Positions 1 to 64,000 of a stretch of 64,000 nucleotides of DNA are shown here, in pieces. Under the pieces are notes generated by a model. The model did not search any database and was not told the DNA's origin. It worked only from the letters and a program-made list of their open reading frames with translations. The position numbers and the translations under genes were made by a program. Source of the DNA: Bacillota bacterium (GTDB taxonomy: Bacteria; Bacillota; Clostridia; Acetivibrionales; DUMC01); assembly GCA_013314855.1 (NCBI GenBank), contig JABUEW010000001.1, positions 24,377 through 88,376 of the forward strand, in the 5' to 3' direction. Position 1 is the first letter of the stretch. The number at the start of each line of letters is the position of its first letter.

Positions 1-861
1 ACTATTGGCAAAAGATAAATCGGTCTCATCCCCTATTTTAAACTCTAAAATTCTAAATACTGTTGACTTAAAAGCTGTAGCATTAAATAGAGGATCACTT
101 TCAAATTCTTTCAATTTTTCTTTTTCAAAATTTTTTAGTTCATTTCGCATTACATACATTGCATCAAGACAGTTGCTTGCATCCTGCATAGCCTTCTTTG
201 TTTCAAATTCAATTTTAAATCTTCCGCCGCTTACAGATACTGGTGCTATATCAAAATTAACACCATCGGCATAAATATAATAGTTACATGGATATTTTAG
301 AACAGCCGCAAGTGACCCATTAGCTCCTCCGCCTTCTTCATCTACAACGGAAGCAAGCACCACATCATTATCCAATTTAATATTGCAGTCGATTACAGCT
401 TTTAAAGCCATGTATGCAGCTGCAAGGCCTTCTTTGTCATCACAGGCTCCCCTACCATAAACTTTACCATCTCTTAGAAGCCCCGACCAAGGGTTCACCG
501 TCCAATCATTCGGGTTACCCACAGGCACCACATCTACATGGGCACTCAACATTATTTTTTTCGTAGACTTCATTCCCTTGTATATACCTATAAGATTGGG
601 TCTATCCTTGTAATCCCTTTCTTTTAAATAACCCGGATGATTCTCAATATTCTCTATAGAATCGGGTGTAAACATGTCAATTCTCAAGCCCAATTCTTTG
701 TATCTTTCCGCAAGGTATTCCTGGCATTTTTTTTCATAACCCAGAGGCGGAAAGTTTTCACTTGGTATCCTTATTAGTTCCTGGAGTAAAGTAATACAAT
801 AATCCTTATTCTTATCAATATATTCAATTACTTTAGACTTATACCCTTCTTTATTTACCAT
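1..861 (-). CDS. M20-family metallopeptidase / N-acyl-amino-acid deacylase (ArgE/DapE-like); 3' end runs off the window
   Basis: Absent from the ORF track because there is no stop in the window. My own minus-strand translation from ATG at 861 (GGAGGG about 9 nt upstream) gives MVNKEGYKSKVIEYIDKNKDYCITLLQELIRIPSENFPP... and later MLSAHVDVVPVGNPNDWTVNPWSGLLRDGKVYGRGACDDKEGLAAAYMALKA. These are the HxD and GRGxxDxK metal-site motifs of peptidase M20. The + strand ORF 5..274 is antisense noise. Confidence 0.8.
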   Translation of the reverse strand, partial: MVNKEGYKSKVIEYIDKNKDYCITLLQELIRIPSENFPPLGYEKKCQEYLAERYKELGLRIDMFTPDSIENIENHPGYLKERDYKDRPNLIGIYKGMKSTKKIMLSAHVDVVPVGNPNDWTVNPWSGLLRDGKVYGRGACDDKEGLAAAYMALKAVIDCNIKLDNDVVLASVVDEEGGGANGSLAAVLKYPCNYYIYADGVNFDIAPVSVSGGRFKIEFETKKAMQDASNCLDAMYVMRNELKNFEKEKLKEFESDPLFNATAFKSTVFRILEFKIGDETDLSFANS

Positions 862-905
862 ATAATAGATCCCTCCACATAATTTATTCAATCACAAGGC
901 AGAAA

Positions 906-2024
906 CTAAGGTAGAAGCTTTTCTGCCGGTACATATTCCATACCTATACTTTCCGCAATAGGCTTATTTGTTATATAGCCTTTATATGTATTTAATCCGC
1001 GCTTAAGTGAGCAATCATCTAATATAGACTTTTCAACACCATTATTGGCAACTCTCAAAATATATGGCAGAGTTACAGATGTCAAAGCAAAAGTGGAAGT
1101 CCTTGGTACCGCCCCGGGCATATTATCCACTGAGTAATGTATTACACCATATTTCTCGTAATAAGGGTTATCATGTGTTGTAACCCTATCTATTGTTTCT
1201 ATTGAACCTCCCTGATCAATAGCTACATCAACAATTACAGAACCCTTTTTCATAGTTTTTACCATCGTTTCGGATACAACCTTTGGTGCCCTGGCTCCTG
1301 CCACCAAGACCGCCCCTATCAGAAGATCTGCTTTTTTTACCATTTCAGCAGCATTATATTCATTATAAAGTAAAGTGGAAACTCTTCCTGAAAAAATGTC
1401 ATCCAACTGAGACAATCTATTTTTGTTAACATCAAGTATGGTAACCCTTGCGCCAAGCCCAATTGACATTTTTGCTGCATTTGTACCGACACAGCCTCCC
1501 CCTATAATAACAACCTCGGCTGGAAGAACTCCTGGAACACCTCCTAACAATATACCGCTTCCACCGTTATGTTTCTGCAGCATATACGCACCTACCTGTA
1601 CCGACATTCTCCCAGCTACCTCACTCATTGGTGCTAATAGCGGAAGAAAACCATTTGCCAATTGTACTGTTTCATAAGCTATGCCTATTATCTTTTTTTT
1701 AATTAAAGTTCTGGTTAAAGCCGGATTTGGCGCCAAGTGAAGATACGCAAACAGAGTTTGTCCTTCTTTCAATAAATCATATTCACTCTCGAGAGGTGCC
1801 TTAACCTTAAGTATAATATCTGCCTCAGAATATACCTCAGTGTTATTTTCAAGGATCACTGCTCCAGCTCTTTTATATTCATCATCTTCAATGCCGCTCC
1901 CAACCCCTGCTGATTTCTCAATTATTACTTTGTGACCAGCCCTAACAAGTTCATTTACCCCAGCAGGCGTTATTGCAACCCTGTTTTCATTGTTTTTTAA
2001 TTCCTTTGGAACCCCTATTATCAC
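906..2024 (-). CDS. ald: L-alanine dehydrogenase
   Basis: 372 aa. The N-terminus MIIGVPKELKNNENRVAITPAGV and the Rossmann motif VVIIGGGCVGTNAAKMSIGLGARVTILD are typical of AlaDH. GTG start preceded by GGGAGG; TAG stop. Confidence 0.9.
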   Translation of the reverse strand: MIIGVPKELKNNENRVAITPAGVNELVRAGHKVIIEKSAGVGSGIEDDEYKRAGAVILENNTEVYSEADIILKVKAPLESEYDLLKEGQTLFAYLHLAPNPALTRTLIKKKIIGIAYETVQLANGFLPLLAPMSEVAGRMSVQVGAYMLQKHNGGSGILLGGVPGVLPAEVVIIGGGCVGTNAAKMSIGLGARVTILDVNKNRLSQLDDIFSGRVSTLLYNEYNAAEMVKKADLLIGAVLVAGARAPKVVSETMVKTMKKGSVIVDVAIDQGGSIETIDRVTTHDNPYYEKYGVIHYSVDNMPGAVPRTSTFALTSVTLPYILRVANNGVEKSILDDCSLKRGLNTYKGYITNKPIAESIGMEYVPAEKLLP

Positions 2025-2088
2025 TAGTAATTCCTCCCATACTTTTCCTTATCTTGATTATCCAAATTATTTACACAAATTGTTCCCA

Positions 2089-3336
2089 TTACCTTCGGTG
2101 TTTTTCTGCCACACTTTTTACAATTTGCGCTACCAATTCACAGTCCTCTTCTGTATACTTTTCACAGAATGTAGACCAGCGCAACCAGTTCTCAAGAAAT
2201 GCAGCTGCATTTGGGCACATGCTCTTATAATTATATTCGTATGATGCAGGAGGCATTGAATATGGATATACCTTATTACTTGCGTTCTCCTGCAGGAAGG
2301 TACATGCATCCGGCATGAAATAGTAACGGGCAGTACTAATCCCTGGTATTCCGGCAGCAGCACATTCCTCACCAAACTTGTCAGCAGTACAATCAAAAGC
2401 TTCAGGATCTATACTAAATCCGCACATCCAGCAGGAGTATACATCAAGATAATCTGGAATTTTATCAGGAATAATGCCAGGTATATCGGCAAGTTTTTTA
2501 TTGATAAGTCTTACCATTTTGTCCCTCTTAGCCACATTTTCCTGAATAATTTCAAGCTGGGCCAGGTTTATTGCAGCTGTACAATTAGGCATACGGATTG
2601 CACTGCCGGGTACAACATGCAGTCTTCCAAAACCGGGTTTAATTTGTGCACCCCTGCTCTGACAGCGAAACCTAGCGTATTCAGCCAATTCGTCATTATT
2701 GGTTATAAAACAGCCGCCAATATCAGATCCCATGGTTTTTTCAGCATCAAAAGAAAACGCACCTACATCACCTATTGTCCCTGCCAGTTTTCCCTTATAC
2801 CTTCCATATACAGCCTGGCACGCATCCTCTATAACCATAAGATTATATTTTTTCGCCAATTCCAAAATTGGATCCATATCACAAATAATACCTGTCATAT
2901 GAACAACAACAATTGCTCTTGTTCTATCAGTTATACAAGGCTCAATTGTTTTGGCACTTACATTTACACTGCCGGGTTCAGTATCTGCAAAAACCGGGAT
3001 ATTGTTGTTCTTAATAAATCCCATAATAGTACCGTAGTCTGTTATAGGGCTGAATATAACTTCATCTCCAGGATTAAAATTCAATGCTTCAGCCAGCATT
3101 TGAATTGCAGATGTACAACCCGGAGCAGAAACACAATGCTTTACTCCCATTGCTTCTGCATACGCCCTCTCAAACCTGCCTATCATATCAACAGTTAATC
3201 CACTGTCAACAACCTCTTGAAGGTATTTTAAAGCATTAGGCCCCATTATTCTAGGAAATGGCGTTGGCAGTTTTCCCTTTAGCCCTGCCAATGCTTCTGC
3301 TCCATATTTTGCACGTTCCAACTTCTTTTCCATCAC
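2089..3336 (-). CDS. DegT/DnrJ/EryC1/StrS-family PLP-dependent aminotransferase
   Basis: 415 aa. Has GPNALKYLQEVVDSGL, VSAPGCTSAIQMLAEAL, PGDEVIFSPITDYGT and a FSFDAEKTM Schiff-base lysine context. Confidence 0.8.
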   Translation of the reverse strand: MMEKKLERAKYGAEALAGLKGKLPTPFPRIMGPNALKYLQEVVDSGLTVDMIGRFERAYAEAMGVKHCVSAPGCTSAIQMLAEALNFNPGDEVIFSPITDYGTIMGFIKNNNIPVFADTEPGSVNVSAKTIEPCITDRTRAIVVVHMTGIICDMDPILELAKKYNLMVIEDACQAVYGRYKGKLAGTIGDVGAFSFDAEKTMGSDIGGCFITNNDELAEYARFRCQSRGAQIKPGFGRLHVVPGSAIRMPNCTAAINLAQLEIIQENVAKRDKMVRLINKKLADIPGIIPDKIPDYLDVYSCWMCGFSIDPEAFDCTADKFGEECAAAGIPGISTARYYFMPDACTFLQENASNKVYPYSMPPASYEYNYKSMCPNAAAFLENWLRWSTFCEKYTEEDCELVAQIVKSVAEKHRR

Positions 3337-3598
3337 AAATTACCCCTTTCTTTTCGCTATAATTCATTTCGTAGTTTAGAGTAGTTTAGAAATAATTTTA
3401 GTTGTATAATTTACTTTTGTTAATATTTCTTTTTTCCATTTATATAACTTATATAATAATAATAGAATTTTCACCATATTTCTTCACATTAAATTGCTAT
3501 ATATGTGGAAGTTATTGCTTAATAATATTACCCTGAATTCATATTATTTTTTTGACACTAATATAAACGTATATTTTTATAAACGTATGTTTTACCTG

Positions 3599-5668
3599 TC
3601 ATTCCATTACAACAAGCCCATAGATTTTAAAATTCGGAACTTCAAACATTATCTTTCCCCTTTTTGTCTCAAATGATATTTCCTTAATGGCATGGAATTC
3701 GGGGCTAATAAATGACAACTTTTTAATAATCCTGTTTTTGGGTTGCTTAAAACTTACCTTTAAACCTGTAACAATATTTTGATAATCATAGTTCACCAAA
3801 TGCAGCATTAGCCTCCCTGTGCTTCTCTGGGTAAGAAATTCAGCAGCTGTAGTAAAAGGCCCTTCTATTCTTAAAATCTCACGGCCTTTTCTCGCCCAGT
3901 TCAAAATTTCAATTATCTCCTTCCAATTAACGGGAAGATACCCTTGAAGTCTTTTTAGGTATGGAACTGCGGGTCCAATTGAATGTCTCACATGTGATAT
4001 TTTCAAATCCTTTTCATGAGGCACCACCTTTGGAATAACAGCAAACTTTCCCTTACCAAGTGTCCCTTTTACCACTTCGTTTATTGGCCATTTGATACCA
4101 AGAACATTTTCTAGTCCGTATTCCTGCTCTTCCATAGGTACATGGAAAAGAGATACACCTTTCCTTCGTCTTCCCCACTCATCAAGAAGAGATGTCTGAT
4201 CGGTAGCTATAAGGCTTCCTCCATTTTTTACATAATTTTCAACCTGGGAAATTTGTTTGGAACTCATATATTTTACATTTGGAAGAACAAGCACTGAATA
4301 CTCTGATATATCTTCAAGGTCCTCATCATATATAACCGAATATGGGATCTTTGATCTTATAAGCGTCTCTTCAAAATATATTAGACTAATAAGAGAAGAC
4401 GTCATTGAATATGAAAGTGAAGGATATGAATTAAGAAGTGCAATTTCGGGAATTTCCTCGGTTTCCTCAAAATACTTCCTATTATGTTTAAAAAATTTAA
4501 TATATTCTTTTGTTTCTTTCTCAAGGCAATCCAATCCGGGCATACCAACCGTGTTAAATACAAAAGGATTGAACGCCATTGATTCTGCAAGATCAAGCAG
4601 TATATTTTTTCTTTGGAAATTGGTCATCCATACGCCGCGTCTAAGCTTACGAGCACTTTTAAATGTGCGTATCCTTGTAGCCAGTTTTCCGTCCTGATGC
4701 ACCCCGAGAATCCCCTGGTCTGCCTCAGCTGCAAGAGCGTCGCAGTGCGGATATATTGATGTTGGCCATATACCATGAAATACTGCGTTGTTGAGCCCCC
4801 CCATTGGGCCCATGTATGGGCAATTCCATACTATTGCAATATCAGGTGATATTTTTTTTATGTATTCCTTAAATCTCTTTGATACCTCTCCTAGTCTCCA
4901 ACATCTGAAATCTATCCATTCCTGCTGGACCGGATCATTTATAGCGCCGGGTTCTATACCTGCAAAAAGAAATGGGTCTGTATAGTTCCATTTAAGTTCA
5001 TCCACAAATACAGGTGGAAAGATTCCATCCACTTTTGGAAACCCAAACCGTTCCAACCTTGACTCCCGTGATGGGTATTTTCTGTTGAGATATTCTCTAA
5101 ATGCCTTTGTGCAATCATTACATGCGCAAGCAAAGGAATAGTAACCATAATTATCGAAAAAAACCAGATCAGCCTCCAGATTTTCAACGGCATATTTTAT
5201 GCCTTTTTCTACATACTGTAGGTACTCTTCCTTATTTATGCAGGGAATAAGCCTGAAGTATGAATTATAATAAGTCGGTTTTCTTCCCTGGTGATCTACC
5301 TGTACCCATTCCAGTACTGCTTTTTCTTCATTTACTACGCCTTCATAGAATACTGAACCTATTGATTGAACATAGGCCCCCACTTTTATACCTTTCTCGT
5401 GGAAATAGCGGGCCATCTGCCTTTGTCTTTTCATATTCTCATTATCTGCTTCATAACCAACATTATTAAATGCCTGGACAACTACCAGATCTATGCCTAG
5501 TTCATGTAGTTTTTTAGCTGTTTCTAACGAGTGCTCTTTGTTGTAAATTTCCCAAAACTGATGGGTTACAAGCCCTTTTCTCTGATTCAAAATAAGGGCT
5601 TCACCTTCCTGTACTACTATTACTCCTTTTCTTAACCAGTCTACAGAGGTCAAAGTATAATCTTTCAT
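3599..5668 (-). CDS. GH42-like protein (TIM barrel with CxCxxC cluster plus GATase1-like middle domain), paralog I
   Basis: 689 aa. SFACACNDCTKAFREYLNRKY resembles the GH42 Cys cluster followed by F..WL...Y. VLVLPNVKYMSSKQISQVENYVKNGGSLIATDQT resembles the GH42 trimerisation/GATase1-like domain. About 65-70% identical by eye to 8088..10160. Confidence 0.55.
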   Translation of the reverse strand: MKDYTLTSVDWLRKGVIVVQEGEALILNQRKGLVTHQFWEIYNKEHSLETAKKLHELGIDLVVVQAFNNVGYEADNENMKRQRQMARYFHEKGIKVGAYVQSIGSVFYEGVVNEEKAVLEWVQVDHQGRKPTYYNSYFRLIPCINKEEYLQYVEKGIKYAVENLEADLVFFDNYGYYSFACACNDCTKAFREYLNRKYPSRESRLERFGFPKVDGIFPPVFVDELKWNYTDPFLFAGIEPGAINDPVQQEWIDFRCWRLGEVSKRFKEYIKKISPDIAIVWNCPYMGPMGGLNNAVFHGIWPTSIYPHCDALAAEADQGILGVHQDGKLATRIRTFKSARKLRRGVWMTNFQRKNILLDLAESMAFNPFVFNTVGMPGLDCLEKETKEYIKFFKHNRKYFEETEEIPEIALLNSYPSLSYSMTSSLISLIYFEETLIRSKIPYSVIYDEDLEDISEYSVLVLPNVKYMSSKQISQVENYVKNGGSLIATDQTSLLDEWGRRRKGVSLFHVPMEEQEYGLENVLGIKWPINEVVKGTLGKGKFAVIPKVVPHEKDLKISHVRHSIGPAVPYLKRLQGYLPVNWKEIIEILNWARKGREILRIEGPFTTAAEFLTQRSTGRLMLHLVNYDYQNIVTGLKVSFKQPKNRIIKKLSFISPEFHAIKEISFETKRGKIMFEVPNFKIYGLVVME

Positions 5669-5716
5669 AACCTAACCTATTCCTCCTCTAAATAGAGTGT
5701 TTTTCATTACTATAAT

Positions 5717-6886
5717 TCAGATATAATATGATAACCTTACTTCTATGGAACTTTTAATTCCACTCCTGCCATACTTATTAACAGTACATGCACTTATGGT
5801 ATTGCTGCCTTCTTTAAGCCGCCATTTAAACTCTTCCTGCCTGGTTTCCCAATCATTATCATCCAATTTGACAATATAATGGTCAAAATAAGGATCTGTA
5901 TTACTCATCTTTACTATTAATTTTATATCCGGGTTTTCGGGACAGTCTTCAACCGTTAATTCGATTTTAGTCTGATTGAGGGTAAAATAAACGTCATCGG
6001 GATTTTCAACCCATTGGATTTTGGGCCATGCCCTCTGGATTGGATATTCATTTACAAGCAGCAGGGCTTCTGCCATTTTATCTGAAAACATATAACTCTT
6101 ATCGGCAGCGTGTATTATAATGTAAGTGTAAAAATGCATGCTTTTGTTTATAGTAAACCGCTTCCACATTTCAATCAACTGCGCTTTACTTGAAATATAA
6201 TTGTCTGCATGATTCTTTCCGAACATCTTAAGAGTAGCATCATAAAACCCCTTTAACTGGGATTCAAGTTCATCCTGGCTAAATTTGATTTCAGGCGTTG
6301 CCGGAACCTGTTCGACATTTTTTTCTTTCCCACAAAGCCATGCTTTTCTTACTTCATAGGAATTCAAGGGTACCCCTTTTTCCTCGTAATGCCAGTCTGT
6401 TGTTGGATCAAAAACAACCCATTTTCTATAGTCATTTGACCATACTTCTGTCACACAGTGACCAGTAAAAAATGAATTTTCTGGTTCAGGTATATCGCTC
6501 TTATCTCTTAGTATACTTACAAGCCTTGCGGGAAAACCTAAGGACAGGCAGCATTGCATAAATACACTTGCATATACTCCACAGGCAAAAGTCGCTCCCT
6601 TCTCCGCTGCTTCCAGTACATCGATGGCATTACCGCTTCTAGGAACAGGATTACCTGTAAAACCATATTTCCACCTGTTTTTTACCCATTTCCTGAGTAA
6701 AACCAGTTTTTCAAATTCAGTTTTTCCATTGGCCACTACATTATCAAGGGAGTATTTCTCTCTCAAGGCCTTAAGCTTAGCATCATCATATTCAGAATAA
6801 TTATAGCGGGTATAATCACCAATGATTGTGGGATTATCATATTTAACTATCTTTAATTCTTTTAACCCTTTAAATATTCTTTCCAT
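5717..6886 (-). CDS. Transglutaminase-core-like Cys-His-Asp protein, paralog I
   Basis: 389 aa. ATFACGVYASVFMQCCLSLGFPARLV (Cys), FTGHCVTEVW (His) and WVVFDPTTD (Asp) appear in the order and spacing of the transglutaminase core. Confidence 0.65.
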   Translation of the reverse strand: MERIFKGLKELKIVKYDNPTIIGDYTRYNYSEYDDAKLKALREKYSLDNVVANGKTEFEKLVLLRKWVKNRWKYGFTGNPVPRSGNAIDVLEAAEKGATFACGVYASVFMQCCLSLGFPARLVSILRDKSDIPEPENSFFTGHCVTEVWSNDYRKWVVFDPTTDWHYEEKGVPLNSYEVRKAWLCGKEKNVEQVPATPEIKFSQDELESQLKGFYDATLKMFGKNHADNYISSKAQLIEMWKRFTINKSMHFYTYIIIHAADKSYMFSDKMAEALLLVNEYPIQRAWPKIQWVENPDDVYFTLNQTKIELTVEDCPENPDIKLIVKMSNTDPYFDHYIVKLDDNDWETRQEEFKWRLKEGSNTISACTVNKYGRSGIKSSIEVRLSYYI

Positions 6887-6975
6887 ATAAACGTCTCCCC
6901 TGTTAAACTTTTAAGTTTTAAACATTTAAAGGTTAAATAGCCTTTAATATTTATAAGTTTATAAGGAACTCATTT

Positions 6976-7983
6976 TTAGACATAAGATTTCTTCTGTACC
7001 GCTATTTCCATACCATTGTGAACTTCAATTGTAAAACACAATATTCCGTTTTTAACAGGGTACACCTTCACCTGGTTTCCATCTGCAAAAACATTTATTA
7101 CCTCAGGTGTAAACGGACATTCTATCAATATTGTAAGTTCCTTACAGTAAACCTGTTTGGGTACAGAATTCAGATTGACACAAAAATGACCCTCTTTAAT
7201 ATTAATATTTTCTATAAAAGCACATCGGCGCATATACCTGTAGTCAATTACCTCATCCGGATTTGCATACCAACACGAATTGCCTCCCTCGTATATAATT
7301 GTTTCCAACCTCTCTCTGTGATGGGCAGCATTGCAGTCCTTATACAAATGAATAGCTTGTTCCAGTGGACAATGGCAGTAATCCACAATCCAGCTATTCA
7401 AAGCCCTCGCCTGATGGATGCGTTTCCATGGGTCATAGGTTCCATCAAATACTCCCCAGTATTTTTCGTGAAGTGGAACACGGTTTATCCAAAAAAGATC
7501 ATCTGCATCCGGGAAGTTCACATCATCAGTTATACTCATACCTGCCAGGTAGCCGTATTCTTTAAGTTTTTCTATTACATCGCTTGTCAGGTTATCATTG
7601 TTGCCTGGAGCAGTATACACTGTAACAGGCCTTCCGATAGCATCCTCAATGACTTCTTTTGCCTTGAGTAATTCCAATTCAGGATTGTTCATTACATTTT
7701 CATGACTCCAGGAATGGTTCCCAACGCCCCACCCTTTTGATACAAGCTCCCGAAGTTCTTCACTGTTCATATGTCTCATACCGTTAAATGAACTGGTACC
7801 ACAATTTCTACGCTTTCCTATTTGACCTGCTACGACTTCAACATGCCCAGGTATTCCAAGTTCATCATGAACTGGAATTACGAATTTTGACAAATCGGCG
7901 AGAGCTTCATCGTATGTAATTGAATATACCCAATCCTTACAATACTTCCATTTTGCAACTGAAAGTTTGATATTTTCTTCCAT
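6976..7983 (-). CDS. Polysaccharide deacetylase (CE4/NodB-like)
   Basis: 335 aa. SITYDEA sits in place of the TFDDG motif, and GWGVGNHSWSHE matches the H(S/T)xxH metal motif. Confidence 0.6.
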   Translation of the reverse strand: MEENIKLSVAKWKYCKDWVYSITYDEALADLSKFVIPVHDELGIPGHVEVVAGQIGKRRNCGTSSFNGMRHMNSEELRELVSKGWGVGNHSWSHENVMNNPELELLKAKEVIEDAIGRPVTVYTAPGNNDNLTSDVIEKLKEYGYLAGMSITDDVNFPDADDLFWINRVPLHEKYWGVFDGTYDPWKRIHQARALNSWIVDYCHCPLEQAIHLYKDCNAAHHRERLETIIYEGGNSCWYANPDEVIDYRYMRRCAFIENINIKEGHFCVNLNSVPKQVYCKELTILIECPFTPEVINVFADGNQVKVYPVKNGILCFTIEVHNGMEIAVQKKSYV

Positions 7984-8087
7984 ATATTTTCAACCTACCT
8001 TAATAATATATTGGTTAATATCATATAACGTTTATTTATACTAAAACCCTATATTTGCCATTTTAATTGGTTATCATTGTTTATCCA

Positions 8088-10160
8088 TCAAGCCTCCATT
8101 ATCACCAAACCATATATTTTAAAATCCGGAACCTTAAAAGATATTGAGACTCCTTTTGTTTCAAACTCAATATTTTTCTTATCTTTCAACTCAGGTGTTA
8201 AAAATGTCAATCTGTTGATCTTCATATCTGTAGGAACTTTAAAGTTTACAAATACGTCTGTGGCATTACAGTTATGATTATAGTTAACCAGGTGAAGGAT
8301 AACCCTCCCTGCATCTTTCTGCTTAAGCAGTTCTGCACAAACAGTATCAGAAGCTTTTATTTCAAGTATTTTACTGTCTTGCCTTGCCCACTCAAGAACT
8401 TCCATTATTTCAGCCTGGTTTTCCGGTAAGTAACCGAATAATGACTTTAAATAAGGAACTGCCGGCCCTATTGAATGTCTTACTTCACCCAGATTTAAGT
8501 TTTTAGAATGAGGGTAAACCCGTGGTATTATTGCAAATCTTCCTTTACCCAGTGTACCCTTTAAGATATCTTTTGTTGGCCATTTTACACTGAGTACTTT
8601 CTCAAGGCCATACTCCTGTTCTTCCAGAGGAACTGTAAATAATGATACTCCCTTGCGTCTCCTTCCCTTCTCATCCAGAAGGGATGTTTGATCAGTAGCT
8701 ATAAGGGTTCCCCCGTTCTTAACATACTTCTCAACCTGAGAAATCTGTTCCGAGCTCATATACTTTGCATTGGCAAGCACAAGCACAGGATACTCTGAAA
8801 TATCATCCAAGTCTTCATCGTATATAACAGAATATGGTATTCTTGATCTTATAAGAGTCTCTTCAACATATATAAGGCTCATCAACGGAGCTATCATATC
8901 ATATGAAAGTGAAGCATATGAGTAAAGAAGGGCAACTTCTGTAATCTCTTCAGTATCAATAAAATACTTATTGTTCTTTTTGAAAAAGCTGATATATTTT
9001 CGGGTGTCAGGTTCTAAAGCCATCAAACTTGGCGTTCCTACAGTATTATACAGGAATGGATTGTATGCCATTGATTCGGATAGATCCAGCAATATATTCT
9101 GCCTGTGGAAATTGGTCATCCAGACGCCTCGTTTAAGTGCCCGGGCATTCTTAAAGGTTCTTATCCTTGAAGAAAGCCTTCCGTCTTCATGTGCACCCAG
9201 AAGACCCTGATCTGCTTCAGCAGCAAACGCATCACAGTGTGGATAAATAGCTGTAGGCCATACACCATGAAATGCAGCATTGTTAAGTCCACCAAAAGGC
9301 CCCATATAAGGTGCATTCCATACTACAGCAATACCTGGTGATAGGCTTTTAAGGTAGTCATAAATTCTCTTTGATACCTCACCCAGCCTTGCGCACCGAA
9401 AATTTATCCATTCCTGTTGTACCGGATCACTTATCACACCTGGGTCGTACAAAGATACAAATTGGAAAGGGTCTGTAAAAGTCCATTTCAGGTTGTCAGC
9501 AAATACTGGAGGAAATATTCCATCCACTGTGGGAAAACCAAACCGCTCAATTCTCGATTCACGGGTAGGGTACTTATAATTAAGATATTTTCTGAATGCT
9601 TCCTTACAGTCGTCACATGCACAGGCAAACGAATAATAGCCGTAATTATCAAAAAATACCAGATCTGCCTCAAGGCTTTCAACTGCATATTTAAGGCCTT
9701 TTTCTATGTATCTTAGATATTCGTCCTTGTTTATACACGGTATATACCTAAAATATGAATTATAATATGTAGGATATCTCCCAAAGTAATCTTTTTGAAC
9801 CCATTCTAAGCACGATGGTTCTTCTGTTATTACTCCTTCATAAAGAATGGAACCTATTGTCTGTACATAAGCGCCAACCTTTATTTCTCTTTCATGCAAA
9901 TATTTAGCAATTTGTCTTTCCATAATAATAAATTCGTCATCAGCATCATACCCCATAGAATTGAAACCGCCAATTGTAACTAGATCTATACCCAACTCTT
10001 TTAGCTTATCTGCAGCTTCAGGCAAGTGTTCTGTTCTAAAAATTTCTGCAGATTTTAAGGTAGTTAGGCCCTTTCTTGCTTGGAACGGGTGCTCAACTTC
10101 TTGAACAACTATAATACCCTTCTTTAGCCATTGAACATCAGTAATTTTTAAATTTTTCAT
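8088..10160 (-). CDS. GH42-like protein, paralog II
   Basis: 690 aa, collinear with 3599..5668. Has SFACACDDCKEAFRKYLNYKY and VLVLANAKYMSSEQISQVEKYVKNGGTLIATDQT. Confidence 0.55.
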   Translation of the reverse strand: MKNLKITDVQWLKKGIIVVQEVEHPFQARKGLTTLKSAEIFRTEHLPEAADKLKELGIDLVTIGGFNSMGYDADDEFIIMERQIAKYLHEREIKVGAYVQTIGSILYEGVITEEPSCLEWVQKDYFGRYPTYYNSYFRYIPCINKDEYLRYIEKGLKYAVESLEADLVFFDNYGYYSFACACDDCKEAFRKYLNYKYPTRESRIERFGFPTVDGIFPPVFADNLKWTFTDPFQFVSLYDPGVISDPVQQEWINFRCARLGEVSKRIYDYLKSLSPGIAVVWNAPYMGPFGGLNNAAFHGVWPTAIYPHCDAFAAEADQGLLGAHEDGRLSSRIRTFKNARALKRGVWMTNFHRQNILLDLSESMAYNPFLYNTVGTPSLMALEPDTRKYISFFKKNNKYFIDTEEITEVALLYSYASLSYDMIAPLMSLIYVEETLIRSRIPYSVIYDEDLDDISEYPVLVLANAKYMSSEQISQVEKYVKNGGTLIATDQTSLLDEKGRRRKGVSLFTVPLEEQEYGLEKVLSVKWPTKDILKGTLGKGRFAIIPRVYPHSKNLNLGEVRHSIGPAVPYLKSLFGYLPENQAEIMEVLEWARQDSKILEIKASDTVCAELLKQKDAGRVILHLVNYNHNCNATDVFVNFKVPTDMKINRLTFLTPELKDKKNIEFETKGVSISFKVPDFKIYGLVIMEA

Positions 10161-10189
10161 CCTTTAGCACCTCCAATTTGTAAAAGCTT

Positions 10190-11350
10190 CTAAACTTCAA
10201 AGGAAAGGTTAACGGTTATCGAACTTTCTATGCCATACCTTCCTTTTTTATTTACTGTACGCGCACGAATTTGGTTATCGCCTTCTCTAATAGTCCATAT
10301 AAATTCCGGTTCACTCTCTTTCCATTCACCTGTATCAATGCAAACTTGATAATAACTAAAATCGGGATCAGTATTTTTCATCTTTACTTCAAGTTGAAAG
10401 GGCTTCTCTTGTCCATCCACTACTCGAATCTCAATAAAGGTTTGATTAAGGGTGAAGTAAACATCATCAGAATTTGAGGTCCATGTAATATTCGGCCATG
10501 CCCTCTGGATAGGGTATTCATTTACCAGGAGCAAAGGTCCTTCTTTTTCATCGGCAAACATATAATTTTTTTCTCCTGCACCAATTATAACGTATGTATA
10601 AAAATGCATATTCTTGTTTTCTGTAAATCTGGACCATACAGTATAAACATCACTGGTTTTTGATATATACCTATCGGCATAATCCTTACCCATTAAATCT
10701 TCAGCTGCTTTGTAGTGCCTTTTGAGATAACCCTCCAAATCTTCTGGAAGCACATCAGTTACGGTTCTTTCCGGCACCTGTAATACCTTAGATGCTTCTC
10801 CATTAAGCCAGGCTTTTCTTATTTCATAAGCATTTAAAGGTATGCCGTCTTTCTCATAATAACAATCCATATCCGTATCAATAACTGCCCATTTTTTATA
10901 TTCATTAGTCCATACTTCATTAATACAATGACCTGTGTTAATGGCATCTATAGGATCAGGTATATCACTTCCATCGCGAAGAATGGATACAAGTCTTGCA
11001 GGAAAACCCAAAGCAGCACAACATTGTTGATAAACACTTGAATATACTCCACATGCAAAAGTTGCTCCTTTTTCGGCCGCTTCTAATATATCTAGTGCAT
11101 GGCCGCCTTTAGGTACAGGCGACCATCCATGAACCCACCTGCTTTTAACCCATTGTCTAAGTAAATTTAGCTTATCCCAATCAGTCCTTCCGGATTCTAT
11201 TACCCTGTCAAGAGAATATTTGTCAACTAGCATTTTCAGTTTCATTCTATCAAATTCGGGTACTTTAAAGCGGGTGTAGTCTCCAATTATGTTGGCATTA
11301 TTATATTTTGTAATTTTCAATGCTCTTAAACCTTTAAAAGCCTTAATCAT
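10190..11350 (-). CDS. Transglutaminase-core-like Cys-His-Asp protein, paralog II
   Basis: The track ORF starts at 11380. Alignment with paralog I (MERIFKGLKELKIVKYDN vs MIKAFKGLRALKITKYNN) favours ATG at 11350, which overlaps the upstream stop by 8 nt. Motifs present: FACGVYSSVYQQCCAALGFPARLV, NTGHCINEVW, WAVIDTDMD. Confidence 0.65.
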   Translation of the reverse strand: MIKAFKGLRALKITKYNNANIIGDYTRFKVPEFDRMKLKMLVDKYSLDRVIESGRTDWDKLNLLRQWVKSRWVHGWSPVPKGGHALDILEAAEKGATFACGVYSSVYQQCCAALGFPARLVSILRDGSDIPDPIDAINTGHCINEVWTNEYKKWAVIDTDMDCYYEKDGIPLNAYEIRKAWLNGEASKVLQVPERTVTDVLPEDLEGYLKRHYKAAEDLMGKDYADRYISKTSDVYTVWSRFTENKNMHFYTYVIIGAGEKNYMFADEKEGPLLLVNEYPIQRAWPNITWTSNSDDVYFTLNQTFIEIRVVDGQEKPFQLEVKMKNTDPDFSYYQVCIDTGEWKESEPEFIWTIREGDNQIRARTVNKKGRYGIESSITVNLSFEV

Positions 11351-12950
11351 ATTTAATCTCTCCTTTATGTTTTTCCCCATTTAACAAAGTATAAAGTTCA
11401 GGCCTCCTTGCTTCCATAATTCTATTCCTAAAATTAAAGTCTTTTATTACCTTTCCTTCTCTATACACAAAACTAACTTTTTCCCTCACTGCATTCATGT
11501 CTATTTGAGCTATATATGCCCCTTCAAGGTCATAGTTAGATGCGAAAACGGTTTCACCAGTAGCGTCAATAATATTACTACGAAGTTTCACCTGAGAAGA
11601 TGGAAATGCACATGTTACTATATAAGCACAGTTCTCAATTGCCCAAGCCCTGAAAACCCCTTCATTTATTGAATTAGCATCGTAACCCCAACTTTGGGTT
11701 TGATTTATTATTATTTCTGCACCTTTTAAACCTAGTATTCTGGGTATTTCTTGACAATATGAATCGGCACAAATTACAAACCCGACTTTGCCGAAATCAA
11801 GTTCTACAATCTCTATTTCAATACCCGTAGGTAATTCCTTATTATACATCATGGTGCATGTATTTACCTTTTCATACTTGTGTATAATATTACCGCTGCG
11901 ATCAAACAGTAATGTAGTATTTATCCCGTCAAAACAGTCGTTTACAGCGATATAGCATTTATTATTTCTTGCACACGCAGAATACATACTTATTTTCTCA
12001 TCCTGAAATTCAACCTTTATTCTACCTTTAGGGTTATATTCCATAGTTGAAAATTCCGAGCATATAACTATATCACATTTGGATGCTATGCTATTTATAT
12101 AATCACACTGCTTTATATACCAGCTTTTTTCATTACTAGATATAGTATCACTATAACTCATCTGAACAAATCCTATTACAGGCTTTTCAACTGAATATAC
12201 TTTTTTTTCATATGTACTACTTTTCAATATATCTTTAAATATACCTCTTTGGTTTTGATGGTATACTATACTTCCATAGCCGTAAATATATTTCTCAATT
12301 TGTCTTTTCTTTGAAAGATCAATTTCACAAATAATAAAACCTTTTTCTCTTCCCGTGGAAGCGATAACATCCCCTCTCAAATCATAAACAGCAGCCCTGC
12401 CTGTATGCCTTCCTAATCCATTAGAATTAAAACTCTTCTCCAATTGTTCAATAGAATACCCATTTTCTCTGTTCAGCAACTCATAATTATTTGTCATATA
12501 CATACCTGTATGGCTTGCATATGCCGAGGCTGCTACATAAAAGTAGTCAGCAATAGCCCTGCCTCTTAACAGATAATTCTGTTCCGTATCATCTCTTAAA
12601 GGCCAGACACCTAAAGAACATAGTAAAATTTCTGCACCCTTAATGGAATATATTTCAGCTAGTTCAGGAATAAATATATCGGTTCCCGCCATTAAACCGA
12701 CTTTACCAAAGTCCAACTCAAAAACTGGCATATCACTGCCTAATGCTAAGTCAATGTCGAGCCCCTCAATTTTATGAGTTTTAACATATTCTCCAATAAA
12801 TCGGCCATCTCTGCCGATAATTTTTGAAATGCAAGCATTTCTTCCATTATTTCTTACAAGTGTATTATATACTACATAGCAATTGTTTTCTCTGGCATGT
12901 TTAGAAAATAGCTCCTCTTTTATCTTAATAGTATGAATTCGAAAACCCAT
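11343..12950 (-). CDS. Tandem-domain carbon-nitrogen hydrolase (nitrilase superfamily); first domain truncated and degenerate
   Basis: 535 aa. Domain 2 has ICSEFS (Glu), YEKVNT (Lys) and DFGKVGFVICADSYC (Cys). Domain 1 aligns only from the middle of the fold and has DFGKVGLMAGTD, with no Cys. Confidence 0.65.
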   Translation of the reverse strand: MGFRIHTIKIKEELFSKHARENNCYVVYNTLVRNNGRNACISKIIGRDGRFIGEYVKTHKIEGLDIDLALGSDMPVFELDFGKVGLMAGTDIFIPELAEIYSIKGAEILLCSLGVWPLRDDTEQNYLLRGRAIADYFYVAASAYASHTGMYMTNNYELLNRENGYSIEQLEKSFNSNGLGRHTGRAAVYDLRGDVIASTGREKGFIICEIDLSKKRQIEKYIYGYGSIVYHQNQRGIFKDILKSSTYEKKVYSVEKPVIGFVQMSYSDTISSNEKSWYIKQCDYINSIASKCDIVICSEFSTMEYNPKGRIKVEFQDEKISMYSACARNNKCYIAVNDCFDGINTTLLFDRSGNIIHKYEKVNTCTMMYNKELPTGIEIEIVELDFGKVGFVICADSYCQEIPRILGLKGAEIIINQTQSWGYDANSINEGVFRAWAIENCAYIVTCAFPSSQVKLRSNIIDATGETVFASNYDLEGAYIAQIDMNAVREKVSFVYREGKVIKDFNFRNRIMEARRPELYTLLNGEKHKGEIKYD

Positions 12951-13038
12951 AAGGCTTCCGTTTATTATATTTCAGAGATAAGTATTTTTAACTTACCTCC
13001 AGAAATCCACTAATATATTCCATTAAATTTTCCAGCTA
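12933..13038 (-). promoter_or_regulatory. Leader/promoter repeat, copy x (homologous to 22915..23018 and partly to 19326..19393)
   Basis: Nucleotide alignment by eye finds the shared blocks ATG.ATTCGAAAAC, CTTACCTCCA, ATTCCAT and TTTTCCAG. It contains the ATG used by the CN-hydrolase ORF. Confidence 0.6.
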
Positions 13039-13104
13039 TATTTACTAAATTGTAACAAAATATGGGTCCAATCTCTCTTGACAAACGTCTGTTCCCCCCC
13101 ATAA

Positions 13105-14649
13105 TTGAAGTGGATGGTATTTTTTACCATTACTTTGATTACGGAGGTTTTATTTATGCTGCGTGATTGGCCCTCCCACGAGGAGTACCAGAAAAATCTT
13201 CTTTTGCACCTAGTCTTTTTCTACTTGACCGATAGGGAAAGGGTGGTTGAGTTGAAAGAGTCTATTTCCAAACTCTTTATGCTCAACCTTGACCTGGCTT
13301 ACCCTATCCTCAAACCGCTATATTCCAATACCGGACGTCCGGCTAAGAATCAGCAAGGTATTATCCGCTCCTTAGTCCTTATGCTTGACCAGGGTGAGCA
13401 TGACATACCTAAGTGGGCAGCCAGAGTCGCCAGTGATAAGCTGCTTTGCGCTATATGTGGGTTTGAATATGGCAAAGCGCCATCCTTCAGCTCATATTAC
13501 GATTTGACCAAGCGACTCTGGCAAGCCTCTCATGAAGTGCAGGTAGCCAGAAAGAAAAAGCTCCGCACTTTTAAGCCTAAGCCCCGCAAGAAGCCTGGGG
13601 CCGGTAAAAAATATGTCCTCTTGAGACATAATGGCGTTGTTAAAAAGTTCGCCTCTCTTGCAATCCGGGACAAACTCCCCGAGTATCGCCCTGAGATAGT
13701 TTTGCAGAAGCTCCTGGCCAGATGTGTTGTCGATACTTCCCTTAAAATGGGCATCCTTGGCAACCCCAAAAGCTTCTCTATCTCTAATGACGGCACTCCC
13801 TATTATTCAGGTGCCAGCCACTATGGTGTAAAAGTCTGTGATTGCAAATCCAAGGGGATCTTTGACTGCAAGTGCAAAAGACGCTATTCCGACCTCGATG
13901 CTACTTGGGGTTGGGACAGCTACCGCGAACAGTGGTTCTACGGCGATACACTGTTTGTTTGCACTGCAGCAGACAGCCCCTACGACTTGCCTATTTATCT
14001 TCGCAAAGCTCAAGCTCAAAGACATGACAGCATTATTGCCATTTTCGCACTGGATGAAGTCAGAAAGCTTTACCCGGACATTACCTTTAAGAATTATTTA
14101 GCTGATGGCTCCATGGACAATTACCCTACCTATAAGCTCCTCCAGCACCATAACATGATCCCTTTTATCCCTCTCGACTCCAATGCCAAGTTCCCGGATA
14201 AGAATCTGCCTGCTGGAGTCCTTTGCTTTGATGATAAGGGAAACCCTATTTGCATGGGTGGTATACCTTATCAAAACTGCGGATACTCTTATCCTAAAGG
14301 TATCAAATACAGGTGTTGGTTTGACTACTATAGGATTGATAAACCTTGCAGCTGCAGCAACAGCCCCTATGGTAGAACCATTTATATTAAACCGGACTAT
14401 GATCCAAGGCTTTTCCCTCCCGTATCCCGCAACTCCGATACCTTCATAGAGACGCTTAAGCGTCGGACTACAGTGGAACGTAGTCATAAAAGGCTTTTTA
14501 AAGACTACGATATTGAAGCGGGAAACTGCCGTAGTTCAAAAGAGCGTTTTATGCGGGCTACCATGGCTGCTATCAATATACACCTGGATGCCTGGATTAA
14601 GCACACCGGATTCAGTATTATTACTTCGCTTGAAGAACTGGCCGGTTAA
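13105..14649 (+). mobile_element. Insertion sequence with an intact DDE transposase (IS5/IS1182-like; DUF772-type N-terminus plus DDE_Tnp_1-type core); termini not resolved
   Basis: The likely true start is ATG at 13156 (GGAGG 9 nt upstream; MLRDWPSHEEY...). Has GRPAKNQQGIIRSLVLMLDQG, DATWGWDSYREQWFYG, LADGSMDNYPTYKLL and RRTTVERSHKRLFKDY. It is the only + strand gene in a 50-kb minus-strand run. Confidence 0.8.
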
Positions 14650-14835
14650 GTTGCTTAACGTACTTAATAATTAAATCAACTTTTTAAGCTTTAACCCCCC
14701 AAATACAATGGGTTAGCCTTGCTATGCGCTTTTTTCCCTTTACACCTGATTATACACGCAGCATATTCTGTTTTCAATGTCCACTTAATGTATATTGCTG
14801 GATTAATATCCTCTTACTTACACTTTTCTAGTTTA

Positions 14836-15588
14836 CTACAAGACTTCCATCCTACTTTTCGAATTCATACAAACAGTTTTTATTCCATCCTCAAAAATGT
14901 TTTTTCTATCACCGGCATCAGTAAATACATCACATATATTCATTATTTCTATATCCTGAAAATACTCAGGAGCATTGGAGCCGAAAACAACTTTCCCCTG
15001 AATATTATTTATTTTCTAATGACAAAAGTTGGCAGGCCCATTCCGTGAAGTTTCAATCCACAGGTTATCTGCAAATTCAAGTGCCCTTATTGTATCATTG
15101 TAATAGTCGCTGGCACCACCGTGCCCCATAATAAAATTTACATGTTGGAAAAGCCTGGCAAGTTCAGCAGCATGAAAAGGTTCGGCTATACCTGCCGTAC
15201 CTGTATGCACGTAAACAGGCACCTTATATTCGTCCGCTATTTCCAATAGCGGATATACCAGGGGATCTGCCAACCGGAAACCATGAATAACAGGATGAAG
15301 TTTAAGTCCCATCAACCCATCATCAAGTGCTTTCCGTAGTTCATCACAAGCTTCCTTGCCAAACCATGGGTTCACTGACGCCATTCCTGCAAACCTATCC
15401 GGATGATTTTTTACTGCACCTGCAATTAATTTATTTCCTTCTCTGTTTGCAACAGTCAAATACCTATCCATTGGACAAGTTATGGCAAAATCTACTCCTG
15501 CTTTATCCATTTGTTTCAGTAGTGTATATTCGTCAAGCTGCATTTTTATACCATTCCCTAAATGTACATGGCAATCAATTTTTTTCAT
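14836..15588 (-). pseudogene. Amidohydro_2-type metal-dependent hydrolase interrupted by a single in-frame TAG (15016..15018)
   Basis: The track ORF 15016..15588 ends ...ETSRNGPANFCH*. The same frame continues as KINNIQGKVVFGSNAPEYFQDIEIMNICDVFTDAGDRKNIFEDGIKTVCMNSKSRMEVL* to 14836. The combined 250 codons align gap-free with the 248-aa paralog 33891..34637 (DTSHNLSSAILGLIQAAGEDRVIFGSNMP). Confidence 0.75.
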
Positions 15589-15614
15589 ATATTGTTACCT
15601 CTTTTCTTATCCTT

Positions 15615-16508
15615 TTATCCCTTAATAGACCCTATCATAATACCTTTTATAAAGTATTTTTGTAAAAATGGATAAATACATATTATGGGTCCAATTACCA
15701 CAATAATCATGGCATATTTTACTTGCTGCATTACTCCAACTCCACCTACCAAAAAATCATCTATAAACTTCATATTGTTGACAAACTCATTAGATGACTC
15801 GATTAATACACGTTTTAAATACAACTGCACAGGTTGAATATTCTTGTTTGGTGCATAAATCATAGCATTAAACCATGCATTCCAGTGGCCTACTGCATAA
15901 AATAATACAAGTACCGCCAGAATAGGTTTTGATAAAGGTAACATGATCTTGAGAAAAATACTGAAATGCCCTGCCCCATCAATAACGGCAGATTCATAAA
16001 GGCTTTCAGGTATATTATTAAAAAAGGTGCGGGTAATAAATATATACCAGGCACCAACCGCAGAAGGCAAAACAACCGCCCACCGGGTATTATACAACCC
16101 AAGCTGTGTAATATTTATAAATTGAGGAATAAGTCCGCCCCCAAAAAACATTGTAATTGTAATAATAATCAACATGAATTTTTTAATTATAAAATCTCTC
16201 CTTGATAGAGGATAGGCTGCAAGCACTGTCATAGCAACATTAATTGATGTCCCAACTATGGTATACCAGAGCGTGTTATAATAAGCCAATAATAACATCG
16301 GATCATCAAGTATGTATTTGTAAGCCTGGAGAGAAAATCCCTTAGGCAACAGCCATATTTCCTGTTTGATTATATATACCGGATTACTAATTGAAGTGCT
16401 TAAAACATAAATGAATGGATATAAAGTTGCAACAAAAGCTAAAAATGCTAATACATAACATGCCCATAAAAAAACCATATCAGTTTTATTTGATTCTTTC
16501 ATGCTCAT
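15615..16508 (-). CDS. ABC sugar-importer permease (LplC/YtcP-like, BPD_transp_1)
   Basis: 297 aa, multi-TM, with the EAA-type loop ESAVIDGAGHFSIFLKIMLPLSKP. Confidence 0.85.
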   Translation of the reverse strand: MSMKESNKTDMVFLWACYVLAFLAFVATLYPFIYVLSTSISNPVYIIKQEIWLLPKGFSLQAYKYILDDPMLLLAYYNTLWYTIVGTSINVAMTVLAAYPLSRRDFIIKKFMLIIITITMFFGGGLIPQFINITQLGLYNTRWAVVLPSAVGAWYIFITRTFFNNIPESLYESAVIDGAGHFSIFLKIMLPLSKPILAVLVLFYAVGHWNAWFNAMIYAPNKNIQPVQLYLKRVLIESSNEFVNNMKFIDDFLVGGVGVMQQVKYAMIIVVIGPIICIYPFLQKYFIKGIMIGSIKG

Positions 16509-16523
16509 TACATGTTACCTCCT

Positions 16524-17450
16524 TTACCATAGTGATATTTCAGATACTTTTCTGCTAATAGCATTAGCAGTTACCAAAAATAAACAATTTATAACAGAAT
16601 TAAAAAGACCAACTGCTGCACCATAACTATATTTCAGTCCTACTAGACCCTGCCTGTATGTAAAAGTGGATATGACGTCAGCTACATTATATGTTGCAGG
16701 GTTATATAACAGGATTATTTTTTCAAATCCTACACTCATAATATTTCCTAAGTTTAAAATCAATAAAATGATTATAGTTGGAACAATCCCCGGTATTGTT
16801 ATGTAAAATATCTGCTTTAACCGGTTAGCACCATCTAATCTTGCTGCTTCATATAGCTGTTCATCAATTCCTGTTATAGCTGCAAGATAAATTATAGATC
16901 CCCATCCGAAAGATTGCCATATTCCTGAACTGATATATATAAACCTGAAATATTTAGAGTTCAATAAATAATTTTCAGGCGTGCCTCCAAAAAGCTGAAC
17001 CACCTTTGATACAATTCCAGTTTGAGGCGATAAAAAATTAACTATCATACCACAAACGATTACTACTGAAATAAAATGAGGAAGATAGCTAACAGTCTGT
17101 ACAACCTTTTTATAAGCCTTATGTTTAATCTCATTTAAAATAAGTGCAAAACCTATTGGAAAAGGAAAGCCAAAAACCAAGCCATAGAAACTTATCAAAA
17201 ATGTATTTTTAATTAGACGAAAGAAGAAAGCAGATGAAAAAAACAATTTGAAATTATCCAGACCAATCCAGGGACTTCCCCATATCCCCAGGCCCGGGTT
17301 AAAGTCCTTAAATGCAATAATAACTCCATACATGGGTTTATAATGAAAAATAATATAATATATGATTACAGGAGTTACCATAAGTAAAAGTGCCTTATCC
17401 CTTTTTGCTTTTTTAATAAATAAATTCATTTTATTACTTATATTCTGCAT
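16524..17450 (-). CDS. ABC sugar-importer permease (LplB/YteP-like)
   Basis: Has EAARLDGANRLKQIFYITIPGI. Start moved to ATG 17450 (MQNISNK...) by analogy with paralog 45220..46188 (MQNRIAL...). Confidence 0.85.
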   Translation of the reverse strand: MQNISNKMNLFIKKAKRDKALLLMVTPVIIYYIIFHYKPMYGVIIAFKDFNPGLGIWGSPWIGLDNFKLFFSSAFFFRLIKNTFLISFYGLVFGFPFPIGFALILNEIKHKAYKKVVQTVSYLPHFISVVIVCGMIVNFLSPQTGIVSKVVQLFGGTPENYLLNSKYFRFIYISSGIWQSFGWGSIIYLAAITGIDEQLYEAARLDGANRLKQIFYITIPGIVPTIIILLILNLGNIMSVGFEKIILLYNPATYNVADVISTFTYRQGLVGLKYSYGAAVGLFNSVINCLFLVTANAISRKVSEISLW

Positions 17451-17564
17451 TATAAATACATTCCTTTCACTGTGCTTCAAATATATAAACTAATTAAATT
17501 GTATTTACAAATATTTTCAGTATTATGTATTATATTTTATTTATTTTATCCAGATAATATTTAA

Positions 17565-17612
17565 GAAAGCCAAATCAGACAAGCAATTAATATACCTGCC
17601 TGATTTGGTTTC
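17565..17612 (-). terminator. Intercistronic hairpin between the SBP and permease genes (attenuator or mRNA stabiliser)
   Basis: Minus-strand RNA reads GGAAACCAAAUCAG-21 nt loop-CUGAUUUGGCUUUC. That is 14 bp with 1 mismatch and 1 G.U, followed by UUAAAUAUUAU. There is no clean U-run. Confidence 0.35.
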
Positions 17613-17658
17613 CTTTACACTTTTAAATAATTAATTTAACGTTAACTTTTACTTAACC

Positions 17659-19302
17659 TTACTTTATATTAGCCTTAAAAGCATCATAAATTTGTTGTTT
17701 AACCTTTAGAACTTCATCAATACCCATACTTTTCAGTTTGTTAACATAGGCATCAAAATTATCCAGGCTGTCAGCTCCAATAATGAAATTTACAACAGCT
17801 TCATCTCTATAAGTTCTGATATCTGCCATATACTGTTCAATAACTTTATTCTGTTCTATTGAGGAATGAGCTGCAGGAAATGCAGATACCAGATATGGAA
17901 GCCTTTTTTTCACGAAATCTATGCTGCCTTCTTTTAGAGCACCGACTCTAATAGAATCCTGCCAACTGTAATTAAATGCTTCCAACAAATAAATAAAAGG
18001 CAGAGCAGGATAAGTTCCATCAGATATTTTTACTTCATTTGGCGTTAAACCCTTTTCTTTAGATATATTTAAGACTTTATCGCTATTTATCATTTGTTCT
18101 CCGCTGATTGTGTAATGGTATCCTTCTATTCCAAGCATCAGCAGTTTTGCAGTTTCAGGATTAAATGCTAGGTTATCCAGCCATTTCATTGCTATTTCGG
18201 GATACTTGCATGCAGATGTAATAGATGCGCTGAAACCCCATGCAGGATCCTGTATGGCAAATTTATTGTATCCTTCCGGTCCCTGGGCAAAAGGCGTTAA
18301 AACATACTTATCTTCCTTTTCACCGGCAGCCATTAAAGTAGTATTCTGTACCATTGGACCAAACCCACAGGTAGCACCAATAATATTTTGAGATATCTTT
18401 GCATTCAACTGATCCCTATTCTGAGTGGTAAATTCATTGTCCAAAATCTTCTCATCATATAATTTTTTCAGCCATGCCAGTACATCCTTGAATTTAGGGT
18501 CGATATATTCAAATGTAACTTTTCCATCAGGATTTGGGAAAAAACCATCTGTGGATAATACATGTACATCCCATGCATCTGCAAAAGTCAATACCCAAGC
18601 CCACAAATCAGTGGAAAGGGGTATTTCATCCGTTGGATCTCCGTTTCCATTCATGTCCTGCTTTTTGAATTCTGATAATATTATATACCAGTCATCAATA
18701 GTTTTTGGTATTTCTCTGTTGATTTTTTTCAACCAATTTTCCCTAATCATGTAGGCAGCAGGAAAATATTGGTTATTCACTGTCGCATCTCCATAAATGA
18801 CAGGTATTGCACCATCAGGAGTACGAAGGGATGCTGCATATTTAGGATTGTTGGCAAAGTGTTTTTTTGCATATACACCTACTTTCTCAATCAAAGGTGC
18901 ATGATCAACAATAACCTTGGACTCATACAGACTCAGAATGTCTCCAACCGGAGTCAATATATCCGGCATATCTGTATTTGCAGCAATCCGCGTACCAACA
19001 ATTGTGTTGTAATCAGCTGCCGGATAAGCATCGAATTTCACCTTGATTCCTGTCCTTTTCTCAAGCTCCTGCCATACCAAAGGATAATCATTCATACTTA
19101 CATATTTAGTGTACCTGTCCATACATACAACAGTAAGAACAACATCTTCCTCAGCAACTGTACCTGGTTCACCGGTTTTTGATGTTGCCGTCTCATCTTT
19201 TTGTTTTGTTGCTACTTTTCCAATCTGACAGGCAGATAGCACAGCTGTCATTAGAAAAATAAAGCAAACAATAAACACAACTTCTCTTAATGATTTTTTC
19301 AT
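17659..19302 (-). CDS. Extracellular solute-binding lipoprotein of the ABC importer (LplA-like, SBP_bac_1)
   Basis: The track ORF extends to 19431 through the leader repeat. ATG at 19302 has an AAGGAGG RBS and gives MKKSLREVVFIVCFIFLMTAVLSACQ, a lipoprotein signal with an LSAC lipobox. Confidence 0.85.
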   Translation of the reverse strand: MKKSLREVVFIVCFIFLMTAVLSACQIGKVATKQKDETATSKTGEPGTVAEEDVVLTVVCMDRYTKYVSMNDYPLVWQELEKRTGIKVKFDAYPAADYNTIVGTRIAANTDMPDILTPVGDILSLYESKVIVDHAPLIEKVGVYAKKHFANNPKYAASLRTPDGAIPVIYGDATVNNQYFPAAYMIRENWLKKINREIPKTIDDWYIILSEFKKQDMNGNGDPTDEIPLSTDLWAWVLTFADAWDVHVLSTDGFFPNPDGKVTFEYIDPKFKDVLAWLKKLYDEKILDNEFTTQNRDQLNAKISQNIIGATCGFGPMVQNTTLMAAGEKEDKYVLTPFAQGPEGYNKFAIQDPAWGFSASITSACKYPEIAMKWLDNLAFNPETAKLLMLGIEGYHYTISGEQMINSDKVLNISKEKGLTPNEVKISDGTYPALPFIYLLEAFNYSWQDSIRVGALKEGSIDFVKKRLPYLVSAFPAAHSSIEQNKVIEQYMADIRTYRDEAVVNFIIGADSLDNFDAYVNKLKSMGIDEVLKVKQQIYDAFKANIK

Positions 19303-19325
19303 AACATATAACCTCCTTTTAAATT

Positions 19326-19393
19326 TGGAATGCATTCGAAAACTTAAACCGTTTCCGAATTCTATATTTGAGGCTTGGCATTTTTTAGCCTCG
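19326..19393 (-). promoter_or_regulatory. Leader repeat copy 1 (5' UTR hairpin upstream of the SBP gene)
   Basis: The RNA has GAGGCU-11 nt-AGCCUC and then UUCGGAAAC-GGUUUAA-GUUUUCGAA, about 20 nt before the RBS. Homologous to 22915..22985. Confidence 0.55.
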
Positions 19394-19522
19394 TAATGAA
19401 GAATATACGACTTTGAATATACAACTTTCACACAATATAAATGTCTTCCTATAAATTTAATGTAACGTTACCGATAAACCCTATTTATTTAACAATGTAA
19501 TTTTCCTCCTTTTATCCAGGGA

Positions 19523-19644
19523 ATTTATACGGATAGCTTTTTGAATTTCTAACGTTAAATTGTATTTGTAATATAACATAAAATATGTTACAAAACAACG
19601 TTCAATTTATAATTCTACAATCAGCAATTAACATTTTGTTCAAA
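19523..19644 (-). promoter_or_regulatory. Duplicated upstream region P1, including a 45-nt relic of an AraC-gene 3' end (19600..19644)
   Basis: Aligns with 25159..25286. The 45-nt cores match at 44/45. The minus-strand core reads AAA ATG TTA ATT GCT GAT TGT AGA ATT ATA AAT TGA. Confidence 0.7.
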
Positions 19645-19686
19645 AAAACAACGGCAGTGAAAGAACAGAGTTGCGTAGTTAATTTA

Positions 19687-21675
19687 TCAATAAATCAATT
19701 CAACTGCCATGTATACCCTTGTGCCATCCATATAAACAGGCAAACTGACCCTATCTCCATCAATACTGCATTTTGATATAAGGTCCTGTCCGGTCATAAC
19801 ATCTTTAAAGCTTTTCACAACTTTTCCTTCCGGTATTTTCAACACTAGATTTGTTTCATAAGCTAATGCAACATAATTTATAATAAGACAAAAAATTGAG
19901 TTTTCAGAAATCATGGGAAACAACTCCATAGTAGGAACATCTCTTATGTCCCATGGGCGAAGAGTCCTATAGGCATTTGGAGGAGGCCATGGTTCCAGAC
20001 AAGCTGTCGGTACATCTTTCGCAAGCCATTTCAGGAGATTCTTAAATAAGCTTATTCCCCCTGTAAATTGCCGTACTGAGCCGTGAGATCCCGGTTTAAC
20101 ATAATCATACACCGGTACACCGGATATCCATGCCTCCCGTTCAATACCATTATTCTTTACGATAATAACCGGTTTGTTTTCATGTTCAGCTATAACATCC
20201 CCGGAAATAGCCGGTTTAAAGGTTGCAAAATCCATAACTATCTTAGGATAATCTGCAATTATTCCCCACTTATTCTCCTTTACTTCGAAAATAATACGGC
20301 TGTTTTCATTCCAGTCTTTCCCTTCAACAAATGGACTTTGCCCTACCCACAATATGCCAACGCCTTTCCGTTTAAGCATTTGTATGGCTGAAAGCTGACC
20401 CTCGGGTAATATACACGCTTCAGGTACAACCATAACTTTAGTATTCCACCGGCTTGCCCTGTCTTTAATGCAGCTATCGAATACCCATTCCCATGGAAAT
20501 CCTACCTGATTCATAATGGAAGGCCACCTATTCAAATATTTATCTCCCCAGTTTCCTTCCTGATAAATTTTAATATGTGTATACTGGGGATTTACAACAC
20601 TTACATAGGTATAAGGTTCACTTTTTTCAAAATATCTTTTCATTTTCATAGATTCTCCAAAAGCTTCGGAAAATCCTGGTATAAGTTTCATCAATTCATA
20701 TGAATAAGGGGTAACCGCATTTGCTCCCAGGGCAAAAGGAATGGTTCCCGCTAATAATCCATCCTTCTCTGTTAGTTCATAAGAGGTAAGTGGCGGGAAG
20801 AATGCCTGAGGGTAAATATTCATTTCACAATCCACAGTTGCCCCCTTTAACATTCTGGTGGATTCAGTCAGGAATCTTTCGCAAGGTTTATATGAATATA
20901 AAGCAGTATGTGTTTTATGATATGGATCGGTGCTTATGATATCAAGGTTACGTGCATCCCCAGGTAAATCAATTCCAAGTACAAATGGGTTTACCATATT
21001 TGCGACAATACTTGGAGAATATTGAATTCCTACACGGATATCCGGTCTTTTCTGTTTAATAACGGTTTTAAAATATTTATGTACTTCATTCCATGATCTC
21101 ATACGATATGAATTCCATTTTCCCCATAATTCCTCGTCTTCTTTTGTTGCTGACAACGGCGGATAATGTCCGGTTTCTAAAAAGAATTGGTTTTTGCAGT
21201 AATCACAGTAGCATCCTATGGAGTTGCCGGAAAAACCAATAGATGCTTCATCGTTCAGATGAATTTCAGTGACAGCTTTAACTTTTATTATATTCATCAA
21301 AAAATCTACATAATCAGCTTTGTTTTCAGGTTGAAACGGACAAAGCCAATTTACAGTTGTAAGCCCATCACTGTCAATACTTCCTCCTGAGCAAACCATC
21401 TTTCTATGAGGATACGACTGAAGCAGTTCTTCCTGATATTTCTGATACCCTGTAAACACCTGGATTGGTAAAGCGTATTTGTCACAAATCCTCACCAGTT
21501 CATAAAACTCTTCCATGCTGAAACCCTGTCCGGTAAATTCAGGTTTTTTTGCTTGCGATACTACAACTGCTATACCTGTATACCCTTCTTCCTTAATTTT
21601 TTTTATAGTTTCATCATTTAATGATTTTCCGGGAAAAATTATAAGCGCATTATAGCGAATTTTTTTCATCTTCAA
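19687..21675 (-). CDS. GH42-like protein, divergent paralog III
   Basis: 662 aa. Has SIGCYCDYCKNQFFLETGHY (CxCxxC) and VMVVPEACILPEGQLSAIQMLKRKGVGILWVG (GATase1-like). The start is ambiguous, either TTG 21675 or ATG 21669. Confidence 0.45.
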   Translation of the reverse strand: MKMKKIRYNALIIFPGKSLNDETIKKIKEEGYTGIAVVVSQAKKPEFTGQGFSMEEFYELVRICDKYALPIQVFTGYQKYQEELLQSYPHRKMVCSGGSIDSDGLTTVNWLCPFQPENKADYVDFLMNIIKVKAVTEIHLNDEASIGFSGNSIGCYCDYCKNQFFLETGHYPPLSATKEDEELWGKWNSYRMRSWNEVHKYFKTVIKQKRPDIRVGIQYSPSIVANMVNPFVLGIDLPGDARNLDIISTDPYHKTHTALYSYKPCERFLTESTRMLKGATVDCEMNIYPQAFFPPLTSYELTEKDGLLAGTIPFALGANAVTPYSYELMKLIPGFSEAFGESMKMKRYFEKSEPYTYVSVVNPQYTHIKIYQEGNWGDKYLNRWPSIMNQVGFPWEWVFDSCIKDRASRWNTKVMVVPEACILPEGQLSAIQMLKRKGVGILWVGQSPFVEGKDWNENSRIIFEVKENKWGIIADYPKIVMDFATFKPAISGDVIAEHENKPVIIVKNNGIEREAWISGVPVYDYVKPGSHGSVRQFTGGISLFKNLLKWLAKDVPTACLEPWPPPNAYRTLRPWDIRDVPTMELFPMISENSIFCLIINYVALAYETNLVLKIPEGKVVKSFKDVMTGQDLISKCSIDGDRVSLPVYMDGTRVYMAVELIY

Positions 21676-21807
21676 TTTTTCCTCCTTCCCTTAATTTAAT
21701 GTAAACATTTAATGCCTGGTTAAAAATTAATACAATTGAGTATAAATATAATTGAACGTATTCATGGATGTATCAACTTAATACCTGTGAGCTTTAAAGA
21801 AGCAATT

Positions 21808-22884
21808 TCATAGCCTGATAAGCTGGTACCTGTCTTTATCAAGAGGATAATTATGATATCTGATTGATTTATCTCTTGATTTTACAAAACTGGCACTGTA
21901 AGTTAGCCAATCTCCGATATTAAGTCCTTGTATCTGAAGTATCCGCCCCGGCCATCCTTTTTCATAAGAAAAATCTATCATCTCATCCATGGTTTCCATA
22001 GCTTTAAAACGCTCCCTGTTGTAATTCACATACATTACCCTGTTCATTGAGTTCAGATGGTAGGAAGAACCCCAGAAATCCGATCTAATATTTAGTGAAG
22101 GTTTCACCAGGTCCGGGTGTTGAAAATGATTTACTTCAAGGATAATTCCGTCTTCCGGCTCACGGAAGGCTATATTTTCAGACTCAAACTCAATACCCAG
22201 AGCATCTCCCTTTGAATCAGCAACTACAATATTTATTCCTTTTACACCAGAGCACTTGTATCGATTTGCATAATATCTGGCATCTTTGCAGTCGGAGCAA
22301 TACTGTGCAAAAATTCGCGTCCACCAATATAAATTTATTGTTTCAGGATTGTCTTGGAAATTAAATTTTGGATGACCGGAAGCTCCTCCTACCATCAAAC
22401 CGGCATCATTTACCGCTGTTGCAGGCGATAAAGTTATACATGACTGTATGGCTGCATATGCGTGTGGTTTCAATCCACGATGAATTACCGCACGGTCGCC
22501 CCTTTGATACCAGGACGTTACTTCCTCCAAACTGAACGGATCAATTGTGCGTAACATAATCGGACCATCATTGCGCGTCTGTATTGCAAGTGCTGAACAA
22601 CCCGTATTTCCGGTAGAGTAAATCTGGGTGAAATAAGCTTCTTCAGGGCTTAATCCTGCAGCAGCACCAAAGGCCTCCACCTCTTCTATCAGCTCTGGAA
22701 ATTCCCTCTTCATAAATACAAAATTCTTTCTGAAATATGGAGATTCAAAGGAATCATTAGTCTTCCAGTATTTTTTCAATACCTCTCTTACCATTTCAGG
22801 TGAATTTTCCCCCAACAGCCTTCCCCTGTTTGAAGAATCTCCTGTAAGTTCAATGACTTCAACCAACGGTACTTCGTTATTCAT
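21808..22884 (-). CDS. Peptidase C45 / acyl-CoA:6-APA acyltransferase-like Ntn hydrolase
   Basis: 358 aa. Has an N-terminal GDSSNRGRLLGE and a candidate Cys nucleophile in YSTGNTGCSALAIQ. Confidence 0.55.
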   Translation of the reverse strand: MNNEVPLVEVIELTGDSSNRGRLLGENSPEMVREVLKKYWKTNDSFESPYFRKNFVFMKREFPELIEEVEAFGAAAGLSPEEAYFTQIYSTGNTGCSALAIQTRNDGPIMLRTIDPFSLEEVTSWYQRGDRAVIHRGLKPHAYAAIQSCITLSPATAVNDAGLMVGGASGHPKFNFQDNPETINLYWWTRIFAQYCSDCKDARYYANRYKCSGVKGINIVVADSKGDALGIEFESENIAFREPEDGIILEVNHFQHPDLVKPSLNIRSDFWGSSYHLNSMNRVMYVNYNRERFKAMETMDEMIDFSYEKGWPGRILQIQGLNIGDWLTYSASFVKSRDKSIRYHNYPLDKDRYQLIRL

Positions 22885-22914
22885 TATATGCTTTACCCCC
22901 TTTGTTTTAATTTA

Positions 22915-23018
22915 ATGTATTCGAAAACTCATAGAGTTTTCAAATGCTAAATTTGAAGCTTGGTAATTTTTGCCTTACCTCCATTATATACCATATAATT
23001 CCATATCTTTTTCCAGTA
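22915..23018 (-). promoter_or_regulatory. Leader/promoter repeat copy 2 (upstream of the C45 gene)
   Basis: RNA hairpin UUUGAAAACUC-UAU-GAGUUUUCGAA. It contains the 6-codon mini-ORF ATG AGT TTT CGA ATA CAT TAA. Confidence 0.6.
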
Positions 23019-23271
23019 GCACAATAAAATTCTATTAACAGTACTTACGCAAACAAGCTAAAAGCTTCATATATCAGGACTTTGAAAACCTAATATTGTC
23101 TAAAAGGTTGTTGCAATAAGGTTTCCAACATTTACAGCTATATTATGTAAACCATTTACTTTTCGAATTTGTACTAATTGCAGTTTCTATTAAATTTCAT
23201 AAATCAATAGTCAATTTTTGCAAGTCTTATTCTTAATAATCCTCATACTGGTTAACCAATTACATTTTTCC

Positions 23272-23988
23272 TTATATTTTACCGGATATCTTCCCTGAAG
23301 GTACTACTGCTATAACCCGGCACGGCGATGCACAGGATTTTTGAATCTTAAGCGGCATAACTATCATCTTTATCCTTGGTACAGATATTTTTGTTAAATT
23401 TACAAGGGGAGCTAAAAGAAGCGTTCCTGACTCAAAAAACATGTGTGCCCAATACTTTTTATCATTAGGATCCTGCCATGAACTCATATCCGAACCAAGA
23501 ATACTGCACTTGTGTTTTACAGCATATTCTACTGCACTGTAACTAAAGTGGGGAGAGTCGTTCAAATCCTTATGTTCAAGAAAATTAAAGCCTGTAGAAA
23601 TAATTAATGCTTCACCCGGGCTGACTTTCTCATTAACCCTTGACATTTCATTCTCAATATCTTCTACTGTCACAATTTCATTTTCTCTACGGGGAATTTG
23701 AAGGACCACTGCTGAAACAAATAAACGATCCAATCCTACTTCGTTTATCTTTTCCATCTCAGGATGAAGATGTGCTCCTGTTTCAAGGTACGTCGAAACC
23801 TGTCCGCACATGGAAATATGCTGGGAGTATGTCATGAAACCACGTTCTTTTGCGCGGGAACTTAAGTCCAGTTCACTAATATGAACTGGTGGAAACAACT
23901 CCCTGCATATTGTCATCCCTTCATCAACACCTGCACCCAAATCAACCAGTTCACCCATATCCCATATTTCATTTAATTTTAATATCAT
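23272..23988 (-). CDS. Putative cyclase / arylformamidase-like protein with a degenerate motif
   Basis: Start moved to ATG 23988 (GAAGGAG RBS). LETGAHLHP stands where the cyclase family has HxGTHxDxPxH. This is a weak call. Confidence 0.35.
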   Translation of the reverse strand: MILKLNEIWDMGELVDLGAGVDEGMTICRELFPPVHISELDLSSRAKERGFMTYSQHISMCGQVSTYLETGAHLHPEMEKINEVGLDRLFVSAVVLQIPRRENEIVTVEDIENEMSRVNEKVSPGEALIISTGFNFLEHKDLNDSPHFSYSAVEYAVKHKCSILGSDMSSWQDPNDKKYWAHMFFESGTLLLAPLVNLTKISVPRIKMIVMPLKIQKSCASPCRVIAVVPSGKISGKI

Positions 23989-24025
23989 TTTAACTCCTTC
24001 TTTAAGCATATTTTGTTATAATATT

Positions 24026-25060
24026 TCATTTATCTAAATTATTTAATATAATAACCTGCCCGCTTTTAGCTGACTCAACCACAGCCCGTGCAACCTCTAC
24101 TGCAGCCCGGCAATCCTGGGGTCCGGCACCTGATGGCTTTCTTCCCTCCTGGATTGCCGATGCAAAATCTTCAATCTCATCTCTTATAGGAAATATAAGT
24201 TTTCCATAAAGATTCTCGGCACTATATGGACTAAAATATGTTGTTTTCCCCGAACCCCAGAAGGAATAATCAGAGCCTGGGTCCGTAAATTGGATAGTGC
24301 CATCTGTACCTATTACTTCCAATCTGTGATCCATAACTACAGGAGCACCCTCCGGTATATGAAAAACCTGTTCCATTGTTCCAATAACACCATTTTCCAT
24401 TTTCAATATAACCATCCATGTATCTGCAAACGGTAGACCTAATAGGTTCCTGGATTCAGCAAATACTCTGGTTACCTTGCTTCCTGTAATCCATAAAAAA
24501 AGGTCAGTAGTATGAATTCCCGGTTCTATTATCAGCTCCGGTATATTTCCCTGATAACGGGGTAGTGAAAGGTTGGGTGGTCTACCATTACGTCTTGATG
24601 CTATTGATACTATCTTTCCTATTTCACCGCTTTCCACCATGCTTTTAATTTTTACAAAATTTGGAATATAGCGGTTAATGTAACCTACCAGAACAATTAA
24701 ACCTTTTTCCCCGGCAAGCCTTATTACTTTGTCATGGTCTTCCAGATTTGCACTTAACGGTTTTTCAACAAATACATGTTTGCCATTTTTCAATGCTTCC
24801 AAAGTTATATCTGCATGCCTAATTGCCTCTGTAATAATGCATACTGCATCTATATCCGGCAATTGCACTAATTCCCGGTAATCTTGATAAGTATTTTTTA
24901 CACCATACTTGCCGGCAATTTCCTGAAGTCTAGCTTCATTTCTGGAACAGATTGCCGAAAGCTCCATTCTTGGGCTATAATGTATTATGTTAGCATATTT
25001 TTCCCCAAAATTACCCAATCCTATAAGTCCAATTTTAACCTTGTTTTTATGTATATTCAT
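24026..25060 (-). CDS. Gfo/Idh/MocA-family NAD(P)-dependent oxidoreductase
   Basis: 344 aa with KIGLIGLGNFGEKY and HVFVEKPL. Confidence 0.85.
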   Translation of the reverse strand: MNIHKNKVKIGLIGLGNFGEKYANIIHYSPRMELSAICSRNEARLQEIAGKYGVKNTYQDYRELVQLPDIDAVCIITEAIRHADITLEALKNGKHVFVEKPLSANLEDHDKVIRLAGEKGLIVLVGYINRYIPNFVKIKSMVESGEIGKIVSIASRRNGRPPNLSLPRYQGNIPELIIEPGIHTTDLFLWITGSKVTRVFAESRNLLGLPFADTWMVILKMENGVIGTMEQVFHIPEGAPVVMDHRLEVIGTDGTIQFTDPGSDYSFWGSGKTTYFSPYSAENLYGKLIFPIRDEIEDFASAIQEGRKPSGAGPQDCRAAVEVARAVVESAKSGQVIILNNLDK

Positions 25061-25067
25061 TAAAAAA

Positions 25068-25131
25068 TACCTCCGTTCTTTTCCTTTATCCCTTAATTGA
25101 ATCTATCATAATACCTTTTAAAAAGTATTTT
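25068..25131 (-). pseudogene. Relic of an ABC permease gene: last 15 codons plus the downstream RBS region
   Basis: Positions 25086..25130 read K Y F L K G I M I D S I K G * on the minus strand. The intact permease 15615..16508 ends QKYFIKGIMIGSIKG*. Nucleotide similarity continues into the spacer before the next start codon, as at 15596..15660. Confidence 0.75.
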
Positions 25132-25158
25132 AAGTATTTTCATTCTTTCATCTATTGC

Positions 25159-25286
25159 ATTTATACAAACAGCTTTTTGAACTGTTAATATTGAATTGCA
25201 TTTATAATATAATATAAAACTAAAACAGGCTTAAAAACAATGTTCAATATATAATTCTACAATCAGCAATTAACATTTTGTTCAAA
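25159..25286 (-). promoter_or_regulatory. Duplicated upstream region P2 (copy of 19523..19644)
   Basis: See P1. The core is 25242..25286. A third, diverged copy of the core (about 82% identity) is the real 3' end of the AraC gene at 25295..25340. Confidence 0.7.
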
Positions 25287-25295
25287 TAATAACTG

Positions 25296-27620
25296 TCAAT
25301 TTATAATTCCATAATCAGAGTTTAACATTTTTTTATATTGTCCGGGAGTCATATTTTCATTCTTCTTAAACTGCCTTCTGAAGGTAAGGTCATTTGAAAA
25401 TCCTGATTTTTCTGCTGCATCTTTAATACTTTCACCTCTTAATAAAAGCTGCTTGGAATACTCAACTCTGATTTTATTTATATACTCTAGAAATGTATAC
25501 CCTGAATGATTCTTCATATATCTGCATAAATATTGTGGAGTTACATTTAAGCTCCTGGCAACTTCACTCAGAGTTAGCTGAGTATTTGTAAAATTTTCCT
25601 GTATAAAGTTAACAATTCTATTCCATAACTCAAGTCTTTTACTCTCGTGATGCATTCTTATATGTTTACAAACTTCCGAAAAAACATTTTCAATACTTAC
25701 TAGCATTTTGTTTATACTGTTAATTTCTTTAAAATCTGAAAATTTGTAACCAATATTGTATTCGACATTCATATTTTTTAAAGCTCTATGAGCTAGACAT
25801 AAAAAACTATACATCATATGCTGAATCACAAAAACATTAATATTATCAGGATTAATACTGTCATTAACTGCCTTCTCACACAATTCATAGGCTTTTCTAT
25901 CTTCTCCCTGCATTAATAATTCCAAAATTTCCCGTCCTGTGTATTCAGGTATATAATAAAAAATCTTATTTTGTTTATCTTCCTTAGAATAGATAAGTAT
26001 AGGACACTTTTGGAAATCTATAGTGTTTTCAATAATTTCCTGGCAGTCCTGAAATGACAAATAAATATTCTGTAAATTAGATACTACACGACCTATGGCA
26101 ATAGCCTGTACATTATTATTCATAAGATTAATATGATTTTCTTCTATACATTGTATTACCTCTTTCTTTATATCATTACCTTTTGTATCCTTTAAATTTA
26201 CTACCATTACTGTTTTTAATAAGTCAATATCAATAAAAAACACCGCCATATCATTTCCTAAGAATTTACTCTTTAATTGATTTTTAATTATTTCATTCAT
26301 AGGGAGTTTCTCATATTTCAAAAACATAACACAAATAAAGAAATCATATGGGAAGAAAAGTCCGACAGTATCCATATCATTTTGCAAATTATCAATCGAG
26401 AGAATATTTCCGGTGATAATTTTTCTTAAAACATAATTCATCAAAATCGGCCTTACTTTTTGAATTTCTGTTTTTAAATATAAATTATTTGATACTATCA
26501 TTTTAATATTTTGCTTCAAGAAATGATATTCATCTGAGGATGACATATTCAATGATTCTAAAGTTTTACTATCAAAAAAAATATTCATGATGTCATATAC
26601 TGGTTCAGAATTCATTTTAGCTAAAATAAACGAAATGATTAAACCAAATAACAGAATTATTGTAAGAATCATTATAGTTTGTATCATAATCGGTTTTGTA
26701 TTATACATTATAGTAAATCTGGGTATTATGGAAATATATTGTAAATCATAAAACTTAGATTTTTGGGAAAACAAAATATATTTTTCATTATTGATTATGA
26801 TTTCATTTTCATTTAATATTCTTCCCTCCAAAATTCCATGAATCAATTCTAATTTTTTTTCATCATTTAATCCATTACTACTAGAAAAAATACAATTCCC
26901 ATGAGAGTCTACCAACATATTTATGCCAAATTCCATAATTGTTCCTTTATGTAATATTGATTCTAAACTATCCCTGTTAATAAGAAAAAGGCACCTGCTG
27001 TTACTATTGTTCTGAAAAGTGGGCATTTTTTTGCTGTAAATTACCAAATTTGTGATAATACCCATAAAGTTCACCTTTGAAACCGGTACAAAATAAGACT
27101 CTTCCTCTACATTCATAATCATATTTTCTCTGCTTTTATCTAAGAAAAACAAAACATCCTTAAAAAAATCTTCTTGACTGCATCCACCCCAAGTCGAGAA
27201 ATAAAGATCATCCTCTATAAATTGGATAACAATGTGTTGAACTAAATCATTGTTTGCAGCAGCAACCCCTAATTGATTTTTACAATTATTTATTGTAGTA
27301 ATATTATTTTTTAACTTTTTAACACCTAGATTTCCAGTTTTAATAATTTTACTTATTTCTCCAACTTGAGAAAACTGAACAACAGTATTTATAATATCCT
27401 TCATTTTATTATCAAGTTCTTTTACACTTTCCTTCATGATATTGCTGTATTGTGTCTTGTTTTGTGTGACAATAGAATTTAGCAAATTGTTATAATTTAA
27501 AATGCCAATAACAGTTAAAGGTATACTGAACAACAAAGAGTAGGATATTAGAGTTTTCAAAAACAACGGTTTTTTGAATTGAAGAATTAAGCTTTTAACT
27601 CTATATATGACTTTATTCAT
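25296..27620 (-). CDS. Membrane-anchored AraC-family one-component sensor/regulator
   Basis: 774 aa. Two TM segments (LISYSLLFSIPLTVIGILNY and IMILTIILLFGLIISFILA) flank an extracytoplasmic domain. The C-terminal HTH_18 region reads LSEVARSLNVTPQYLCRYMKNHSGYTFLEYINKIRVEYSKQLL...FSNDLTFRRQFKK. Confidence 0.85.
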   Translation of the reverse strand: MNKVIYRVKSLILQFKKPLFLKTLISYSLLFSIPLTVIGILNYNNLLNSIVTQNKTQYSNIMKESVKELDNKMKDIINTVVQFSQVGEISKIIKTGNLGVKKLKNNITTINNCKNQLGVAAANNDLVQHIVIQFIEDDLYFSTWGGCSQEDFFKDVLFFLDKSRENMIMNVEEESYFVPVSKVNFMGIITNLVIYSKKMPTFQNNSNSRCLFLINRDSLESILHKGTIMEFGINMLVDSHGNCIFSSSNGLNDEKKLELIHGILEGRILNENEIIINNEKYILFSQKSKFYDLQYISIIPRFTIMYNTKPIMIQTIMILTIILLFGLIISFILAKMNSEPVYDIMNIFFDSKTLESLNMSSSDEYHFLKQNIKMIVSNNLYLKTEIQKVRPILMNYVLRKIITGNILSIDNLQNDMDTVGLFFPYDFFICVMFLKYEKLPMNEIIKNQLKSKFLGNDMAVFFIDIDLLKTVMVVNLKDTKGNDIKKEVIQCIEENHINLMNNNVQAIAIGRVVSNLQNIYLSFQDCQEIIENTIDFQKCPILIYSKEDKQNKIFYYIPEYTGREILELLMQGEDRKAYELCEKAVNDSINPDNINVFVIQHMMYSFLCLAHRALKNMNVEYNIGYKFSDFKEINSINKMLVSIENVFSEVCKHIRMHHESKRLELWNRIVNFIQENFTNTQLTLSEVARSLNVTPQYLCRYMKNHSGYTFLEYINKIRVEYSKQLLLRGESIKDAAEKSGFSNDLTFRRQFKKNENMTPGQYKKMLNSDYGIIN

Positions 27621-27732
27621 GTATTAATACCCCCTCTTTCTAACGTAGTGTTAAACTATTTACGCTCAAATAAATTTTAAAGTCTTTATTTATCAAAGGG
27701 TTAAATGTTTTTTATATAAAAAAGAATAACAC

Positions 27733-29034
27733 CCCCCTGATTTTTTATAGAATTATAATGTAAGGGCAAGAATGACTATTACACCTGCCTAAGGTTGCTG
27801 TTGCCTTTTTTAAGCTTATATATATTCAGATTGTCAAGGAGCATTCCGTTGGAGCAGCTTTTTAGGGTGTCATAGTAGTTCTCATTTTCTTTTTTCTTGT
27901 TTTTCTTTGCTTCTTTCCAAGTGTATTTTTTATACCCTTATCTCTAATGCCTTTGCTGTTCCTGAAATCGTAGCCATATAAAATTCCCTTGGGCTCATGT
28001 AGAATATCGATGAGTGTATCCTGCGTATGTTATATCTGTCTATAAATTCAATCACTTCTCTATATCCCTCTTCGTACTTTTCAAATTTCCACTTTCCAAG
28101 ACATTCATCCTCAAGTATTCTATGAAAAGCTTCTATATGAGCATTTTTATCCGGTGTTTTACAGGGTATCCTCACATGTTCTATATTCAGTTCCTCACAC
28201 CTGCTCTCAAAAGCATGGCTTATAAACTGTAGCCCGTTATCTGTCCGTATTACCGGCTTATCCTCCTTTTCATACAAGTTCCTGCGCATTAATGCCCTCT
28301 ACAACATTATGACAGCATCACTGCCTTCACAGCTTAAGCCTATATGGTAATCAACCACCATCCTGTCATACACATCGATTATTGATAATATGTAGAAAAA
28401 CCTGTCTTCTCCGGCTATCTAACCGTACTTGATGTCCGCTTCCCATAATTGGTTCACAGCTGTTACTATTCGATTCTTCGCAAGCTTTCCTGGATACTTC
28501 GGTTTTATTTCCCTCTGAGGTTTTAGTATTCCAAGTTCTTTACATAACCGGTAACCTTTTTCTTGTTTATTATAAGTTTATATTCCTTTCTTAAAGCTAT
28601 GGTAAGCTTATAACATCCATAGCTTAAGCCGTCTCCTTCACTTAATTCCATGATCCATTCTTTTATTTGTATGTCGCATACTATTCTTCCATCAATGGTA
28701 TATGAATAGCCAGGTATAGGCCTCCCTCCATTTTGTTCCTTTTCCTCACCTCTCTTGGTTCTTTTATTAGGCTTGAATCCTTCTTCAATCCCTTTTTTGT
28801 CATTTTTTTCATTGGCTCTTGTTTTTTTGTACCCGCACCCATCTTGCTACTATTTACTGGCTAACATTATACTTCCTTCCGACAACACTGCAATCCTCAG
28901 TTTCAGTGGCTTCCTTAATGACTTGCTTCTTAAATTCCTCTGAATGTTTCCGTACTCTCATATTTTTTTCCCCTTTGCTTACTTTTTTATTATATAAGCT
29001 TTGGGTCTAATTGTCCAAATAGATTAGGGGGCTT
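27733..29034 (-). mobile_element. Decayed IS3-family element (orfA/orfB with stops and frameshifts); ends approximate
   Basis: orfA starts near 28955 as MRVRKHSEEFKKQVIKEATETEDCSVVGRKYNVSQ*. The orfB pieces read ...NQLWEADIKYG*IAGEDRFFYILSIIDVYDRMVVDYHIG...* and there is an rve-core fragment at 27930..28289 (DNGLQFISHAFESRCEELNIEHVRIPCKTPDKNAHIEAFH). Candidate imperfect terminal repeats are CCCCCCTGATTTTTT (27732) and the reverse complement of AGATTAGGGGG (29031). Confidence 0.6.
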
Positions 29035-29263
29035 ATGGGAAACCTTCTTTGCCTTTTGACTCAAGACTATGAGTAACACCTTTATGTGTCAAATAAAAAT
29101 TATTTTCTTGAGCAACATACTCATTTTCACCTACTGTTATTTTGCCTGTTCCGCTTAGCACGTAAATATAATGGTAGTATTCATGTTTATGAGTCGGTAA
29201 TTTATCTCCTGATACATAACTTTCTTTTGAAAACCAAATTACATCTATGCCGCAATCAAGCAT
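29033..29263 (-). CDS. Small cupin-domain protein, possibly the N-terminal remnant of an AraC-type regulator
   Basis: 76 aa with AGGAG RBS. Has PTHKHEYYHYIYVLSGTG...THKGVTHSL. Its stop codon lies 1-2 nt from the putative IS3 terminus. Confidence 0.4.
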   Translation of the reverse strand: MLDCGIDVIWFSKESYVSGDKLPTHKHEYYHYIYVLSGTGKITVGENEYVAQENNFYLTHKGVTHSLESKGKEGFP

Positions 29264-29312
29264 AAAAACACTCCTATATAGAAAATGTTAACGGTTTTAT
29301 CCCCCTAATACT

Positions 29313-30155
29313 TCACTCTCTTTGAACTAACATCATCCTTTTTCTATGACAGTTACATTCTCCTACACCTTCGCACAAAAGAAAAGCTGGGTCTTTTTTT
29401 AATATAGGTACCAACAATTCTATTAATTTATTTCCATTTACTAATTTGCATAAGGCATTGCCAATATAACCTTCACGTTGAATTTCTTTTATTCCTTTGA
29501 TGTTTTCAATCCTTCCAAAAGCTTTTGAACAGCCGGAAAGTTTTTTGCTTAACGGAATTCTTTCAATACTTCCATCATCTCTTTCCACCAGGTAATAGTC
29601 TCCATAAGTGTCTTTGTTTTTTATATGAAGAAAAGGTAAATCCGCCAGACATTCGGCAACATGTATAGTTGAATTTGCTTCATGTCCGACTCCTATTAGA
29701 AGAACTAAACCCCCATTTTTTGCAAGTTTATGAATAGGTGTATCCTCGCCAAAAGGCGGAGTATACTCATTATGATTTTCTACATACTTTTCAGCTTCTT
29801 TTCCTATGGTAGCCACCGAATGGGTAGGGTGGTCACTTCTGTATGCATCACTTCTTCTCCAGAAAACATCACTTACAAGTCCGGTTTGAGACGAGGTCTT
29901 CTTTTTGTTGTATGGCAATGTTCCTTTATTACCTTCATAACTGTAAGTAAAAGTTGGCATCATTATAAGTCCTTCTTCTCCAACTACATTCAATAGCGCA
30001 TTAATCAAGGTATCAGCTCCACCTTCAACATAACCTATAGATTTTAATGAACAATGAAATATTAATTTATCACCTTTTTTAACACCCATTTTTAAAAGGT
30101 CAGTTATTATCCGTTTTAATCCGATATTATTAACCGTACTGTCTGACTTATCCAA
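29313..30155 (-). CDS. AAC(3)-family aminoglycoside/aminosugar N-acetyltransferase (Antibiotic_NAT)
   Basis: 280 aa, TTG start. LKMGVKKGDKLIFHCSLKSIGYVEGGADTLINALLNVVGEEGLIMMPTFTYS matches the family N-terminal signature. Confidence 0.8.
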   Translation of the reverse strand: MDKSDSTVNNIGLKRIITDLLKMGVKKGDKLIFHCSLKSIGYVEGGADTLINALLNVVGEEGLIMMPTFTYSYEGNKGTLPYNKKKTSSQTGLVSDVFWRRSDAYRSDHPTHSVATIGKEAEKYVENHNEYTPPFGEDTPIHKLAKNGGLVLLIGVGHEANSTIHVAECLADLPFLHIKNKDTYGDYYLVERDDGSIERIPLSKKLSGCSKAFGRIENIKGIKEIQREGYIGNALCKLVNGNKLIELLVPILKKDPAFLLCEGVGECNCHRKRMMLVQRE

Positions 30156-30275
30156 CTTATTATTCCCCCACCAGTAACAATTTGCAGCCCTTTTGTTTTT
30201 TAATTCTATTAAAATTATAGCATTTTCATTACTTTATGTAAATACTTCATATTCCTTCACACAAATAGAGTATAC

Positions 30276-31211
30276 CTACAGTAAAATCCTAAAATTCCTG
30301 CTTATGCCTTCACCCTCTATCCATTTGTTACCCCATTCCTCAATATAGGATTCTTTTCTCAACTCTTCACAGCCGATTGAAATTGTATTTGCGGATAATA
30401 TTCCATCATTATAATCAAATACTCTAAGTTCAAAAGGATACTCCCTTAATGAACCAGTCTGGCAATAGGCTATCCCATTCTCAAAATACAAATCATTTAT
30501 ATGCCAATGGCCCGATAGCACAAGTTTAACATTATCGTATTTACTTATAAGCTTCTTTAATTCATTACCATTTGATAGTCCCAAAAGAAAACCGTCGAGT
30601 TTTTCGCCTTTCTTTTGTCCAATCTTCCCATCAGGGAATCTGGCAACAGGGTATAATGGTTTCCATGCCAGAGGTACATGCCCCACCATAACTACCTTAC
30701 AGTCCCTGGCAACTTCAAGTTCAGATTCTATCCATTCCATCTCTTCATCAGAAACACACATTGCCACTATTTTACCAGAGTCGTATGCTTCTTTATCAAG
30801 GTACGGACTTATAGATCCATCCAATGATTTCCAATAGCACATATCCATGAAAATGAAATACAAATCTCCAAATCTTTTTGAATAATAGCATTTACCATCA
30901 GGAAGTTTATAAATATCACAAAGGGACTGGCGTACTCCCGGATACCATGTATCATGATTCCCCGGTACTGCATACCATGGACACGGGAAACTATTAAATA
31001 TTTCACAGGCAAACCTGAAATTTTCCATATTACATTTATGTGTTATATCCCCACATATAACAACAAAATCTGGCGATATCTCTGAAATAGTTTTTACAAG
31101 GCACCTGGCGATTTCAGCACTTTTGGTTAAAAGCACCCTGTTCCAAAATACACTGTCTTTAGCATTTTCAAGCATAATAAAATGAGTATCACTTAAAACT
31201 GCAAATTTCAT
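30276..31211 (-). CDS. Calcineurin-like metallophosphoesterase
   Basis: 311 aa with FAVLSDTHF, VVICGDITH, VPGNHD and LSGHWH. Confidence 0.8.
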   Translation of the reverse strand: MKFAVLSDTHFIMLENAKDSVFWNRVLLTKSAEIARCLVKTISEISPDFVVICGDITHKCNMENFRFACEIFNSFPCPWYAVPGNHDTWYPGVRQSLCDIYKLPDGKCYYSKRFGDLYFIFMDMCYWKSLDGSISPYLDKEAYDSGKIVAMCVSDEEMEWIESELEVARDCKVVMVGHVPLAWKPLYPVARFPDGKIGQKKGEKLDGFLLGLSNGNELKKLISKYDNVKLVLSGHWHINDLYFENGIAYCQTGSLREYPFELRVFDYNDGILSANTISIGCEELRKESYIEEWGNKWIEGEGISRNFRILL

Positions 31212-31271
31212 TTCTTAGCCTCACCTTGCACCATTTTAAGTAAATTACTTAAGTAAATTACCATTTTATTT

Positions 31272-33029
31272 CTATTTTATTTTATCAATATTTATTTTTG
31301 CTTCTTCCTCAAAACATTCTACCTTTTTATACTCTCTTATCACATACTCATCTTCATCTCTGAAAACTGAAATGCTCAAAGGGACATCCGTTTTACCTTT
31401 TAGTGTACATTGTACACCGGCTTCATCTATATTTAAACTATTTATCCACACACCATCTTTCCCTTTTAAGTAACGTCCTATATCGTCATGTCCCGCATAT
31501 ATTTTCTCATATTTGCCTGTCAATTGTCCGGCTAATTTTAGAATATTGTCCCATTCGTCCATTGTCATGTTTTCAAACTTTTGTTCATGGGTCACTATTT
31601 CGGCATAAAAACCTGCCCTCAAACCATGAAGTATTTGATTAGCAGCACTTCGTCCAGCTTTATCTACATCGGTATTCAAACTTTCCGCAAGGTAAGGAGT
31701 ACAACCAGTGAGAAAATCCTCCCTGAATCTGCTTAACATGGCTGCAAAAGCAAAAAAGTCATTATCATCGGGAAGATAGTCATAGTAACAGGTTTGCAGG
31801 TTGTATGGCCAAAACCCGTCACTATAACACATATCCGCCTTGGGGAGTCCAGTCTGCAGGGCGGGGCAGAAAAACAAGCGACCTCTTTTTTTCAGGTATG
31901 GCAGAGAATTAACTCCACAATCTCCAAGGTGGAATCTGATAGTTTTACCTGGAGTTGCTCCAACCCTTCTCCACCAACTATCTTCAAATTCAAAAACCCT
32001 TTCCAATTCTTCACTGCTCATTTCACCCTTGCCGTAATGGTAGTAAAGGAGGTTATAATAATCAAGGGCATGAGAATTATAGCTTACTCTTTTATCAAGT
32101 AGCCCTTCTTTTATTTTGGGGAACAACCTTTCCGGGACATTCCTCAAGAATAATGAAGGCATGGGGACATATCCGTGTTTTACCGCAATATCAACATAGG
32201 CAAAGTCATGTCTTCCGCTGCAGTCGTCAAAAGACATAGTAACAAAAGGTGGAATCATATTAGTTACAAAAGGTTTTTTTACAGCCCATATTATGGAACG
32301 CCAGAACAGGTCCCCAAGACCTCCTGTATGGCCGTATATCTCATTCCGCCAGATGCGTGGATTTATTGTAAACTGTACTGCTTTACCTTTGCCTCTGCGT
32401 GTTGCAAACACAACAGGATAATTGCCTGGCTCATATGCGCTCCAGGGAGCAACATGACGTATGTATATAAGTTGCTCTTTACCTAATAATCCTTCAGCCA
32501 AAGGTTTTACATCCAGACCCCATTTTTCTACGGCAATAGCAGTTACCATTTTATTAAATTTATGATACTCTCCATCTATTTGCATTTCTGTAATATAATG
32601 TTTATTGTTCTTTATTCTTACTACGTCTGTAGCATAAGGATGGGGATTTATTTTATCAAATCCAAATATCTTAAGGTATTCACTATTGTAATGGCGGATG
32701 TCATTGTCAAAATTTACAAGGCCTGTCCCTTCTTCTACAGTTTCAGCTATCAACTTCATTTCTTCATCTGTAAGAAAATTTCCCAGACGGCTCTGGGCCA
32801 GGATTATTCCGGCACAGCTTCTCAAAATTTGGGGCGTCAGCCTTTGTTTTGCAAGGTCCAAAACCGTGTAGGGCATACCAAAATGCTCAAGCGCTGTTAG
32901 TACCGTTTCATCAACGATTGAATAGTCCCAATATGAACCTATGCTGTTAACAACAACCAACAGGCACCTGTTTCCTAAAGAATTATGCCTTTGCCTTTCA
33001 ACTTTTCCAAAATTGTTCTTCAACCTCAT
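31272..33029 (-). CDS. Hypothetical protein: GATase1-like N-terminal region followed by a region carrying FVTMSFDDCSGRHD
   Basis: Start moved to ATG 33029 (MRLKNNFGK...). No confident family assignment. The FDD motif hints at a deacetylase-like barrel. Confidence 0.3.
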   Translation of the reverse strand: MRLKNNFGKVERQRHNSLGNRCLLVVVNSIGSYWDYSIVDETVLTALEHFGMPYTVLDLAKQRLTPQILRSCAGIILAQSRLGNFLTDEEMKLIAETVEEGTGLVNFDNDIRHYNSEYLKIFGFDKINPHPYATDVVRIKNNKHYITEMQIDGEYHKFNKMVTAIAVEKWGLDVKPLAEGLLGKEQLIYIRHVAPWSAYEPGNYPVVFATRRGKGKAVQFTINPRIWRNEIYGHTGGLGDLFWRSIIWAVKKPFVTNMIPPFVTMSFDDCSGRHDFAYVDIAVKHGYVPMPSLFLRNVPERLFPKIKEGLLDKRVSYNSHALDYYNLLYYHYGKGEMSSEELERVFEFEDSWWRRVGATPGKTIRFHLGDCGVNSLPYLKKRGRLFFCPALQTGLPKADMCYSDGFWPYNLQTCYYDYLPDDNDFFAFAAMLSRFREDFLTGCTPYLAESLNTDVDKAGRSAANQILHGLRAGFYAEIVTHEQKFENMTMDEWDNILKLAGQLTGKYEKIYAGHDDIGRYLKGKDGVWINSLNIDEAGVQCTLKGKTDVPLSISVFRDEDEYVIREYKKVECFEEEAKINIDKIK

Positions 33030-33117
33030 CACCCCTATTACTATTAATACTCTATACAATCTATACAATTTGCTTTTTATCAGTTATATTACCGGTAATG
33101 AACCATTCTCTAATTAG

Positions 33118-33873
33118 TTATGATATCAATTTCTCAGCATTCTTATAAAACAACCTTTCTTTTGTTTCATCATCCATAGTAACATAATTGAACATATCCA
33201 GCCTGTTTTTCAGCGGATACATGCTTTTACCAAAGCCAAAATCCGATCCGAACATTATTTTGTCATTGCTTACCCGGTCTATTATTTTTTGAAGCTGAAA
33301 TATCGATGGACCACAAAGCGATAAATATATATTTTTATATTTGTTTGCAGCGTGTATGGCATTATCATAAGTTTCTATCAGGCCTGAATGGCCAAGTATA
33401 ATAGTTGCTTCAGGGTATCTGAAGGCCAGGTTGGCCACCTGCAGTGTTGATGCGTAAGGGGGACTGCCGTCGTGAAATAGTATAGGTAGGTTATGTTTTA
33501 TGCATTCTTCAGTAATAAGTGATATCGATGGGTGCGTAATAGGACATCCTTGAAGCCAAGTATGAAGTTTTAAGCCTTTAAAGCCGTAAATTTCCACGCA
33601 CCTTTTTATTTCGTCCAGGGTTTTGCAACCATAATTAGGGTTTACGGTAAAAAAGCCTATAAACCTTTTTTCATTCCTTTTGCAAAAGTCATGTAAGGCC
33701 TGGTTAGCCTCTCTATACTCCCCAATTCCATAAAGGCCACTGGTGGGACTTACCCATATCTTTTCTACTTTACTTTCATCCATTAATTCAAGGGTTTCTT
33801 CTACTGTAAGGCCTGGCAGATCTCCATTCCTGAATTTTCCATCTGTCATGTGTACGTGAGTATCTATAATCAT
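33118..33873 (-). CDS. Amidohydro_2-type metal-dependent hydrolase
   Basis: 251 aa with MIIDTHVHM, ILGHSG and IMFGSDFGF. Confidence 0.75.
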   Translation of the reverse strand: MIIDTHVHMTDGKFRNGDLPGLTVEETLELMDESKVEKIWVSPTSGLYGIGEYREANQALHDFCKRNEKRFIGFFTVNPNYGCKTLDEIKRCVEIYGFKGLKLHTWLQGCPITHPSISLITEECIKHNLPILFHDGSPPYASTLQVANLAFRYPEATIILGHSGLIETYDNAIHAANKYKNIYLSLCGPSIFQLQKIIDRVSNDKIMFGSDFGFGKSMYPLKNRLDMFNYVTMDDETKERLFYKNAEKLIS

Positions 33874-33890
33874 ATTCCATCACCCGCCTA

Positions 33891-34619
33891 TCAGTTCCTT
33901 AATATTTTTATAATATTTTTATAGAAAATCTTCTCCTGTACTTGCTCCGGTAGCTTAAGTTCCAGAATCTTCTTAATTTCATGAGTCTGATGGGATCTGG
34001 GCATATTTGAACCGAATATTACCCGGTCTTCGCCGGCAGCTTGAATTAGCCCCAGTATTGCACTGGATAAATTATGTGAGGTATCAAGGTAAATATTTTC
34101 CCGGGATTTAGCTGCATAGGCTGTGTCTGTCCAGAAATCGGTGTTCCCTGAATGGCCCATAATAAAATTAACTTTGGGGAAATCATCTGCCAGCTCAGCA
34201 AGCTGGAAAGGTTCGGAAGTAACCATGGTGCCTGTATGAAAATATACAGGCACCATATATTCTTCAACTACCTTTATTAAAGGTTTAACAAGGTCACTAT
34301 TCAGTATGAACCCCTGTAATTTGGGGTTTAGTTTCAACCCGCGCAATCCTTTATCAAGATATTTTTTTAATATTTCAACAGCCTTATCAAGATACCACGG
34401 GTTAACTGAAGCAAAACCAATAAATCTGTCCGGATACTTATTAACTAGATCCAGTATATACCTATTTCCTTCTTCATTATATACAGCTATATACTGCTCT
34501 ATAGGTACAATAACGCACTTTTCGACCTCATTTTGGTCCATCAGCTCAATCAGTTTTTCAGGGTCAAGCGCTTTTTCAAAGCCTTTACCTACATGTACAT
34601 GGGCATCTATTTTTTTCAT
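33891..34619 (-). CDS. Amidohydro_2-type metal-dependent hydrolase
   Basis: Start moved to ATG 34619 (MKKIDAHVHVG). Has FIMGHSG and VIFGSNMP. Confidence 0.75.
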   Translation of the reverse strand: MKKIDAHVHVGKGFEKALDPEKLIELMDQNEVEKCVIVPIEQYIAVYNEEGNRYILDLVNKYPDRFIGFASVNPWYLDKAVEILKKYLDKGLRGLKLNPKLQGFILNSDLVKPLIKVVEEYMVPVYFHTGTMVTSEPFQLAELADDFPKVNFIMGHSGNTDFWTDTAYAAKSRENIYLDTSHNLSSAILGLIQAAGEDRVIFGSNMPRSHQTHEIKKILELKLPEQVQEKIFYKNIIKILRN

Positions 34620-34655
34620 ATTTTTTATTCCCCGCATATAAATATTTTACTTAAA

Positions 34656-34710
34656 CATATTGCCTTAATCGACATGTTTCGACATATTTCGGGTGGTGCC
34701 AGGCACCTTA
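34656..34710 (-). repeat. 55-nt repeat, copy 1, overlapping the last 15 codons and stop of 34665..35852
   Basis: About 84% identical to 36816..36870. Contains the palindrome GGTGCCAGGCACC and the direct repeat TCGACATGTTTCGACAT. Confidence 0.8.
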
Positions 34711-35852
34711 ATTTCCCACAGATATCCACTGCGGTAAGGGTTATCATTCTCACAGGCATAGAGTACTCCATCCTTTGTCATAACAACATGATGGACCTGG
34801 TAACATGCCTCTCCATCCTGGTCTATTACATCACCTATAAGCTCATACTTGGTCTTCATGAAATCAAATTTCAGCACTTCACATTTTCCGTCTCTTCCGG
34901 TAACTCCATAGGCACAACCATCAGGCCCCACTGCCATTGATGTAAGCCTGCTTCTCCTATCCTTTATTGGTGTAAAAAGGTACATGGATTTCCCTGTCTC
35001 AGGGTCTATCCTATGAATAGAACCATTTTTCCCGCTGGCATACATATACCCGTCACCAAGGTTAAAAAGGGCTTCCATTTTTTCGTAACCATATAACCCA
35101 TCTGCCCTGGTTAAACCGGTATCTAAAAATTCAATTTTTTCCCCCCCTGCCGGAACTCTAAAAAGCCTGTTTGCGTCTTCACCCGCATAAGGCTGCCATG
35201 CTCTTGTAAGGCACCAGGTTCCCCAAAGGTTCCCTTTATCGTCAAGTTCAATATTTTCTCCCTGGGCCATGCCTGATATTCCAGTTCCAACCAGCCCGAG
35301 ATTTTTAACCTCACCTGTTTCCATATTATAAGTTATCAAGTATTCCGGCGGAAAACACTGGCAGTACATGAGATCTCTTTCCTGATCAAGGACCGCAGCT
35401 TGTATATATACGTGGGGCATTGGGGTAGCAATTCTTTCAATGTCACCCGTCTTTGGGTTATATTTTATAATAGCACCCCCCGGAGCTTCCCATTGTTTAT
35501 CAACACAATGAAGAAGTGCAATTGCCCCATAAATGCAGCCATCTTTTTCTCTTTTAAAAAGGGCACGGTGGAACTTGGCATCATATGGTTTTGCTACCCT
35601 GCTGTACCCAAGATCCACAAATTTTTCTTCATTACGGTCATACGCCATAAAGATTCCATTTTCATCAAATGTTGTTATCCCTAAATAAACCCGGTTATCA
35701 TCTTCGTTATAATAGGCACAATCCATGCTTATCCAATCCGATCTCCATTCAGGATTGTTTTTAAAGTCATCATATGTCCATCGGCTTAGTACATTGGAAA
35801 ACCAGCTTTCCCCAAAATGTCTATCCTTTAGTTTCAAAGATTTTATTTGCAT
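34665..35852 (-). CDS. Hypothetical protein, probable beta-propeller
   Basis: 395 aa. The sequence shows repetitive strand-like periodicity (DGxxYG/DGVLYA-type blades). No catalytic motif recognised. Confidence 0.3.
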   Translation of the reverse strand: MQIKSLKLKDRHFGESWFSNVLSRWTYDDFKNNPEWRSDWISMDCAYYNEDDNRVYLGITTFDENGIFMAYDRNEEKFVDLGYSRVAKPYDAKFHRALFKREKDGCIYGAIALLHCVDKQWEAPGGAIIKYNPKTGDIERIATPMPHVYIQAAVLDQERDLMYCQCFPPEYLITYNMETGEVKNLGLVGTGISGMAQGENIELDDKGNLWGTWCLTRAWQPYAGEDANRLFRVPAGGEKIEFLDTGLTRADGLYGYEKMEALFNLGDGYMYASGKNGSIHRIDPETGKSMYLFTPIKDRRSRLTSMAVGPDGCAYGVTGRDGKCEVLKFDFMKTKYELIGDVIDQDGEACYQVHHVVMTKDGVLYACENDNPYRSGYLWEIKVPGTTRNMSKHVD

Positions 35853-35873
35853 AAATAACCTCTCCTTTAATTT

Positions 35874-36743
35874 TTATTTTTTTGCCTTATAATGCCAGGC
35901 ATACTTATCATCCTTATCGGCAAAGAACCTATAAAACTCTTTTTTCACCGGCCAATTTCTGATTTTATCCAAATTATTTATGCACCATTCTATTGATGCT
36001 GGTTCACCTTTATCATCAGTGCCTATGAAGCCCTGTTCTAATTCATCAGGATCTGCCAATCTCCATTTTCCATCAACAAACACTTCTGCTACACGATGGC
36101 AATTTAATTGTACTAATCTACCCCTCCATCCTGCTGCCTGTGCCAGTTGCACAACAACACAGGCTTGATGGCCACAACGGCCTTCATGAAGCAGTAAAAG
36201 TTCGAGGGCATCTGTCACCATTCCTGCCAACCCCCAATCCCCGTCCATAGTAACCTGCAGAGGATTACACCAAACTCCCAGGTACTTGCCAAAGGCAACG
36301 GCTTCATTATATGCTTTCACAGCCCAGGGTTTTTCCAAGTCTTCAGGATACGGCTCACTCTGTGTAGCTAAAGAATCCCCTTTAAGTCCTCTGAAGACCA
36401 GGTGAGCATCTTTTTCCATAGGTTGCTCGGCTGGAGGATGAATCATCATCCTTTGTACAAAAAAAACAAGGTTCTTAAAACGCTCAATATCATTTGTAGT
36501 GTCTTTCCATATATGGTTAATTATATCCTTTAATACCTTATCTCTATCAACACCCTCCAATTGTTTCCTGACGAAATCAAGCTTTTCAGTGCGATACCAA
36601 AGTATTGCTTTAAGACTCGTATCATACATGTCTTTTCCTTTACCCATACCTTCGGGCAAAAACCAGGGTTTGATATTACTCCCTGGTGGTGTCCATTCAG
36701 GACTATAAACATAATCAAAATCAAAGGTAAACTTTTTTCCCAC
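35874..36743 (-). CDS. Transglutaminase-core-like Cys-His-Asp protein, divergent paralog III
   Basis: 289 aa, GTG start with AAAGGAGG RBS. Has GRCGHQACVVVQLAQAAGWRGRLV (Cys), NCHRVAEVF (His) and WRLADPD (Asp). Confidence 0.5.
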   Translation of the reverse strand: MGKKFTFDFDYVYSPEWTPPGSNIKPWFLPEGMGKGKDMYDTSLKAILWYRTEKLDFVRKQLEGVDRDKVLKDIINHIWKDTTNDIERFKNLVFFVQRMMIHPPAEQPMEKDAHLVFRGLKGDSLATQSEPYPEDLEKPWAVKAYNEAVAFGKYLGVWCNPLQVTMDGDWGLAGMVTDALELLLLHEGRCGHQACVVVQLAQAAGWRGRLVQLNCHRVAEVFVDGKWRLADPDELEQGFIGTDDKGEPASIEWCINNLDKIRNWPVKKEFYRFFADKDDKYAWHYKAKK

Positions 36744-36814
36744 TAAAGTAACCTCCTTTATTTTATATTGATTTCATTAAAAGCACACACAAGTATGGAA
36801 AAACTCAGTACAAG

Positions 36815-38797
36815 TCATATTGCTGCATTCGACATGCTTCGACATAATTCGGGTGGTGCCAGGTACATTATCCCGTATACATCCAATTCCGGTATTTCAA
36901 TACGCAAATAGTCTCCATTATCTTCTGCTAGAAGCTTTATATCCTCTTTACCGGGACTCATCCATATAATATCACTCACCTTTTTCTTGGGTTTTATGTT
37001 TACTAAAATTCCTCTCCTGGTAACCGGGTGAATAAAAGGAAATACATTAACATACCTGTTCACAATATGCACAGCCTCACCATCTTCTAAAATAGTATGG
37101 TTAAGAGAAATCAAAGGCATATTCTTTTCCATATAAACTGAAGGGTTGACAAGAGCTTTCTCCACCGCTAAAGCATACTCACAATCTGGTTTTCTATACC
37201 CTGAATGTATACCAATAGGTTTCCTTTTAACAAAATAATCTTTTTCTACATTGTCATTAAAATGTTTCCATCCATTACCTCCCCACTTTTTATTATAGGG
37301 TTCAAAATTTTCATCAAATTTACAGCATATACCTGAACTTATAATTTTTCCACCAGAATTTAGATATTCTTGTATGGCATCAAACCAAACTCTAGGCATT
37401 ATTTCAATGTTTGGTACAATAATTAGCTTATATTTTTCCAACCTTGTGGAATGTTCTTCCTTCTCTACAATTAATATATCATAGGGCAAATTCATATCTT
37501 CCAAAAGGGCAGCGCTCATTTTTGAAGGACTTATGGCTTGTGATGACCAGAGATCAGACCTCCAGGAGTAAAGAATGGCAATATCATTGGCGTCCTTCTC
37601 TACAGCATAAATATCACGGGCATGTTTAACATAAAAGTTTCTCATAATGGCCTGTGCTTCCTGAAGCTTTTCATCCTCACGTATATGAAAATCCCAGAAC
37701 TCTGCTTGACCACCCATTGCCCTGCCTTCAGCGCTTAGTACCTGGACCATGCCGGCTACAGGAGCCGATTCAACTGTGCGGGTAACAATATACATGCAGC
37801 GCTCACCTTCCCCGATAGCAGTACCGAGACGTAAACTAAAAACATTTGAAACAGGAGGAGCAGTATACCCTTCCTCTGAAAACACCATGTCAAAAACTCC
37901 TGACAGGGCTACAGCGCTTTGTTCGGGGATGCCTACATGTCCATTGGATGTAAAAATAATTTTTCTACCTATTTCTTTTTCAAGGCGGCTGCGTATCTCC
38001 CTACAAAATTCCACAGCTTTTTCAATACGCCATTCCAAATATCTCATAAACCTTTTGTTATCAACCCGCACCAGATCTTTAGGTACCTGGTTATATCCAA
38101 TATAATCAAACACTCTCATATCGCCAATTACCGTTTCCTGAATACCCATATCGTCAATAAGTTCACTTCCAAACTTTTCTTTATATGCATCCTGGCAATA
38201 TTTGCAACGACAATGTATAAATGGAGTATTATTATCAAGAAATACCCCATCGGCACCGGTTTTTCCTACTCGTATTATCAAACGTTCTACAAGAAAATCC
38301 CGCCATCCGGGTTTATTTAAACAGGCAAATCTTCGTCCTTCATTATTAAAGGCCCAGGCAAATGGAACCAGTTCAGCAGCCATGGCTTCTATTTCATCCT
38401 TTGAAAATGCTCCTTCATCAAAATTGTTTTCATTCTGATAAACAACTACCGGGATACCAACTGCATGTAATGAATCATTATACTCTTTCTCATTACGTAC
38501 ACTTTCCAAAAGCATTTCATTTCTTGCAGGTCCTTTGAAACCCAGGGTACCCTTTCGCCCATAATTATCCATGGCAGTATGATACAGAAGATTACAGGGA
38601 CGATTTGCAATAGATGGCCCAACAGGCTCTTTTCGTGCTTCATTTATAGTGCTGTTAATATCAAGACTATAGAGCATTGTTCCTCGCCTTAATATTTTCC
38701 TGTAATCATCCATAGTTGGGAAATTCCCATCATGCCATAAATCAGGAGATAATCTTAACCCATTATCAAATATTATATCTTTCGTGTCTAAAGGCAC
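36815..38797 (-). CDS. GH42-like protein, divergent paralog IV
   Basis: 660 aa, GTG start with GGAGGG RBS. Has FIHCRCKYCQDAYKEKFG (CxCxxC) and LIIVPNIEIMPRVWFDAIQEYLNSGGKIISSG (GATase1-like). Confidence 0.45.
   Translation of the reverse strand: MPLDTKDIIFDNGLRLSPDLWHDGNFPTMDDYRKILRRGTMLYSLDINSTINEARKEPVGPSIANRPCNLLYHTAMDNYGRKGTLGFKGPARNEMLLESVRNEKEYNDSLHAVGIPVVVYQNENNFDEGAFSKDEIEAMAAELVPFAWAFNNEGRRFACLNKPGWRDFLVERLIIRVGKTGADGVFLDNNTPFIHCRCKYCQDAYKEKFGSELIDDMGIQETVIGDMRVFDYIGYNQVPKDLVRVDNKRFMRYLEWRIEKAVEFCREIRSRLEKEIGRKIIFTSNGHVGIPEQSAVALSGVFDMVFSEEGYTAPPVSNVFSLRLGTAIGEGERCMYIVTRTVESAPVAGMVQVLSAEGRAMGGQAEFWDFHIREDEKLQEAQAIMRNFYVKHARDIYAVEKDANDIAILYSWRSDLWSSQAISPSKMSAALLEDMNLPYDILIVEKEEHSTRLEKYKLIIVPNIEIMPRVWFDAIQEYLNSGGKIISSGICCKFDENFEPYNKKWGGNGWKHFNDNVEKDYFVKRKPIGIHSGYRKPDCEYALAVEKALVNPSVYMEKNMPLISLNHTILEDGEAVHIVNRYVNVFPFIHPVTRRGILVNIKPKKKVSDIIWMSPGKEDIKLLAEDNGDYLRIEIPELDVYGIMYLAPPELCRSMSNAAI
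36816..36870 (-). repeat. 55-nt repeat, copy 2, overlapping the last 18 codons of 36815..38797
   Basis: See copy 1. The shared nucleotides are read in a different frame here (LAPPELCRSMSNAAI* vs PGTTRNMSKHVD*). Confidence 0.8.
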
Positions 38798-38887
38798 GCG
38801 TCAACCCTCCATTTCATCAGACTTACTATTTTAGTGAAATTCCATTTACGAAACCCTCATATTAAAAATATAATTTACTGTTTTACA

Positions 38888-39928
38888 CTATTGGAATATC
38901 TCTTCACAATTCACCTCTTTAATGGTGTAGTCAGGGTATCCGGAAAAATAGATAAACCTTTTTTCTACAGGCAGAAACATAACACCATAATCAGTATATA
39001 ATCCATCCTCCCCCTGCTGTCTTATAGCTCCCTTAGAGCTTCTGTCATTGAGAAACATCATCATACCTTCCTCAGTTTTTGGTATAGAGCTAATCAAGGA
39101 TAGAGCATTCTTATACCTTTTTATTCCATTTGACAATATAGGTTCCTTTTGGGCTGGATTTTTAGCAGCCAGTTCCGAATCCAGTATGTGATTTGTATGA
39201 ATTAGAAAGCCTCTATCTATCGGCATTATTTCTGCCATACCATTTCCTGTTTTTTCTATTAACGCCATCTCACCCTTTGCATCACCCAAAATAAGGCTGA
39301 AACCATAATAGCTCAAATTGATACTCTTTAAGTATGACACTGCTTCTTTAACTGTTTTACATCGTGGAAGTATTGTATGAAGGGCATCAAGAGACATAAA
39401 CCCATCTTCCCCCGTTTCAACCCCAGGTATACCGGTCATGCCCATCGCCAGGCCGCACTCATTCATTCCCGCAGTAGTCCATATGCTGCCTGCAAAATGG
39501 AAATGTATATGTTTATATCCCCTGTCAGGGTGTGTAATCTCTAAAATATTTACTCCTAGCTCTTCTTTGTGGATATCATCGGTCTTGCCTAATACAGGCC
39601 TGTTTTCCCGGGTATAAAATCCAATGGAGGTGCAATTTTGAAATTTAGAAAGAAGGCGCCAGGAAAGTATAGCCTTAAAATAGTCATTTTCCGGGATGTT
39701 AAGCCCTGAAGCTATTCCACAGCATTCTTCATACCCTTCCGGATAGACTCTTTGGAAAGCATTTTTACAGCTATTTAGTATATCTTCCAGCCTTTTTACT
39801 TCATATGCCTCTTCAAGTTCCTGGATTTTTGGGGAAATCCATTTCATAGCAATTGCTTTACAAGATTCTCCTTGCTGTCTTCCACGCTCAAAAGGGGAGC
39901 CTTTAGTTTTAATTTGAAGCAATGTCAT
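38888..39928 (-). CDS. Peptidase C45 / acyl-CoA:6-APA acyltransferase-like Ntn hydrolase
   Basis: 346 aa. Has an N-terminal KGSPFERGRQQGE and a candidate nucleophile in FQNCTSIGFY. Confidence 0.6.
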   Translation of the reverse strand: MTLLQIKTKGSPFERGRQQGESCKAIAMKWISPKIQELEEAYEVKRLEDILNSCKNAFQRVYPEGYEECCGIASGLNIPENDYFKAILSWRLLSKFQNCTSIGFYTRENRPVLGKTDDIHKEELGVNILEITHPDRGYKHIHFHFAGSIWTTAGMNECGLAMGMTGIPGVETGEDGFMSLDALHTILPRCKTVKEAVSYLKSINLSYYGFSLILGDAKGEMALIEKTGNGMAEIMPIDRGFLIHTNHILDSELAAKNPAQKEPILSNGIKRYKNALSLISSIPKTEEGMMMFLNDRSSKGAIRQQGEDGLYTDYGVMFLPVEKRFIYFSGYPDYTIKEVNCEEIFQ

Positions 39929-40014
39929 ACACTCCTTTTTGAAATTTTCTTTTTTAATACTCCTTAAAAATTATAACATACATATACCAATTTGTAAACT
40001 ATGGTTTTGCAAAC

Positions 40015-40259
40015 GGGCGCATTTTCAAATTTTGAAGAAAATGCTGGAAGTAACATTGCGGAAAGTCTTATAGAGCCTGTTAATCCGACGAGGGATAAGC
40101 AAATCAACTGTATGAGCAAAATAATTACATTAAAATATTATTAAATTCTATTCAAATTATTTTGCGAGTTTGATTTGCCCCGAAGTGAATTTACAGGCTC
40201 TTAAGACTTGGAGCATTTAGTTACTGGAAGCATTTTCTTCATAAAAATAAAATGCACTC
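40015..40259. mobile_element. MITE-like palindromic element, copy A
   Basis: About 243 bp. The two arms are roughly 75% self-complementary. The termini are GGGCGCATTTT... and ...AAAATGCACTC. The element is flanked by a perfect 9-bp direct repeat TTTGCAAAC (40006..40014 and 40260..40268). Confidence 0.8.
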
Positions 40260-40287
40260 TTTGCAAACTTAACAACGCCTGCACTAA

Positions 40288-41520
40288 TCAGCACCTTATT
40301 CTAATAAAGTGTGCCCTGGACTTAACAAAGGGATCCATATATTCTCCACATCTCTCTGTAAAAGAACCAAGTATCAGTCCATCTCTTGATACTTCTCTGC
40401 AACCTCCTGTAGCATAAATAGAATATGGATCATCAACAAGCTCCTCACTTAACGCATAATCCTCCCAGGTCAATCCGTTATCATAACTGACAATACAGCC
40501 AATTCTTTTTCTCTGTTTTGCCACATAGTATAAAGCCTCCTTACCCGGTCGCCTGTCTACGGCAAAAAATCCGTCAAATCCTGCAAGTCTGACTTTATTG
40601 CCACCAAGTTCATGTGCCAATATTTCATGGTCTTTCTTCCCTCTTGCAATATCATACCTTATATAATGCTGTTTCCCATTATAAAAATCATCTTTTGGTA
40701 GTTTAAAATCCGGATGTGGACTCGCCCTGTACATGAAATGCAACTTGCCATTAACTGCAATAAAGTTGGAAAGCCAGGTATTTAAATCAAATTCTTCATC
40801 CAAAGTGATTCTATCACCACCGCCATCTGTATCACTTAAAACCGGAAGCCTTATTTCCGTGCCATCCATGCGCTTCCATGTATAGCCTCCGTCTTCGGAT
40901 TTCATATAGTATATGCTTAAATAATGGAATGTCTTATGCATATTTGTGGTCCAGGCTACGTGCAATACACCGTTTTCATCCATAACCATATGCGGATACT
41001 CAAAGGAAGCTGTTTTACCAATCTCAACTATTTTTGCAGAGTATTTAATATTCCCCTCCACATCGATAGCATGGAAATCGCCGTTGTTAGGTATATAATA
41101 TAACATCCTTCTTTTTTTATCGTAAGCCATGGCAAATTTCCCACCTGCAGTATTCGGAATGGTTATGCAAAAAGGGTTTTTATACTTTTCTGATGCTTTA
41201 AAAATCATAAAACACGAGTTCCATTTCACAAAGTCGGGATATACAAGATACAGGTTATTTTCTTCATCTGTTTCTAATGGAGCAGGGTTTGTGGGATCTA
41301 TACTATCATAAATAACATGGAAAGTGTCTCCCTGGTCAGTGCTTCTTAGAAGTCTCCAATTCTGTGCTGTATACTTTTCATTTCTTGACCTTATATAAGT
41401 AAGAAATATACCGTTTTCATTACTAACAATTTTTTGATTATGGCTCTGAAATGTAGCAAAAGCTGTAGCTTCCTGGTCGAAGCATATTACATCAATTTTT
41501 TTCAATTCACATTTAGACAT
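40288..41520 (-). CDS. BNR/Asp-box repeat protein (sialidase-superfamily beta-propeller)
   Basis: 410 aa with Asp-boxes STDQGDTF, SEDGGYTW and SYDNGLTW. Confidence 0.7.
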   Translation of the reverse strand: MSKCELKKIDVICFDQEATAFATFQSHNQKIVSNENGIFLTYIRSRNEKYTAQNWRLLRSTDQGDTFHVIYDSIDPTNPAPLETDEENNLYLVYPDFVKWNSCFMIFKASEKYKNPFCITIPNTAGGKFAMAYDKKRRMLYYIPNNGDFHAIDVEGNIKYSAKIVEIGKTASFEYPHMVMDENGVLHVAWTTNMHKTFHYLSIYYMKSEDGGYTWKRMDGTEIRLPVLSDTDGGGDRITLDEEFDLNTWLSNFIAVNGKLHFMYRASPHPDFKLPKDDFYNGKQHYIRYDIARGKKDHEILAHELGGNKVRLAGFDGFFAVDRRPGKEALYYVAKQRKRIGCIVSYDNGLTWEDYALSEELVDDPYSIYATGGCREVSRDGLILGSFTERCGEYMDPFVKSRAHFIRIRC

Positions 41521-41624
41521 AAATTATATCCCCTTTTTATTTCAACATCTATCTTACGCTTCATATTATATATTTAAACAGTTCATTTATATATAAAATT
41601 TCTTAACAGGGTTAACTAATTTCC

Positions 41625-42440
41625 CTATATCTCTTGACTTTTTATAGCTTTAATAAAATCATCAACATCATAAACAAAGCCAAAACCTACGGCTATTGTC
41701 CATAAGGCAAGTTCTTTGCCTAAACCTAACCTTGCAGTTTCCTTATTTTCTACCGCAGTGACCGCCTCACGTATAGTTGAGCACATTATTCCATGTCGAT
41801 ACAGGTGCATAAACCCACCGCTCGAAAACTGGATACACCAGTTTATATTGTAGCCTATATAGATTAGATGATTGATGCCATAATGTTTACACAGCTTAAA
41901 AAGCTGTTTTTCATCCAGAACAACTTCTTCATCGCCTTGGGGTTTTTCTTCTTCAGGAAATGCCGATATTTCAGCCATAACCTTATATGATTCAAGGTTG
42001 TGTTTACCGGGGAAGCCATAATCCCTTTTAAATTCCCTTAAACGCTGCAATACCGGATCTTGTTCCACCTGCTCAAAACCGGTGCTTTCGCCTACCAAAT
42101 CTAAAACCTTTTTGTACCCTGCATAATCTTTACAGTACGAACTTCCCGCAGCAACATGGAAGAGTTTCATCCCCGATTCTCTTATTGCTTGTAATAACCC
42201 GGGCATTATATTTTTTCCAACATTATACGCCCTCGGTATATATTCGCATGCCCTGAACACTCCTGGAACCTGTTCCATTGTGCCGTAATTTATTGCATGC
42301 ATAAGCACGACTGCAGTTTTATCCAGGTTTAGCTCCAGGGTCTCTTTTCTCCAGCCGCCATAACCTTCACCAGGTACTTCAAGGGAATAGTCTGCATCAA
42401 ACTGCTGATAATAATATGTTGGAAGTTTTATAATTTTCAT
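41625..42440 (-). CDS. Isochorismatase-like cysteine hydrolase (tentative)
   Basis: 271 aa. KTAVVLMHAINYG and LIYIGYNINWCIQFSSGG resemble the isochorismatase-family strand and Cys motifs. Confidence 0.35.
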   Translation of the reverse strand: MKIIKLPTYYYQQFDADYSLEVPGEGYGGWRKETLELNLDKTAVVLMHAINYGTMEQVPGVFRACEYIPRAYNVGKNIMPGLLQAIRESGMKLFHVAAGSSYCKDYAGYKKVLDLVGESTGFEQVEQDPVLQRLREFKRDYGFPGKHNLESYKVMAEISAFPEEEKPQGDEEVVLDEKQLFKLCKHYGINHLIYIGYNINWCIQFSSGGFMHLYRHGIMCSTIREAVTAVENKETARLGLGKELALWTIAVGFGFVYDVDDFIKAIKSQEI

Positions 42441-42624
42441 GAGTCAAATTCCTCCTCTTTTCTTAAAGTCCTTTAATCAATATTAAGGCTGCCCTGTAAA
42501 TTATTTTCTATTTTAGAGCAGCCCTTAAAGCGTTAACCTAAGCGTCAAGAAATATTTCACCTATATAGGCTGGAGCTTAAATTAACGCAAATGATATTGT
42601 TGCGTAGCAAATTTGCTTCGCAAA

Positions 42625-44193
42625 TTACTTTTTAGACCTTTCATGTTGTGCTTTTACAATGTCCATAATCTTTTCAATACCCATTTCCCGCAGTTTTTTA
42701 CCAAATTGTTCATAATTTTCAAGGGGTTCGTCACCAATTATGAATTTAATCTTCATTTCTTGGAGGTAGGTATCAAGGTCTTTACTTACTTGGCTAACTA
42801 TCCTGTCTTCTTCCTGTGTACGCCTTACATACATCCATGACTGTAATGGTTCTAAATAATTCATTATTTTGTCAATTTCAACCCTGTCATCAGCTAATCG
42901 GTACTTATTTGCTACTTTCATACTTTGCCTGTTGGATATATTAAGCCAGCAGCCTATAGACCATAAAGTATCTTGCGGACTCAACCCGTCAGGATTTTTT
43001 AGTACAAAATCTGTGTACTTGTATTCATTACCTTCAATTTTATACGATAGGTTTTCAATGCCGTAATTGATTAAGTTGAAGCCTTCTTCACTTGCCCATA
43101 CAAAATCAAAGAACTTCATGGCCACTTCCGGTTTTTTGCAGAATTTTGTTATTTTAGCTGCTCCGGTCTGGTAATTAAACTGTTTGTAGAATTTTTGCCT
43201 TCCATAGGGTCCTTCCAGTATTGCTATTGTATATTCCGCATTTGGATCAGAAGCCTTAACCTGGCTGTACAACCAGCTTTTGCTCCATGGATACCAGGTT
43301 ATACCTCCTACTTGATTATTGCTTAGACGTGCTACTAAATTATCATAAGACATATTGATAATTTCCCTGTCAAACACATTTTCCTTCCACATCTTATTGG
43401 CAAACTGCAGATAAAGCTTCCCTCTTTCCTCTAAATAGTCATACTCTACTTCACCATTATCATTTATACTATAGAAGCCCTGAGACATATGCATATGCCA
43501 AATATTTGACAAAAATTCAAAATAATTACTGCTGCAAGCATATACCTCATCTTTCTTGCCATTACCGTTTGCATCCTTTTCCTGGAAAGTCTTTAGAGCT
43601 GCCAGGTATTCTTCAGGAGTTTTCGGCACAGGAATATTCAATTTGTTAAGCCAGTCTTTTCTTATCCAGTTTGCCTCAAGAGAAGGAAAATCATCCAAAA
43701 CATATGGAAACTCATACATCTTGCCGTCCTCAAAGGTCATAAACTTCTTAAGCTCGGGTCTTTCCTTCAGAAGCTTAACAATATTGGGAGTATTATCACC
43801 TATAAGGTGGTCAAAGCTTATTACCAGCCCCCTGTCTATAAGGTCAACAAGATTTCCTCCCATGATTATATCCTCGAGTTGTTGCCCTGCCGCATATTTA
43901 GTGTTAGCTACAGTATGAAATTCAGACGCTGGGAGGACAACCCATTTAATTTTGATATTAAGCCTTTTTTCGATTTCATCTATTACAGGTAGTTCTCCTG
44001 AAGCATAGCTTTTTGGCGTATACCAGTTATCCCATGTAAAAATGCTTAATTCCTCCGGTGGAGTCTTGGTATCTCCTCCTTTATCAACAGCTGTTTTATC
44101 CCCAGCTTTTTCCCCATCCTTCTTGGAACATCCTGTAAATGATAGGGAAAGAATCATAACAAGACATAGTAGAATAACTAAAAGTTTTTTCAT
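42625..44193 (-). CDS. Extracellular solute-binding lipoprotein (ABC importer 2)
   Basis: 522 aa. MKKLLVILLCLVMILSLSFTGCS is a signal peptide with lipobox. Confidence 0.85.
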   Translation of the reverse strand: MKKLLVILLCLVMILSLSFTGCSKKDGEKAGDKTAVDKGGDTKTPPEELSIFTWDNWYTPKSYASGELPVIDEIEKRLNIKIKWVVLPASEFHTVANTKYAAGQQLEDIIMGGNLVDLIDRGLVISFDHLIGDNTPNIVKLLKERPELKKFMTFEDGKMYEFPYVLDDFPSLEANWIRKDWLNKLNIPVPKTPEEYLAALKTFQEKDANGNGKKDEVYACSSNYFEFLSNIWHMHMSQGFYSINDNGEVEYDYLEERGKLYLQFANKMWKENVFDREIINMSYDNLVARLSNNQVGGITWYPWSKSWLYSQVKASDPNAEYTIAILEGPYGRQKFYKQFNYQTGAAKITKFCKKPEVAMKFFDFVWASEEGFNLINYGIENLSYKIEGNEYKYTDFVLKNPDGLSPQDTLWSIGCWLNISNRQSMKVANKYRLADDRVEIDKIMNYLEPLQSWMYVRRTQEEDRIVSQVSKDLDTYLQEMKIKFIIGDEPLENYEQFGKKLREMGIEKIMDIVKAQHERSKK

Positions 44194-44331
44194 GATTTTT
44201 TCATCCTCCTTAAGATTAATAAATTTTAAATTTACGGTTAAATTATCTTGTTACAATTGCTGTGTTCTTTTCACCCCCTTTCAGTTCATATGTACTATTC
44301 CCCCTTTCAGCGATAGCCAAATTATTAATTT

Positions 44332-45204
44332 TTACCCCTTGATTGAACCTATCATAACCCCTTTTACAAAATATTTCTGAAGAAAAGGGTACACACAAAT
44401 GATAGGTAATATTGTAATAATTATTGAAGAATACTTGAGTTGTATACCATACGCTGCCCTTTCGTAACTTGAACCGGGTAAATCTCTTTGTACTTCAGCT
44501 GAAACCTCAATAAGTATACGTCTTAAGTAAATTTGTAATGGATGCTTACTCGCATCTGAAATAAATATCATAGCAGAGAAAAAGCTATTCCAGTGTCCAA
44601 CCGCATGAAAAAGTATTAACACAGCCAGTATAGCTTTAGATAGTGGAAGGTATATGCTTGTTAGTATTTTTAAATCACCTGCCCCATCAATTATTGCCGA
44701 TTCCTCAAGGCTATCTGGTATTGACTGGAAAAATGTCCTAGTAATTATAATATACCATGCGCTTACAGCTCCCGGTATAACTATTGCCCATCTTGTGTTA
44801 TACATCCCAAGCGTTGAAACTAATATATATAGAGGTATTAAACCTCCTCCAAAAAACATTGTAAAGGATATCATTATCATGAAGAAGTTCCTATGTATGA
44901 ACCGCTTTTTAGACAAAGGATATGCTGCAATAACAGTCATTATAACATTTATAGTTGTTCCAACAACTGTATACCAAATTGTATTATAATATGACTGCCA
45001 AAACATCTTATTTCTAAATACAATTTTAAATGATTCCAACGAAAATCCCTTGGGTAAAAGTAATATATTTTGCTTCATTACTTCTTCTACTGAACTTATC
45101 GACATACTAAAAACATATATAAACGGATACAAAGTTATAAAAGCAGCAAAGCTTAGTAAAATATAAATAATTACTTCAATAGCTTTATCAGATAACTTTT
45201 TCAT
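44332..45204 (-). CDS. ABC sugar-importer permease (LplC-like)
   Basis: 290 aa. Has ESAIIDGAGDLKILTSIYLPLSK and a C-terminus KYFVKGVMIGSIKG. Confidence 0.85.
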   Translation of the reverse strand: MKKLSDKAIEVIIYILLSFAAFITLYPFIYVFSMSISSVEEVMKQNILLLPKGFSLESFKIVFRNKMFWQSYYNTIWYTVVGTTINVIMTVIAAYPLSKKRFIHRNFFMIMISFTMFFGGGLIPLYILVSTLGMYNTRWAIVIPGAVSAWYIIITRTFFQSIPDSLEESAIIDGAGDLKILTSIYLPLSKAILAVLILFHAVGHWNSFFSAMIFISDASKHPLQIYLRRILIEVSAEVQRDLPGSSYERAAYGIQLKYSSIIITILPIICVYPFLQKYFVKGVMIGSIKG

Positions 45205-45219
45205 TCTCCTCCTCCATTC

Positions 45220-46188
45220 TTACCATAGAGATATTTCGCTTACCTTTTTACTTATTTTGTTTACTGTTATTAAAAGTATAAAATTCACTACAGAGTTAAA
45301 TAAGCCTACTGCACTGGCAAAGCTGAACTGTGCATTAATAATACCTGCCCTGTAAACATATGTTTGAATAACGTCTGCAACCTCATAAGTTGAAGGGTTA
45401 TACATCAATATTATTTTTTCAAAGCCAACATTCATCATTTGTCCCAGAGATAAGATCAACAGTATAACTATTGTGGGTAATATTGAAGGTATAGATATGT
45501 TTACAATTTTTCGAAATCTTCCGGCCCCATCTATTTCTGCAGCCTCATATAAATTTGGATCTATTCCGGATAATGCCGCTATATATATTATTGAACTAAA
45601 ACCAAAACCTTGCCAAATTCCCGATGCCACGTATATTGTACGGAACCACTTCTTATTCATCATGAAATGGATAGGCTCATACCCTAATTTCTCTAATAAT
45701 ATATTAATAATCCCGCCACTTGGAGATAGAAAATTAACTATCATACCAACTACTATAACAGTAGAAATAAAATATGGAAGATAGCTCGCGGTTTGAACAA
45801 ATCTTTTGAAAAAACCATTTCCGACTTCATTAAGTAATAGTGCAAATATTATGGGTACCGGAAAGCCCCAAATAAGGCTGTAAAAACTAAGCAGAAACGT
45901 ATTTCTTAATAAACGGAAAAAATACACGGATGAAAAAAATTCCTTAAACCACCTAAACCCTACCCAATTTTGAGTTAAAAAATCGTATAAATTTGAAAAA
46001 CCTTTAAAGTCTTTAAAAGCAATTAATATTCCTATCATAGGTAAATAATGAAATATCACATAATATATAATAACAGGTAAAAATATTATAAGCAATTGCT
46101 TGTTTTTCCCAAGTCTTTTAAAATAAGTATCTTTTTGTGTTGCATTAAATTCTTGTACAGATTTTCTTAATGCTATTCTATTTTGCAT
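45220..46188 (-). CDS. ABC sugar-importer permease (LplB-like)
   Basis: 322 aa with EAAEIDGAGRFRKIVNISIPSI. Confidence 0.85.
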   Translation of the reverse strand: MQNRIALRKSVQEFNATQKDTYFKRLGKNKQLLIIFLPVIIYYVIFHYLPMIGILIAFKDFKGFSNLYDFLTQNWVGFRWFKEFFSSVYFFRLLRNTFLLSFYSLIWGFPVPIIFALLLNEVGNGFFKRFVQTASYLPYFISTVIVVGMIVNFLSPSGGIINILLEKLGYEPIHFMMNKKWFRTIYVASGIWQGFGFSSIIYIAALSGIDPNLYEAAEIDGAGRFRKIVNISIPSILPTIVILLILSLGQMMNVGFEKIILMYNPSTYEVADVIQTYVYRAGIINAQFSFASAVGLFNSVVNFILLITVNKISKKVSEISLW

Positions 46189-46361
46189 AATGATGCATCC
46201 TCATCCTTTCCTGTTATCTGGGCAAAAAGAACCCTCCTACGGCTAATGAAAGGCTAATCATACCTATATACCTATTATTAATTCACATCTCAATCATAAT
46301 CATAATATCTTATGGGAAAAATGTAAACATACTATTAATTTTCGGCATACATTTTTTTACT

Positions 46362-48752
46362 TCAGGCCTGTAGTCTCGTTTTTAAGCAGTTGTTCTCCCT
46401 ATATTGAACTGGTGTTTTAAGCTCATACTTTTTAAACACCCTTCTAAATGTAACATCATTTATAAATCCAACTTCTAAAGCTATGTCTTTAATAGTCAGG
46501 TTTTCAACGGCTAATAGCTGTTTTGCCTTTTCTATTCTTTTCTTGTTAAGGTATTCTGAAAAATAAAGGCCTGTATTTTCTCTAAAAAATCTACTCAAAT
46601 AAGAATTTGAAAGGCCAAATTTTGAAGCACAAAGATTTAGGGAAAAATTACTATCAAAACATTTCTTATCTATCTCATCCAGTATGTCTTTAATAAGTGA
46701 TTGTGCAAAACTCTCATTCTTGCTCTTTATTTCTTCACAAATCCCTCTGTACATTTTTTTAATATAATCCATCATTTCTCCAAACGTATTCAACAGCAAA
46801 AGATCCTGCGAAACTATACTGTTGTCCAGGTTAGACAGGTTTAATTCCTGCAAAGCCTTTAAAGCAGTTGCTTGAAGATCATAGAACAAGAATCTCGCAA
46901 TTGCCAAATCCGGATTTTGTTTTTTAAGGTTCTCTTCTATTATACTGTCAAGAATTTCTTCTATTTTATCAAAAGCAGCAGACTTTAAACCTTCTATCAA
47001 AGCAAGCTCCTTATCAAGGGGATAGTAATAATGCAAGTTAGTTTCCCTATTACATATTTCATTATAAGCAATAACACTGCTTTTACCTTTTATAAGTTTG
47101 AAGTTCAAAGCTTTTTGGGCTTCTTCGTATGATTGATTTATCCCTTTAAAAATATTATAAGTGTTTCCTATACCTACAGTAATTACAATATCATACTTGT
47201 CTTCTATTTCTTCCTTGATTTTTCTCAATATCTGGTTTATATTGGGCTGCTTAACTACAAAATCAGAATCTAGCAAAGCAGACGAGTTGTTAATATTCAT
47301 AAGTACTGCTATTCTATAACGTTCCATCTCAACAACATAACTTGTGCATTTCAGGGTAATTAAAACACTTTCCAGCATCTCTTTTATAATCAGAATAATT
47401 TCAGGCATAACACAGTAGTCCTTTTCATTATTTGCTTTATTATAATTCTCCTTTTTATAATACTCTATTTCAAAAATAGAAACTTTATAATAACTGTACG
47501 GTAGAGATATTCCATACTTCAAAAAAATATCTTTCTGGTCTGTGTTGTATTCTACATTTCCCTTCAGTAAATTTATAATAAGATTATTTTTTTGAATATA
47601 GTTATACTTTTGCATTTCAAGCTGCATCAAATTTTTCTCATTTCTCAACTTTTTAATACAATTCTCAATAACTTCAAACTCCGATCTACATTCGTGTTTC
47701 GAATAACTATAATCGTCGTCTTTTAATATTGTAAATATAATTTTTCTTAGTGGGTCAAGAGATTTTCTTGTAACAAGTAGTACCATAATTAATGCAAACA
47801 CTATAGCTGAAATAAATACAGCAGTAAATATTTCCTTGAAGTACCCTGCTTTTTGCGTTATTAAGCTCAATGGTACTACAGCAACATATTCCAACTCATT
47901 TATATCCGATGGTATATGATATATTATATAATCCAGCCCTTCTATTTTATCCCTGAAAACATTAGTACTTCCCGTATATAAGTAACAATTGCTATTACCC
48001 TTAAAGTAAGGCAAATTCCCATGAGATACAACAATTTCATTCTTTTTGTTTAAAATATATATATTAAAATCACCTTTTGAATTAAAACTATTTAATAACT
48101 CAATTATACTGTTTGTTTTGGTAAGAATAATTAATGATGCAGCATAACACTTATTATACTTATACGAAGATGCAATACCCTGGATATATGCCATAGAATC
48201 GTACCTGCGTCCAAGATACGTAACTTTAAGATTCGAAATTATTTGAGAATCTTTATCGTTTTTTTGTAAAACATCTAAATTAAGCATATCCTTGTTTTCA
48301 ATTTCAAATATATTATTAAAAAAGTATTCTGCTTCTTCTTTTCCGGTAGGAGTAAGAATTAAACTCTCATTGTCCAAATACACAAATATTTCATCTATAA
48401 AACTGTTCACACTTTTAAAGGAAGCCAGTTCTTCAAACATAGTCAGAAAGTCTATCATACTAATTCTGCTGTAATCTATGCCTTCTCTCATATGTATTAC
48501 TTTATTAAAAAGCCTGTTTCCGCTCAATTGCATATTTAGCTTGTTAAACTCTTCAAATCTATTATCGATACTATTCTTAATACTGTTGATCAAGGTTAAA
48601 TGAAACTTTTCAGCTTCTTCTTCAATAATTCGGACTGCTGTATAATATATCATTAAACCTATTATGGAGATTGTTATTATGGACAAAGTAAAGTACGCGG
48701 TAAACTGTTTTATGAATGTTTTTTGTCCATACAGCTTTTTATAAAGCATCAT
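46362..48752 (-). CDS. Membrane-anchored AraC-family one-component sensor/regulator 2
   Basis: 796 aa with two TM segments. The C-terminal region reads LCASKFGLSNSYLSRFFRENTGLYFSEYLNKKRIEKAKQLL...FINDVTFRRVFKK. Confidence 0.85.
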   Translation of the reverse strand: MMLYKKLYGQKTFIKQFTAYFTLSIITISIIGLMIYYTAVRIIEEEAEKFHLTLINSIKNSIDNRFEEFNKLNMQLSGNRLFNKVIHMREGIDYSRISMIDFLTMFEELASFKSVNSFIDEIFVYLDNESLILTPTGKEEAEYFFNNIFEIENKDMLNLDVLQKNDKDSQIISNLKVTYLGRRYDSMAYIQGIASSYKYNKCYAASLIILTKTNSIIELLNSFNSKGDFNIYILNKKNEIVVSHGNLPYFKGNSNCYLYTGSTNVFRDKIEGLDYIIYHIPSDINELEYVAVVPLSLITQKAGYFKEIFTAVFISAIVFALIMVLLVTRKSLDPLRKIIFTILKDDDYSYSKHECRSEFEVIENCIKKLRNEKNLMQLEMQKYNYIQKNNLIINLLKGNVEYNTDQKDIFLKYGISLPYSYYKVSIFEIEYYKKENYNKANNEKDYCVMPEIILIIKEMLESVLITLKCTSYVVEMERYRIAVLMNINNSSALLDSDFVVKQPNINQILRKIKEEIEDKYDIVITVGIGNTYNIFKGINQSYEEAQKALNFKLIKGKSSVIAYNEICNRETNLHYYYPLDKELALIEGLKSAAFDKIEEILDSIIEENLKKQNPDLAIARFLFYDLQATALKALQELNLSNLDNSIVSQDLLLLNTFGEMMDYIKKMYRGICEEIKSKNESFAQSLIKDILDEIDKKCFDSNFSLNLCASKFGLSNSYLSRFFRENTGLYFSEYLNKKRIEKAKQLLAVENLTIKDIALEVGFINDVTFRRVFKKYELKTPVQYRENNCLKTRLQA

Positions 48753-48970
48753 AAATACCCCCTGAACACCCCTCTGGTCCCCACTTCCAAAAACAAATAA
48801 AACACATTAGTACGTTATTAACATATCTAATATCAAATTTTTTAAAAACTATTAGCTATACTACTTTTTATCACCTTACTTTTATAATAATATGTTAGTT
48901 TCTATCTGTAAACATATAAAAATTTCCAACATACAATATTTTTATTAAGGCCTATTTAACTGTTCCTTTC

Positions 48971-49750
48971 TTAAATAATATTTACTAATTTAAGAAAATT
49001 AATGCTTAATATTTTTACCTTATCCTCCTCACTTATATTCGAAAGTACAACATTTCCAAGCTGGTGGCAAGGGTCAAAAAATGGAAAGTCGCTACCAAAT
49101 ACTATTTTATCAGCACCAAGAAAATCAACTGTTTTTTCAAAAGCTCCCAAATAGCATCCCGATCCGGCTGTATCCAACCATACATTATCTAAATCCCGTA
49201 TTGCTTTTAAGATTTCGAGTTCCTGATTTCCATCCCATGCAGACCCATAATGGGCTTGTATAAATTTTATATTATAGTATTTGTCTGCAATAGAACGTAA
49301 GTTTTGTGCAGAACCCCATGAGTGGTTCATTATCACCAGTTTTCTTTGGTGTGCAAATTCATATACAGGTATATACTTCTTGCTGTCTGCCGGACAGTCA
49401 CTTAAGTCAGGATGTAGTTTGATTGCAGTCATATTGAGTTTATCAAAACACCTTTCAAGTTCAGGTATTACATCATTTTGTTCAAAAGGATTGACGCACG
49501 CATAGCCTAAAATTCTTCCTTTTGATGATTTTATTGCATCAGCTACCATATCATTTCCATACTTATAATCCACTTCCAGCCCTGCGAGAGAGGAAACACA
49601 AATTTTTTCAATTCCTACCCTGTCCATGGTTTTTAATATACCTTCAGCACTACTGTCAGGAATGTTAAACAACTTATAATACCCCAGGTGTCCATGAGCA
49701 TCTATTATCCTATACTTTCCTATAATTTCCCGTATTTTATTTGGCATCAA
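48971..49750 (-). CDS. Amidohydro_2-type metal-dependent hydrolase
   Basis: 259 aa with RIIDAHGHLG and IVFGSDFPF. It overlaps the upstream gene by 14 nt. Confidence 0.75.
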   Translation of the reverse strand: MMPNKIREIIGKYRIIDAHGHLGYYKLFNIPDSSAEGILKTMDRVGIEKICVSSLAGLEVDYKYGNDMVADAIKSSKGRILGYACVNPFEQNDVIPELERCFDKLNMTAIKLHPDLSDCPADSKKYIPVYEFAHQRKLVIMNHSWGSAQNLRSIADKYYNIKFIQAHYGSAWDGNQELEILKAIRDLDNVWLDTAGSGCYLGAFEKTVDFLGADKIVFGSDFPFFDPCHQLGNVVLSNISEEDKVKILSINFLKLVNII

Positions 49751-50513
49751 AATTAACCCCCTCCAGTAAATTCATGAGGTTTTTCCCAGCTATCATGTCT
49801 CTTTCATCTTCTTTAATATTTGCCAGACATACCATTGCAATGGGAGGGTTTGGACTGTAAACAGGCATCCCTGTGCCGAAAATCAATCTACCGGCGCCAA
49901 AGTTCCGCACCATCTTCTCTATCCCGTTATTAACAATGTAATATGATGTTTCTAGATACAGGCTATCAAATTTTTTAAACAGAGGATATATATATCTGTC
50001 AGCCTTAACACCCATCCTTACTAATACGAAAGGTAATGCCGGGAAGGTTTCACAAAAGTTTTTGATTTGTTCCCAGTTTATTTCTTCAGACCAATGTCTT
50101 ATTGAAAAATCTATAAACACTGGAATTTTCCTTAATTCAAGTTCAGAAAACAGGTCTTCCCACACCCAGGTATAAAGGGATATTCCATGAAAAGCAGGGA
50201 ATATCCTTACTGCCCTTATATTATTATCAGCGAGGTACTTTACGAATTCTTCCGGAGAAAGAAATTCTCCCGTATGATGGGGCATTGCTACAGCACATGG
50301 GATCAACCTGTCATAGTTTTTAATTTCTTTAAGAAGCATGTCGTTTCCTGTTTGTATATGGCTGTATTTAGCTAATGAGCCAAAAACAACGCATCGTGAT
50401 ATTCCACTTTTATCCATAAAACTAATAAGATCATTTGCTGTGTAAAAACATATACCAGTATTTTTTTTCCATTGTCCCAACATACAATTACTATCAATAA
50501 ACTCCATTGGCAT
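49737..50513 (-). CDS. Amidohydro_2-like protein lacking the N-terminal HxH
   Basis: 258 aa. It has the same length and C-terminal LIFGTGMP as family members, but EFIDSNCMLG replaces D.H.H. Confidence 0.5.
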   Translation of the reverse strand: MPMEFIDSNCMLGQWKKNTGICFYTANDLISFMDKSGISRCVVFGSLAKYSHIQTGNDMLLKEIKNYDRLIPCAVAMPHHTGEFLSPEEFVKYLADNNIRAVRIFPAFHGISLYTWVWEDLFSELELRKIPVFIDFSIRHWSEEINWEQIKNFCETFPALPFVLVRMGVKADRYIYPLFKKFDSLYLETSYYIVNNGIEKMVRNFGAGRLIFGTGMPVYSPNPPIAMVCLANIKEDERDMIAGKNLMNLLEGVNFDAK

Positions 50514-50518
50514 AGTGC

Positions 50519-52549
50519 TTATTCATCTCCATTTTTTTCGTATTCATCGAATTCATTGTGAACATGATCTATTCCTTTCTTTAACTTCCTTTCTTTAACC
50601 CACCTGTCTATATCGGGTAAATCAAAGTATTTAAGCATACCGGGGAGTATAATGCTCATGATATCGTACCTATCATAATAACGTGATTTTACCAAACTTG
50701 TAAAACTTCCTATACCTTCAACTACTTCAAGATCTTTAATGCTTTCATTAAGTGCTGCTGCAAGCTGAGCATATAAACCCTGACGTCCATAAGCATATAA
50801 ATGTACATCCCCTTTTTTTATCCCCGGGAACTGCTGTACTACTTCAATAGCTCTCAATACATCGTATGTCCTTAAGGTTGCCATGCTATCACCCAACCAC
50901 ATGAGATCATTAACCAATTTGAATATAACCCCGTAAAAATCAAGGGGCGGCATAGAACGGAAGGAATTAGGTAAAATGTTTCCTACTCCTGATGTATCAA
51001 GAACCATTACAGCTCTTCTTAAGTTACAAGTGTCTCTTATCCATTTTATATGAGGTTGTATTTGGGTAGTACCTCCATCCCATACAGCAATAGTTGCAGG
51101 AAGATCCTCTCCAATAAATTGATAATCTCTAAACAAAACTCCATAGTTAAATATACCCTCTTGTGTCCACCACATGCTTGCCTGCACAACCAATTCATCA
51201 ACTTGGGTAACCATTAAATGACGACAATTATATTCACATGGTTTCCTGTTATAATAGACTTTTTCCTTTAGCCATTTTATGGCCATTTTTCTGCGTTGAT
51301 CTTCAGGTATAGTTTCCCGCTGCTTCTCTATTTCATCAAGGCGGTTACAGTTCCCATGGTATATAAACCTTGCACCCTGCATTTCACCGCGGACCTGACC
51401 TGAGTTTGTACACCATAAACGGGAAGACTCTATTGGTCTTATTTCTTCATCTTCCTGTAATATAGGTAAAGTTTTTCTGCTTAGAAGATGCTTTGAAAAA
51501 AATTCTGCCGCTTTTTTGGCCATGGATTGAGTATACTTATGCGGTGAATTATCTTCAAACAATTCTATATTATCAATTTTCCCGTACATCTCCCAGAACC
51601 GTTTAGCTCTTTCAACTGTCCACCTGGTCCCTTCAATAGGAAAATAGTCGGATGTTGCCGCTAACACAAGAACAGGTTTTGGTGCCATGGAAATAATCAT
51701 GTCTTCGTGATCAAAACCGTATACAGACATTCCAGGCCATATGTGTTCCGCGTCAGCAGGCCCCCCTGTATATAAATGAGCTATTCTGCTAGTTATAAAC
51801 GTTGCAGGAGCTGCTGCAGCAATTCTTGGATCACATATCATCATGAGAGCAGTTTGTGTCCCTCCTCCTGAATTACCAGTAACTCCTATCTTGTCGGGAT
51901 CAACTTCAGAGCGTGTACAAAGGTAGTCTATCCCCCTCATGGCATCGTGCAAAAAATAACGGGCACTGGCATCTCCTACAGGCCAACATTGTATCCCCGC
52001 ATAATCATGCTCATAAATTCCCCATCTTACTGTTGTGCTATTAATAGATTTTTCGTAGTAGCTGAACCGTTCACCCTGACCTATTGGATCTTGTGCCAAC
52101 ACCACTAATCCTGCACGTACTAAGTATTGGCATACAATCTGATATTCATCTTCGTGTTTTGCCCGTTCATGATGCCCGCAAAGAAAAAGCACTGCACCTA
52201 CTGGATATTCAACTCCATCCGGTACATAAAGATTTGCTGTTACAAATACCTTCGGCCGAGACTCAAATATCACTTTTTCTATTCTGAAACCATTACAATG
52301 TATGACGCCTGTTATTTGCGGGTTAAGAGGTGTGTCACTAGGAGGAAGGCCTCCCAGTGACTCTATAAGCTTTTCTCGTATAAAAGCTTTTCGTTTCTCA
52401 AGCTCATCTATGTTATTGATTGCATCCCGGATGGCATTACCTGTACTGGCTGCTTCTTCAGTCAGTTTATATATAACAGACCGTAACTGGTCTTTTACAT
52501 CATAAAACCCGATACTAGGTGAATACTGTTCCAGCTCCTGTACTGTCAT
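50519..52549 (-). CDS. Alpha/beta-fold hydrolase (acetyl-esterase / S9-like) with a C-terminal extension
   Basis: 676 aa. The nucleophile elbow is GVTGNSGGGTQTA, with CGHHERAKHE and DPIGQGER upstream. Confidence 0.6.
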   Translation of the reverse strand: MTVQELEQYSPSIGFYDVKDQLRSVIYKLTEEAASTGNAIRDAINNIDELEKRKAFIREKLIESLGGLPPSDTPLNPQITGVIHCNGFRIEKVIFESRPKVFVTANLYVPDGVEYPVGAVLFLCGHHERAKHEDEYQIVCQYLVRAGLVVLAQDPIGQGERFSYYEKSINSTTVRWGIYEHDYAGIQCWPVGDASARYFLHDAMRGIDYLCTRSEVDPDKIGVTGNSGGGTQTALMMICDPRIAAAAPATFITSRIAHLYTGGPADAEHIWPGMSVYGFDHEDMIISMAPKPVLVLAATSDYFPIEGTRWTVERAKRFWEMYGKIDNIELFEDNSPHKYTQSMAKKAAEFFSKHLLSRKTLPILQEDEEIRPIESSRLWCTNSGQVRGEMQGARFIYHGNCNRLDEIEKQRETIPEDQRRKMAIKWLKEKVYYNRKPCEYNCRHLMVTQVDELVVQASMWWTQEGIFNYGVLFRDYQFIGEDLPATIAVWDGGTTQIQPHIKWIRDTCNLRRAVMVLDTSGVGNILPNSFRSMPPLDFYGVIFKLVNDLMWLGDSMATLRTYDVLRAIEVVQQFPGIKKGDVHLYAYGRQGLYAQLAAALNESIKDLEVVEGIGSFTSLVKSRYYDRYDIMSIILPGMLKYFDLPDIDRWVKERKLKKGIDHVHNEFDEYEKNGDE

Positions 52550-52594
52550 TTTTCTTTCTCTCCTCTTTTAAGCAAATTCGCTTCGATCCCGGAA

Positions 52595-53914
52595 CTATAT
52601 CAGGTTTATACTCCTTCCGCTTCTAGCTACATCTTGGGTTTCAACACCATACTTCTTCTCATATTCCTTTAATTCATCTACATTCCTTACAACCTTGTGG
52701 TAGGCTTCAATATACTGGTTTAAAAGCTCCCTGCATGGCTTTTCAAATCTTGGAGCCATCATAAATGCATGCTCTCTAAGATATTCTGTATTGGGAAGGC
52801 TTACCTTCTCAGTAGGATATTCCACTTTTACATGAGGACATCTCCCGGGGCAACCCTTTCCATAAGGTGTCTTTTCAAGAAAGAGAGGCGCTTCATGCAG
52901 GCGTCCGTATCCTATTGCTCCCACTACCACGCCTTCGGCTTTTAATGCTTTTAGGAAAGTCATTAATGACACTCCTTCAAGTTTAGTCTCATCATACCTG
53001 GCATAGTGATAACTATGCTGTCTTACGCCTCCCGGATATGTTCTCTGAGGGATAATACATTCTATATCCTTTATACCTTCCTCCAGATACCTTGCATTTT
53101 CTGACCTTATTGCATTTTTCTCATCAAGATATTTTAATTCGGTATTGACTATTGCTATACCTAAAGGATGTACCCTGTGCTTAAATCCTAATGACGTAGT
53201 ATACTTCCTGTATTCCGAGTCTTCCGGAAGTCCGCTTACCCGTTCATAATGTCCTAACGCTACTGCCCTTTCGTAATATTCATGGTTATTGGTTACCAGC
53301 ACGCCTCCTTCACCGGCTGCCAGGGTCTTGCTCCCCTGCAAGCTGTAACATCCTACATCTCCAATTATGCCTACTTTCTTACCCTTCCACATTGTACCAT
53401 GAGCATGGGCACAATCTTCAATTACACGCAAGTTGTTTTCCTTTGCTATTTTCATTATCTCATCCATGTTTGCCGGATTACCCCATACATGGACTACCAT
53501 TATCGCCTTTGTCCTGGGAGTTATTTTCCTCTTTATATCTTCAGGGTCAATACAATGAGTGTCAATGTCTACATCACAAAACACAGGTATCCCATGGGAT
53601 GCAACAATAGGAGCTACAGTAAATATCCAGGTAAAGGAAGGTACTATTACTTCATCTCCAGGTCCAACCCCTACCGCAAACAGCGCTTCGTGGAGAGATG
53701 ATGTCCCGCTGTTTACAGCTAATGAATATTTTGCCCCGATGTAGTCTCCAAAGTTTTTCTCAAATTCCCTTACAACCGGGGATGTGGAAATTTCACCTTT
53801 TCTTAATAGTTCTACTACTGCATTTATTGCCTCTTCAGATACCAGCGGCAGGCTTGCTGTTGATGAATCAATTTTCACTGCCTTTTCTCCGTTTAAAATT
53901 GCTAACTTAGCCAT
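52595..53914 (-). CDS. DegT/DnrJ/EryC1/StrS-family aminotransferase
   Basis: Start moved to ATG 53914 (GAGGAG 8 nt upstream; MAKLAILNG...). Has AVNSGTSSLHEAL, PGDEVIVPSFTW and YSLQGSKTLAAGEGGV. Confidence 0.8.
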   Translation of the reverse strand: MAKLAILNGEKAVKIDSSTASLPLVSEEAINAVVELLRKGEISTSPVVREFEKNFGDYIGAKYSLAVNSGTSSLHEALFAVGVGPGDEVIVPSFTWIFTVAPIVASHGIPVFCDVDIDTHCIDPEDIKRKITPRTKAIMVVHVWGNPANMDEIMKIAKENNLRVIEDCAHAHGTMWKGKKVGIIGDVGCYSLQGSKTLAAGEGGVLVTNNHEYYERAVALGHYERVSGLPEDSEYRKYTTSLGFKHRVHPLGIAIVNTELKYLDEKNAIRSENARYLEEGIKDIECIIPQRTYPGGVRQHSYHYARYDETKLEGVSLMTFLKALKAEGVVVGAIGYGRLHEAPLFLEKTPYGKGCPGRCPHVKVEYPTEKVSLPNTEYLREHAFMMAPRFEKPCRELLNQYIEAYHKVVRNVDELKEYEKKYGVETQDVARSGRSINLI

Positions 53915-54136
53915 TTTCAACACTCCTCGTTAGTAGAATAACTTTTTATCGTATGACTTTTTAATACCTACTCAATAAACTTAATAATTTAATGCTAATC
54001 TCATAATACTACATCCAGCAATGTACTGTAAACAAACATTAATTTTATACATACATTATTTTCATTCATAATTTTCATTCATACTTTTATTTGTTTTAAA
54101 TCAAATACAAGCTTAATTAAGCAAGTTTAGGACAAT

Positions 54137-54379
54137 GTGCATTTTATTTTTATGAAAAAAATGCTTCCGGTAACTAAATGCTCCAAGTCTTAAGAGCCTG
54201 TAAATTCACTTCGGGGCAAATCAAACTCGCAAAATAATTTGAATAGAATTTAATAATATTTCAATGTAATTATTTTGCTCATACAGTTGATTTGCTTACC
54301 CCTCGTCGGATTAACAGGCTCTATAAGACTTTCCGCAATGTTACTTCCGGCATTTTCTTCAAAATTTAAAAATGCGCCC
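54137..54379. mobile_element. MITE-like palindromic element, copy B (inverted relative to copy A)
   Basis: Its reverse complement differs from 40015..40257 at 6 of 243 positions. It is flanked by AGGACAAT (54129..54136) and ACGACAAT (54380..54387). Confidence 0.8.
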
Positions 54380-54484
54380 ACGACAATTGTGATTATTGCA
54401 AAAATTAATATTATATATTATACTTGTCTTAAATTAATGTTTTTGGTTTAACATTTTTAGTTGTATTAAATAAGAGGTGCAAAT

Positions 54485-55765
54485 ATGAAAGATAAGGGTA
54501 GTTTAAACTTAATAAGGGAAATTAATACCTCAATTATATTAGACATTCTAAAAGAAAAGGCGCCCCTTTCTAAATACGATATTTCTAAGCTTACCGGCTT
54601 AAGTGCTCCAACTGTCTCAAATATTGTAAATGATTTAGTTAAAGTTGGTTTTGTTAAAGAGACCGGTGTGGGAGAATCAATAGGAGGAAGGCCACCTTTG
54701 CTTCTTGATTTAAATTTGGAAGGCGGTTTTATTATAGGAGTTGATATAGGGTCTGATAACATAAAGGCAATTGTTGTAGACTTTTTAGGGAATATAATAG
54801 CCAAATCGGAAATACAAGTAAATCCTGATGACAGTGAATTTATTGTTTTGGATAAAATAACGCTGGCCATTTCAACTATAATTGAAAAGTCAAAAAAAGA
54901 TAGGTCGCTTTTTCTTGGAATGGGAATGGGAGTAGCTGGAGAAGTAGATTCTCTTAATGGTATAATTAAGCATGCCAGCAGACTTAAATGGCATAATGTT
55001 CCATTAAAATCAATTATAGAGAACTCTTTTCGTATACCGGCTTATATAGATGAAAATGTTAAACTTCTGACCTTTGCAGAGCAGTGGTATGGTGCAGGGA
55101 AAGGCTATAATAATATTGTTTGTATAAGGGTCGGAGATGATATTGGTGCAGGTATTATAATTGACGGCAAACTTTTTAATGGAAGCAGCGGCAAGGCAGG
55201 TGTCAATATTGGCCACTTGATTGTAAAAGCCGATGGCCCCAAATGTGAATGTGGAAATTCAGGGTGTTTGCAATCATTAGTTTCGAGTAATGCAATTATA
55301 TTACATGCAAGAAATTTGATAAAAACATATAAAAACAGTTCACGGGAAAGAATTAATAGTACAATGAGTAACAAAACTGCTAATATATCATTATTGGAAA
55401 ACTATATGAATAACCAAGATAAGTTATCTGTAGAAATTATAGCTAAATTAGCTAGAGAAGGAGATAAAATTAGTATTCAAATAATGAATGAAACCAGCAA
55501 ATATCTGGCAATTGCCATATCAAACATTGTCAATTGTCTGGACCCGGAAATTGTTATAATAGGAGGAGGTATAGCTGAAGCTGGGGACGTTTTGTTTAAT
55601 CCCCTTCAGGAATACCTTAAAAGCATAATTAAGTTTGCAACTCCATCCTTTAAGGTAGTGAAATCAAAACTTGGAGTGGATGCCTTTGCAATGGGTGCAG
55701 CTACAGCAGTACTTCACCAGATTTTCCAGTCACCCGGTAAGTTTATAGAAGTAAAGAATTATTAA
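54485..55765 (+). CDS. ROK-family transcriptional regulator (NagC/XylR-like)
   Basis: 426 aa. N-terminal wHTH SKYDISKLTGLSAPTVSNIVNDLVKVGFV, a ROK domain with GxGxG (GMGMGVAG) and the Zn motif CECGNSGCLQ. The minus-strand ORF 54466..54870 is antisense noise. Confidence 0.85.
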   Translation: MKDKGSLNLIREINTSIILDILKEKAPLSKYDISKLTGLSAPTVSNIVNDLVKVGFVKETGVGESIGGRPPLLLDLNLEGGFIIGVDIGSDNIKAIVVDFLGNIIAKSEIQVNPDDSEFIVLDKITLAISTIIEKSKKDRSLFLGMGMGVAGEVDSLNGIIKHASRLKWHNVPLKSIIENSFRIPAYIDENVKLLTFAEQWYGAGKGYNNIVCIRVGDDIGAGIIIDGKLFNGSSGKAGVNIGHLIVKADGPKCECGNSGCLQSLVSSNAIILHARNLIKTYKNSSRERINSTMSNKTANISLLENYMNNQDKLSVEIIAKLAREGDKISIQIMNETSKYLAIAISNIVNCLDPEIVIIGGGIAEAGDVLFNPLQEYLKSIIKFATPSFKVVKSKLGVDAFAMGAATAVLHQIFQSPGKFIEVKNY

Positions 55766-55770
55766 TTTTC

Positions 55771-56628
55771 CTAATTAATTTCCCTATAAGCCTCAGCTGC
55801 TTCACTTAAAGTAGACCCGATAAGTTTTACGCCGATTTCATTGCCAAATCTTCTAATTTCTTCTATCATTCTCTCCATTGTCTCCCTGCGGAAATTCCTG
55901 GGATCCGAATAATCAAAAATATTGTGTGTAAGTGGAACAAGGACTTTTAAGGAAAGTTTTTCATCTACTTGCCTTTTCATAACTTTCCTTATAATAAACC
56001 CATGATTTTTTGCGTCAGTAAACTCAACACGCAGATCCTGAGGGTGTAAACCGCCCCAAACCATAGTTTCCCAATCTACTGAAATAGGTATCTCTACAAT
56101 ATCAAGTCCACCTTCCAGCATCCTATTGTAAGGGTTTGCATAATGGACAAACAAAGGCGCCCCAGCCCAATTTGAAGCTGCTGATGTCAGCTTTCTGCCA
56201 GGAAAAGACGAACTTGAATGCCTTAAACCAGCTTTATACATTGCCTGAAAAGTATAGTCGTTTGCACTTCCAAAACCTGTCCGAACTGATACAGGACGTA
56301 TACCTAGTATTTTTTCAAAGGATTCAATTGCCCTTTCCATTATCTCCAGTTGGACCTCCATTGAGTATGTTCCCATATATCCACTGGGATAACCCGACTC
56401 ATCAGGGTGTAAATGTAGTGCAAGTTCATGGCCAGCTTCATGTTTTTTGATAAGAAGGTCCGGCATATACTTTATCTCCTCAGGCATTAAGAAAAGAGTT
56501 CCCTTCCAACCAACATCTTCAAGTATATTGCAAAACCCTTCTATTGCACGTTTTCCCAAATCAATATTGTTAACTTCTTTTCTGCAACTTTCACAATCTA
56601 TAGTCCAGCATATGTAGAAACTCACCAA
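55771..56628 (-). CDS. Deacetylase-like beta/alpha-barrel protein (divergent polysaccharide deacetylase superfamily)
   Basis: 285 aa with WTIDCES and HEAGHELALHLHPD. Tentative. Confidence 0.4.
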   Translation of the reverse strand: MVSFYICWTIDCESCRKEVNNIDLGKRAIEGFCNILEDVGWKGTLFLMPEEIKYMPDLLIKKHEAGHELALHLHPDESGYPSGYMGTYSMEVQLEIMERAIESFEKILGIRPVSVRTGFGSANDYTFQAMYKAGLRHSSSSFPGRKLTSAASNWAGAPLFVHYANPYNRMLEGGLDIVEIPISVDWETMVWGGLHPQDLRVEFTDAKNHGFIIRKVMKRQVDEKLSLKVLVPLTHNIFDYSDPRNFRRETMERMIEEIRRFGNEIGVKLIGSTLSEAAEAYREIN

Positions 56629-56728
56629 ACATACCTCCTTAAACTTCTTTTTGATACATTAGTTAAGTCTCACATCTTTATAAATAGAGTCTTTACAGAT
56701 AGAGACTTAACTAATGCAATCTATTATT

Positions 56729-57883
56729 CTACTTTCTCAATTCAGCTATAGTTTCTTTTATAGCCCAGGCAATATAGTCAAAATCTTCATACTGCATTCT
56801 GGCAAAAACAGGCACATTAAATAACTGTCTCATAATTTTAGCTGTTATGGGAGTATCATCTCCATTATATCCTCTCTCCTTGAATACTGTCCACTTATAT
56901 ACAGGTCTGTAGTGAATTGTAACTCCAATTTTGTATTTTTCTTTCAATATTTTTATAAACTCCTCTTTAGGTTTGCCTACCTTTTCGTCGTTAAAAAGAA
57001 GAGTATATAAATGATATACATGTTCATAACCTTCAGGCACATAAGGTGTGGTTATTTCTTCTACATCCTTTAACTTTTCACTTAAATATTCTGCAAACTT
57101 TTTCCTTATGCATGCGTTTTTATCTACTTTCTTTAACTGGGTAAGCCCAACAGCGGATTGCAGTTTTGTCATTCTATAATTGCTCCCCAATTCTACCACA
57201 TCATCAACAGGACCGTATTTAAACCCAAAAGACTTTATTCTTTCCAACCTGGTAAAATACTCTTCGTTATTCGTTGTTATAGCTCCACCTTCTCCTAATG
57301 TAGACATATTTTTATTGGACTGGAAACTAAACACTGACATATCGCCAAAACCGCCAATTTTTTTGCCCTTATATTTTGAACCTACTGCATGTGCCGAATC
57401 ATATATTACTTTTATTCCATATTTTTTTGCCAATCTTTCAAATCCTTCTATATCAGCTGATAGTCCTGCAAAGTGTACAGGTATTACAGCTTTAGTCCTT
57501 TCAGTTATTTTTTCTTCTACCTTTGCCGGATCCAGGTTATATGTTCTTGGATCAATGTCGGCAAATACTGGCTTTGCTCCTTTAAGTAAAATGCATGTAG
57601 CAGTACAAATAAACGTAAGCGGTGTTGTTATTACTTCATCTCCTGGTCCTATATCCAATATTTGTAATGCCAGGTCAAGTCCTGTTCCACAGGAATTTAC
57701 TGCACTTGCATATTTACACTCTTCATATTCAGCAAAAGCCTTTTGAAATTCAGTTTCCTCCGGAAGACGGAAAAATCCCTTTGCTTCTGTAACACAAGGA
57801 TTAAGTATCTTCAAGACAGCATCAATATCATCCTGCTCGTATATAGCACCAAGACCATACCATGGTAAATTTCTGATTTTCAT
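56729..57883 (-). CDS. DegT/DnrJ/EryC1/StrS-family aminotransferase
   Basis: 384 aa with AVNSCGTGLDLAL, PGDEVITTPLTF and FSFQSNKNMSTLGEGGA. Confidence 0.85.
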   Translation of the reverse strand: MKIRNLPWYGLGAIYEQDDIDAVLKILNPCVTEAKGFFRLPEETEFQKAFAEYEECKYASAVNSCGTGLDLALQILDIGPGDEVITTPLTFICTATCILLKGAKPVFADIDPRTYNLDPAKVEEKITERTKAVIPVHFAGLSADIEGFERLAKKYGIKVIYDSAHAVGSKYKGKKIGGFGDMSVFSFQSNKNMSTLGEGGAITTNNEEYFTRLERIKSFGFKYGPVDDVVELGSNYRMTKLQSAVGLTQLKKVDKNACIRKKFAEYLSEKLKDVEEITTPYVPEGYEHVYHLYTLLFNDEKVGKPKEEFIKILKEKYKIGVTIHYRPVYKWTVFKERGYNGDDTPITAKIMRQLFNVPVFARMQYEDFDYIAWAIKETIAELRK

Positions 57884-58018
57884 AACATATGACCTCCTGT
57901 TTAAATTTTAAATTTCTGTTTAATTTTTTTTATTTATTTATTTAACTTTTTAACTTTCTCTTTATTTAATTTAAGGTAATTTATCTAAATACAGCTATAC
58001 AGCTAATTTATCTAAATT

Positions 58019-59029
58019 CTATATCTCAACCTTTCTCCCTGTAATTGCAGATTCTTCAACAGCCGCCAAAATCCTGTTGGTTTTATATCCTTCTTTTCCG
58101 GATACAATGGGTTCTCTGCCCTCAACTATTGCGTTTACAAAATCGTTTATAAGAGGATAGTGTACATTTTGATGGTTTTGTATCATAGTATTTGTAATTT
58201 CTTTCCCAAGCCCTTTTATTATCCGTGGATTCAATTGGACTTCAATATTTTCACTATCGCATGGTGCCAGTTTTACTCTTCCTAACGTACCCAGTATTTC
58301 AAATTCATCAGACCATAACTTGCTGTTCCAATTAAAACTTGCTAAACAGTGGGCGCGGTTTTCCATTTCCATAATAACACTGCATGAGTCTTCTACTTCA
58401 TAACTATGAGTTTGAGTGGTCATAATACTGCAAACAAATTTAGGCATACCAACAAGATCAATCATCATATCAAACTTATGGCTGCCCATATCCCATAAAG
58501 GCCCGCCTCCTGCTTTAGCTTTTTCAACCCTCCATGCCTTAGGGTCATTCTTATCAGGATTATACCAGGTATGGTATAAAATCCTTATCTGTATGATGTC
58601 TCCTATAATGCCTTCATTAATTATCCGTTTTACTTCTTCAAGTTTTGGGAAAAACCTTCTAAAATATGCTACCCCAAGCTTTACATTTTGCTTTTCAGCT
58701 TCTTTAATTAGTTCTTCACATTCACTATTTTTCAAAGCCATAGGCTTTTCAACAAGGACATGTTTCCCCCTTTTTAGTGCTTTAAGAGCGGGTCCATAAT
58801 GCAGAAAAATAGGTGTAGCAACATACACTGCATCTATTTCCTTATCTTCCAACATTTCATCAAGATCCAGGTACCTTTTTTGCACATTATGTTTTTCTCC
58901 AAAACTGTCCAATTCATTTTTGTACGGACTCATAACAGCCAATAGCCTGCTTTGAGGCTGGCTTTTAATTGCCGGCGCAACTCTTTTATTGGAAATGTCT
59001 CCACATCCTATCAATCCCCAATTTACCAT
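58019..59029 (-). CDS. Gfo/Idh/MocA-family oxidoreductase
   Basis: 336 aa with WGLIGCGDISNKR and HVLVEKPM. Confidence 0.85.
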   Translation of the reverse strand: MVNWGLIGCGDISNKRVAPAIKSQPQSRLLAVMSPYKNELDSFGEKHNVQKRYLDLDEMLEDKEIDAVYVATPIFLHYGPALKALKRGKHVLVEKPMALKNSECEELIKEAEKQNVKLGVAYFRRFFPKLEEVKRIINEGIIGDIIQIRILYHTWYNPDKNDPKAWRVEKAKAGGGPLWDMGSHKFDMMIDLVGMPKFVCSIMTTQTHSYEVEDSCSVIMEMENRAHCLASFNWNSKLWSDEFEILGTLGRVKLAPCDSENIEVQLNPRIIKGLGKEITNTMIQNHQNVHYPLINDFVNAIVEGREPIVSGKEGYKTNRILAAVEESAITGRKVEI

Positions 59030-59162
59030 AAACTAAACCTCCTATAACAATAATTTGACTTTATAATTAATCATTAAAAAGTTAGTATCAATAGCTACCT
59101 GTTCAATGTAACGCTTTATCATGTGCTTTGTTGCAATACCTTGCCTTATTATTGCCTTATTA

Positions 59163-60440
59163 TCATATTTCTCTAACTCTTGTAATTATTTTGTTTAACC
59201 CCCGGAAAAACTCATCGAATACACCTGCAATAGCAAGAGCAATTTCTACTTCCTTCCCTTCTTCCCATGTACCCGGCGTAAGTCTTGAAAACTCAAGAGT
59301 TGCCTCTGCTTCCGGAGGAGTAAGAATATCGGGCACAAGTTTTGGTATAATAGCATCTATATTTTCAACTTCTTCCCCACTATACAGTTTCCAGAAAACC
59401 TTGTACGGTGTCCTGTAAAACATGTTTCCAATACGTTTTAATTCGTTTTGAATTAACCATATACTATCAAAATATTCCGGAGCGTTAGCATAAAACCTTA
59501 AACGCCCCTTCATTAGCCTGCAAAACCTGCTGCTATCGAATATTAAAAGTTGTGGCTGAATTGGGACACTGGCTAATTCTTTTTTCCAATCTTCTATATT
59601 ATCTTTGCTCTCCTTAGGTACTAATGTAATATAATCACGTAATATCCCTTTTACTATTTGAAGTGCTTTAAATAACCTACCCTCCAATGCGGATAATTCA
59701 GGTTCTTCATATAATTCAGGCACTTCATAATGTTTTCCCAGAGCATAAAATATCTCATCGATGACGGTTGTAACCTCAGGCTCTAAAAATACTTCTTTTG
59801 CCATTCTCAAAGATTCCAGTTTACCTCGTATTGTCCTTTTTAATACTATTGACACTGCAGATTGTACAGGTGGCGTAAAATAATGCATCATCCTGCTATG
59901 AAGCGGGTACTTGCTCTCAAAAGCACCCAGGTTTATTGCCGGGTCTATTCCACGTATATAAGGGCCATAATATGAAATAAACTTTTTTAAATGGAAGTAT
60001 TCGTCTTTTTCACACCAAGGCTTTCTGGAAAATTCCATATTTGAACGTTCAAGCTCTTTTTCATTACTACACCTATATATACTCCATTGTCTGTATTCAG
60101 GGTAATATGTAAAATCGTCCGTATATTCATCCCAGGTAAGATTTATGCCAGGTAAATGTTCCAGTATACGGATCCATTTAGGAAACCTTTTGCACAGGTC
60201 TAAATGGATTTCCCCAACTGCAGTTGACATAGCACACCAGTCATCTACAGTCATACTATTAGAACAAATAAATCTTGTATCAAAATCGCTCATGCCTGGA
60301 ATCAAATCCTCAAAAGTCCATTTACCGGCTATAGCTTCTATTTTGGGAATATCCCTTTTACACTCAGTATAATAAGTTTCTATAAAGTCTTTAAAATCAT
60401 TTTCCGGGCATGGTTCAAAAATTATTGACAATATAGCCAA
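59163..60440 (-). CDS. Hypothetical protein, possibly nucleotidyltransferase-fold
   Basis: 425 aa. LIPGMSDFDTRFI resembles the G[SG]...D.D NTase motif. The TTG start is uncertain. Confidence 0.3.
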   Translation of the reverse strand: MAILSIIFEPCPENDFKDFIETYYTECKRDIPKIEAIAGKWTFEDLIPGMSDFDTRFICSNSMTVDDWCAMSTAVGEIHLDLCKRFPKWIRILEHLPGINLTWDEYTDDFTYYPEYRQWSIYRCSNEKELERSNMEFSRKPWCEKDEYFHLKKFISYYGPYIRGIDPAINLGAFESKYPLHSRMMHYFTPPVQSAVSIVLKRTIRGKLESLRMAKEVFLEPEVTTVIDEIFYALGKHYEVPELYEEPELSALEGRLFKALQIVKGILRDYITLVPKESKDNIEDWKKELASVPIQPQLLIFDSSRFCRLMKGRLRFYANAPEYFDSIWLIQNELKRIGNMFYRTPYKVFWKLYSGEEVENIDAIIPKLVPDILTPPEAEATLEFSRLTPGTWEEGKEVEIALAIAGVFDEFFRGLNKIITRVREI

Positions 60441-60645
60441 ACCCCTTTATAAAATTCTGGTTACAAGATATATTACTAGTTATAAACCATATTATATTTT
60501 ATATTAATAGTGTTAACTTTATTATAGTGTTAACTTTATTATATCTATTAAAAAAGTATGTGTCAATATATATAATTATTTTTTGTACATAATTTATACA
60601 TAATTTTTATACATAACCTACATATCACCTTGTCATATTAGTTTA

Positions 60646-61641
60646 CTACATCATTTTATCTGCCAGCTTCTGAGCTTCAAGAGCTGCTTTGGTGGATTTT
60701 AATGCATCTATGGTATCCACTACAGGCTTATGACTACTGTCCTTTATGCCCTTAAAGAAGTCTTCTGACATTGTAAAATTCCTGCTTTCTACCGGCACTT
60801 CCATAGGGGCTTTAGTATCGGTGCATAGAATTACTTTCGGGTCTAAAGTAAATACTTCAATCTGTCCTTTGGTGCCCACTATGAAAAATCTGCAATCACC
60901 ATGCAGCGGGAAAGCATCGGGAGTAAGCCAGTCTACTCTAATAAAACCTGTGCTTCCATCGGTCATTTTGAGTAATACCTCACCATTATCCTCAAAGTCC
61001 TTAAATTGCATAAATCTTCTATTTGAATGTGCTGCTCCAATTATTGATTCAACCTCTGCACCTGTAAACCACCTGAATACGTCAATATCATGCACTGACA
61101 GGTCATTGATTATCCCGCCGTATTGCTCTCTATTAAATACCCAGTCAGGTCTTGAGGCCGGATTTAACCTGTGTGGTCTGAATGAAACACAATTAACTAT
61201 TTCCCCTATTTCACCGGCTTCAATAAGCTTCTTTGCAGTATAAAGGGGAGGATTGTACCTTTCAGTAAGCATAAAATACAGCTTGGTTTCTGCCTTGTTT
61301 TTTATAAACTCCTCTATTCTCTCCAAATCCTCAATTGTGGTAACCAATGGTTTATCAGCAATAACATGTTTTTTTGCTTCCATTGCTTTTAATATAATAT
61401 CCGCCTTTGTATTGTTTACAGCAGCTGTAACAATAACATCAGCATCAGTCTTTTCAAGAAGCTCATCAATATTAGAATACGCGGCGGCATTAAACCTTTC
61501 CTTTCCCATTTCTCTAAATTTGCTGTTTTCATCGGCTACGCCAACAACTTTAATGCCTTCAATTTTTAATGCTTCCTCCATAAATCCATATACATGGAAA
61601 TGTGCAAGACCGGCAATTCCTATCTTAAAATTCATTTTCAT
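60646..61641 (-). CDS. Gfo/Idh/MocA-family oxidoreductase
   Basis: 331 aa with KIGIAGLAHFHVYGF and HVIADKPL. An alternative start is ATG 61635. Confidence 0.8.
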   Translation of the reverse strand: MKMNFKIGIAGLAHFHVYGFMEEALKIEGIKVVGVADENSKFREMGKERFNAAAYSNIDELLEKTDADVIVTAAVNNTKADIILKAMEAKKHVIADKPLVTTIEDLERIEEFIKNKAETKLYFMLTERYNPPLYTAKKLIEAGEIGEIVNCVSFRPHRLNPASRPDWVFNREQYGGIINDLSVHDIDVFRWFTGAEVESIIGAAHSNRRFMQFKDFEDNGEVLLKMTDGSTGFIRVDWLTPDAFPLHGDCRFFIVGTKGQIEVFTLDPKVILCTDTKAPMEVPVESRNFTMSEDFFKGIKDSSHKPVVDTIDALKSTKAALEAQKLADKMM

Positions 61642-61721
61642 CTTCTCCTTTCATTTTTCATTTATTAGCAAATTCGTTTCATGCTTATATAGGCGAGAAA
61701 CTTCTTAATGCCCGGGTTAAT

Positions 61722-62747
61722 TTAAGTTTCCAGTATTTGCTTTATTTGCTCCCTTTGTGATTCACTTAAAACAATTTTCCCAGCTTGGGCATTACTTTCC
61801 AACTGCTCCGGTGTTGACGAAGAAGGTATGACAGGACCCATGCTAGGTAAAGTGAGCATATAAGAAATTGCAAGCTGATTTAGCTTTATTCCCCACTCTT
61901 TTGCTAATTCTGCCAGCTTCCTAACTTTTTCATGGGTTATCTTGTCCTGATAAACCGATTTGTCACCCTCATCATATAGCCTGTCGCCAGGACCCACTTT
62001 TTCAATATCCAAATATCTTTCTGTCAAAAGTCCTCTAGCCAGGGGGCTCCATGCAATGTAAGATATACCTGACTCTGCCGCATAAGCTAATGTCCCTTTT
62101 TGTTTTTCATTTTCACCGTTTAAAATGTCAAACTGATTTTGTACAGCAATAATTCTGCATCTTATAGACATTTTTTCTTCTACCATCTTATACATTGATA
62201 ACTGCACTGGTGTAAAATTTGATACCGCAAAATAACGTATCAGGTCCCGCTTTACTAAATCCTCTATTGCAGCAAGGCTTTCTTCTATTGGAGTAATTGG
62301 GTCGAAAGCGTGAAAATAAAGTATGTCTATGTATTCCAACTGAAGCCGCTTAAGACAAGCATAAACCGAATCAAGAATGTTTACTCTGGAGAGACGGCTA
62401 TGGTTCGGTGTTATTCCATCCATTCCACCAAATATTTTTGTTGCTAAAACAATATTTCTTCTCTGGTCGGGGTTTGATTTAAACCATTTTCCTATAATCC
62501 TTTCAGAATTTCCCGTACCATTATTATAACGGTTAGCTGTATCCCAAAAAGTAACTCCTAACTCCAAGGCCCGGTCAAAGATTTTAAATGCAGTCTTTTC
62601 ATCCACCCTGGATCCGTCCCCTGTTTCGGGATAACCGAATTTCCACGTGCCTAATCCAATGTTAGAAGCTCTCAAACCTGATTTGCCTATTAGACGGTAA
62701 GGCATTCCGTTAAACTCTTCGGTTGACCATGGTATACCCTGTGCCAT
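61722..62747 (-). CDS. Aldo/keto reductase
   Basis: Start moved to ATG 62747 (AAGGAGGGG RBS; MAQGIPWST...). Has IGLGTWKFG, FWDTANRY and YIDILYFH. Confidence 0.85.
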   Translation of the reverse strand: MAQGIPWSTEEFNGMPYRLIGKSGLRASNIGLGTWKFGYPETGDGSRVDEKTAFKIFDRALELGVTFWDTANRYNNGTGNSERIIGKWFKSNPDQRRNIVLATKIFGGMDGITPNHSRLSRVNILDSVYACLKRLQLEYIDILYFHAFDPITPIEESLAAIEDLVKRDLIRYFAVSNFTPVQLSMYKMVEEKMSIRCRIIAVQNQFDILNGENEKQKGTLAYAAESGISYIAWSPLARGLLTERYLDIEKVGPGDRLYDEGDKSVYQDKITHEKVRKLAELAKEWGIKLNQLAISYMLTLPSMGPVIPSSSTPEQLESNAQAGKIVLSESQREQIKQILET

Positions 62748-62925
62748 GTTACCCCTCCTTGTATAATAGTTCTTGTACACTATAGCACTTATATAACTAT
62801 TCAGTTACAAATTACCACATGAAGATAGCTTTGTCAAATAAAATTTTACTCAATAACTTAATATTTACTTTTCAATAGATTATGATATCATTTAATATAA
62901 TTAAAGAGAGTTTGAGAAAAAATCA

Positions 62926-63819
62926 ATGGAGGCAACAATGATATACTTTACATTCTTTGCATTTTCGATATTGAGGGGTCTTAATGCAATAGCTGTTAAA
63001 ATGGCCCAGAAAGGGCATATAAAAAATTTGCATGATTCCATTTATTTTACTATACTTTTTTCATTTTTCCAGCTTGTTTTTATTTTCCTGATTCCTCCAT
63101 GGTATAAGTATACATTCAGGCCGGATATGTTTCTATACCCGGCCTGCTTTGCCATATTTTATTTAATTTCCTACATACTGCTTATTAGTTCCCTGAAGGA
63201 AGGCCCAACATCCCTGACTAATGTAGTATACAGTTTCCAGTCAATTGTGCCTATAATAGTAAGCCTCATCCTGTGGAAAGAAAGCATGGGTGTATTTCAA
63301 GTTATAGGCCTGGTTTTATTTACTATAGTTTTGATATTATTCAACAAGGGTTCTTATAATGAAGGAGCCGAGTCCCGGAAAATAAGCCTTAAATGGGTTT
63401 TATTAGCCGGTTCCAGTACCCTTGCAGTAGGTATAGCTGTAATATTTACAAAGCAGTATATGTTGACATATGATGGTTTTATTAAAGAATATTTAATCAT
63501 ATATAACCTTATTGTAGCAATACTAGGTTTACCATACTTAACTGCCTTGGTCCTTATGAAAAAGCAAAACTTCCCTTTTAATAGTAAGTTTTTACTTTAT
63601 ACTGCTTCACCTGCCCTTATAACTGATATAACCAATATGATTTATATGTTTTACATAACAAAGTTCAAGTCTGCCTTATTTTTCCCTCTAATGAGTATAC
63701 TTAATATAATTTCCGTAGTAATATTCAGCCGGATTATTCTAAAAGAAAGCGTTTCAAGGACTGCTTATGCAGGAATAATACTAAGTTTTGCAGCAATTTA
63801 TCTATTAGGAACTAAATAA
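62926..63819 (+). CDS. Multi-pass membrane protein, DMT/EamA-like transporter
   Basis: 297 aa, about 10 hydrophobic segments. The likely real start is ATG 62938 (GGAGG 5 nt upstream). Confidence 0.5.
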   Translation: MEATMIYFTFFAFSILRGLNAIAVKMAQKGHIKNLHDSIYFTILFSFFQLVFIFLIPPWYKYTFRPDMFLYPACFAIFYLISYILLISSLKEGPTSLTNVVYSFQSIVPIIVSLILWKESMGVFQVIGLVLFTIVLILFNKGSYNEGAESRKISLKWVLLAGSSTLAVGIAVIFTKQYMLTYDGFIKEYLIIYNLIVAILGLPYLTALVLMKKQNFPFNSKFLLYTASPALITDITNMIYMFYITKFKSALFFPLMSILNIISVVIFSRIILKESVSRTAYAGIILSFAAIYLLGTK

Positions 63820-63910
63820 ATTCACAATCAGTAGATTTTCTATTATAATATAAATAGAAAAATTATAGTATAATCAAGCAAAGAAAAATGGGAAAGGTGA
63901 ATGCTTTTTT

Positions 63911-64000
63911 ATGATGGCCAAGGTTAAACAAAACGACAAATATCAAGTTTTCATGAATAAAGCCAGCGAAGTATTTAAAAAGTCAATCCCTTTTAAAATT
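63911..64000 (+). CDS. 5' end of an unidentified gene, truncated by the window edge
   Basis: ATG ATG GCC AAG... gives MMAKVKQNDKYQVFMNKASEVFKKSIPFKI and stays open to the end of the window. GGAAAGGTG lies upstream. Confidence 0.3.
   Translation, partial: MMAKVKQNDKYQVFMNKASEVFKKSIPFKI

Follow-up and report, generated by a model that had tools for sequence, protein, structure and literature searches.

The window, meaning the whole 64,000-nucleotide stretch of DNA that was analysed, encodes four related proteins (I to IV). These and their immediate neighbours were located as follows:

3599..5668, minus strand: protein I, 689 aa; FFDNYGYYSFACACNDCTKAFREYL corresponds to residues 170–194 of the translation
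5717..6886, minus strand: transglutaminase-core protein (PNGase-like Cys hydrolase fold; PF01841, 5e-15), directly upstream of I
8088..10160, minus strand: protein II, 690 aa, 67% identical to I
10190..11380, minus strand: second transglutaminase-core protein, directly upstream of II
19687..21675, minus strand: protein III, 662 aa, a divergent relative
34665..35852, minus strand: 395-aa protein two genes from IV, with weak matches to beta-propeller families (tachylectin, DUF5074)
35874..36743, minus strand: 289-aa protein adjoining IV, with a weak transglutaminase-core match (PF01841, E 0.0042) under the curated cut-off
36815..38797, minus strand: protein IV, 660 aa, distantly placed within the FDN family, to which I and II also belong

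All four segments that the initial annotation had quoted from I, II, III and IV were recovered in the translations of the window. A degenerate DNA pattern for FFDNYGYY of I had exactly two matches in the window, with none expected from shuffles. The Rfam scan of the window returned no match, no NCBIfam family was assigned to I, II or III, and IV gave only a negligible match to the GlmA middle domain. No signal peptide was apparent when the N-termini of the four proteins were judged by eye. I, II and IV are most likely cytoplasmic members of a large FDN family of glycosidase-like proteins; IV matched the family profile with Prob 99.8% and E 1.9e-28 (hhalign).

At E<=1e-3 the family profile retrieved 9069 clusters, a number that fell to 4190 at E<=1e-10 and to 920 at E<=1e-30. 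Clusters were defined at 50% identity, and the family size quoted here (about 920 clusters) refers to the last threshold. The lineages with members include Firmicutes, Planctomycetota, Acidobacteriota and KSB1, and a literature search for a characterised member of the family found none. Conservation was counted in 182 aligned family sequences with about 25–30% identity among them.

An AF2 model of I (pLDDT 86, pTM 0.90) with eight resolved barrel strands comprised a TIM barrel (residues ~10–400), a GH42M-like alpha/beta domain (~403–560) plus a beta-sandwich at the C-terminus (~599–688). GH42M (PF08532; cut-off 25.8 bits) was the sole Pfam family reported for I (34.9 bits) and was also matched by II (29.8 bits) and IV (25.8 bits). 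Foldseek searches with the model returned three-domain structures of GH42, GH151, GH35 and GH164, and the three-domain architecture with a GH42M middle domain was confirmed by Pfam, AF2 and Foldseek alike. Foldseek against the PDB does not tell GH42 from GH151, both of which gave E ~1e-23 to 1e-24 and TM ~0.6. The best matches were GH42 enzymes (Gan42B 4OIF, BiBga42A 8IBR and 3TTS; E ~1e-24, TM ~0.6–0.65), which share with I the four-Cys site, the FRxWLxxKY helix and the GH42M middle domain. Their catalytic Glu residues lie on strands 4 and 7, whereas the conserved acids of I lie on strands 4 and 6. The architecture of I recurs in GlmA (a GH35-type exo-beta-D-glucosaminidase), IaSGT (a beta-1,2-glucosyltransferase) and a GH164 beta-mannosidase (Foldseek E ~1e-18 to 1e-20), all of them clan GH-A Glu/Glu enzymes. 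The GLMA_2nd Pfam model weakly matched the middle domain, and at the level of the barrel no sequence match was seen. As judged by sequence profiles, the three-domain fold of the FDN family shows homology to GH42 as well as to GH151.

The following residues were considered in the alignments:

5138..5161, minus strand: FFDNYGYY, residues 170–177 of I, end of barrel strand 4
5153..5155, minus strand: D172 of I, predicted nucleophile
5150..5152, minus strand: N173 of I
5147..5149, minus strand: Y174 of I, aligned with the GH42 acid/base Glu (hhalign)
4823..4825, minus strand: N282 of I, last residue of strand 5, aligned with GH151 N214
4724..4726, minus strand: E315 of I, first residue past strand 6, predicted general acid/base
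5111..5128, minus strand: C181-x-C183-x-x-C186 of I, three of the four Cys of a predicted metal site
5240..5242, minus strand: C143 of I, distal fourth Cys, aligned with the distal Cys of GH42 and GH151
9648..9650, minus strand: D171 of II
9216..9218, minus strand: E315 of II
9606..9623, minus strand: Cys cluster of II
38231..38236, minus strand: D188-N189 of IV
37943..37945, minus strand: N285 of IV
37874..37876, minus strand: E308 of IV
21247..21255, minus strand: N141-D142-E143 of III, matching D172-N173-Y174 of I

Real GH42 sequences carry NEY near residue 150, with CxCxxC and FRxWL after it, which bears out the reference pattern used in the initial annotation; LMEQ lies near residue 305. 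The annotation had read D-N in I, II and IV in place of the acid/base motif, and had proposed either proteins other than retaining glycosidases of the canonical type or a relocated acid/base. Three alignments were made (one with phmmer to 3tts and 4oif, one of the family HMM to 9ta3, and one by hhalign of the family to a GH42 profile), and they independently agreed that I, II and IV have no Glu at the GH42 acid/base position. The hhalign comparison (Prob 99.1%, E 1.8e-18, high posterior in the strand-4 stretch) paired N-N-E-Y of GH42 with D172-N173-Y174-G175 of I, putting the GH42 Glu on Y174, which corresponds to Y173 in II and N190 in IV. In two HMMER alignments, which run without a gap from the Cys cluster, it fell two residues further, on Y176. 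D-N does stand in place of the motif, as had been read by eye, but the exact register of that reading was off by one. No register tried placed a Glu at this position of I. The Y174 position is variable and mostly hydrophobic in the family, with Glu in 0 of the 25 commonest residue patterns tabulated. A Glu placed there by profile alignment, which the annotation itself had named as evidence against its reading, was found for none of I, II and IV in the 9ta3 and hhalign comparisons. Without this Glu, the three are no GH42 enzymes of the canonical kind.

The nucleophile Glu of LMEQ fell in an alignment gap beside T349 of I (hhalign), and strand-7 positions 347–350 (F/L, T/A/S/V, Y and T/S) held no conserved acid in the 182 sequences. 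Glu residues on both strand 4 and strand 7, as in clan GH-A, were not found; what is conserved is an Asp on strand 4 together with a strand-6 Glu. The alignments indicate that it is the whole strand-4/strand-7 Glu/Glu machinery, and not one residue, that is missing from the I/II/IV family. D-N as a mutated N-E inside GH42 was rejected, since FDN is family-wide and the strand-7 nucleophile is absent too. A relocated acid/base, proposed earlier as an option, came near the truth. The Pfam model of GH42 (PF02449) matched I over a 29-residue stretch only (15.3 bits, E 0.013; cut-off 21), gave no match in II or IV at E<=0.01 and none in IV even at E<=10.

C181, C183 and C186 of I were aligned at high posterior to C161, C163 and C166 of GH151 and to CxCxxC of GH42 (hhalign); the Cys residues of IV are C159, C196, C198 and C201. 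All four Cys were present in 111 of the 182 sequences and the site was absent from the other 71. The Cys cluster had been described as kept, which holds for I, including the distal C143, but not across the family, whose members have it whole or not at all. Because the four Cys are retained or lost as a unit, the cluster looks like an optional structural metal site, with Zn as the predicted ligand. C143, C181, C183 and C186 would form this site on the loop after strand 4, and it would have been inherited from a common ancestor with GH42 and GH151. A catalytic or defining role of the cluster was rejected, given its loss as a block in ~40% of members, in which it would be dispensable.

Strands of I were assigned from the AF2 model with DSSP (strand 4, 168–172; strand 5, 278–282; strand 6, 311–314). 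D172 was kept in 181/182 sequences, N173 in 148/182, N282 in 177/182, Y99 in 179/182 and W121 in 173/182, and the E315 position was Glu in 170/182 and Asp in 10/182. That D172, N282 and E315, all at the ends of strands, are so nearly invariant argues for an active-site pattern and against a relic. The best PDB sequence match of the family profile was 6tvk (E 1.8e-13), the GH151 enzyme ALfuk2 of Paenibacillus thiaminolyticus (GHL6 PF14871 plus GH42M), which has the same three-domain order as I. In this alpha-L-fucosidase D154, where strand 4 ends, is reported as the nucleophile and E235, where strand 6 ends, as the acid/base, on the strength of mutagenesis, docking and QM/MM and not of a trapped intermediate (PMC10154630). 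Both residues were confirmed in the P. thiaminolyticus ORF sequence.

A GH151 profile was built from ~75 genomic ORFs, a 95-aa fragment query having given only short fragments; short GH151-like fragments also matched the GH29 model PF01120. The FDN family matched this profile over ~570 columns and all three domains with Prob 99.8–100% (E 7.7e-28 local, 4.5e-41 global). D172 was paired with D154 at high posterior, as it was in the alignment of the family HMM to 6tvk, N282 with N214, and the Cys cluster with that of GH151. E315 was paired with E235 at low posterior (~0.1–0.2), and their probable equivalence is drawn mainly from the fact that both end strand 6, where E315 is the only invariant acid. 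GH151 and I are alike in the Asp ending strand 4, the Asn ending strand 5, and CxCxxC after strand 4 with a distal Cys, and probably also in a Glu that closes strand 6. They differ in overall sequence (~18% identity) and in a long insertion of I between strands 4 and 5 (~200–250). GHL6 is matched by GH151 itself, Mfuc3 and short homologues of the ALfuk2 barrel segment among its matches, but not by I, III or IV even at E<=10; 32 bits, below its cut-off of 35, are reached only by a few remote members of the family. His503 of GH151, an active-site residue from the neighbouring chain, has no conserved counterpart in the family; the aligned stretch of I (~555–565) is unconserved with pLDDT <50. Genes for fucose utilisation were not seen in the window, nor fucose genes in the genomic context. 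For the barrel alone, GH42 (Prob 99.2%, E 1.5e-19) scored above the GH151 barrel (E 2.2e-12) in hhalign, both reference profiles being shallow (Neff ~3). The GH42 search gave fragments of <=395 aa, which allowed a barrel profile and not a full-length one. With the barrel closer to GH42 and the profiles this shallow, the FDN family is placed between GH42 and GH151 and not inside GH151. Its members are probably a new enzyme family rather than broken GH42 enzymes.

The transglutaminase-core proteins upstream of I and II are 57% identical, and the two-gene module of transglutaminase-core and FDN protein is tandemly duplicated at I and II. Homologues of the former also adjoin family members on unrelated contigs (P0003, P0006). 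The 395-aa protein near IV is homologous to paired proteins beside family members at loci L005, L006 and L009 (BLASTP, up to 7e-15). ABC sugar transporters, AraC regulators, two CE4 deacetylases, three DegT aminotransferases and one N-acetyltransferase are encoded in the window. Several amidase families are also encoded there. Elsewhere, family homologues adjoin GH36, GH2, GH26, GH92, GH42, sugar-transporter, NagA-like and NagB-like genes. In L005 and L006 both NagA-like and NagB-like genes adjoin family members, and in L009 a NagA-like gene does; such neighbours occur in 3 of ~12 contexts examined. The neighbouring genes suggest amino-sugar glycans as the substrate context, and the window has the look of several operons for the catabolism of an amino-sugar-rich glycan, of whose pathway the four paralogs would be the entry points.

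D172 coincides with the nucleophile of GH151 and E315 probably with its acid/base, which makes retaining glycosidases of another catalytic type the most likely reading. Lyase activity or pure binding, offered earlier as alternatives, are disfavoured by the probable match of the conserved Asp/Glu pair to the GH151 catalysts. We consider it probable that I, II and IV are retaining glycosidases with a GH151-type strand-4 Asp and strand-6 Glu and a structural Zn site, acting as exo-alpha-glycosidases on imported oligosaccharides. Homology, conservation and strand positions were observed directly; the catalytic roles, the stereochemistry and the substrate are inferred. The reaction would be a classical retaining double displacement, in which D172 would attack C1 to form the glycosyl-enzyme, and E315 would protonate the leaving group and then activate water. 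The sugar would be held with the help of N173, N282, Y99 and W121. GH29, GH27/31/36, GH13, GH66 and GH101/129 likewise have a TIM barrel with a catalytic Asp that closes a hydrophobic strand 4, in the motif D-x-[LIV]-x-F-D, and the acid/base of GH29 is on strand 6, as in GH151. Weak Pfam matches of FDN members to GHL6, GHL15 and GH66 fall precisely on the strand-4 stretch; the strand-4 Asp families such as GH29 have no significant sequence match to I and are without the GH42M domain and the Cys cluster. To our knowledge, axially linked (alpha) glycosides are the substrates of every TIM-barrel GH family whose nucleophile is a strand-4 Asp, and exo-alpha-glycosidase activity is predicted for the FDN family on this analogy. 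The neighbourhood suggests that the imported oligosaccharides would contain amino sugars.

The same amino-sugar context (the NagA- and NagB-like genes of L005, L006 and L009, and CE4, DegT and N-acetyltransferase genes in the window) would suit a substrate-assisted hexosaminidase, already raised in the initial annotation, in which the 2-acetamido group is the nucleophile in place of an enzyme residue, D172 polarises it and E315 is the acid/base. We regard this as unlikely, since the gene neighbourhood is its sole argument and includes NagA/NagB in 3 of the ~12 contexts. The known families with neighbouring-group participation have adjacent D-E or D-D, or an N-x-E whose Glu shares the loop, whereas here an Asn follows the Asp, the only conserved Glu is two strands away, and the pair probably matches an enzyme with a reported Asp nucleophile (GH151).

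The Asp/Glu chemistry could also serve a retaining glycoside phosphorylase or transglycosidase, as a strand-4 Asp and a Glu acid/base do in GH13. A GH35-type member of the fold class is a beta-1,2-glucosyltransferase (7vkw and related structures, Foldseek), and in the cytoplasm phosphorolysis spares ATP. Such an activity is nonetheless improbable, as no phosphate-binding sequence feature was identified and GH151 and GH42, the nearest of the characterised relatives, are hydrolases.

That the proteins are catalytically dead and GH42-like, and bind sugars or serve as scaffolds, for instance as partners of the transglutaminase-fold enzymes next to them, would fit the loss of both GH42 catalytic Glu and the pairing of the I/II subfamily gene with a transglutaminase-core gene. 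It is very improbable in view of D172, N282 and E315, which are near-absolute at strand ends in 182 sequences of ~25–30% identity and probably match the catalysts of a working enzyme. A GH42-type enzyme with the acid/base alone relocated and the strand-7 Glu kept as nucleophile, the literal form of the earlier option, would explain the homologous barrel (E 1.5e-19) and the common Cys cluster and FRxYL helix, but is scarcely credible with no conserved carboxylate at 347–350 and the LMEQ Glu in a gap.

The FDN family ties GH42 to GH151 by sequence and bears on strand-to-strand exchange of catalytic residues in TIM-barrel glycosidases. The Asp/Glu pair gives a testable prediction of residues and anomer for at least ~900 clusters at 50% identity. 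Thousands of database entries that bear the name 'beta-galactosidase' or 'beta-galactosidase trimerization domain-containing protein' are probably FDN family members and are unlikely to be beta-galactosidases. GH151 enzymes also carry the label 'beta-galactosidase trimerisation domain protein' by homology (PMC4723247).

Protein III was compared separately by hhalign. It matched the FDN family with E 5.9e-18 as a complete protein; with the barrel by itself E was 2.8e-16, and only 4.8e-4 when GH42 was the reference, and its assignment as a plain GH42 was rejected on these barrel values. The AF2 model of III was weak (pLDDT 66; segments after strands 4 and 7 below 50). A wider scheme, which we put forward tentatively and think doubtful as a whole, would make FDN a new CAZy-level GH family between GH42 and GH151, in which the catalytic machinery, and probably the anomeric specificity too, had switched within one homologous three-domain Zn-site scaffold. 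In this scheme the enzyme of the I/II subfamily would form a fixed pair with a PNGase-like, transglutaminase-fold amidase on an unusual amino-sugar glycoconjugate, and III may be a GH42-like state kept or re-created in the same genome. E143 of III was aligned with the GH42 acid/base Glu; Q218 stands where I has N282, D250 where I has E315, and E283 lies near strand 7. By its sequence, III may be a clan GH-A-type exception acting through E143 and E283.

The window (G+C content 36%) encodes four GH42-like paralogs. I, II and IV belong to a large group of GH42/GH151-like proteins, here called the 'FDN' family.

3599-5668, minus strand: protein I, a single ORF of 689 aa; FFDNYGYYSFACACNDCTKAFREYL corresponds to residues 170-194
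8088-10160: protein II, 690 aa, 67% identical to I, likewise with one of the quoted segments
19687-21675: protein III, carrying one of the segments quoted in the initial annotation
36815-38797: protein IV, carrying another of these segments

A degenerate DNA pattern for FFDNYGYY matched twice in the window, in I and II, and never in shuffles. A 'Firmicutes bacterium' MAG encodes, on a contig of 140 kb, a protein identical to I that is named 'beta-galactosidase trimerization domain-containing protein'. The only Pfam domain matched in I, II and IV was PF08532, the GH42 middle domain; against the catalytic model of GH42, PF02449, I scored 15.3 bits, under the cut-off of 21. In the AlphaFold2 (AF2) model of I (pLDDT 86, pTM 0.90), a TIM barrel of eight strands is followed by a Rossmann-like middle domain and a beta-sandwich. 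In this model D172 and N282 are the final residues of strands 4 (168-172) and 5 (278-282), and E315 directly follows strand 6 (311-314). Foldseek matches to GH42, to GH151, to the GH35-type GlmA and IaSGT and to GH164 all scored similarly.

The initial annotation had noted a retained Cys cluster and D-N-(Y/N) in place of the GH42 acid/base motif N-E-Y, an observation that a Glu placed there by a proper alignment was to refute. A profile of 182 family sequences was compared with a GH42 barrel profile (16 GH42 sequences, in which NEY lies near residue 150 and LMEQ near residue 305), yielding 99.1-99.2% probability and E-values of 1.8e-18 to 1.5e-19 over 302-303 columns. In a well-supported stretch, H-V-N-N-E-Y-G of GH42 lay opposite F-F-D-N-Y-G-Y of I, with the acid/base Glu above Y174; HMMER alignments placed it at Y176, two residues further on. 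No register tried gave a Glu, and at the Y174 position Glu was absent from all 25 of the most frequent residue patterns listed for the family. The loss was thus borne out and the segments are present, with the proposed register off by one, as the Glu falls on Y174. The LMEQ nucleophile Glu was opposite a gap next to T349, and strand-7 positions 347-350 held no conserved acid in the 182 sequences.

Searching with I recovered 62 relatives. From 1.84 billion cluster representatives the family profile retrieved 9069 clusters at a threshold of E≤1e-3, of which 920 also passed E≤1e-30; no characterised member was found in the literature. Conservation was counted in the 182 sequences, which are near-full-length and share about 25-30% mutual identity (numbering of I).

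Y99: 179/182
W121: 173/182
R139: 174/182
D172: 181/182
N173: 148/182
N282: 177/182
E315: Glu in 170/182, Asp in 10/182
K337: 174/182

Since D172 and N173 are so widely kept, D-N is a signature of the whole family, and its reading as a decayed N-E was rejected.

In the PDB, the sequence that the family profile matched best was 6tvk (1.8e-13), the GH151 alpha-L-fucosidase ALfuk2, whose D-G-I-F-L-D and CYCTTC align over D-x-[LIV]-x-F-D-N and CxCxxC of the family. On the evidence of mutagenesis, docking and QM/MM, D154, where strand 4 ends, is the reported nucleophile of GH151, and E235, where strand 6 ends, the reported acid/base (PMC10154630). A GH151 profile was built from the ALfuk2 ORF, in which D154, E235 and H503 are present, and about 75 relatives taken from genomes. 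With hhalign the family matched it across all three domains (probability 99.8-100%; E 7.7e-28 local, 4.5e-41 global). D154 paired with D172, N214 with N282 and the Cys clusters with each other at high posterior. E235 lay opposite E315 at low posterior, and their equivalence is suggested mostly because each is the conserved Glu found where strand 6 ends. For the barrel alone, GH42 matched better (1.5e-19) than GH151 (2.2e-12), both reference profiles being shallow. It is fair to state that the family sits between the two, with a GH42-like barrel sequence and conserved active-site residues matching GH151. GH151 corresponds to Pfam GHL6; some family members, I not among them, matched GHL6, GHL15 and GH66 below threshold in the strand 3-4 stretch. 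The proteins lack the defining features of GH42 and share those of GH151 at superfamily level only; they probably form a new GH family.

It had been proposed that these proteins either are not canonical retaining glycosidases or use a relocated acid/base residue. They are indeed not canonical GH42 enzymes, and the acid/base appears relocated, to another strand; beyond this, they are most likely retaining glycosidases with an Asp/Glu pair of the GH151-like kind. D172 would act as nucleophile and E315 as acid/base in hydrolysis with retention of configuration. Because none of the four N-termini resembles a signal peptide, action would be cytoplasmic, on oligosaccharides presumably brought in by the adjacent ABC systems. 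To our knowledge, all TIM-barrel families whose nucleophile is an Asp on strand 4 act on axial (alpha) linkages, and on that basis an alpha-glycosidase is predicted. An amino-sugar-containing glycan is our best guess for the substrate, and no more.

By sequence comparison, III is a divergent relative of the family (E 5.9e-18; barrel alone 2.8e-16; GH42 4.8e-4). Its N141-D142-E143 lies opposite D172-N173-Y174 of I, so that E143 aligns with the GH42 acid/base Glu. D250 replaces E315, and a Glu (E283) is near strand 7. III may use either a GH42-like pair or a shifted one based on Asp; its AF2 model was weak (pLDDT 66, decisive loops <50).

In the alignments, C143, C181, C183 and C186 of I fall on the Cys quartets of both GH42 and GH151. 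All four were present in 111 of the 182 sequences and otherwise almost always lost together, in 37 cases with a short deletion (pattern N--S), which fits an optional, structural metal (putatively Zn) site. This site is unrelated to the GH42 Glu loss, and the Cys-less members are a natural experiment on its dispensability.

Transglutaminase-core (PNGase-like fold) genes accompany three of the paralogs.

5717-6886: transglutaminase-core gene directly before I
10190-11380: transglutaminase-core gene directly before II
35874-36743: weak transglutaminase-core neighbour of IV

The partners of I and II are 57% identical (I and II, 67%), so that a two-gene module has been duplicated in tandem. Such a pair is also present at the nearest metagenomic relatives, namely P0003 (48% identity) and P0006 (weak) (L092:1-657, L091:2464-3459). 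Against the PDB, the partner gave a single echo, peptide N-glycanase in the region of the catalytic Cys, with an E-value short of significance.

Further genes of the window were as follows.

906-2024: alanine dehydrogenase
2089-3336, 52595-53923, 56729-57883: DegT aminotransferases
15016-15588, 33118-33873, 33891-34637, 48971-49750, 49737-50513: Amidohydro_2 paralogs
21808-22884 (adjoining III), 38888-39928 (adjoining IV): AAT/C45-like (Ntn-hydrolase) genes
24026-25060, 58019-59029, 60646-61641: Gfo/Idh/MocA oxidoreductases
29313-30155: AAC(3)-type (aminoglycoside-3-N-acetyltransferase-like) N-acetyltransferase

Two CE4 deacetylases, one C-N hydrolase and one BNR_4 protein are also encoded. 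The aminotransferase/oxidoreductase-rich operons could constitute a pathway deaminating non-C2 amino sugars. At three unrelated loci (L005:8181-10887, L006:4659-7102, L009:3155-5685) a family member occurs with a NagA-like amidohydrolase and a transporter, and in L005 and L006 also with a NagB-like gene. Each encodes two paralogous proteins of about 380-445 aa with weak matches to beta-propeller families (DUF5074, tachylectin, strictosidine-synthase-like), a homologue of which (E 7e-15) lies two genes from IV (34665-35852). Other family homologues adjoin GH36, GH2, GH26, GH92 and true GH42 genes.

The density of sugar-aminotransferase and oxidoreductase genes is unusual; together with the alanine dehydrogenase and acetyltransferase genes, they lie in apparent catabolic operons that also encode ABC sugar transporters and regulators of the AraC family. 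The five Amidohydro_2 paralogs include two adjacent pairs, and family member P0020 (locus L094) likewise adjoins such a gene. For a 598-aa protein (31272-33068) nothing beyond a weak hit to ThuA-like proteins (E 0.0034) was obtained; ThuA and the GH42M middle domain share a common fold class.

Rfam at gathering thresholds gave no match across the whole 64 kb. Only 3 of the 45 long ORFs taken as genes are on the plus strand, among them a transposase.

13105-14649, plus strand: DDE transposase, the sole plus-strand gene in its stretch

The C-N hydrolase gene is on one side of it and the Amidohydro_2 ORF at 15016-15588 (minus strand) on the other. Because this 190-aa ORF, which shares 49% identity with the paralog of 248 aa at 33891-34637, appears truncated, the insertion may have disrupted the operon. 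Between the AraC regulator and acetyltransferase genes, 1.7 kb without a long ORF (27621-29312) is probably a decayed mobile element; it holds a 119-aa fragment (27930-28289) that, by eye, looks like an IS3-type integrase core in its C-terminal part.

Follow-up and report, generated by a model that had tools for sequence, protein, structure and literature searches.

Where does the 235-nt gap between an AraC-family gene and a Gfo/Idh/MocA gene come from, and what are the repeated segments that it contains? We address this question for the window, i.e. the whole 64,000-nt stretch of DNA that was analysed. An earlier, sequence-only reading had pointed to three similarities at this place: a copy of the region upstream of an SBP gene, the end of a permease gene with its spacer, and repeats of the AraC 3' end. 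Significance was judged from local alignment scores against 500 dinucleotide shuffles (given as z) and from blastn E values, and all three similarities are real at or near the coordinates originally named, far above chance in AT-rich DNA (z = 40, 22 and 11; blastn E 5e-33, 3e-17 and 9e-7, respectively). Our answer is that the gap is probably a composite control region that goes back to an old duplication-and-loss rearrangement. The scar, a copied control region joined to the end of a transporter gene, is of an ordinary kind for bacterial genomes.

The gap and the intact transporter cassette

The features of the locus are the following.

25296..27620, minus strand: AraC-family regulator, 774 aa, with N-terminal hydrophobic segments and a C-terminal HTH_18/HTH_AraC domain
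25136..25236, minus strand: P_A, putative promoter/leader, homologous to 19500-19594 (65/84 over the ungapped part, z = 19)
25085..25131, minus strand: 3'-end relic of an LplC-type permease gene, 14 codons and stop, 43/47 identical to 15614-15660
25068..25084, minus strand: spacer with GGAGG ribosome-binding site, 14/17 identical to 15596-15612 (the spacer after permease 15615..16508)
19687..25060, minus strand: four-gene block between the repeats (Pfam matches), made up of the next four genes
25060..24026, minus strand: Gfo/Idh/MocA gene (Pfam)
24009..23272, minus strand: cyclase gene (Pfam)
22884..21808, minus strand: AAT-like gene (Pfam)
21675..19687, minus strand: GHL10-like gene (Pfam)
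19500..19594, minus strand: P_B, putative promoter/leader, the homologue of P_A; its end is AAAGGAGG, after which comes a 4-codon TTG ORF
19318..19391, minus strand: leader hairpin element just 5' of the SBP ribosome-binding site, with a copy at 22905-22975
15596..19302, minus strand: intact transporter cassette with SBP 19302..17659, permease 17480..16524, permease 15615..16508 and spacer 15596-15614 (Pfam SBP_bac_1, BPD_transp_1)

Read along the minus strand, the gap consists of two copies of a 47-nt motif (a1 and a2A), about 100 nt of P_A, 4 nt, the permease 3' end with its stop, and the 17-nt spacer that leads to the Gfo/Idh/MocA gene. The same elements bound a whole cassette (motif-promoter-SBP-permease-permease-spacer, 4,052 nt) that is intact at 19647..15596. 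In front of the Gfo/Idh/MocA gene both ends of this cassette are found 4 nt apart, collinear and in the same orientation. The SBP gene starts with the ATG at 19302 (547 aa, called in the same way in public data), and the gap 5' of it, IG-B, is therefore 384 nt long.

The motif-promoter segment at 25136-25289 is 78.6% identical to 19500-19647 over 154 alignment columns, with a local score of 151 against 23.9 +/- 3.2 for the shuffles. The copied stretch is thus somewhat wider than the 25159-25286 given before. The longest exact run between the two copies is 37 nt (25250-25286 = 19608-19644), and their 43-nt core contains one mismatch. P_A holds the hexamers TTAACA-17-TATAAA, read from the sequence, and a partial motif half-site, a partial motif copy at 25180-25201 resembling 25291-25312. 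For P_A we infer promoter function; consensus promoter and terminator scans performed no better than on shuffles. A MITE or small mobile repeat was rejected as the nature of the segment, with only two copies of it in the window and an inverted-repeat search that returned no terminal inverted repeats. The leader hairpin is likewise present twice. The copy at 22905-22975, 5' of the AAT-like gene, is 78% identical to the SBP leader (blastn E 5e-10, z = 18), and both copies fold (z -3.0 and -3.4). Rfam covariance models for known structured RNAs gave no match at E<=1 in 15000-28500.

On its other side the gap carries the transporter end. Relic and spacer together (25068-25131) match 15596-15660 at 57/65 positions with one gap, and the relic reads KYFLKGIMIDSIKG plus stop where the permease 15615..16508 reads KYFIKGIMIGSIKG plus stop. 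It represents the last 14 codons and the stop. The relic has no start codon, its frame is closed by a TGA four codons upstream, and the similarity ends at 25131; significant nucleotide similarity without a start or complete frame identifies it as the remnant of a CUT1/LplC-type permease gene. Permease 15615..16508 is its closer relative; a third paralog, located at 44332..45204, reaches 85% over 46 nt. The relic-spacer block ends 8 nt before the Gfo/Idh/MocA ATG at 25060, and the ribosome-binding site of the duplicated spacer now serves this gene. The divergence of the copies is compatible with one old event (promoter 77%, leader-hairpin pair 78%, relic 91% with a coding partner). As to the surroundings, the amidohydrolase gene that follows the intact cassette has its ribosome-binding site inside the duplicated spacer. 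Truncation of this gene by an IS was considered and rejected, since a single in-frame TAG interrupts it instead. IS remnants flank the locus.

A related locus and the 47-nt motif

The comparative evidence comes from a single related locus, L004 (JGI 3300065951, Ga0617746_268), which ends 213 codons into its SBP gene. It is the sole locus compared because the other searches for relatives gave no further close one. A search with AraC returned one orthologue (P0016, 51% identical), whereas a metagenome scan with an AraC alignment returned matches at the HTH level only. SBP homologues did not exceed 34% identity in the corresponding search, Gfo homologues reached 60% at best, on short contigs, and a genome-contig scan with the Gfo protein yielded one unrelated match of 23%. 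Around the nearest Gfo homologues (L005, L006, L007 and L012, 52-60% identity) Gfo is linked to cyclase and amidohydrolase genes, one or the other kind lying upstream of it and no permease gene there, a layout that is neutral towards an ancestral permease-Gfo junction. The order permease then Gfo was not found in any relative examined. The L004 proteins are 63% (GHL10-like), 66% (AAT-like), 51% (AraC) and 68% (SBP) identical to those of the window. In L004 the AraC gene is directly followed by the orthologue of the surviving SBP gene, and the AAT-like and GHL10-like genes lie upstream of AraC, not downstream as in the window.

Copies of the 47-nt motif in the window were scored with a PWM built from the four L004 copies.

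25289..25335, minus strand: copy a1, overlapping the last 11 AraC codons and the TGA stop; PWM score 15.8
25237..25283, minus strand: copy a2A, the core of the sequence-only reading; PWM score 19.8, the top of the window; nhmmer E 2e-3
19595..19641, minus strand: copy a2B, single, with no a1-like partner upstream; PWM score 19.3; nhmmer E 1e-3

No other site on either strand of the 64 kb scores as high. The next-best site in the window scores 1.6, and the null maximum has a mean of 3.1 and a largest value of 13.1. Ranking by nhmmer gives the same order, with modest E values across genomes (1e-3 to 0.17). Copies a2A and a2B are identical at 45/47 positions and the consensus can be written ..aATGTTAat.g.tGA.T.t..aAtTAtaaAtTGA... 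The four copies in L004 are all non-coding and form tandem pairs 52-53 nt apart, two of them after the AraC stop and 5' of SBP, the other two (A1/A2) 5' of the divergent AAT-like gene. With a1/a2A, which are 52 nt apart, three promoter regions from the two genomes show tandem spacings of 52, 53 and 52 nt. In total the motif was found seven times in the two genomes, one relative being compared, always in intergenic regions around AraC or operons next to it. No extra copy was found 5' of the AAT-like gene in the window, where a gapped resemblance at about 23180-23222 was recovered neither by the PWM nor by nhmmer, and a degenerate-motif scan of metagenomes gave 0 matches. Within the duplicated segment the motif region is kept better than the promoter (53/56 vs 77%, Fisher p=0.008), an unevenness that gene conversion rather than selection could have caused.

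One of the copies overlaps the regulator gene itself. The regulator belongs to the AraC/XylS family (Pfam HTH_18 at residues 688-764, E 1.5e-19; HTH_AraC, E 4e-10), has two hydrophobic stretches that can be read directly from the translation and is presumed to be a membrane one-component sensor, taken to sense sugars. Both the HTH_18 match and the homology to P0016 stop at K764, the motif-derived tail MLNSDYGIIN following at once, and P0016 ends with ...TPGQFNKRYVK before the motif, without such a tail. The sequence-only reading had called the cores a triplicated AraC 3' end. The similarity behind this stands (25288-25334 vs core, 38/47; z = 11 vs IG-B, z = 8.7 vs IG-A), and the core translation KMLIADCRIIN shares frame and stop with the AraC tail KMLNSDYGIIN, except that the A copy reads ...IIY before the stop and not ...IIN. 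The derivation from AraC is not supported, since the orthologue has no tail, the tail lies outside HTH_18, and the motif is non-coding elsewhere, also 5' of the L004 AAT-like gene. Judged by these comparisons the AraC frame of the window merely runs into motif copy a1 and stops at a TGA inside the motif. A second AraC protein (796 aa, 46362..48752) was rejected as the origin of the cores, as its identity is only 21% and the region downstream of its gene is unrelated.

The motif is non-coding in L004, tandem-spaced and placed 5' of the SBP and AAT-like genes, and hence the AraC-family regulator most likely has its operator in the 47-nt core. A repeated motif 5' of regulator-adjacent genes is kept here in the orthologous locus of one relative, as expected for an operator. 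The regulator would bind the motif and drive the Gfo-cyclase(-AAT-GHL) unit and the SBP-permease unit.

How the locus may have been rearranged

Since AraC stands directly 5' of SBP in L004, the transporter probably stood at the scar originally, and the ancestral arrangement of transporter behind AraC that had been proposed is supported: the sole relative shows AraC directly before SBP and not the short AraC-Gfo order. We infer the order of events as follows, together with promoter positions and regulator binding. The cassette would have been located directly behind AraC, a copy of it would have arisen downstream of the GHL10-like gene, and the original copy would then have lost 3,839 nt of its interior. 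The net effect would be that the transporter and the four enzyme genes swap order while each unit retains a motif-plus-promoter module. Two collinear cassette ends 4 nt apart fit such an internal deletion of a second cassette copy. The proposed deletion of about 4 kb of transporter genes is thereby supported, as a loss of about 3.84 kb. Two independent regulator-transporter units are not, because the SBP beside AraC in L004 is the orthologue of the surviving SBP and this argues for relocation by duplication and loss. Had the Gfo and cyclase genes already followed the permease, the deletion would have made them promoter-proximal, and they would not have come under the promoter for the first time. 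A simple model in which a copy inserted downstream of GHL leaves the ribosome-binding site of the amidohydrolase gene in the spacer unexplained. Taken as a whole, duplication and loss with the motif as a probable operator is the explanation we consider likely.

The history first proposed reads the cores as decayed AraC 3' ends, with an AraC gene lost at 19.6 kb, a separate cassette deleted at 25 kb and the Gfo and cyclase genes newly promoter-controlled. The cassette-end relics are real and the cores do translate in the frame of the AraC tail with the same stop, but we regard this history as improbable. The L004 AraC has no tail and is followed by the motif twice after its stop, and the motif 5' of the L004 AAT-like gene is in opposite orientation to AraC and far from its 3' end. 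A1/A2 keep the 52-nt spacing at that remote place, and the motif is recognisable between genomes whose proteins are only 50-68% identical; spacing and recognisability fit a functional site better than decayed gene ends. If the cores are not decayed AraC ends, the copy at 19.6 kb marks no lost AraC gene, and upstream of 19647 there is no AraC-like coding remnant, the GHL10-like stop being 39 nt away. That the true order is AraC-motif-P_B-SBP as in L004, and the 5.6-kb segment a separate circle or mis-threaded through a repeat node of the assembly, appears hardly credible. A second, independent assembly of the sequencing run (SRR6186653) with k=31 does break precisely inside the repeat, L001 reaching to 25257, L003 beginning at 25279 and L011 at 19637 = 25279-5642, and the alternative pairing would reproduce the L004 layout. 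However, ordinary reads exceed the 37 nt of the exact repeat, as do the larger k-mers that metagenome assemblers use; an interruption at k=31 is to be expected and does not count against the join. Genes for replication or mobility are absent from the block, and the fusion of P_A to the permease end lies within the single Logan contig L003 and is unaffected.

A better candidate, although still an unlikely one, is insertion instead of deletion. A block of permease end, spacer, Gfo and cyclase (later also AAT-GHL) would have entered the region between AraC and SBP by recombination, perhaps out of a circular or tandem intermediate with a crossover within the motif-promoter segment that duplicated the 154 nt on both sides; no complete second cassette would have existed at 25 kb, and the permease fragment would have travelled with Gfo from an earlier permease-Gfo junction. 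The 5,488-nt block does lie between direct repeats, the near-identical 56-nt patch (53/56) beside 77% flanks resembles the trace of a crossover or of gene conversion, the locus has IS remnants on its flanks, and AAT and GHL stand on the other side of AraC in L004. The hairpin 5' of the AAT-like gene copies the SBP leader and has diverged from it to the same extent (78%), which suggests that the whole regulatory region was once duplicated before AAT-GHL, but near the AAT copy blastn found nothing homologous to the 108 nt that separate P_B from the hairpin. Insertion also needs an equal or larger number of events, still requires a duplicated permease 3' end, and leaves the collinear cassette order and the 4-nt abutment of the relics as coincidence.

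Known systems and meaning of the locus

Sites of AraC/XylS-family activators (for instance araI1-I2 for E. coli AraC, or the several MelR sites at melAB) are repeated, AT-rich and in direct orientation 5' of the regulated promoters, beside the regulator gene, and the motif described here resembles them in this. The spacing in whole helical turns (here 52-53 nt) and the partial copy near a -35-like hexamer are further likenesses. In contrast to the 17-nt half-sites at 21 nt, the unit here is 47 nt long and spaced at 52-53 nt, one candidate site lies inside the coding tail of the regulator, and the regulator is large and presumably membrane-anchored whereas AraC is soluble. Aldouronate clusters of Paenibacillus combine an AraC-type regulator with LplABC-type (CUT1) transporter genes, and the SBP homologues are labelled 'aldouronate transport system substrate-binding protein' in the source data. 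AraC followed by ABC-transporter genes is usual in glycan loci of Firmicutes, e.g. Blautia producta bp1315-bp1318 (PMC10318527). The order regulator-SBP-permease-permease with nearby enzymes is shared by L004 and by a second cassette of the window (48752..42625). Unlike these, the present locus has four enzyme genes between regulator and transporter, and the regulator-proximal site holds cassette ends only. That segmental duplication and deletion leave gene remnants where operons join is a general bacterial phenomenon. The scar agrees with it in the short 3' gene fragment kept with its downstream ribosome-binding site and in the duplicated promoter that flanks the rearranged block, and differs in nothing essential; its one unusual trait is that, at about 20% divergence, the lost unit can still be recognised by both of its ends.

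These findings on the scar do not challenge current understanding. For annotation they advise caution, as a repeat that overlaps the last codons of a gene may be a regulatory site entered by the reading frame and not a gene relic. Beyond this we put forward, tentatively and with somewhat more doubt than confidence, that the 47-nt tandem element is an operator not described before, used by a small lineage of AraC-type one-component sensors anchored in the membrane, and that in this genome the regulon of the sensor was enlarged by copying control modules before relocated genes, the motif-promoter ahead of Gfo-cyclase and of SBP, the leader hairpin ahead of the AAT-like gene. The regulator frame would end inside its own operator. 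The enzyme block would be open to loss or amplification, since recombination between the 154-nt direct repeats with their 37-nt exact core could delete or amplify the 5.5 kb between them. The locus thus offers a worked example of an operon that was reordered while each part retained a control region, and a candidate operator for a so far uncharacterised AraC-type membrane sensor of an uncultured Firmicute.

Layout and content of the scar

The window comes from a Firmicutes MAG. The minus strand carries every gene in this part of it, and the scar occupies the intergenic region IG-A, between the genes for an AraC-family regulator and a Gfo/Idh/MocA oxidoreductase.

Genes and intergenic regions around the scar
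27620..25296, minus strand: AraC-family regulator, 774 aa (HTH_18 at residues 688-764)
25295..25061, minus strand: IG-A, the scar under study
25060..24026, minus strand: Gfo/Idh/MocA oxidoreductase
24009..23272, minus strand: cyclase
22884..21808, minus strand: AAT-like
21675..19687, minus strand: GHL10-like
19686..19303, minus strand: intergenic region IG-B
19302..17659, minus strand: SBP
17480..16524 and 16508..15615, minus strand: two BPD_transp_1 permeases
start at 15588, minus strand: Amidohydro_2 gene

The copy of a control region that the sequence-only reading had seen upstream of the oxidoreductase gene is real: 25136-25289 matches 19500-19647 with 78.6% identity over 154 columns (E 5e-33), and the local score of 151 compares with 23.9 +/- 3.2 for dinucleotide shuffles. 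The permease relic claimed beside it holds as well, since 25068-25131 agrees with 15596-15660 in 57/65 positions (E 3e-17, z=22); the permease's last 14 codons with the stop contribute 43/47, and the RBS-bearing spacer 14/17. This relic is nearer to the permease at 15615..16508 than to the third paralog at 44332..45204, and its homology begins just 4 nt (25132-25135) after the promoter homology stops. The arrangement is a genuine rearrangement scar with solid statistical backing.

The fusion of the promoter segment P_A to the permease relic is safe, as it lies inside a single contig of Logan, a second public assembly based on the same sequencing run, with breaks that are consistent with a short k-mer (k=31 assumed). 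Logan contigs are interrupted within the repeat at corresponding positions (25257, 25279 and 19637, which equals 25279-5642). With an exact repeat of 37 nt such breaks are expected, and they are therefore no argument against the join of AraC and P_A in the MAG.

P_A also holds an exact 12-nt direct repeat (25154-25165 and 25195-25206; TATAAATGCAAT on the minus strand), 41 nt apart, one copy of which forms a -10-like TATAAA. At the end of the homology between IG-A and IG-B, a strong AAAGGAGG (19492-19511, minus strand) is followed by TTG and a 4-codon frame, MLNK*, perhaps what is left of an earlier gene start; the 108 nt beyond this frame match nothing else in the window, nor anything in the related locus L004.

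The related locus and the 47-nt motif

Relatives are very scarce, and the single informative locus is a 6-kb JGI contig, L004, with orthologs of the GHL10-like (63%), AAT-like (66%, opposite strand), AraC (51%) and SBP (68%) genes. Its SBP starts 165 nt after the AraC gene and is the ortholog of the "surviving" window SBP at 19.3 kb. Because the SBP stands straight after AraC there, we take the order regulator, then transporter, as ancestral; glycan loci of Firmicutes usually have this order too (PMC10318527). Compared with L004, the MAG has its AAT-like and GHL10-like genes on the opposite side of AraC, which we read as a move in the MAG. Immediately upstream of the window AraC lies IS debris, a 119-aa rve fragment (integrase-core, rve_3; 27930..28289, minus strand), and beyond it lies more gene debris, a 76-aa cupin/AraC_binding fragment (about 29033-29263, minus strand). 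In L004 that place is taken by the divergently oriented AAT-like gene, which has tandem motif copies of its own. Between the genomes, the GHL10-like and AAT-like genes are also rearranged relative to each other: the L004 GHL10-like gene (2-1417, plus strand) stops ~160 codons short of the end seen in the window, and runs convergently into the AAT-like gene (1407-2564, minus strand), with an overlap.

Alignment of the repeated cores with the L004 intergenic regions gave a 47-nt motif, ..aATGTTAat.g.tGA.T.t..aAtTAtaaAtTGA.., with four copies in L004, all of them non-coding.

Motif copies in L004 (coordinates of that contig)
5254-5300 and 5307-5353: between AraC stop and SBP start
2674..2628 and 2622..2576: upstream of the divergent AAT-like gene

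The seven motif copies share 26-37 of 47 positions pairwise, where chance predicts 12.7. A PWM built from the L004 copies only, run over both strands of the 64 kb, ranks a2A in IG-A (19.8), a2B in IG-B (19.3) and a1 at the AraC end (15.8) highest, with the fourth site at 1.6; in 100 Markov-shuffled windows the maximum averaged 3.1 and reached 13.1 at most. The same three sites lead with nhmmer. Tandem spacing is 52 nt for a1-a2A, 53 nt on the SBP side and 52 nt on the AAT side of L004, as a repeat finder confirmed independently.

The AraC 3' end (25288-25334) does resemble the core, as had been claimed (38/47, z=11). Its reading as a triplicated gene end was not borne out. The L004 AraC ends in ...TPGQFNKRYVK*, which leaves ~10 nt to the first 47-nt copy and ~17 nt to its ATGTTA block. 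In the window AraC, protein homology and Pfam domain both stop at K764, a1 encodes the last ten residues (MLNSDYGIIN), and a TGA belonging to the motif provides the stop codon. Since the motif is non-coding in L004 and AraC homology ends at K764, the AraC frame appears to have run into a regulatory repeat. On these comparisons the repeats are better explained as a conserved cis-element than as decayed gene ends, and the AraC gene supposed lost at 19.6 kb gives way to a tandem operator-like motif. Between IG-A and IG-B the motif is kept in 53/56 positions versus 65/84 in the adjoining promoter segment (Fisher p=0.008), which fits constraint, with gene conversion as an alternative. We infer that the motif is a putative operator of the AraC-type sensor.

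Consensus promoter scans were uninformative in this AT-rich DNA, and Rfam gave no family matches. By eye, candidate hexamers are TTAACA-17-TATAAA in P_A and TTAGAA-17-TATAAA in P_B, its homolog in IG-B; an incomplete repeat of the 3' half of the motif would overlap the -35-like hexamer, and in L004 the second motif copy overlaps at its end with a possible pair, CTGACT-17-TATATT.

Neighbouring genes

The AraC gene (25296-27620) has a GC content of 24-28%, markedly below the 33-42% of flanking enzyme and transporter genes. A second regulator-transporter cassette (42625-48752, minus strand) has another order (AraC of 796 aa, permease, permease, SBP); it lacks the 47-nt motif, and identity between its regulator and the 774-aa protein is only 21%. 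The amidohydrolase after the permease (14863-15588, minus strand) has a single in-frame TAG at 15016-15018, and its similarity to the paralog at 33891..34637 (42.6% over 242 aa) carries on past this codon for 50 more, to 14863. The TAG is a nonsense mutation, a pseudogene mark or a sequencing error; truncation by the neighbouring IS was rejected. That IS (13105-14649, plus strand; GC 45-48% versus 33-40% around) encodes a 514-aa DDE_Tnp_1 transposase, and a Logan contig (L011) ending within it suggests that the genome has more than one copy. Amidohydro_2, Gfo/Idh/MocA and cyclase genes stand together in a distant relative (L006 361-3003, 52% identity), Gfo and cyclase are joined by a 377-395-aa protein in another distant locus (L007), and paralogs of the partner genes cluster at 33-36 kb of the window (33118-35852). 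This suggests that these genes and their partners belong to one shared, uncharacterised pathway.

Origin of the scar

A 74-nt leader hairpin element lies right upstream of the SBP and AAT-like RBSs (19318-19391 and 22905-22975, minus strand; copies 78% identical). It folds to a hairpin of 10-12 bp (z -3.0 and -3.4), and where the copies differ in the 5' arm, at two positions (C to U, G to A), pairing is retained via G-U, as expected for an RNA structure.

Motif a2A with P_A, and the permease end with its spacer, are the left and right ends of a 4,052-nt unit (19647..15596), the intact cassette. In IG-A they keep the unit's order and orientation and abut, with 3,839 nt of interior missing, and deletion is the best available explanation of these collinear ends, though not the sole one. 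An insertion-type history instead of in-situ deletion stays a serious rival, because deletion leaves unexplained that the intact cassette's spacer and RBS now serve the amidohydrolase, and that a second copy of the leader hairpin, equally diverged, precedes the AAT-like gene, which hints that AAT-GHL may once have received a copy of a whole regulatory region; a permease-Gfo junction was moreover found in none of the relatives examined.

Duplication with interior loss is the most economical account. The cassette would have been duplicated and the interior then lost from the copy adjoining AraC. As L004 puts the cassette beside AraC, the gutted copy would mark the original site, and the intact, derived copy would have carried along a single motif copy. 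A single old event fits the identities, which are about 77-78% in parts free of constraint and 91% for the relic, whose partner is coding. The proposal that deletion placed the oxidoreductase and cyclase genes under the promoter needs restricting: if both already followed the permease, they belonged to the operon beforehand, and deletion only made them promoter-proximal. The net outcome would be that transporter and enzyme block swapped places, and the scar is a new instance of well-known processes.

Follow-up and report, generated by a model that had tools for sequence, protein, structure and literature searches.

A REP-like dispersed repeat with putative Spo0A boxes at the 3' ends of two unrelated genes in one operon

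The window, i.e. the entire stretch of 64 kb of DNA analyzed here, contains an operon in which two different genes end in almost the same DNA, raising the question of what this shared sequence is and whether it matters at the level of protein, RNA or DNA. As evidenced by a repeat search of the window, the stretches at 34656-34710 and 36816-36870 agree in 47 of 55 bases (85% identity), in a region where all genes lie on the minus strand (Table 1). Repeat DNA forms the final 13-16 codons of both genes, read in a different frame in each, and the stop codons fall at differing offsets within it, TAA at 34667-34665 in copy 1 and TGA at 36817-36815 in copy 2. Both copies contain a direct repeat with a period of 10 nt, TGTCGAA-ACA-TGTCGAT in copy 1 and TGTCGAA-GCA-TGTCGAA in copy 2; the 13-bp palindrome GGTGCCTGGCACC (34707-34695) is perfect in copy 1 only and reads TGTACCTGGCACC in copy 2. 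A sequence-only reading of this DNA had already described two stretches of about 84% identity in unrelated genes, with differing frames and stop offsets as seen in the ORF translations, a perfect palindrome in copy 1 and the direct repeat, and all of this was borne out. It had also placed the element 45-100 nt before the next start codon; the upstream location is correct, but the distances are 36 nt from the end of copy 1 to the start at 34619 and 72 nt from the end of copy 2 to the start at 36743, or 91 and 127 nt if counted from the far ends.

Table 1. Features of the two repeat copies and of the neighboring genes (window coordinates)
Feature	Position	Strand	Remarks
Propeller-like gene, 395 aa	34665..35852	-	ends ...EIKVPGTTRNMSKHVD before the stop; last 13 residues VPGTTRNMSKHVD are translated repeat
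Gene with beta-galactosidase trimerization domain, GH42M-like, 660 aa	36815..38797	-	ends ...GIMYLAPPELCRSMSNAAI before the stop; last ~16 residues YLAPPELCRSMSNAAI are translated repeat
Downstream amidohydrolase gene	33891..34619	-	likely start ATG 34619, by comparison with L007
Downstream 289-aa gene, weak transglutaminase-core match	35874..36743	-	start 36743
Repeat copy 1, 55 nt	34656..34710	-	supplants final codon and stop native to the propeller-like gene
Copy 1, 30-nt family core GGTGCCTGGCACCACCCGAAATATGTCGAA	34678..34707	-	fits family consensus
Copy 1, perfect 13-bp palindrome GGTGCCTGGCACC	34695..34707	.	family consensus GGTG-MCWGK-CACC
Copy 1, imperfect 0A-like box ACCCGAA	34688..34694	-	3 bp upstream of perfect box; arrangement compared with PMC2731898
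Copy 1, perfect Spo0A-box heptamer TGTCGAA	34678..34684	-	consensus from PMC3485338, PMC2731898
Copy 1, third box TGTCGAT, one mismatch	34668..34674	-	3 bp past perfect box; from 10-nt tandem duplication of tail unit
Copy 1, subfamily-specific extension (duplicated 10-nt unit + TTAAGGCAATATG)	34656..34677	-	holds new stop TAA 34667-34665
Repeat copy 2, 55 nt	36816..36870	-	supplants ~12 nt for native C-terminus (..LRLYY) of the GH42M-like gene
Copy 2, 30-nt core, left end degenerate (TGTACCTGGCACCACCCGAATTATGTCGAA)	36838..36867	-	
Copy 2, imperfect box ACCCGAA	36848..36854	-	
Copy 2, perfect TGTCGAA box	36838..36844	-	
Copy 2, second perfect TGTCGAA box	36828..36834	-	3 bp past first box

As both ORFs run through the repeat to a stop, the shared sequence might encode a functional C-terminal peptide or tag. 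The frames differ, however, and the resulting peptides are unrelated, and neither tail was found in orthologs: it is absent from all 60 of the closest propeller-protein orthologs inspected, most of which end in WEIKL, and from all 41 GH42M-like orthologs inspected, which end in YGI(V/L)RLYY or similar, e.g. YGIVRLYY. In total, more than 100 orthologs of the two host genes end in ...WEIKL or ...YGIVRLYY. This comparison refutes a functional peptide or tag, to which we assign next to no probability. In the syntenic relative L007, which has the six genes in the same order (79% amino-acid identity), both elements are missing, and the spacers at the corresponding sites, of 18 nt and 43 nt, contain no repeat. 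Because the orthologs end otherwise and L007 has neither element, the tails of both proteins are, as judged from these alignments, not conserved protein sequence, in line with the earlier claim of nucleotide-level conservation, which on this count passes its own refutation test of C-terminal peptides common to orthologs. Aligned with L007, L003 and L002, copy 1 is seen to add its extra DNA directly after an AAG (Lys) codon, and the TGA of the copy 2 gene aligns with the ancestral stop in L007.

The same relative bears on the proposal that the copies are a recombination joint or attC-like cassette boundary, at which gene cassettes were joined or could be excised. The two direct copies do flank a 2.1-kb two-gene segment and, like attC sites, lie at the 3' ends of ORFs, but L007 retains the identical gene order with neither copy present, no recombinase or integrase recurs nearby, attC-type R''/R' cores (GTTRRRY) are absent, and the repeat is scattered among housekeeping genes elsewhere, in either orientation. 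A recombination joint is thus unsupported and, in our estimation, highly improbable.

What the sequence-only reading missed is a widespread family of dispersed repeats, inserted in the last codons of both genes. Its core is sharply bounded and spans 30 nt, GGTGCCTGGCACC-ACCCGAA-nTn-TGTCGAA; 115 unique core-anchored copies, 72 of which are canonical 30-mers, yield one consensus whose information content is about zero beyond these 30 nt. Scanning species-representative genomes for an exact 20-mer gave 27 loci (about 1 expected by our own estimate) and a looser scan of metagenomes with 19 specified bases returned 32, both patterns demanding a TGTCGA(A) tail. About 97 sites occur in 439 kb, compared to 1.25 expected from shuffling, and 36 additional sites were found in 210 kb of the genome loci. 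In the window, a 26-nt core pattern matched both copies and nothing else (0.00 expected from shuffles), and a search with either half, allowing up to three mismatches, found no third credible copy in the 64 kb. Further copies, which the earlier reading had proposed to look for, are therefore numerous in other genomes and absent from the remainder of the window. No description of the family was found in Rfam or in the open-access full-text literature.

The hosts are mostly Bacillaceae, joined by a Syntrophomonadaceae MAG, a Clostridium botulinum plasmid and fermentation or digester metagenomes; the genomes with exact matches all belong to Bacillaceae or Syntrophomonadaceae, and the C. botulinum plasmid was added by BLAST. 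Fitting the link to Spo0A proposed below, these families are those of the exact-match hosts, and a spore-germination permease is encoded on one contig of a relative of the source organism. Oceanobacillus reaches up to 8 sites per 8 kb, with some 8-kb stretches carrying a copy in nearly every intergenic gap. In these endospore-forming Firmicutes the copies are intergenic, often directly against stop codons, and adjoin ordinary housekeeping and unrelated genes (pdxS, transporters, peptidases, others) in many genera. An ORF of at least 100 codons enters from the GGTG side in 12 of the 72 canonical copies, and in three of these 12, all from other organisms (L009, L025, L055), it passes right through the core as it does in the window. 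The family includes tandem and inverted dimers as well as recurrent 10-nt slippage variants. To the 30-nt core both window copies add a second, tandem TGTCGAA unit, from a 10-nt duplication, and about 13 nt more. The duplication and GCAATATG, derived features seldom seen in the family, are common to both, an indication that the repeat proliferated in the source lineage. An extension similar to that of copy 1 is seen in Oceanobacillus luteolus L021.

At the RNA level, the repeat could be an element of the polycistronic mRNA, such as a processing site, a stabilizing hairpin or a structure near the stop that tunes translation termination, of the kind described for stop-proximal REPs in E. coli. 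Many copies abut the stop codon of a co-oriented upstream gene, some are transcribed, as follows from their location between a stop codon and a terminator hairpin, and copy 1 is able to form a 5-bp hairpin. Nevertheless, copy 2 has lost the intact palindrome, the two window copies have no common fold, and they are no more stable than shuffled sequences (z = -1.52 and +0.65). There is no match in Rfam, no tRNA-like gene was found, and the copies are not biased in orientation with respect to flanking genes, with 15 in co-oriented tandem, 12 in anti-oriented tandem, 11 in convergent and 6-9 in divergent contexts. The RNA processing site suggested earlier is not supported by these data, and we consider an RNA-level element unlikely. 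With no orientation bias, no common fold and no Rfam family, the repeat would rather act at the DNA level, through the palindrome and the heptamers that follow it, phased every 10 bp.

Action on DNA was also envisaged in the proposal of an operon-specific internal operator or promoter that is bound by the local AraC-type or ROK regulator and drives or blocks the next gene. The short distance to the next start codons, the palindrome and direct repeats and the lack of other copies in the window are consistent with it. However, L007 has the operon without the element, and no sigma-70-like hexamer pair is present at or just downstream of either window copy, which leaves the promoter without support. 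As the 30-mer accompanies unrelated housekeeping genes throughout many genera, in either orientation, an operator would not be specific to this operon or to its AraC and ROK regulators, and we regard that version as very unlikely. A modified one, with the direct repeat as tandem Spo0A boxes, is possible. No fixed distance to downstream start codons was found across the family, and this variability argues against a standard promoter-operator geometry.

The tail of the family core, TGTCGAA, is identical to the 0A box of Spo0A. In footprinted sites this box has an imperfect partner at a spacing of 3 bp (PMC2731898), and clostridial Spo0A recognizes the same sequence, a perfect box being predictive of binding (PMC3485338). 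The family likewise has a second box at 3 bp, and the window copies have gained one more from the 10-nt duplication. Heptamer, flanking T/A residues and 3-bp spacing all match experimentally defined Spo0A sites, a resemblance that was spotted post hoc. Three of the five TGTCGAA heptamers of the window fall within the two copies, as do 49 of 79 in the genome loci within repeats. Judging by this resemblance, the repeat may also serve as a putative Spo0A-binding module, which we put forward tentatively and at clearly less than even chance. The conservation of the palindrome half is unexplained by Spo0A.

A serious contender, which we rate somewhat short of even, is that the dispersed repeat is purely selfish or neutral, with no role for Spo0A and no consequence in the operon other than two altered C-termini; the heptamers would then be the recognition sequence of the element's own putative mobilizing enzyme, or a mere part of the repeat. 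It would account for the high copy number, the sharp boundaries, a presence that differs between relatives, the dimers and slippage variants and the variable spacing to downstream genes; the palindrome half, which Spo0A does not explain, also speaks for it. Set against it are the agreement with defined Spo0A sites, the near-identity of the 30-mer across two Firmicutes classes, Bacilli and Clostridia, unusual for a selfish repeat, and the persistence of orthologous copies in different species (71-80% nucleotide identity), their cores having diverged less than the flanks. Near-identity and retention suggest constraint by a conserved host partner, and the retained copies in themselves suggest slow turnover or constraint over active mobility.

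We conclude with high confidence that the 55-nt stretches are a REP-like dispersed repeat inserted at gene ends, and the overall account, a repeat subfamily in gene ends that provides a putative Spo0A site, appears likely. Both copies represent one subfamily of a short non-coding element, which entered two genes of the operon in independent events, within their last one to five codons; native C-terminal residues were lost, together with the native stop at one of the sites. Each ORF now reads through in its frame of entry, and in this way one element in two frames gives rise to two unrelated protein ends. The repeat is probably selfish and REP-like, mobilized in trans or spread by recombination, and would survive best at gene 3' ends. 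As counterpoints, besides the near-identity and retention just described, the window holds only two copies, no target-site duplication was detected at any offset in 71 copies, consistent inverted termini are absent from the family, and no transposase or other mobilizing enzyme is linked to it, with no protein family recurring beside the copies at about 60 loci. Incidentally or adaptively, the repeat may supply a site for a Spo0A~P dimer; bound 36-72 nt before the next cistron, Spo0A~P could modulate read-through at stationary phase or sporulation entry.

Among known systems, the REP, BIME and REPIN elements of Proteobacteria, mobilized by RAYT Y1 transposases, come closest; they too are short (20-40 nt), GC-rich, partly palindromic and of high copy number (PMC2817692, PMC3733652, PMC2229807). 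They are likewise strictly extragenic, often just past stop codons, cause no target-site duplication and occur as single, tandem or inverted units, and BIMEs also bear sites for host factors, e.g. IHF. Unlike REPs, the family lacks a GTAG or CGTC end tag, most copies have the 13-bp palindrome but no real stem-loop, no RAYT link was found, and the hosts are Firmicutes, outside the REP surveys compared; REPs are species-specific, whereas the present sequence hardly differs between two bacterial classes. Bacterial MITEs (Correia/NEMIS, RUP, BOX, ERIC, and bcr1 of the Bacillus cereus group) are likewise non-coding, dispersed and located at or in gene ends, may bring along promoters or sites for binding proteins and are able to fuse ORFs (PMC10969869, PMC2759123), but they measure 70-300 bp, with terminal inverted repeats and target-site duplications, as opposed to 30-55 nt here. 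As a long hairpin is found in a minority of copies only, the family matches the definition of neither classical REP/RAYT elements nor MITEs. Rickettsia palindromic elements and intragenic enterobacterial repeat units also lie inside coding regions and are translated in the host protein (PMC10969869), and copy 2 likewise replaces native codons in frame and keeps the ancestral stop in use. Rickettsia elements, however, are about 150 bp long and insert internally, in frame and at high frequency, whereas the window copies affect the last one to five codons, one of them with its own stop. Known 0A boxes are single-copy and located at defined promoters or origins; those on the repeat are many per genome, with no fixed promoter distance, and are candidate sites, fused to a conserved palindrome. 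They share with known Spo0A sites, e.g. at PabrB, the TGTCGAA core, the T/A flanks and a second perfect or imperfect direct box 3 bp away, an arrangement in agreement with the footprinted sites of phi29 and Nf (PMC2731898), and phage phi29, which exploits such boxes, is a precedent for a mobile genome that bears 0A boxes.

The two 55-nt stretches (47 of 55 bases identical, 85%; family D15 in a repeat search of the window) lie in a part of the window where all genes are on the minus strand, and the likeness between the two sites is lost within a few bases beyond each edge. A pattern for the 26-nt core matches only these two sites in the window, where shuffled sequences gave an expectation of 0.00, and relaxed searches of the whole 64 kb with either half of the element yielded no further credible copy. 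As the sequence-only reading had correctly described, the repeat is crossed in different reading frames by the two ORFs it adjoins and their stops fall at different offsets; its direct repeat with a 10-nt period is present in both copies, the perfect palindrome in copy 1 only. The coordinates of these and other features are collected in the table.

Features of the window, with coordinates on the forward strand
Feature	Position	Strand	Remarks
Repeat copy 1	34656-34710	minus	
Repeat copy 2	36816-36870	minus	
Perfect TGTCGAA, copy 1	34684-34678		
Perfect TGTCGAA, copy 2	36844-36838; 36834-36828		
Beta-propeller-like protein	34665-35852	minus	395 aa; Pfam matches sub-threshold only; C-terminal end ...WEIKVPGTTRNMSKHVD
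Beta-galactosidase trimerisation domain protein	36815-38797	minus	660 aa; C-terminal end ...YGIMYLAPPELCRSMSNAAI
Stem from terminator scan	34695-34707	plus (antisense)	5 bp
Palindrome in amidohydrolase gene	34225-34256		14-bp stem; ATGGTGCCTGTATGAAAATATACAGGCACCAT
Duplicated two-gene module	3954-6597; 8446-11067		D1-D5; DNA 70-75% identical
ORFs of duplicated module	3599-6886; 8088-11380		~690 aa and ~390 aa
Non-coding repeat, ~150 nt	19500-19647; 25136-25341		D6, D11; 77-88% identity
Partial third copy of ~150-nt repeat	25273-25341		
AraC-type regulator gene	25296-27620		774 aa
ORF with integrase-core matches	~27930-28289		119 aa; L001 11754-12113; rve_3/rve_2
Repeat-carrying operon	29313-42440		
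AT-rich palindromic sequence, 50 nt	40116-40165; 54229-54278		D18; GCAAAATAATT...AATTATTTTGC
Rfam 'MIR841' match	40038-40235		weak

Both C-termini were compared with those of orthologous proteins, the check proposed in the earlier reading. Homologs of the propeller protein number in the hundreds and measure about 380-383 aa; the window tail is found in 0 of the 60 closest, most of which end in ...YLWEIKL, including those with 89% and 81% identity. For the trimerisation-domain protein, the C-termini of homologs read ...YGI(V/L)RLYY or nearly so, the window tail being absent from all of them. With the tails missing from the orthologs and the frames differing, conservation is indeed at the nucleotide level, as had been supposed, and as the canonical ends are common to distant orthologs, the repeat-bearing state is the derived one. 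The contig of a syntenic relative (L007) shows the same order of six genes, for an AAT-family acyltransferase, a GH42M-like protein, a 296-aa protein, the propeller protein and two amidohydrolases, with proteins 79% identical to those of the window and short intergenic spacers devoid of the repeat. This unchanged gene order speaks against the recombination joint that had been suggested, and likewise against an integron attC or cassette site, for which R''/R' (GTTRRRY) cores are also missing.

At the first junction the extra DNA follows directly after a Lys codon and the native Leu-stop is lost, and at the second about 12 nt of native coding sequence are replaced by about 48 nt, a replacement that is in frame, since the TGA of the window ORF aligns with the ancestral stop. 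The same arrangement is found in an NCBI MAG protein record and in the Logan assembly of SRR6186653, possibly with the same reads behind both. Judged from these alignments, the tails are not conserved protein features and the DNA is an insertion; having landed on the stop codons of two unrelated enzymes, the repeat has provided each with a new short C-terminal tail. That the event in the window was the insertion of a dispersed repeat at gene ends is in our view highly probable. It explains the odd annotation of the two genes, whose tails it would be wrong to take for a mark of protein conservation; gene callers will continue to predict tails of this kind at any gene that the repeat adjoins. 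Both copies share a derived form with one extra 10-nt unit and ...GCAATATG, seen elsewhere only in a locus of Oceanobacillus luteolus (L021), which argues for a single 55-nt progenitor in this lineage.

A search of one genome per species for an exact 20-mer of the shared core, GGCACCACCCGAANTATGTCG, returned 27 loci in 21 assemblies, where about one chance match is expected from an estimate based on collection size. Among the hosts are Oceanobacillus, Virgibacillus, Lederbergia, Cytobacillus, Guptibacillus, Pseudalkalibacillus, Evansella, Neobacillus, Rossellomorea, Anaerobacillus, Natronobacillus, Paucisalibacillus and several Bacillus sp., and four matching contigs belong to one Syntrophomonadaceae MAG of the class Clostridia. 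Note that the database patterns used required the TGTCGA(A) tail. A looser pattern retrieved 32 metagenome contigs, mostly from fermentation or digester assemblies, about three of which look like chance matches in high-GC coding DNA, and a metagenome pattern that called for the duplicated tail had no match. Among plasmids, BLAST yielded three short matches, in those of Clostridium botulinum, Alkalihalophilus and Priestia, the first two in records that carry no annotation at the match, and neither BLAST against a phage collection nor a scan of IMG/VR gave a match to the repeat.

All fetched DNA together contained 115 unique core-anchored copies with the consensus GGTGCCTGGCACCACCCGAAtTtTGTCGAA, beyond whose 30 nt the information content drops directly to about zero; 72 copies are canonical 30-mers. 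The density of about 97 sites per 439 kb compares with 1.25 expected. In the 210 kb of genome loci, 36 sites come on top of the seeding matches, with up to 8 per 8 kb, and in two Oceanobacillus loci a copy sits in nearly each intergenic gap, among everyday genes such as pdxS and those for a PdxR-type regulator, transporters and a dipeptidase. The window has 2 copies in 64 kb. In this family, Bacillaceae and some Clostridia appear to have an abundant REP-like repeat whose 30 nt are conserved to an unusual degree. It was not found in Rfam 15 or in the REP, MITE and CGTC/GTAG surveys consulted, the REP/MITE surveys covering Bacilli and Clostridia only with bcr1, RUP, BOX and EFAR, and a search of open-access full texts by sequence strings and by topic, which covers part of the literature, returned no description of it.

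The gene contexts of the copies comprise 15 co-oriented tandem, 12 anti-oriented tandem, 11 convergent and 6-9 divergent arrangements, and relative to genes the family shows neither a preferred orientation nor a fixed distance to downstream starts. All copies lie between ORFs or overlap ORF ends. If the gene upstream is co-oriented, the GGTG end is typically no more than about 10 nt from its stop codon. An ORF of at least 100 codons enters the repeat in 12 of 72 copies; some of these ORFs stop on the TGA of a GGTGAC variant or on a TAG overlapping the first G, and in three copies from other organisms (L009, L025 and L055) the whole core is read through as in the window. Read-in at gene ends thus recurs within the family. 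The evidence favours a dispersed repeat at the DNA level, one that is best kept where its insertion does least harm. This would be within a few bases of stop codons, above all where the genes of an operon are packed as tightly as here; in the relative, the spacers measure 18-43 nt and contain the ribosome-binding sites.

With regard to the mode of spread, no 3-5-nt match between flanks was enriched over shuffled pairings in 25 offset combinations for 71 copies, and two hand-picked 5-nt duplication candidates at the window copies, TTAAG and TGTAC, were discarded as chance, their offsets being inconsistent. An all-against-all BLAST of the ORFs of about 60 loci revealed no linked transposase; no protein family occurs in more than three of these loci, and the recurring ones reflect orthologous neighbourhoods. 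An HUH/Y1 enzyme would be in keeping with the hairpin-plus-tail form seen in some copies, but the majority have no hairpin. Spread by gene conversion or templated repair is possible.

Conserved in the family is the central 13-bp palindrome GGTG-MCWGK-CACC, which occurs in either half-site form. Long hairpin arms of 9-13 bp (CGGGTGGTG...CACCACCCG) are confined to a subset, such as copies in L014, L020 and L030; further variants are dimers in tandem or inverted arrangement, tandem duplications of the tail unit by 10-11 nt, which recur, and, in only a few copies, full palindromes that have both arms, TTCGACA...TGTCGAA. Orthologous copies are kept in species of Guptibacillus and Pseudalkalibacillus whose aligned 8 kb are only 71-80% identical, and their cores are better conserved than the flanks. 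One such copy, shared by L013, L028 and L020 (near L028 5470-5508), differs by three substitutions in the central 5 nt only (GCCTG vs GACAG), with about 40 nt on each side identical; by their pattern, the changes look like conversion between palindrome half-forms, not random drift. In the Syntrophomonadaceae MAG (JAAYQE01; L017, L019, L022 and L034) an extra 35 nt, ..GCTTTCCAGTTCCTCCCAAAAGGTGCC.., are conserved 5' of the repeat, and two of the four copies (L017 and L022) have a second box after the first, TGTCGAA-TAA-TGACGAA or -TAACGAA, which shows a lineage-specific elaboration of the element. Tandem duplications of the repeat together with a few flanking bases are seen at L057 1288-1348, where a 39-nt unit occurs twice, L046 ~1553-1606 and L052 ~649-690, and suggest slippage or local amplification. 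The palindrome in the amidohydrolase gene of the window has arms, GGTGCCTGT and ACAGGCACC, that are identical in sequence to the two half-forms of the repeat's central palindrome; it encodes ..MVPVYFHTGTM.., and the match is probably a codon coincidence in a conserved metal-binding motif.

The sequence-only reading had further offered a promoter or an RNA processing site. A scan of the sense strand at the window copies found neither promoter nor terminator and no sigma-70-like match, so that the promoter is not supported, and a sigma-54 -24/-12 promoter, suggested by TGGCAC, was rejected as the -12 TTGC is missing at the required spacing. Folding of both copies on both strands gave no shared structure and none more stable than shuffles, and Rfam at E<=1, applied to the window and seven repeat-rich loci, returned nothing relevant, which leaves RNA processing equally unsupported. 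An intrinsic terminator or structured RNA fails on the same grounds, as only the antisense 5-bp stem was detected and neither Rfam nor ARAGORN gave a match; a likeness to a tRNA acceptor minihelix (GGUGCC..GGCACC-A-CC) was also dismissed, as ARAGORN finds no tRNA or tmRNA. Matches resembling the BsrG type I toxin RNA lie near repeats and not on them: L029 5312-5583 (plus strand, 52.8 bits) and L020 5631-5902 (minus strand, 32.4 bits), both below the gathering score of 55, are situated directly upstream of repeat copies in Anaerobacillus and Guptibacillus.

The suggestion of an operator found no support as proposed, for these gene ends, and survives only if modified to a genome-wide one. In its 3' half the core carries the sequence of the Spo0A 0A box, TGTCGAA, with T/A on its flanks. 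Of the TGTCGAA heptamers, three of the five in the window and 49 of the 79 in the sampled genome loci fall inside repeats. In the family consensus the heptamer has a fixed position, which also holds for secondary same-locus copies found from the core with no tail requirement. Throughout the family the arrangement is ACCCGAA-nnn-TGTCGAA, an imperfect box upstream of the perfect one in direct orientation with a 3-bp gap, to which the window copies add -nnn-TGTCGA(T/A), an additional box that is perfect or has one mismatch at the same spacing. To our knowledge, none of the sites of sigma-I/ECF, LexA, CtsR, CodY, PurR and CggR, nor the FapR, CIRCE, parS, Noc, RacA and dif motifs, fits as well as the 0A box; FapR-like (9/13) and CtsR-like (5/7) resemblances we take to be leads only. 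All identified hosts belong to endospore-forming lineages, and the contig of another relative (L003) carries a spore-germination permease gene (Spore_permease). TGTCGAA is the core consensus of the Spo0A site (PMC3485338, PMC2731898), Bacillus and Clostridioides Spo0A recognise the same box, a perfect one being predictive of binding (PMC3485338), and footprints of Spo0A on the DNA of phi29 and Nf show this arrangement of a perfect and an imperfect box 3 bp apart (PMC2731898).

Box match and spacing, the endospore-forming hosts and the germination permease of the relative lead us to propose, tentatively, that the repeat doubles as a candidate Spo0A~P dimer site. We give this a minority chance, since the match was made post hoc, the search patterns required the tail and the palindrome calls for another explanation. 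If the site were functional, Spo0A~P on the repeats, 36-72 nt ahead of the following cistron, could hinder or modulate read-through in this operon for glycan utilisation as cells enter stationary phase, and binding to the repeats would bear on Spo0A~P thresholds and on the reach of sporulation control to new operons. Somewhat less likely still is that the 30-mer, more than a selfish repeat, represents a phylum-conserved composite protein-binding module, with a palindrome for a dimeric factor and a phased Spo0A~P dimer site, which would have spread to hundreds or thousands of intergenic sites of spore-forming Firmicutes. Such a module would tie many operons to the master regulator of sporulation and stationary phase or, alternatively, serve as a sink for Spo0A~P across the genome and so set the threshold of its free form, and would be a Gram-positive counterpart of BIMEs whose host partner is a developmental regulator.

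Further features of the window were recorded alongside the repeat. The two-gene module is duplicated in tandem. The ~150-nt non-coding repeat, possibly a common promoter or operator region, lies upstream of two minus-strand genes ending at 19431 and 25060 and adjoins the AraC-type regulator gene. Between that gene and the repeat-carrying operon is placed the 119-aa ORF, which looks like an IS3-type transposase remnant. The closest named relatives of the proteins of the operon are found in MAGs of Planctomycetes, Latescibacterota and Armatimonadetes, which hints at lateral transfer of the glycan-utilisation cluster into a Firmicute. The 50-nt palindromic sequence occupies two intergenic regions in apparently opposite orientation, and the MIR841 match is almost certainly spurious.

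Among known systems, REP/BIME elements appear closest in their working. The family has in common with them a short, GC-rich and partly palindromic sequence, high abundance, an extragenic position near stop codons and the lack of target duplications, and it may likewise contain the site of a host factor; its 30-nt core falls within the size range of REPs (~20-40 nt, many per genome, extragenic). REPs and REPINs have a conserved GTAG or CGTC tetranucleotide at one end (PMC3733652), whereas neither is found at either end of the 72 canonical copies, whose consensus ends are GGTG... and ...GTCGAA, and the family's conservation across taxa far exceeds that of REPs. REPs are also associated with a RAYT (Y1/HUH transposase) gene that the repeats flank; the ORFs of the about 60 loci compared gave no link of this family to a RAYT. 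From MITEs it differs in its unit of 30 nt (55 nt in the window) against 70-300 bp and in having no terminal inverted repeats of 15-30 bp and no target-site duplication, and the absence of duplications and inverted termini disfavours a DDE-type MITE. In its effect on the two proteins it resembles the Rickettsia palindromic elements and the intragenic enterobacterial repeat units (PMC10969869, PMC2759123).

Follow-up and report, generated by a model that had tools for sequence, protein, structure and literature searches.

The 64-kb window, by which we mean the whole stretch of DNA analysed (64,000 nucleotides), is occupied by sugar-utilisation operons, nearly all of which lie on the minus strand. 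Two of its intergenic regions contain copies of the same small repeat, referred to here as copy A (40015-40259, plus strand, 245 bp, full length) and copy B (54137-54379, minus strand, 243 bp, inverted relative to copy A). Several other repeats are present in the window. A block of two genes, with ORFs of about 690 and about 390 amino acids, is duplicated in tandem at 3599-6886 and 8088-11380, where the two blocks are 4.5 kb apart and share 70-75% DNA identity. An AT-rich intergenic repeat of 69 nt occurs three times (19579-19647, 25221-25289 and 25273-25341; 64-88% identical to the reference copy) and may be a regulatory site common to the sugar-utilisation operons. Finally, a 55-nt repeat is found at two gene junctions (34656-34710 and 36816-36870) with 85% identity. 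On the minus strand it forms a short GC hairpin (GGTGCCTGGCACC) followed by a doubled ATGTCGA motif just before the next start codon, an arrangement that may combine a terminator with an operator.

Copy A is located between the stop codon of a gene for a BNR-repeat protein (40288-41520, minus strand) and the promoter and start codon of an AAT-family gene (38888-39928, minus strand), and these two neighbours are co-directional. The AAT-family gene, for which an exact-protein look-up found no record, has a near-consensus sigma-70-type promoter at 39970-39998 (minus strand) of the form TTTACA-17-TATAAT with an upstream TG, which agrees at 11 of 12 positions. Only 8 nt separate this promoter from the target-site duplication of copy A. 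That duplication consists of TTTGCAAAC at 40006-40014 on the left and the identical TTTGCAAAC at 40260-40268 on the right, so that the perfect 9-bp direct repeat noted in a preliminary description of this locus is indeed present. From base composition, we estimate the chance of such a 9/9 match at approximately 1e-5. The left terminal inverted repeat of copy A (40015-40025, plus strand) is GGGCGCATTTT, which is also the family consensus. Its right counterpart (40249-40259, minus strand) appears as AAAATGCACTC on the plus strand and as GAGTGCATTTT in reverse complement, two transitions away from GGGCGCATTTT, which corresponds to the 9/11 match between the element ends that had been claimed.

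Copy B was recovered in a BLASTN search of the 40006-40268 stretch against the window, and is 97.5% identical to copy A over 243 nt (E = 1e-117). When the two copies are aligned together with 50 nt of flanking sequence, the homology begins and ends exactly at the element termini, and the flanking repeats are accordingly not part of a longer duplicated segment. The consensus left end of copy B is at 54369-54379, while its right end at 54137 is damaged, with the last 2 bp missing or scrambled. This copy occupies the divergent intergenic region between a gene for a DegT-family aminotransferase (52595-53923, minus strand) and one for a ROK regulator (54485-55765, plus strand), and promoter-like sites of these two genes flank it on both sides. 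The flanking sequences AGGACAAT (54129-54136) and ACGACAAT (54380-54387) match at 7 of 8 positions; their presence beside copy B had been described previously. An 8-bp repeat of this kind requires the element to lack 2 bp at its right end, and the alternative of a 9-bp duplication followed by a 3-nt deletion at the junction is equally ad hoc. An nhmmer profile built from the full copies revealed no older, diverged copies in the window.

The repeat is not restricted to these two positions. A scan of JGI metagenomes with a sub-terminal pattern that is present in both arms of the element yielded nine further loci that carry the element or its ends at 98-100% identity, including eight from Ga0067045 and one from JGI12104J13512. 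The latter is the metagenome of a terephthalate-degrading methanogenic bioreactor (Nobu et al. 2015, as given in bioRxiv 10.1101/322537). The flanks are unrelated and differ at every JGI locus, and all junctions are intergenic, often only 3-100 nt from a stop or start codon. Together with the two copies in the window, the nine loci represent at least 10 distinct intergenic junction contexts, in which copies face either way with respect to adjacent genes and intergenic arrangements of every kind are represented.

Most of the JGI loci are contig ends, with five running into the left arm (L020, L021, L022, L025 and L026) and two into the right arm (L024 and L027). One contig, L023, contains a full-length copy (609-880) that has no target duplication. 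On the left this copy adjoins a tandem 8-bp repeat, GAGTAATAGAGTAATA, and the sequence on its right resembles the 3' part of a truncated ORF. A deletion next to the element, or recombination of one copy with another, may account for the missing duplication. Another, L028, carries a truncated copy (3103-3203) that comprises the left arm only, about 99 nt, with GGGTGC at its terminus. Only a few nucleotides separate its end from the stop codon of a 228-aa ORF (2410-3096).

By exact-protein look-ups, the genes next to the two copies are found on Logan contigs of run SRR6186653. This run is an Illumina metagenome from an aquifer 2.8 km deep, sampled at borehole 5P in Western Siberia, and the metagenome-assembled genomes (MAGs) of that study were scaffolded with MinION reads (PMC7509429). 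Because short-read contigs break inside both copies, the repeat could be seen as an artefact of the hybrid (npScarf/Pilon) assembly, in which one repeat contig was pasted into two gaps. However, Logan contigs assembled exclusively from Illumina reads hold both junctions as well as variants specific to each copy, namely GAGTGCATTTT, the right-end variant of copy A, in L019 and GGGCGCATTTTT in L018, and the independent JGI metagenomes hold the same element with other flanks. Since the short-read contigs reproduce both the junctions and the variants, the repeat is not a product of scaffolding, and we regard this explanation as almost certainly wrong. The same contigs, both from SRR6186653, illustrate how the repeat fragments short-read assembly, as L018 and L019 extend only 42 nt and 34 nt into the two copies. 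A single Logan contig of 13,958 bp spans exactly the interval between copies A and B.

Two of the JGI contigs permit the comparison of a filled site with an empty one. In L021, the flank to the left of the element ends in TTTTAATAC, and in L024 the flank to its right starts with TTTTAATAC, the two contigs being opposite sides of a single insertion. The L024 protein whose stop codon adjoins the element finds its best match in NSW90522 (HPY74_07565, "MAG: Firmicutes bacterium"), with 98% identity. On the contig that encodes NSW90522, L029 from SRR6186653, 59 bp separate this gene from the LigT gene that lies beyond the element in L021. L024 aligns to positions 4292-6821 of L029 and the reverse complement of L021 to positions 6813-10698, in each case with 99.3% identity, and exactly 9 bp, GTATTAAAA (6813-6821), are common to both alignments. 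This sequence is therefore single at the empty site in L029, and is present on both sides of the element at the filled site in L024 and L021. Neither a profile search nor BLAST with the consensus detected the element anywhere in L029. The duplicated 9 bp include the stop codon of the upstream gene, which thus stays intact.

The BNR-repeat protein of the window corresponds to NSW89110, which is likewise labelled "MAG: Firmicutes bacterium". Judging from the accession prefix and number range of NSW90522 and NSW89110, and from the presence of both in SRR6186653, L029 seems to belong to the same MAG as the window. The filled and empty states in two populations of one species show a recent transposition with a 9-bp duplication, and the family was recently active in an uncultured anaerobic Firmicutes lineage. 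The preliminary description had spoken of duplications of 8-9 bp. The longer figure stands, as 9 bp are duplicated at both clean sites, whereas the 8-bp case derives from the copy with the damaged end.

Comparison of the copies also defines the termini of the family. In the consensus, the terminal inverted repeat is a perfect 11 bp, with GGGCGCATTTT at both ends, and the arms also share an identical conserved block, TGAAGAAAATGCT, at positions 19-31. Because the JGI copies read GGGCGCATTTT at both termini, the right ends of both copies in the window must be mutated. These right termini carry a common G-to-A change (GCAC instead of GCGC), which suggests that copies A and B descend from a common source copy. 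The damage to their right ends further suggests that both would now be poor substrates for transposition.

The distribution of these mutations raises the question of whether the two copies could be the arms of a composite transposon with which the 13.9-kb sugar-utilisation cluster between them (40260-54136) arrived as one piece. The copies are inverted, their outward termini (40015 and 54379) are perfect GGGCGCATTTT sequences, and both inward termini (40259 and 54137) are mutated, which is the pattern of composite transposons. However, the outermost 9 bp differ, with TTTGCAAAC at 40006-40014 and ACGACAATT at 54380-54388. Moreover, each copy has a flanking repeat to itself, a perfect 9-bp duplication in the case of copy A and a 7/8 repeat in that of copy B. 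The two were therefore inserted separately, and a common source copy accounts for the G-to-A change at both inner ends. A joint arrival of the cluster between two arms is very unlikely for these reasons, which agrees with the earlier proposal of two independent transposition events.

Structurally, the element resembles a single long palindrome. BLASTN aligns it to its own reverse complement over the whole length with 69% identity, and an alignment of one arm with the other has 93 identical positions in 135 columns. Because the arms are about 70% alike throughout, either strand is able to form one long hairpin. The predicted whole-length hairpins have minimum free energies of -88.4 and -89.3 kcal/mol on the two strands, compared to means of -45.5 and -40.8 for dinucleotide-shuffled sequences (z = -9.9 and -11.7), and none of 200 shuffles folds as well. 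These values bear out the earlier observation that the left arm pairs with the right along nearly the whole length of the element. The absence of an ORF had also been noted, and there is indeed nothing credible, as the only overlapping frames encode 25-69 amino acids and run over the borders of the element. A six-frame peptide search, which was aimed at ORFs on other copies or at the end of a parent transposase gene, found no protein relatives of the element at E <= 10. Neither copy A nor copy B has a convincing promoter or terminator of its own.

A very stable hairpin on both strands, the intergenic location of all copies and the placement of copy A between co-directional genes, 8 nt from a near-consensus promoter, would also suit a structured non-coding RNA gene or a cis-regulatory hairpin, such as a terminator, an insulator or an RNase III site. 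Under this explanation, the copies would have arisen by ordinary duplication and the flanking repeats would be incidental. Several characteristics run counter to it. No match to Rfam 15 reaches the gathering score anywhere in the window, and the long hairpin is not followed by a terminator-type U-tract, with only one weak terminator-like site present internally. In addition, the element is indifferent to orientation and to the type of intergenic region, and its presence/absence polymorphism with a 9-bp duplication is a signature of transposition rather than of a conserved RNA locus. A primary function as an RNA or regulatory hairpin is consequently highly improbable. Inserted copies may nevertheless exert a secondary regulatory effect, for example on read-through from the BNR-repeat gene.

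[quoted passage not shown] The element described here has 245 bp, which lies within the size range of about 50-600 bp for such elements, lacks a transposase gene, possesses inverted ends, exists as near-identical copies and exhibits insertion polymorphism. Its target duplication is 9 bp at copy A and at the L021/L024 site, a 7/8 match at copy B and absent at L023. Of the four sites with both flanks readable, two thus have the 9-bp form. In the survey of MITEAba12, only 40% of copies keep their duplication (PMC6382973). The preliminary description had identified the repeat as a MITE, and the copies in unrelated sites, the perfect consensus termini, the 9-bp duplications and the empty site all support this identification. 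We conclude that the repeat is very probably a 245-bp non-autonomous DNA transposon of this type, presumably moved in trans by a DDE-type transposase. The family is an undescribed one of a well-known kind.

Extensive hairpin potential and an intergenic location are also properties of REP/BIME-type repeats and of palindrome-associated elements of the IS200/IS605 type, which are moved as single-stranded DNA by an HUH (Y1) transposase. Elements of these types are not known to make a target duplication or to have terminal inverted repeats. The perfect 11-bp terminal inverted repeat and the 9-bp duplication observed here therefore argue against such an assignment, as does the length of 245 bp, which is far greater than that of REP units. 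No gene for a Y1 transposase is found among the annotated ORFs of the window. Membership in either group is extremely unlikely.

For the MITE, we infer both that it is moved in trans and what type of transposase moves it. In the mechanism we propose, both ends of the element would be bound by a DDE-type transposase whose gene lies elsewhere, and the element would then be excised or copied. Insertion would take place at a 9-bp staggered cut in AT-rich intergenic DNA, and repair of the resulting gaps would generate the 9-bp direct repeat. Duplications of 9 bp are made by IS256 (8-9 bp), ISLre2, the IS903 group of IS5, the IS10 and IS50 groups of IS4, and IS1. Considering duplication length and host phylum, IS256, ISLre2, or the IS903, IS10 and IS50 groups are candidates for the partner.

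The window contains two transposase genes or their remains, and neither appears to be this partner. The first gene (13105-14649, plus strand) encodes a 514-aa DDE_Tnp_1 transposase that has only a weak match to the IS1182 family, and for which an exact-protein look-up found no record. On either side of it lies one arm of a perfect 15-nt inverted repeat, GTATGAATTCGAAAA, at 12931-12945 and 14856-14870. The element so bounded (12931-14870) shows no visible target duplication, and the left arm overlaps the predicted start of a neighbouring CN-hydrolase ORF. This IS1182-like element was rejected as the partner because its candidate ends are unlike those of the MITE and no GGGCGCATTTT with two or fewer mismatches is nearby. 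The second is a decayed IS3-family element (27930-28900) that retains a fragment of 119 amino acids from the C-terminal integrase core (27930-28289, minus strand), with broken small ORFs upstream. It too was rejected, as no GGGCGCATTTT-like terminus lies near it. The mismatch between the termini of the repeat and both IS elements of the window had been pointed out beforehand, and it is confirmed by these searches.

Wider searches also yielded no autonomous IS with matching termini, whether in the 64-kb window, the fetched loci or the collections of plasmids and phages. Among 185,579 species-representative genomes, a collection from which the source species is absent, the pattern GCATTTTNNNNTTNTGAARAAAATGC, itself a small palindrome, gave 17 hits. 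All of these are chance matches of 26-32 nt to the self-complementary pattern, five of which fall in a single conserved gene of Bacillus. In plasmids and phages, BLASTN detected nothing at E <= 1e-3 and only chance hits to the AT-rich centre at E <= 10, and a scan of viral contigs was likewise negative. In the full-text literature, the terminus string turned up only in unrelated primers. One exact GGGCGCATTTT, at position 56 of L025, was considered as a possible IS end and set aside, since it probably matches by chance, at the beginning of a downstream ORF (ATGGGCGCATTTTC...).

Three variations on the MITE interpretation remain to be mentioned, and even when taken together they are unlikely. 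The element might be an orphan that is mobilised by a transposase with unrelated ends. Alternatively, copies A and B might form a nascent MITE-bounded composite able to move the 13.9-kb glycan-utilisation cluster (40015-54379), or the hairpin might serve as an RNA insulator or processing signal between operons. If the composite or the RNA-level insulator were real, the element would be more than a passive repeat.

The wider importance of the finding is small: one more MITE family, not described before, in an uncultured anaerobic lineage of Firmicutes. This lineage occurs in the 2.8-km-deep Siberian aquifer, in the terephthalate-degrading methanogenic bioreactor, and in one further JGI metagenome. 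The insertion polymorphisms of the element can serve as strain markers for the lineage, and its presence explains why short-read assemblies break at its positions. The combination of the 9-bp duplication with GGGCGCATTTT ends provides a precise search key for the active transposase. Furthermore, the inverted copies that are 14 kb apart are potential substrates for inversion of the sugar-utilisation cluster.

Among known systems, the Correia/NEMIS elements of Neisseria, RUP of Streptococcus pneumoniae, ERIC of enterobacteria and bcr1 of the Bacillus cereus group are MITEs that form hairpins. They are intergenic, 100-250 bp in length and able to fold into one long hairpin, are often co-transcribed with their neighbours, and are thought to be mobilised in trans. 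The element described here resembles them as an intergenic repeat able to form one long hairpin. However, their sequences are unrelated to it, and they duplicate TA or a short fixed motif, whereas it duplicates 9 bp of variable, AT-rich sequence. MITE-flanked composite units, such as integron mobilisation units, likewise have two inverted MITE copies around a gene cluster. In contrast to those units, the A/B pair lacks a duplication at its outer borders and each copy has its own flanking repeat, and hence there is no evidence that the cluster moved as a unit.

A close parallel in general characteristics is MITEAba12 of Acinetobacter, which is also small, AT-rich and non-coding, with short inverted termini, a 9-bp duplication and many copies (PMC6382973). 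MITEAba12 has a known partner and an Acinetobacter host, whereas the element reported here resides in uncultured anaerobic Firmicutes and no partner for it was found in our searches. MITEAba12 is 113 bp long and has 16-bp repeats that match those of the co-resident ISAba12, in contrast to the 245 bp and different terminal sequence of the present element (PMC6382973). Finally, the element is palindromic over its whole length, a feature that is not described for MITEAba12 in that report.
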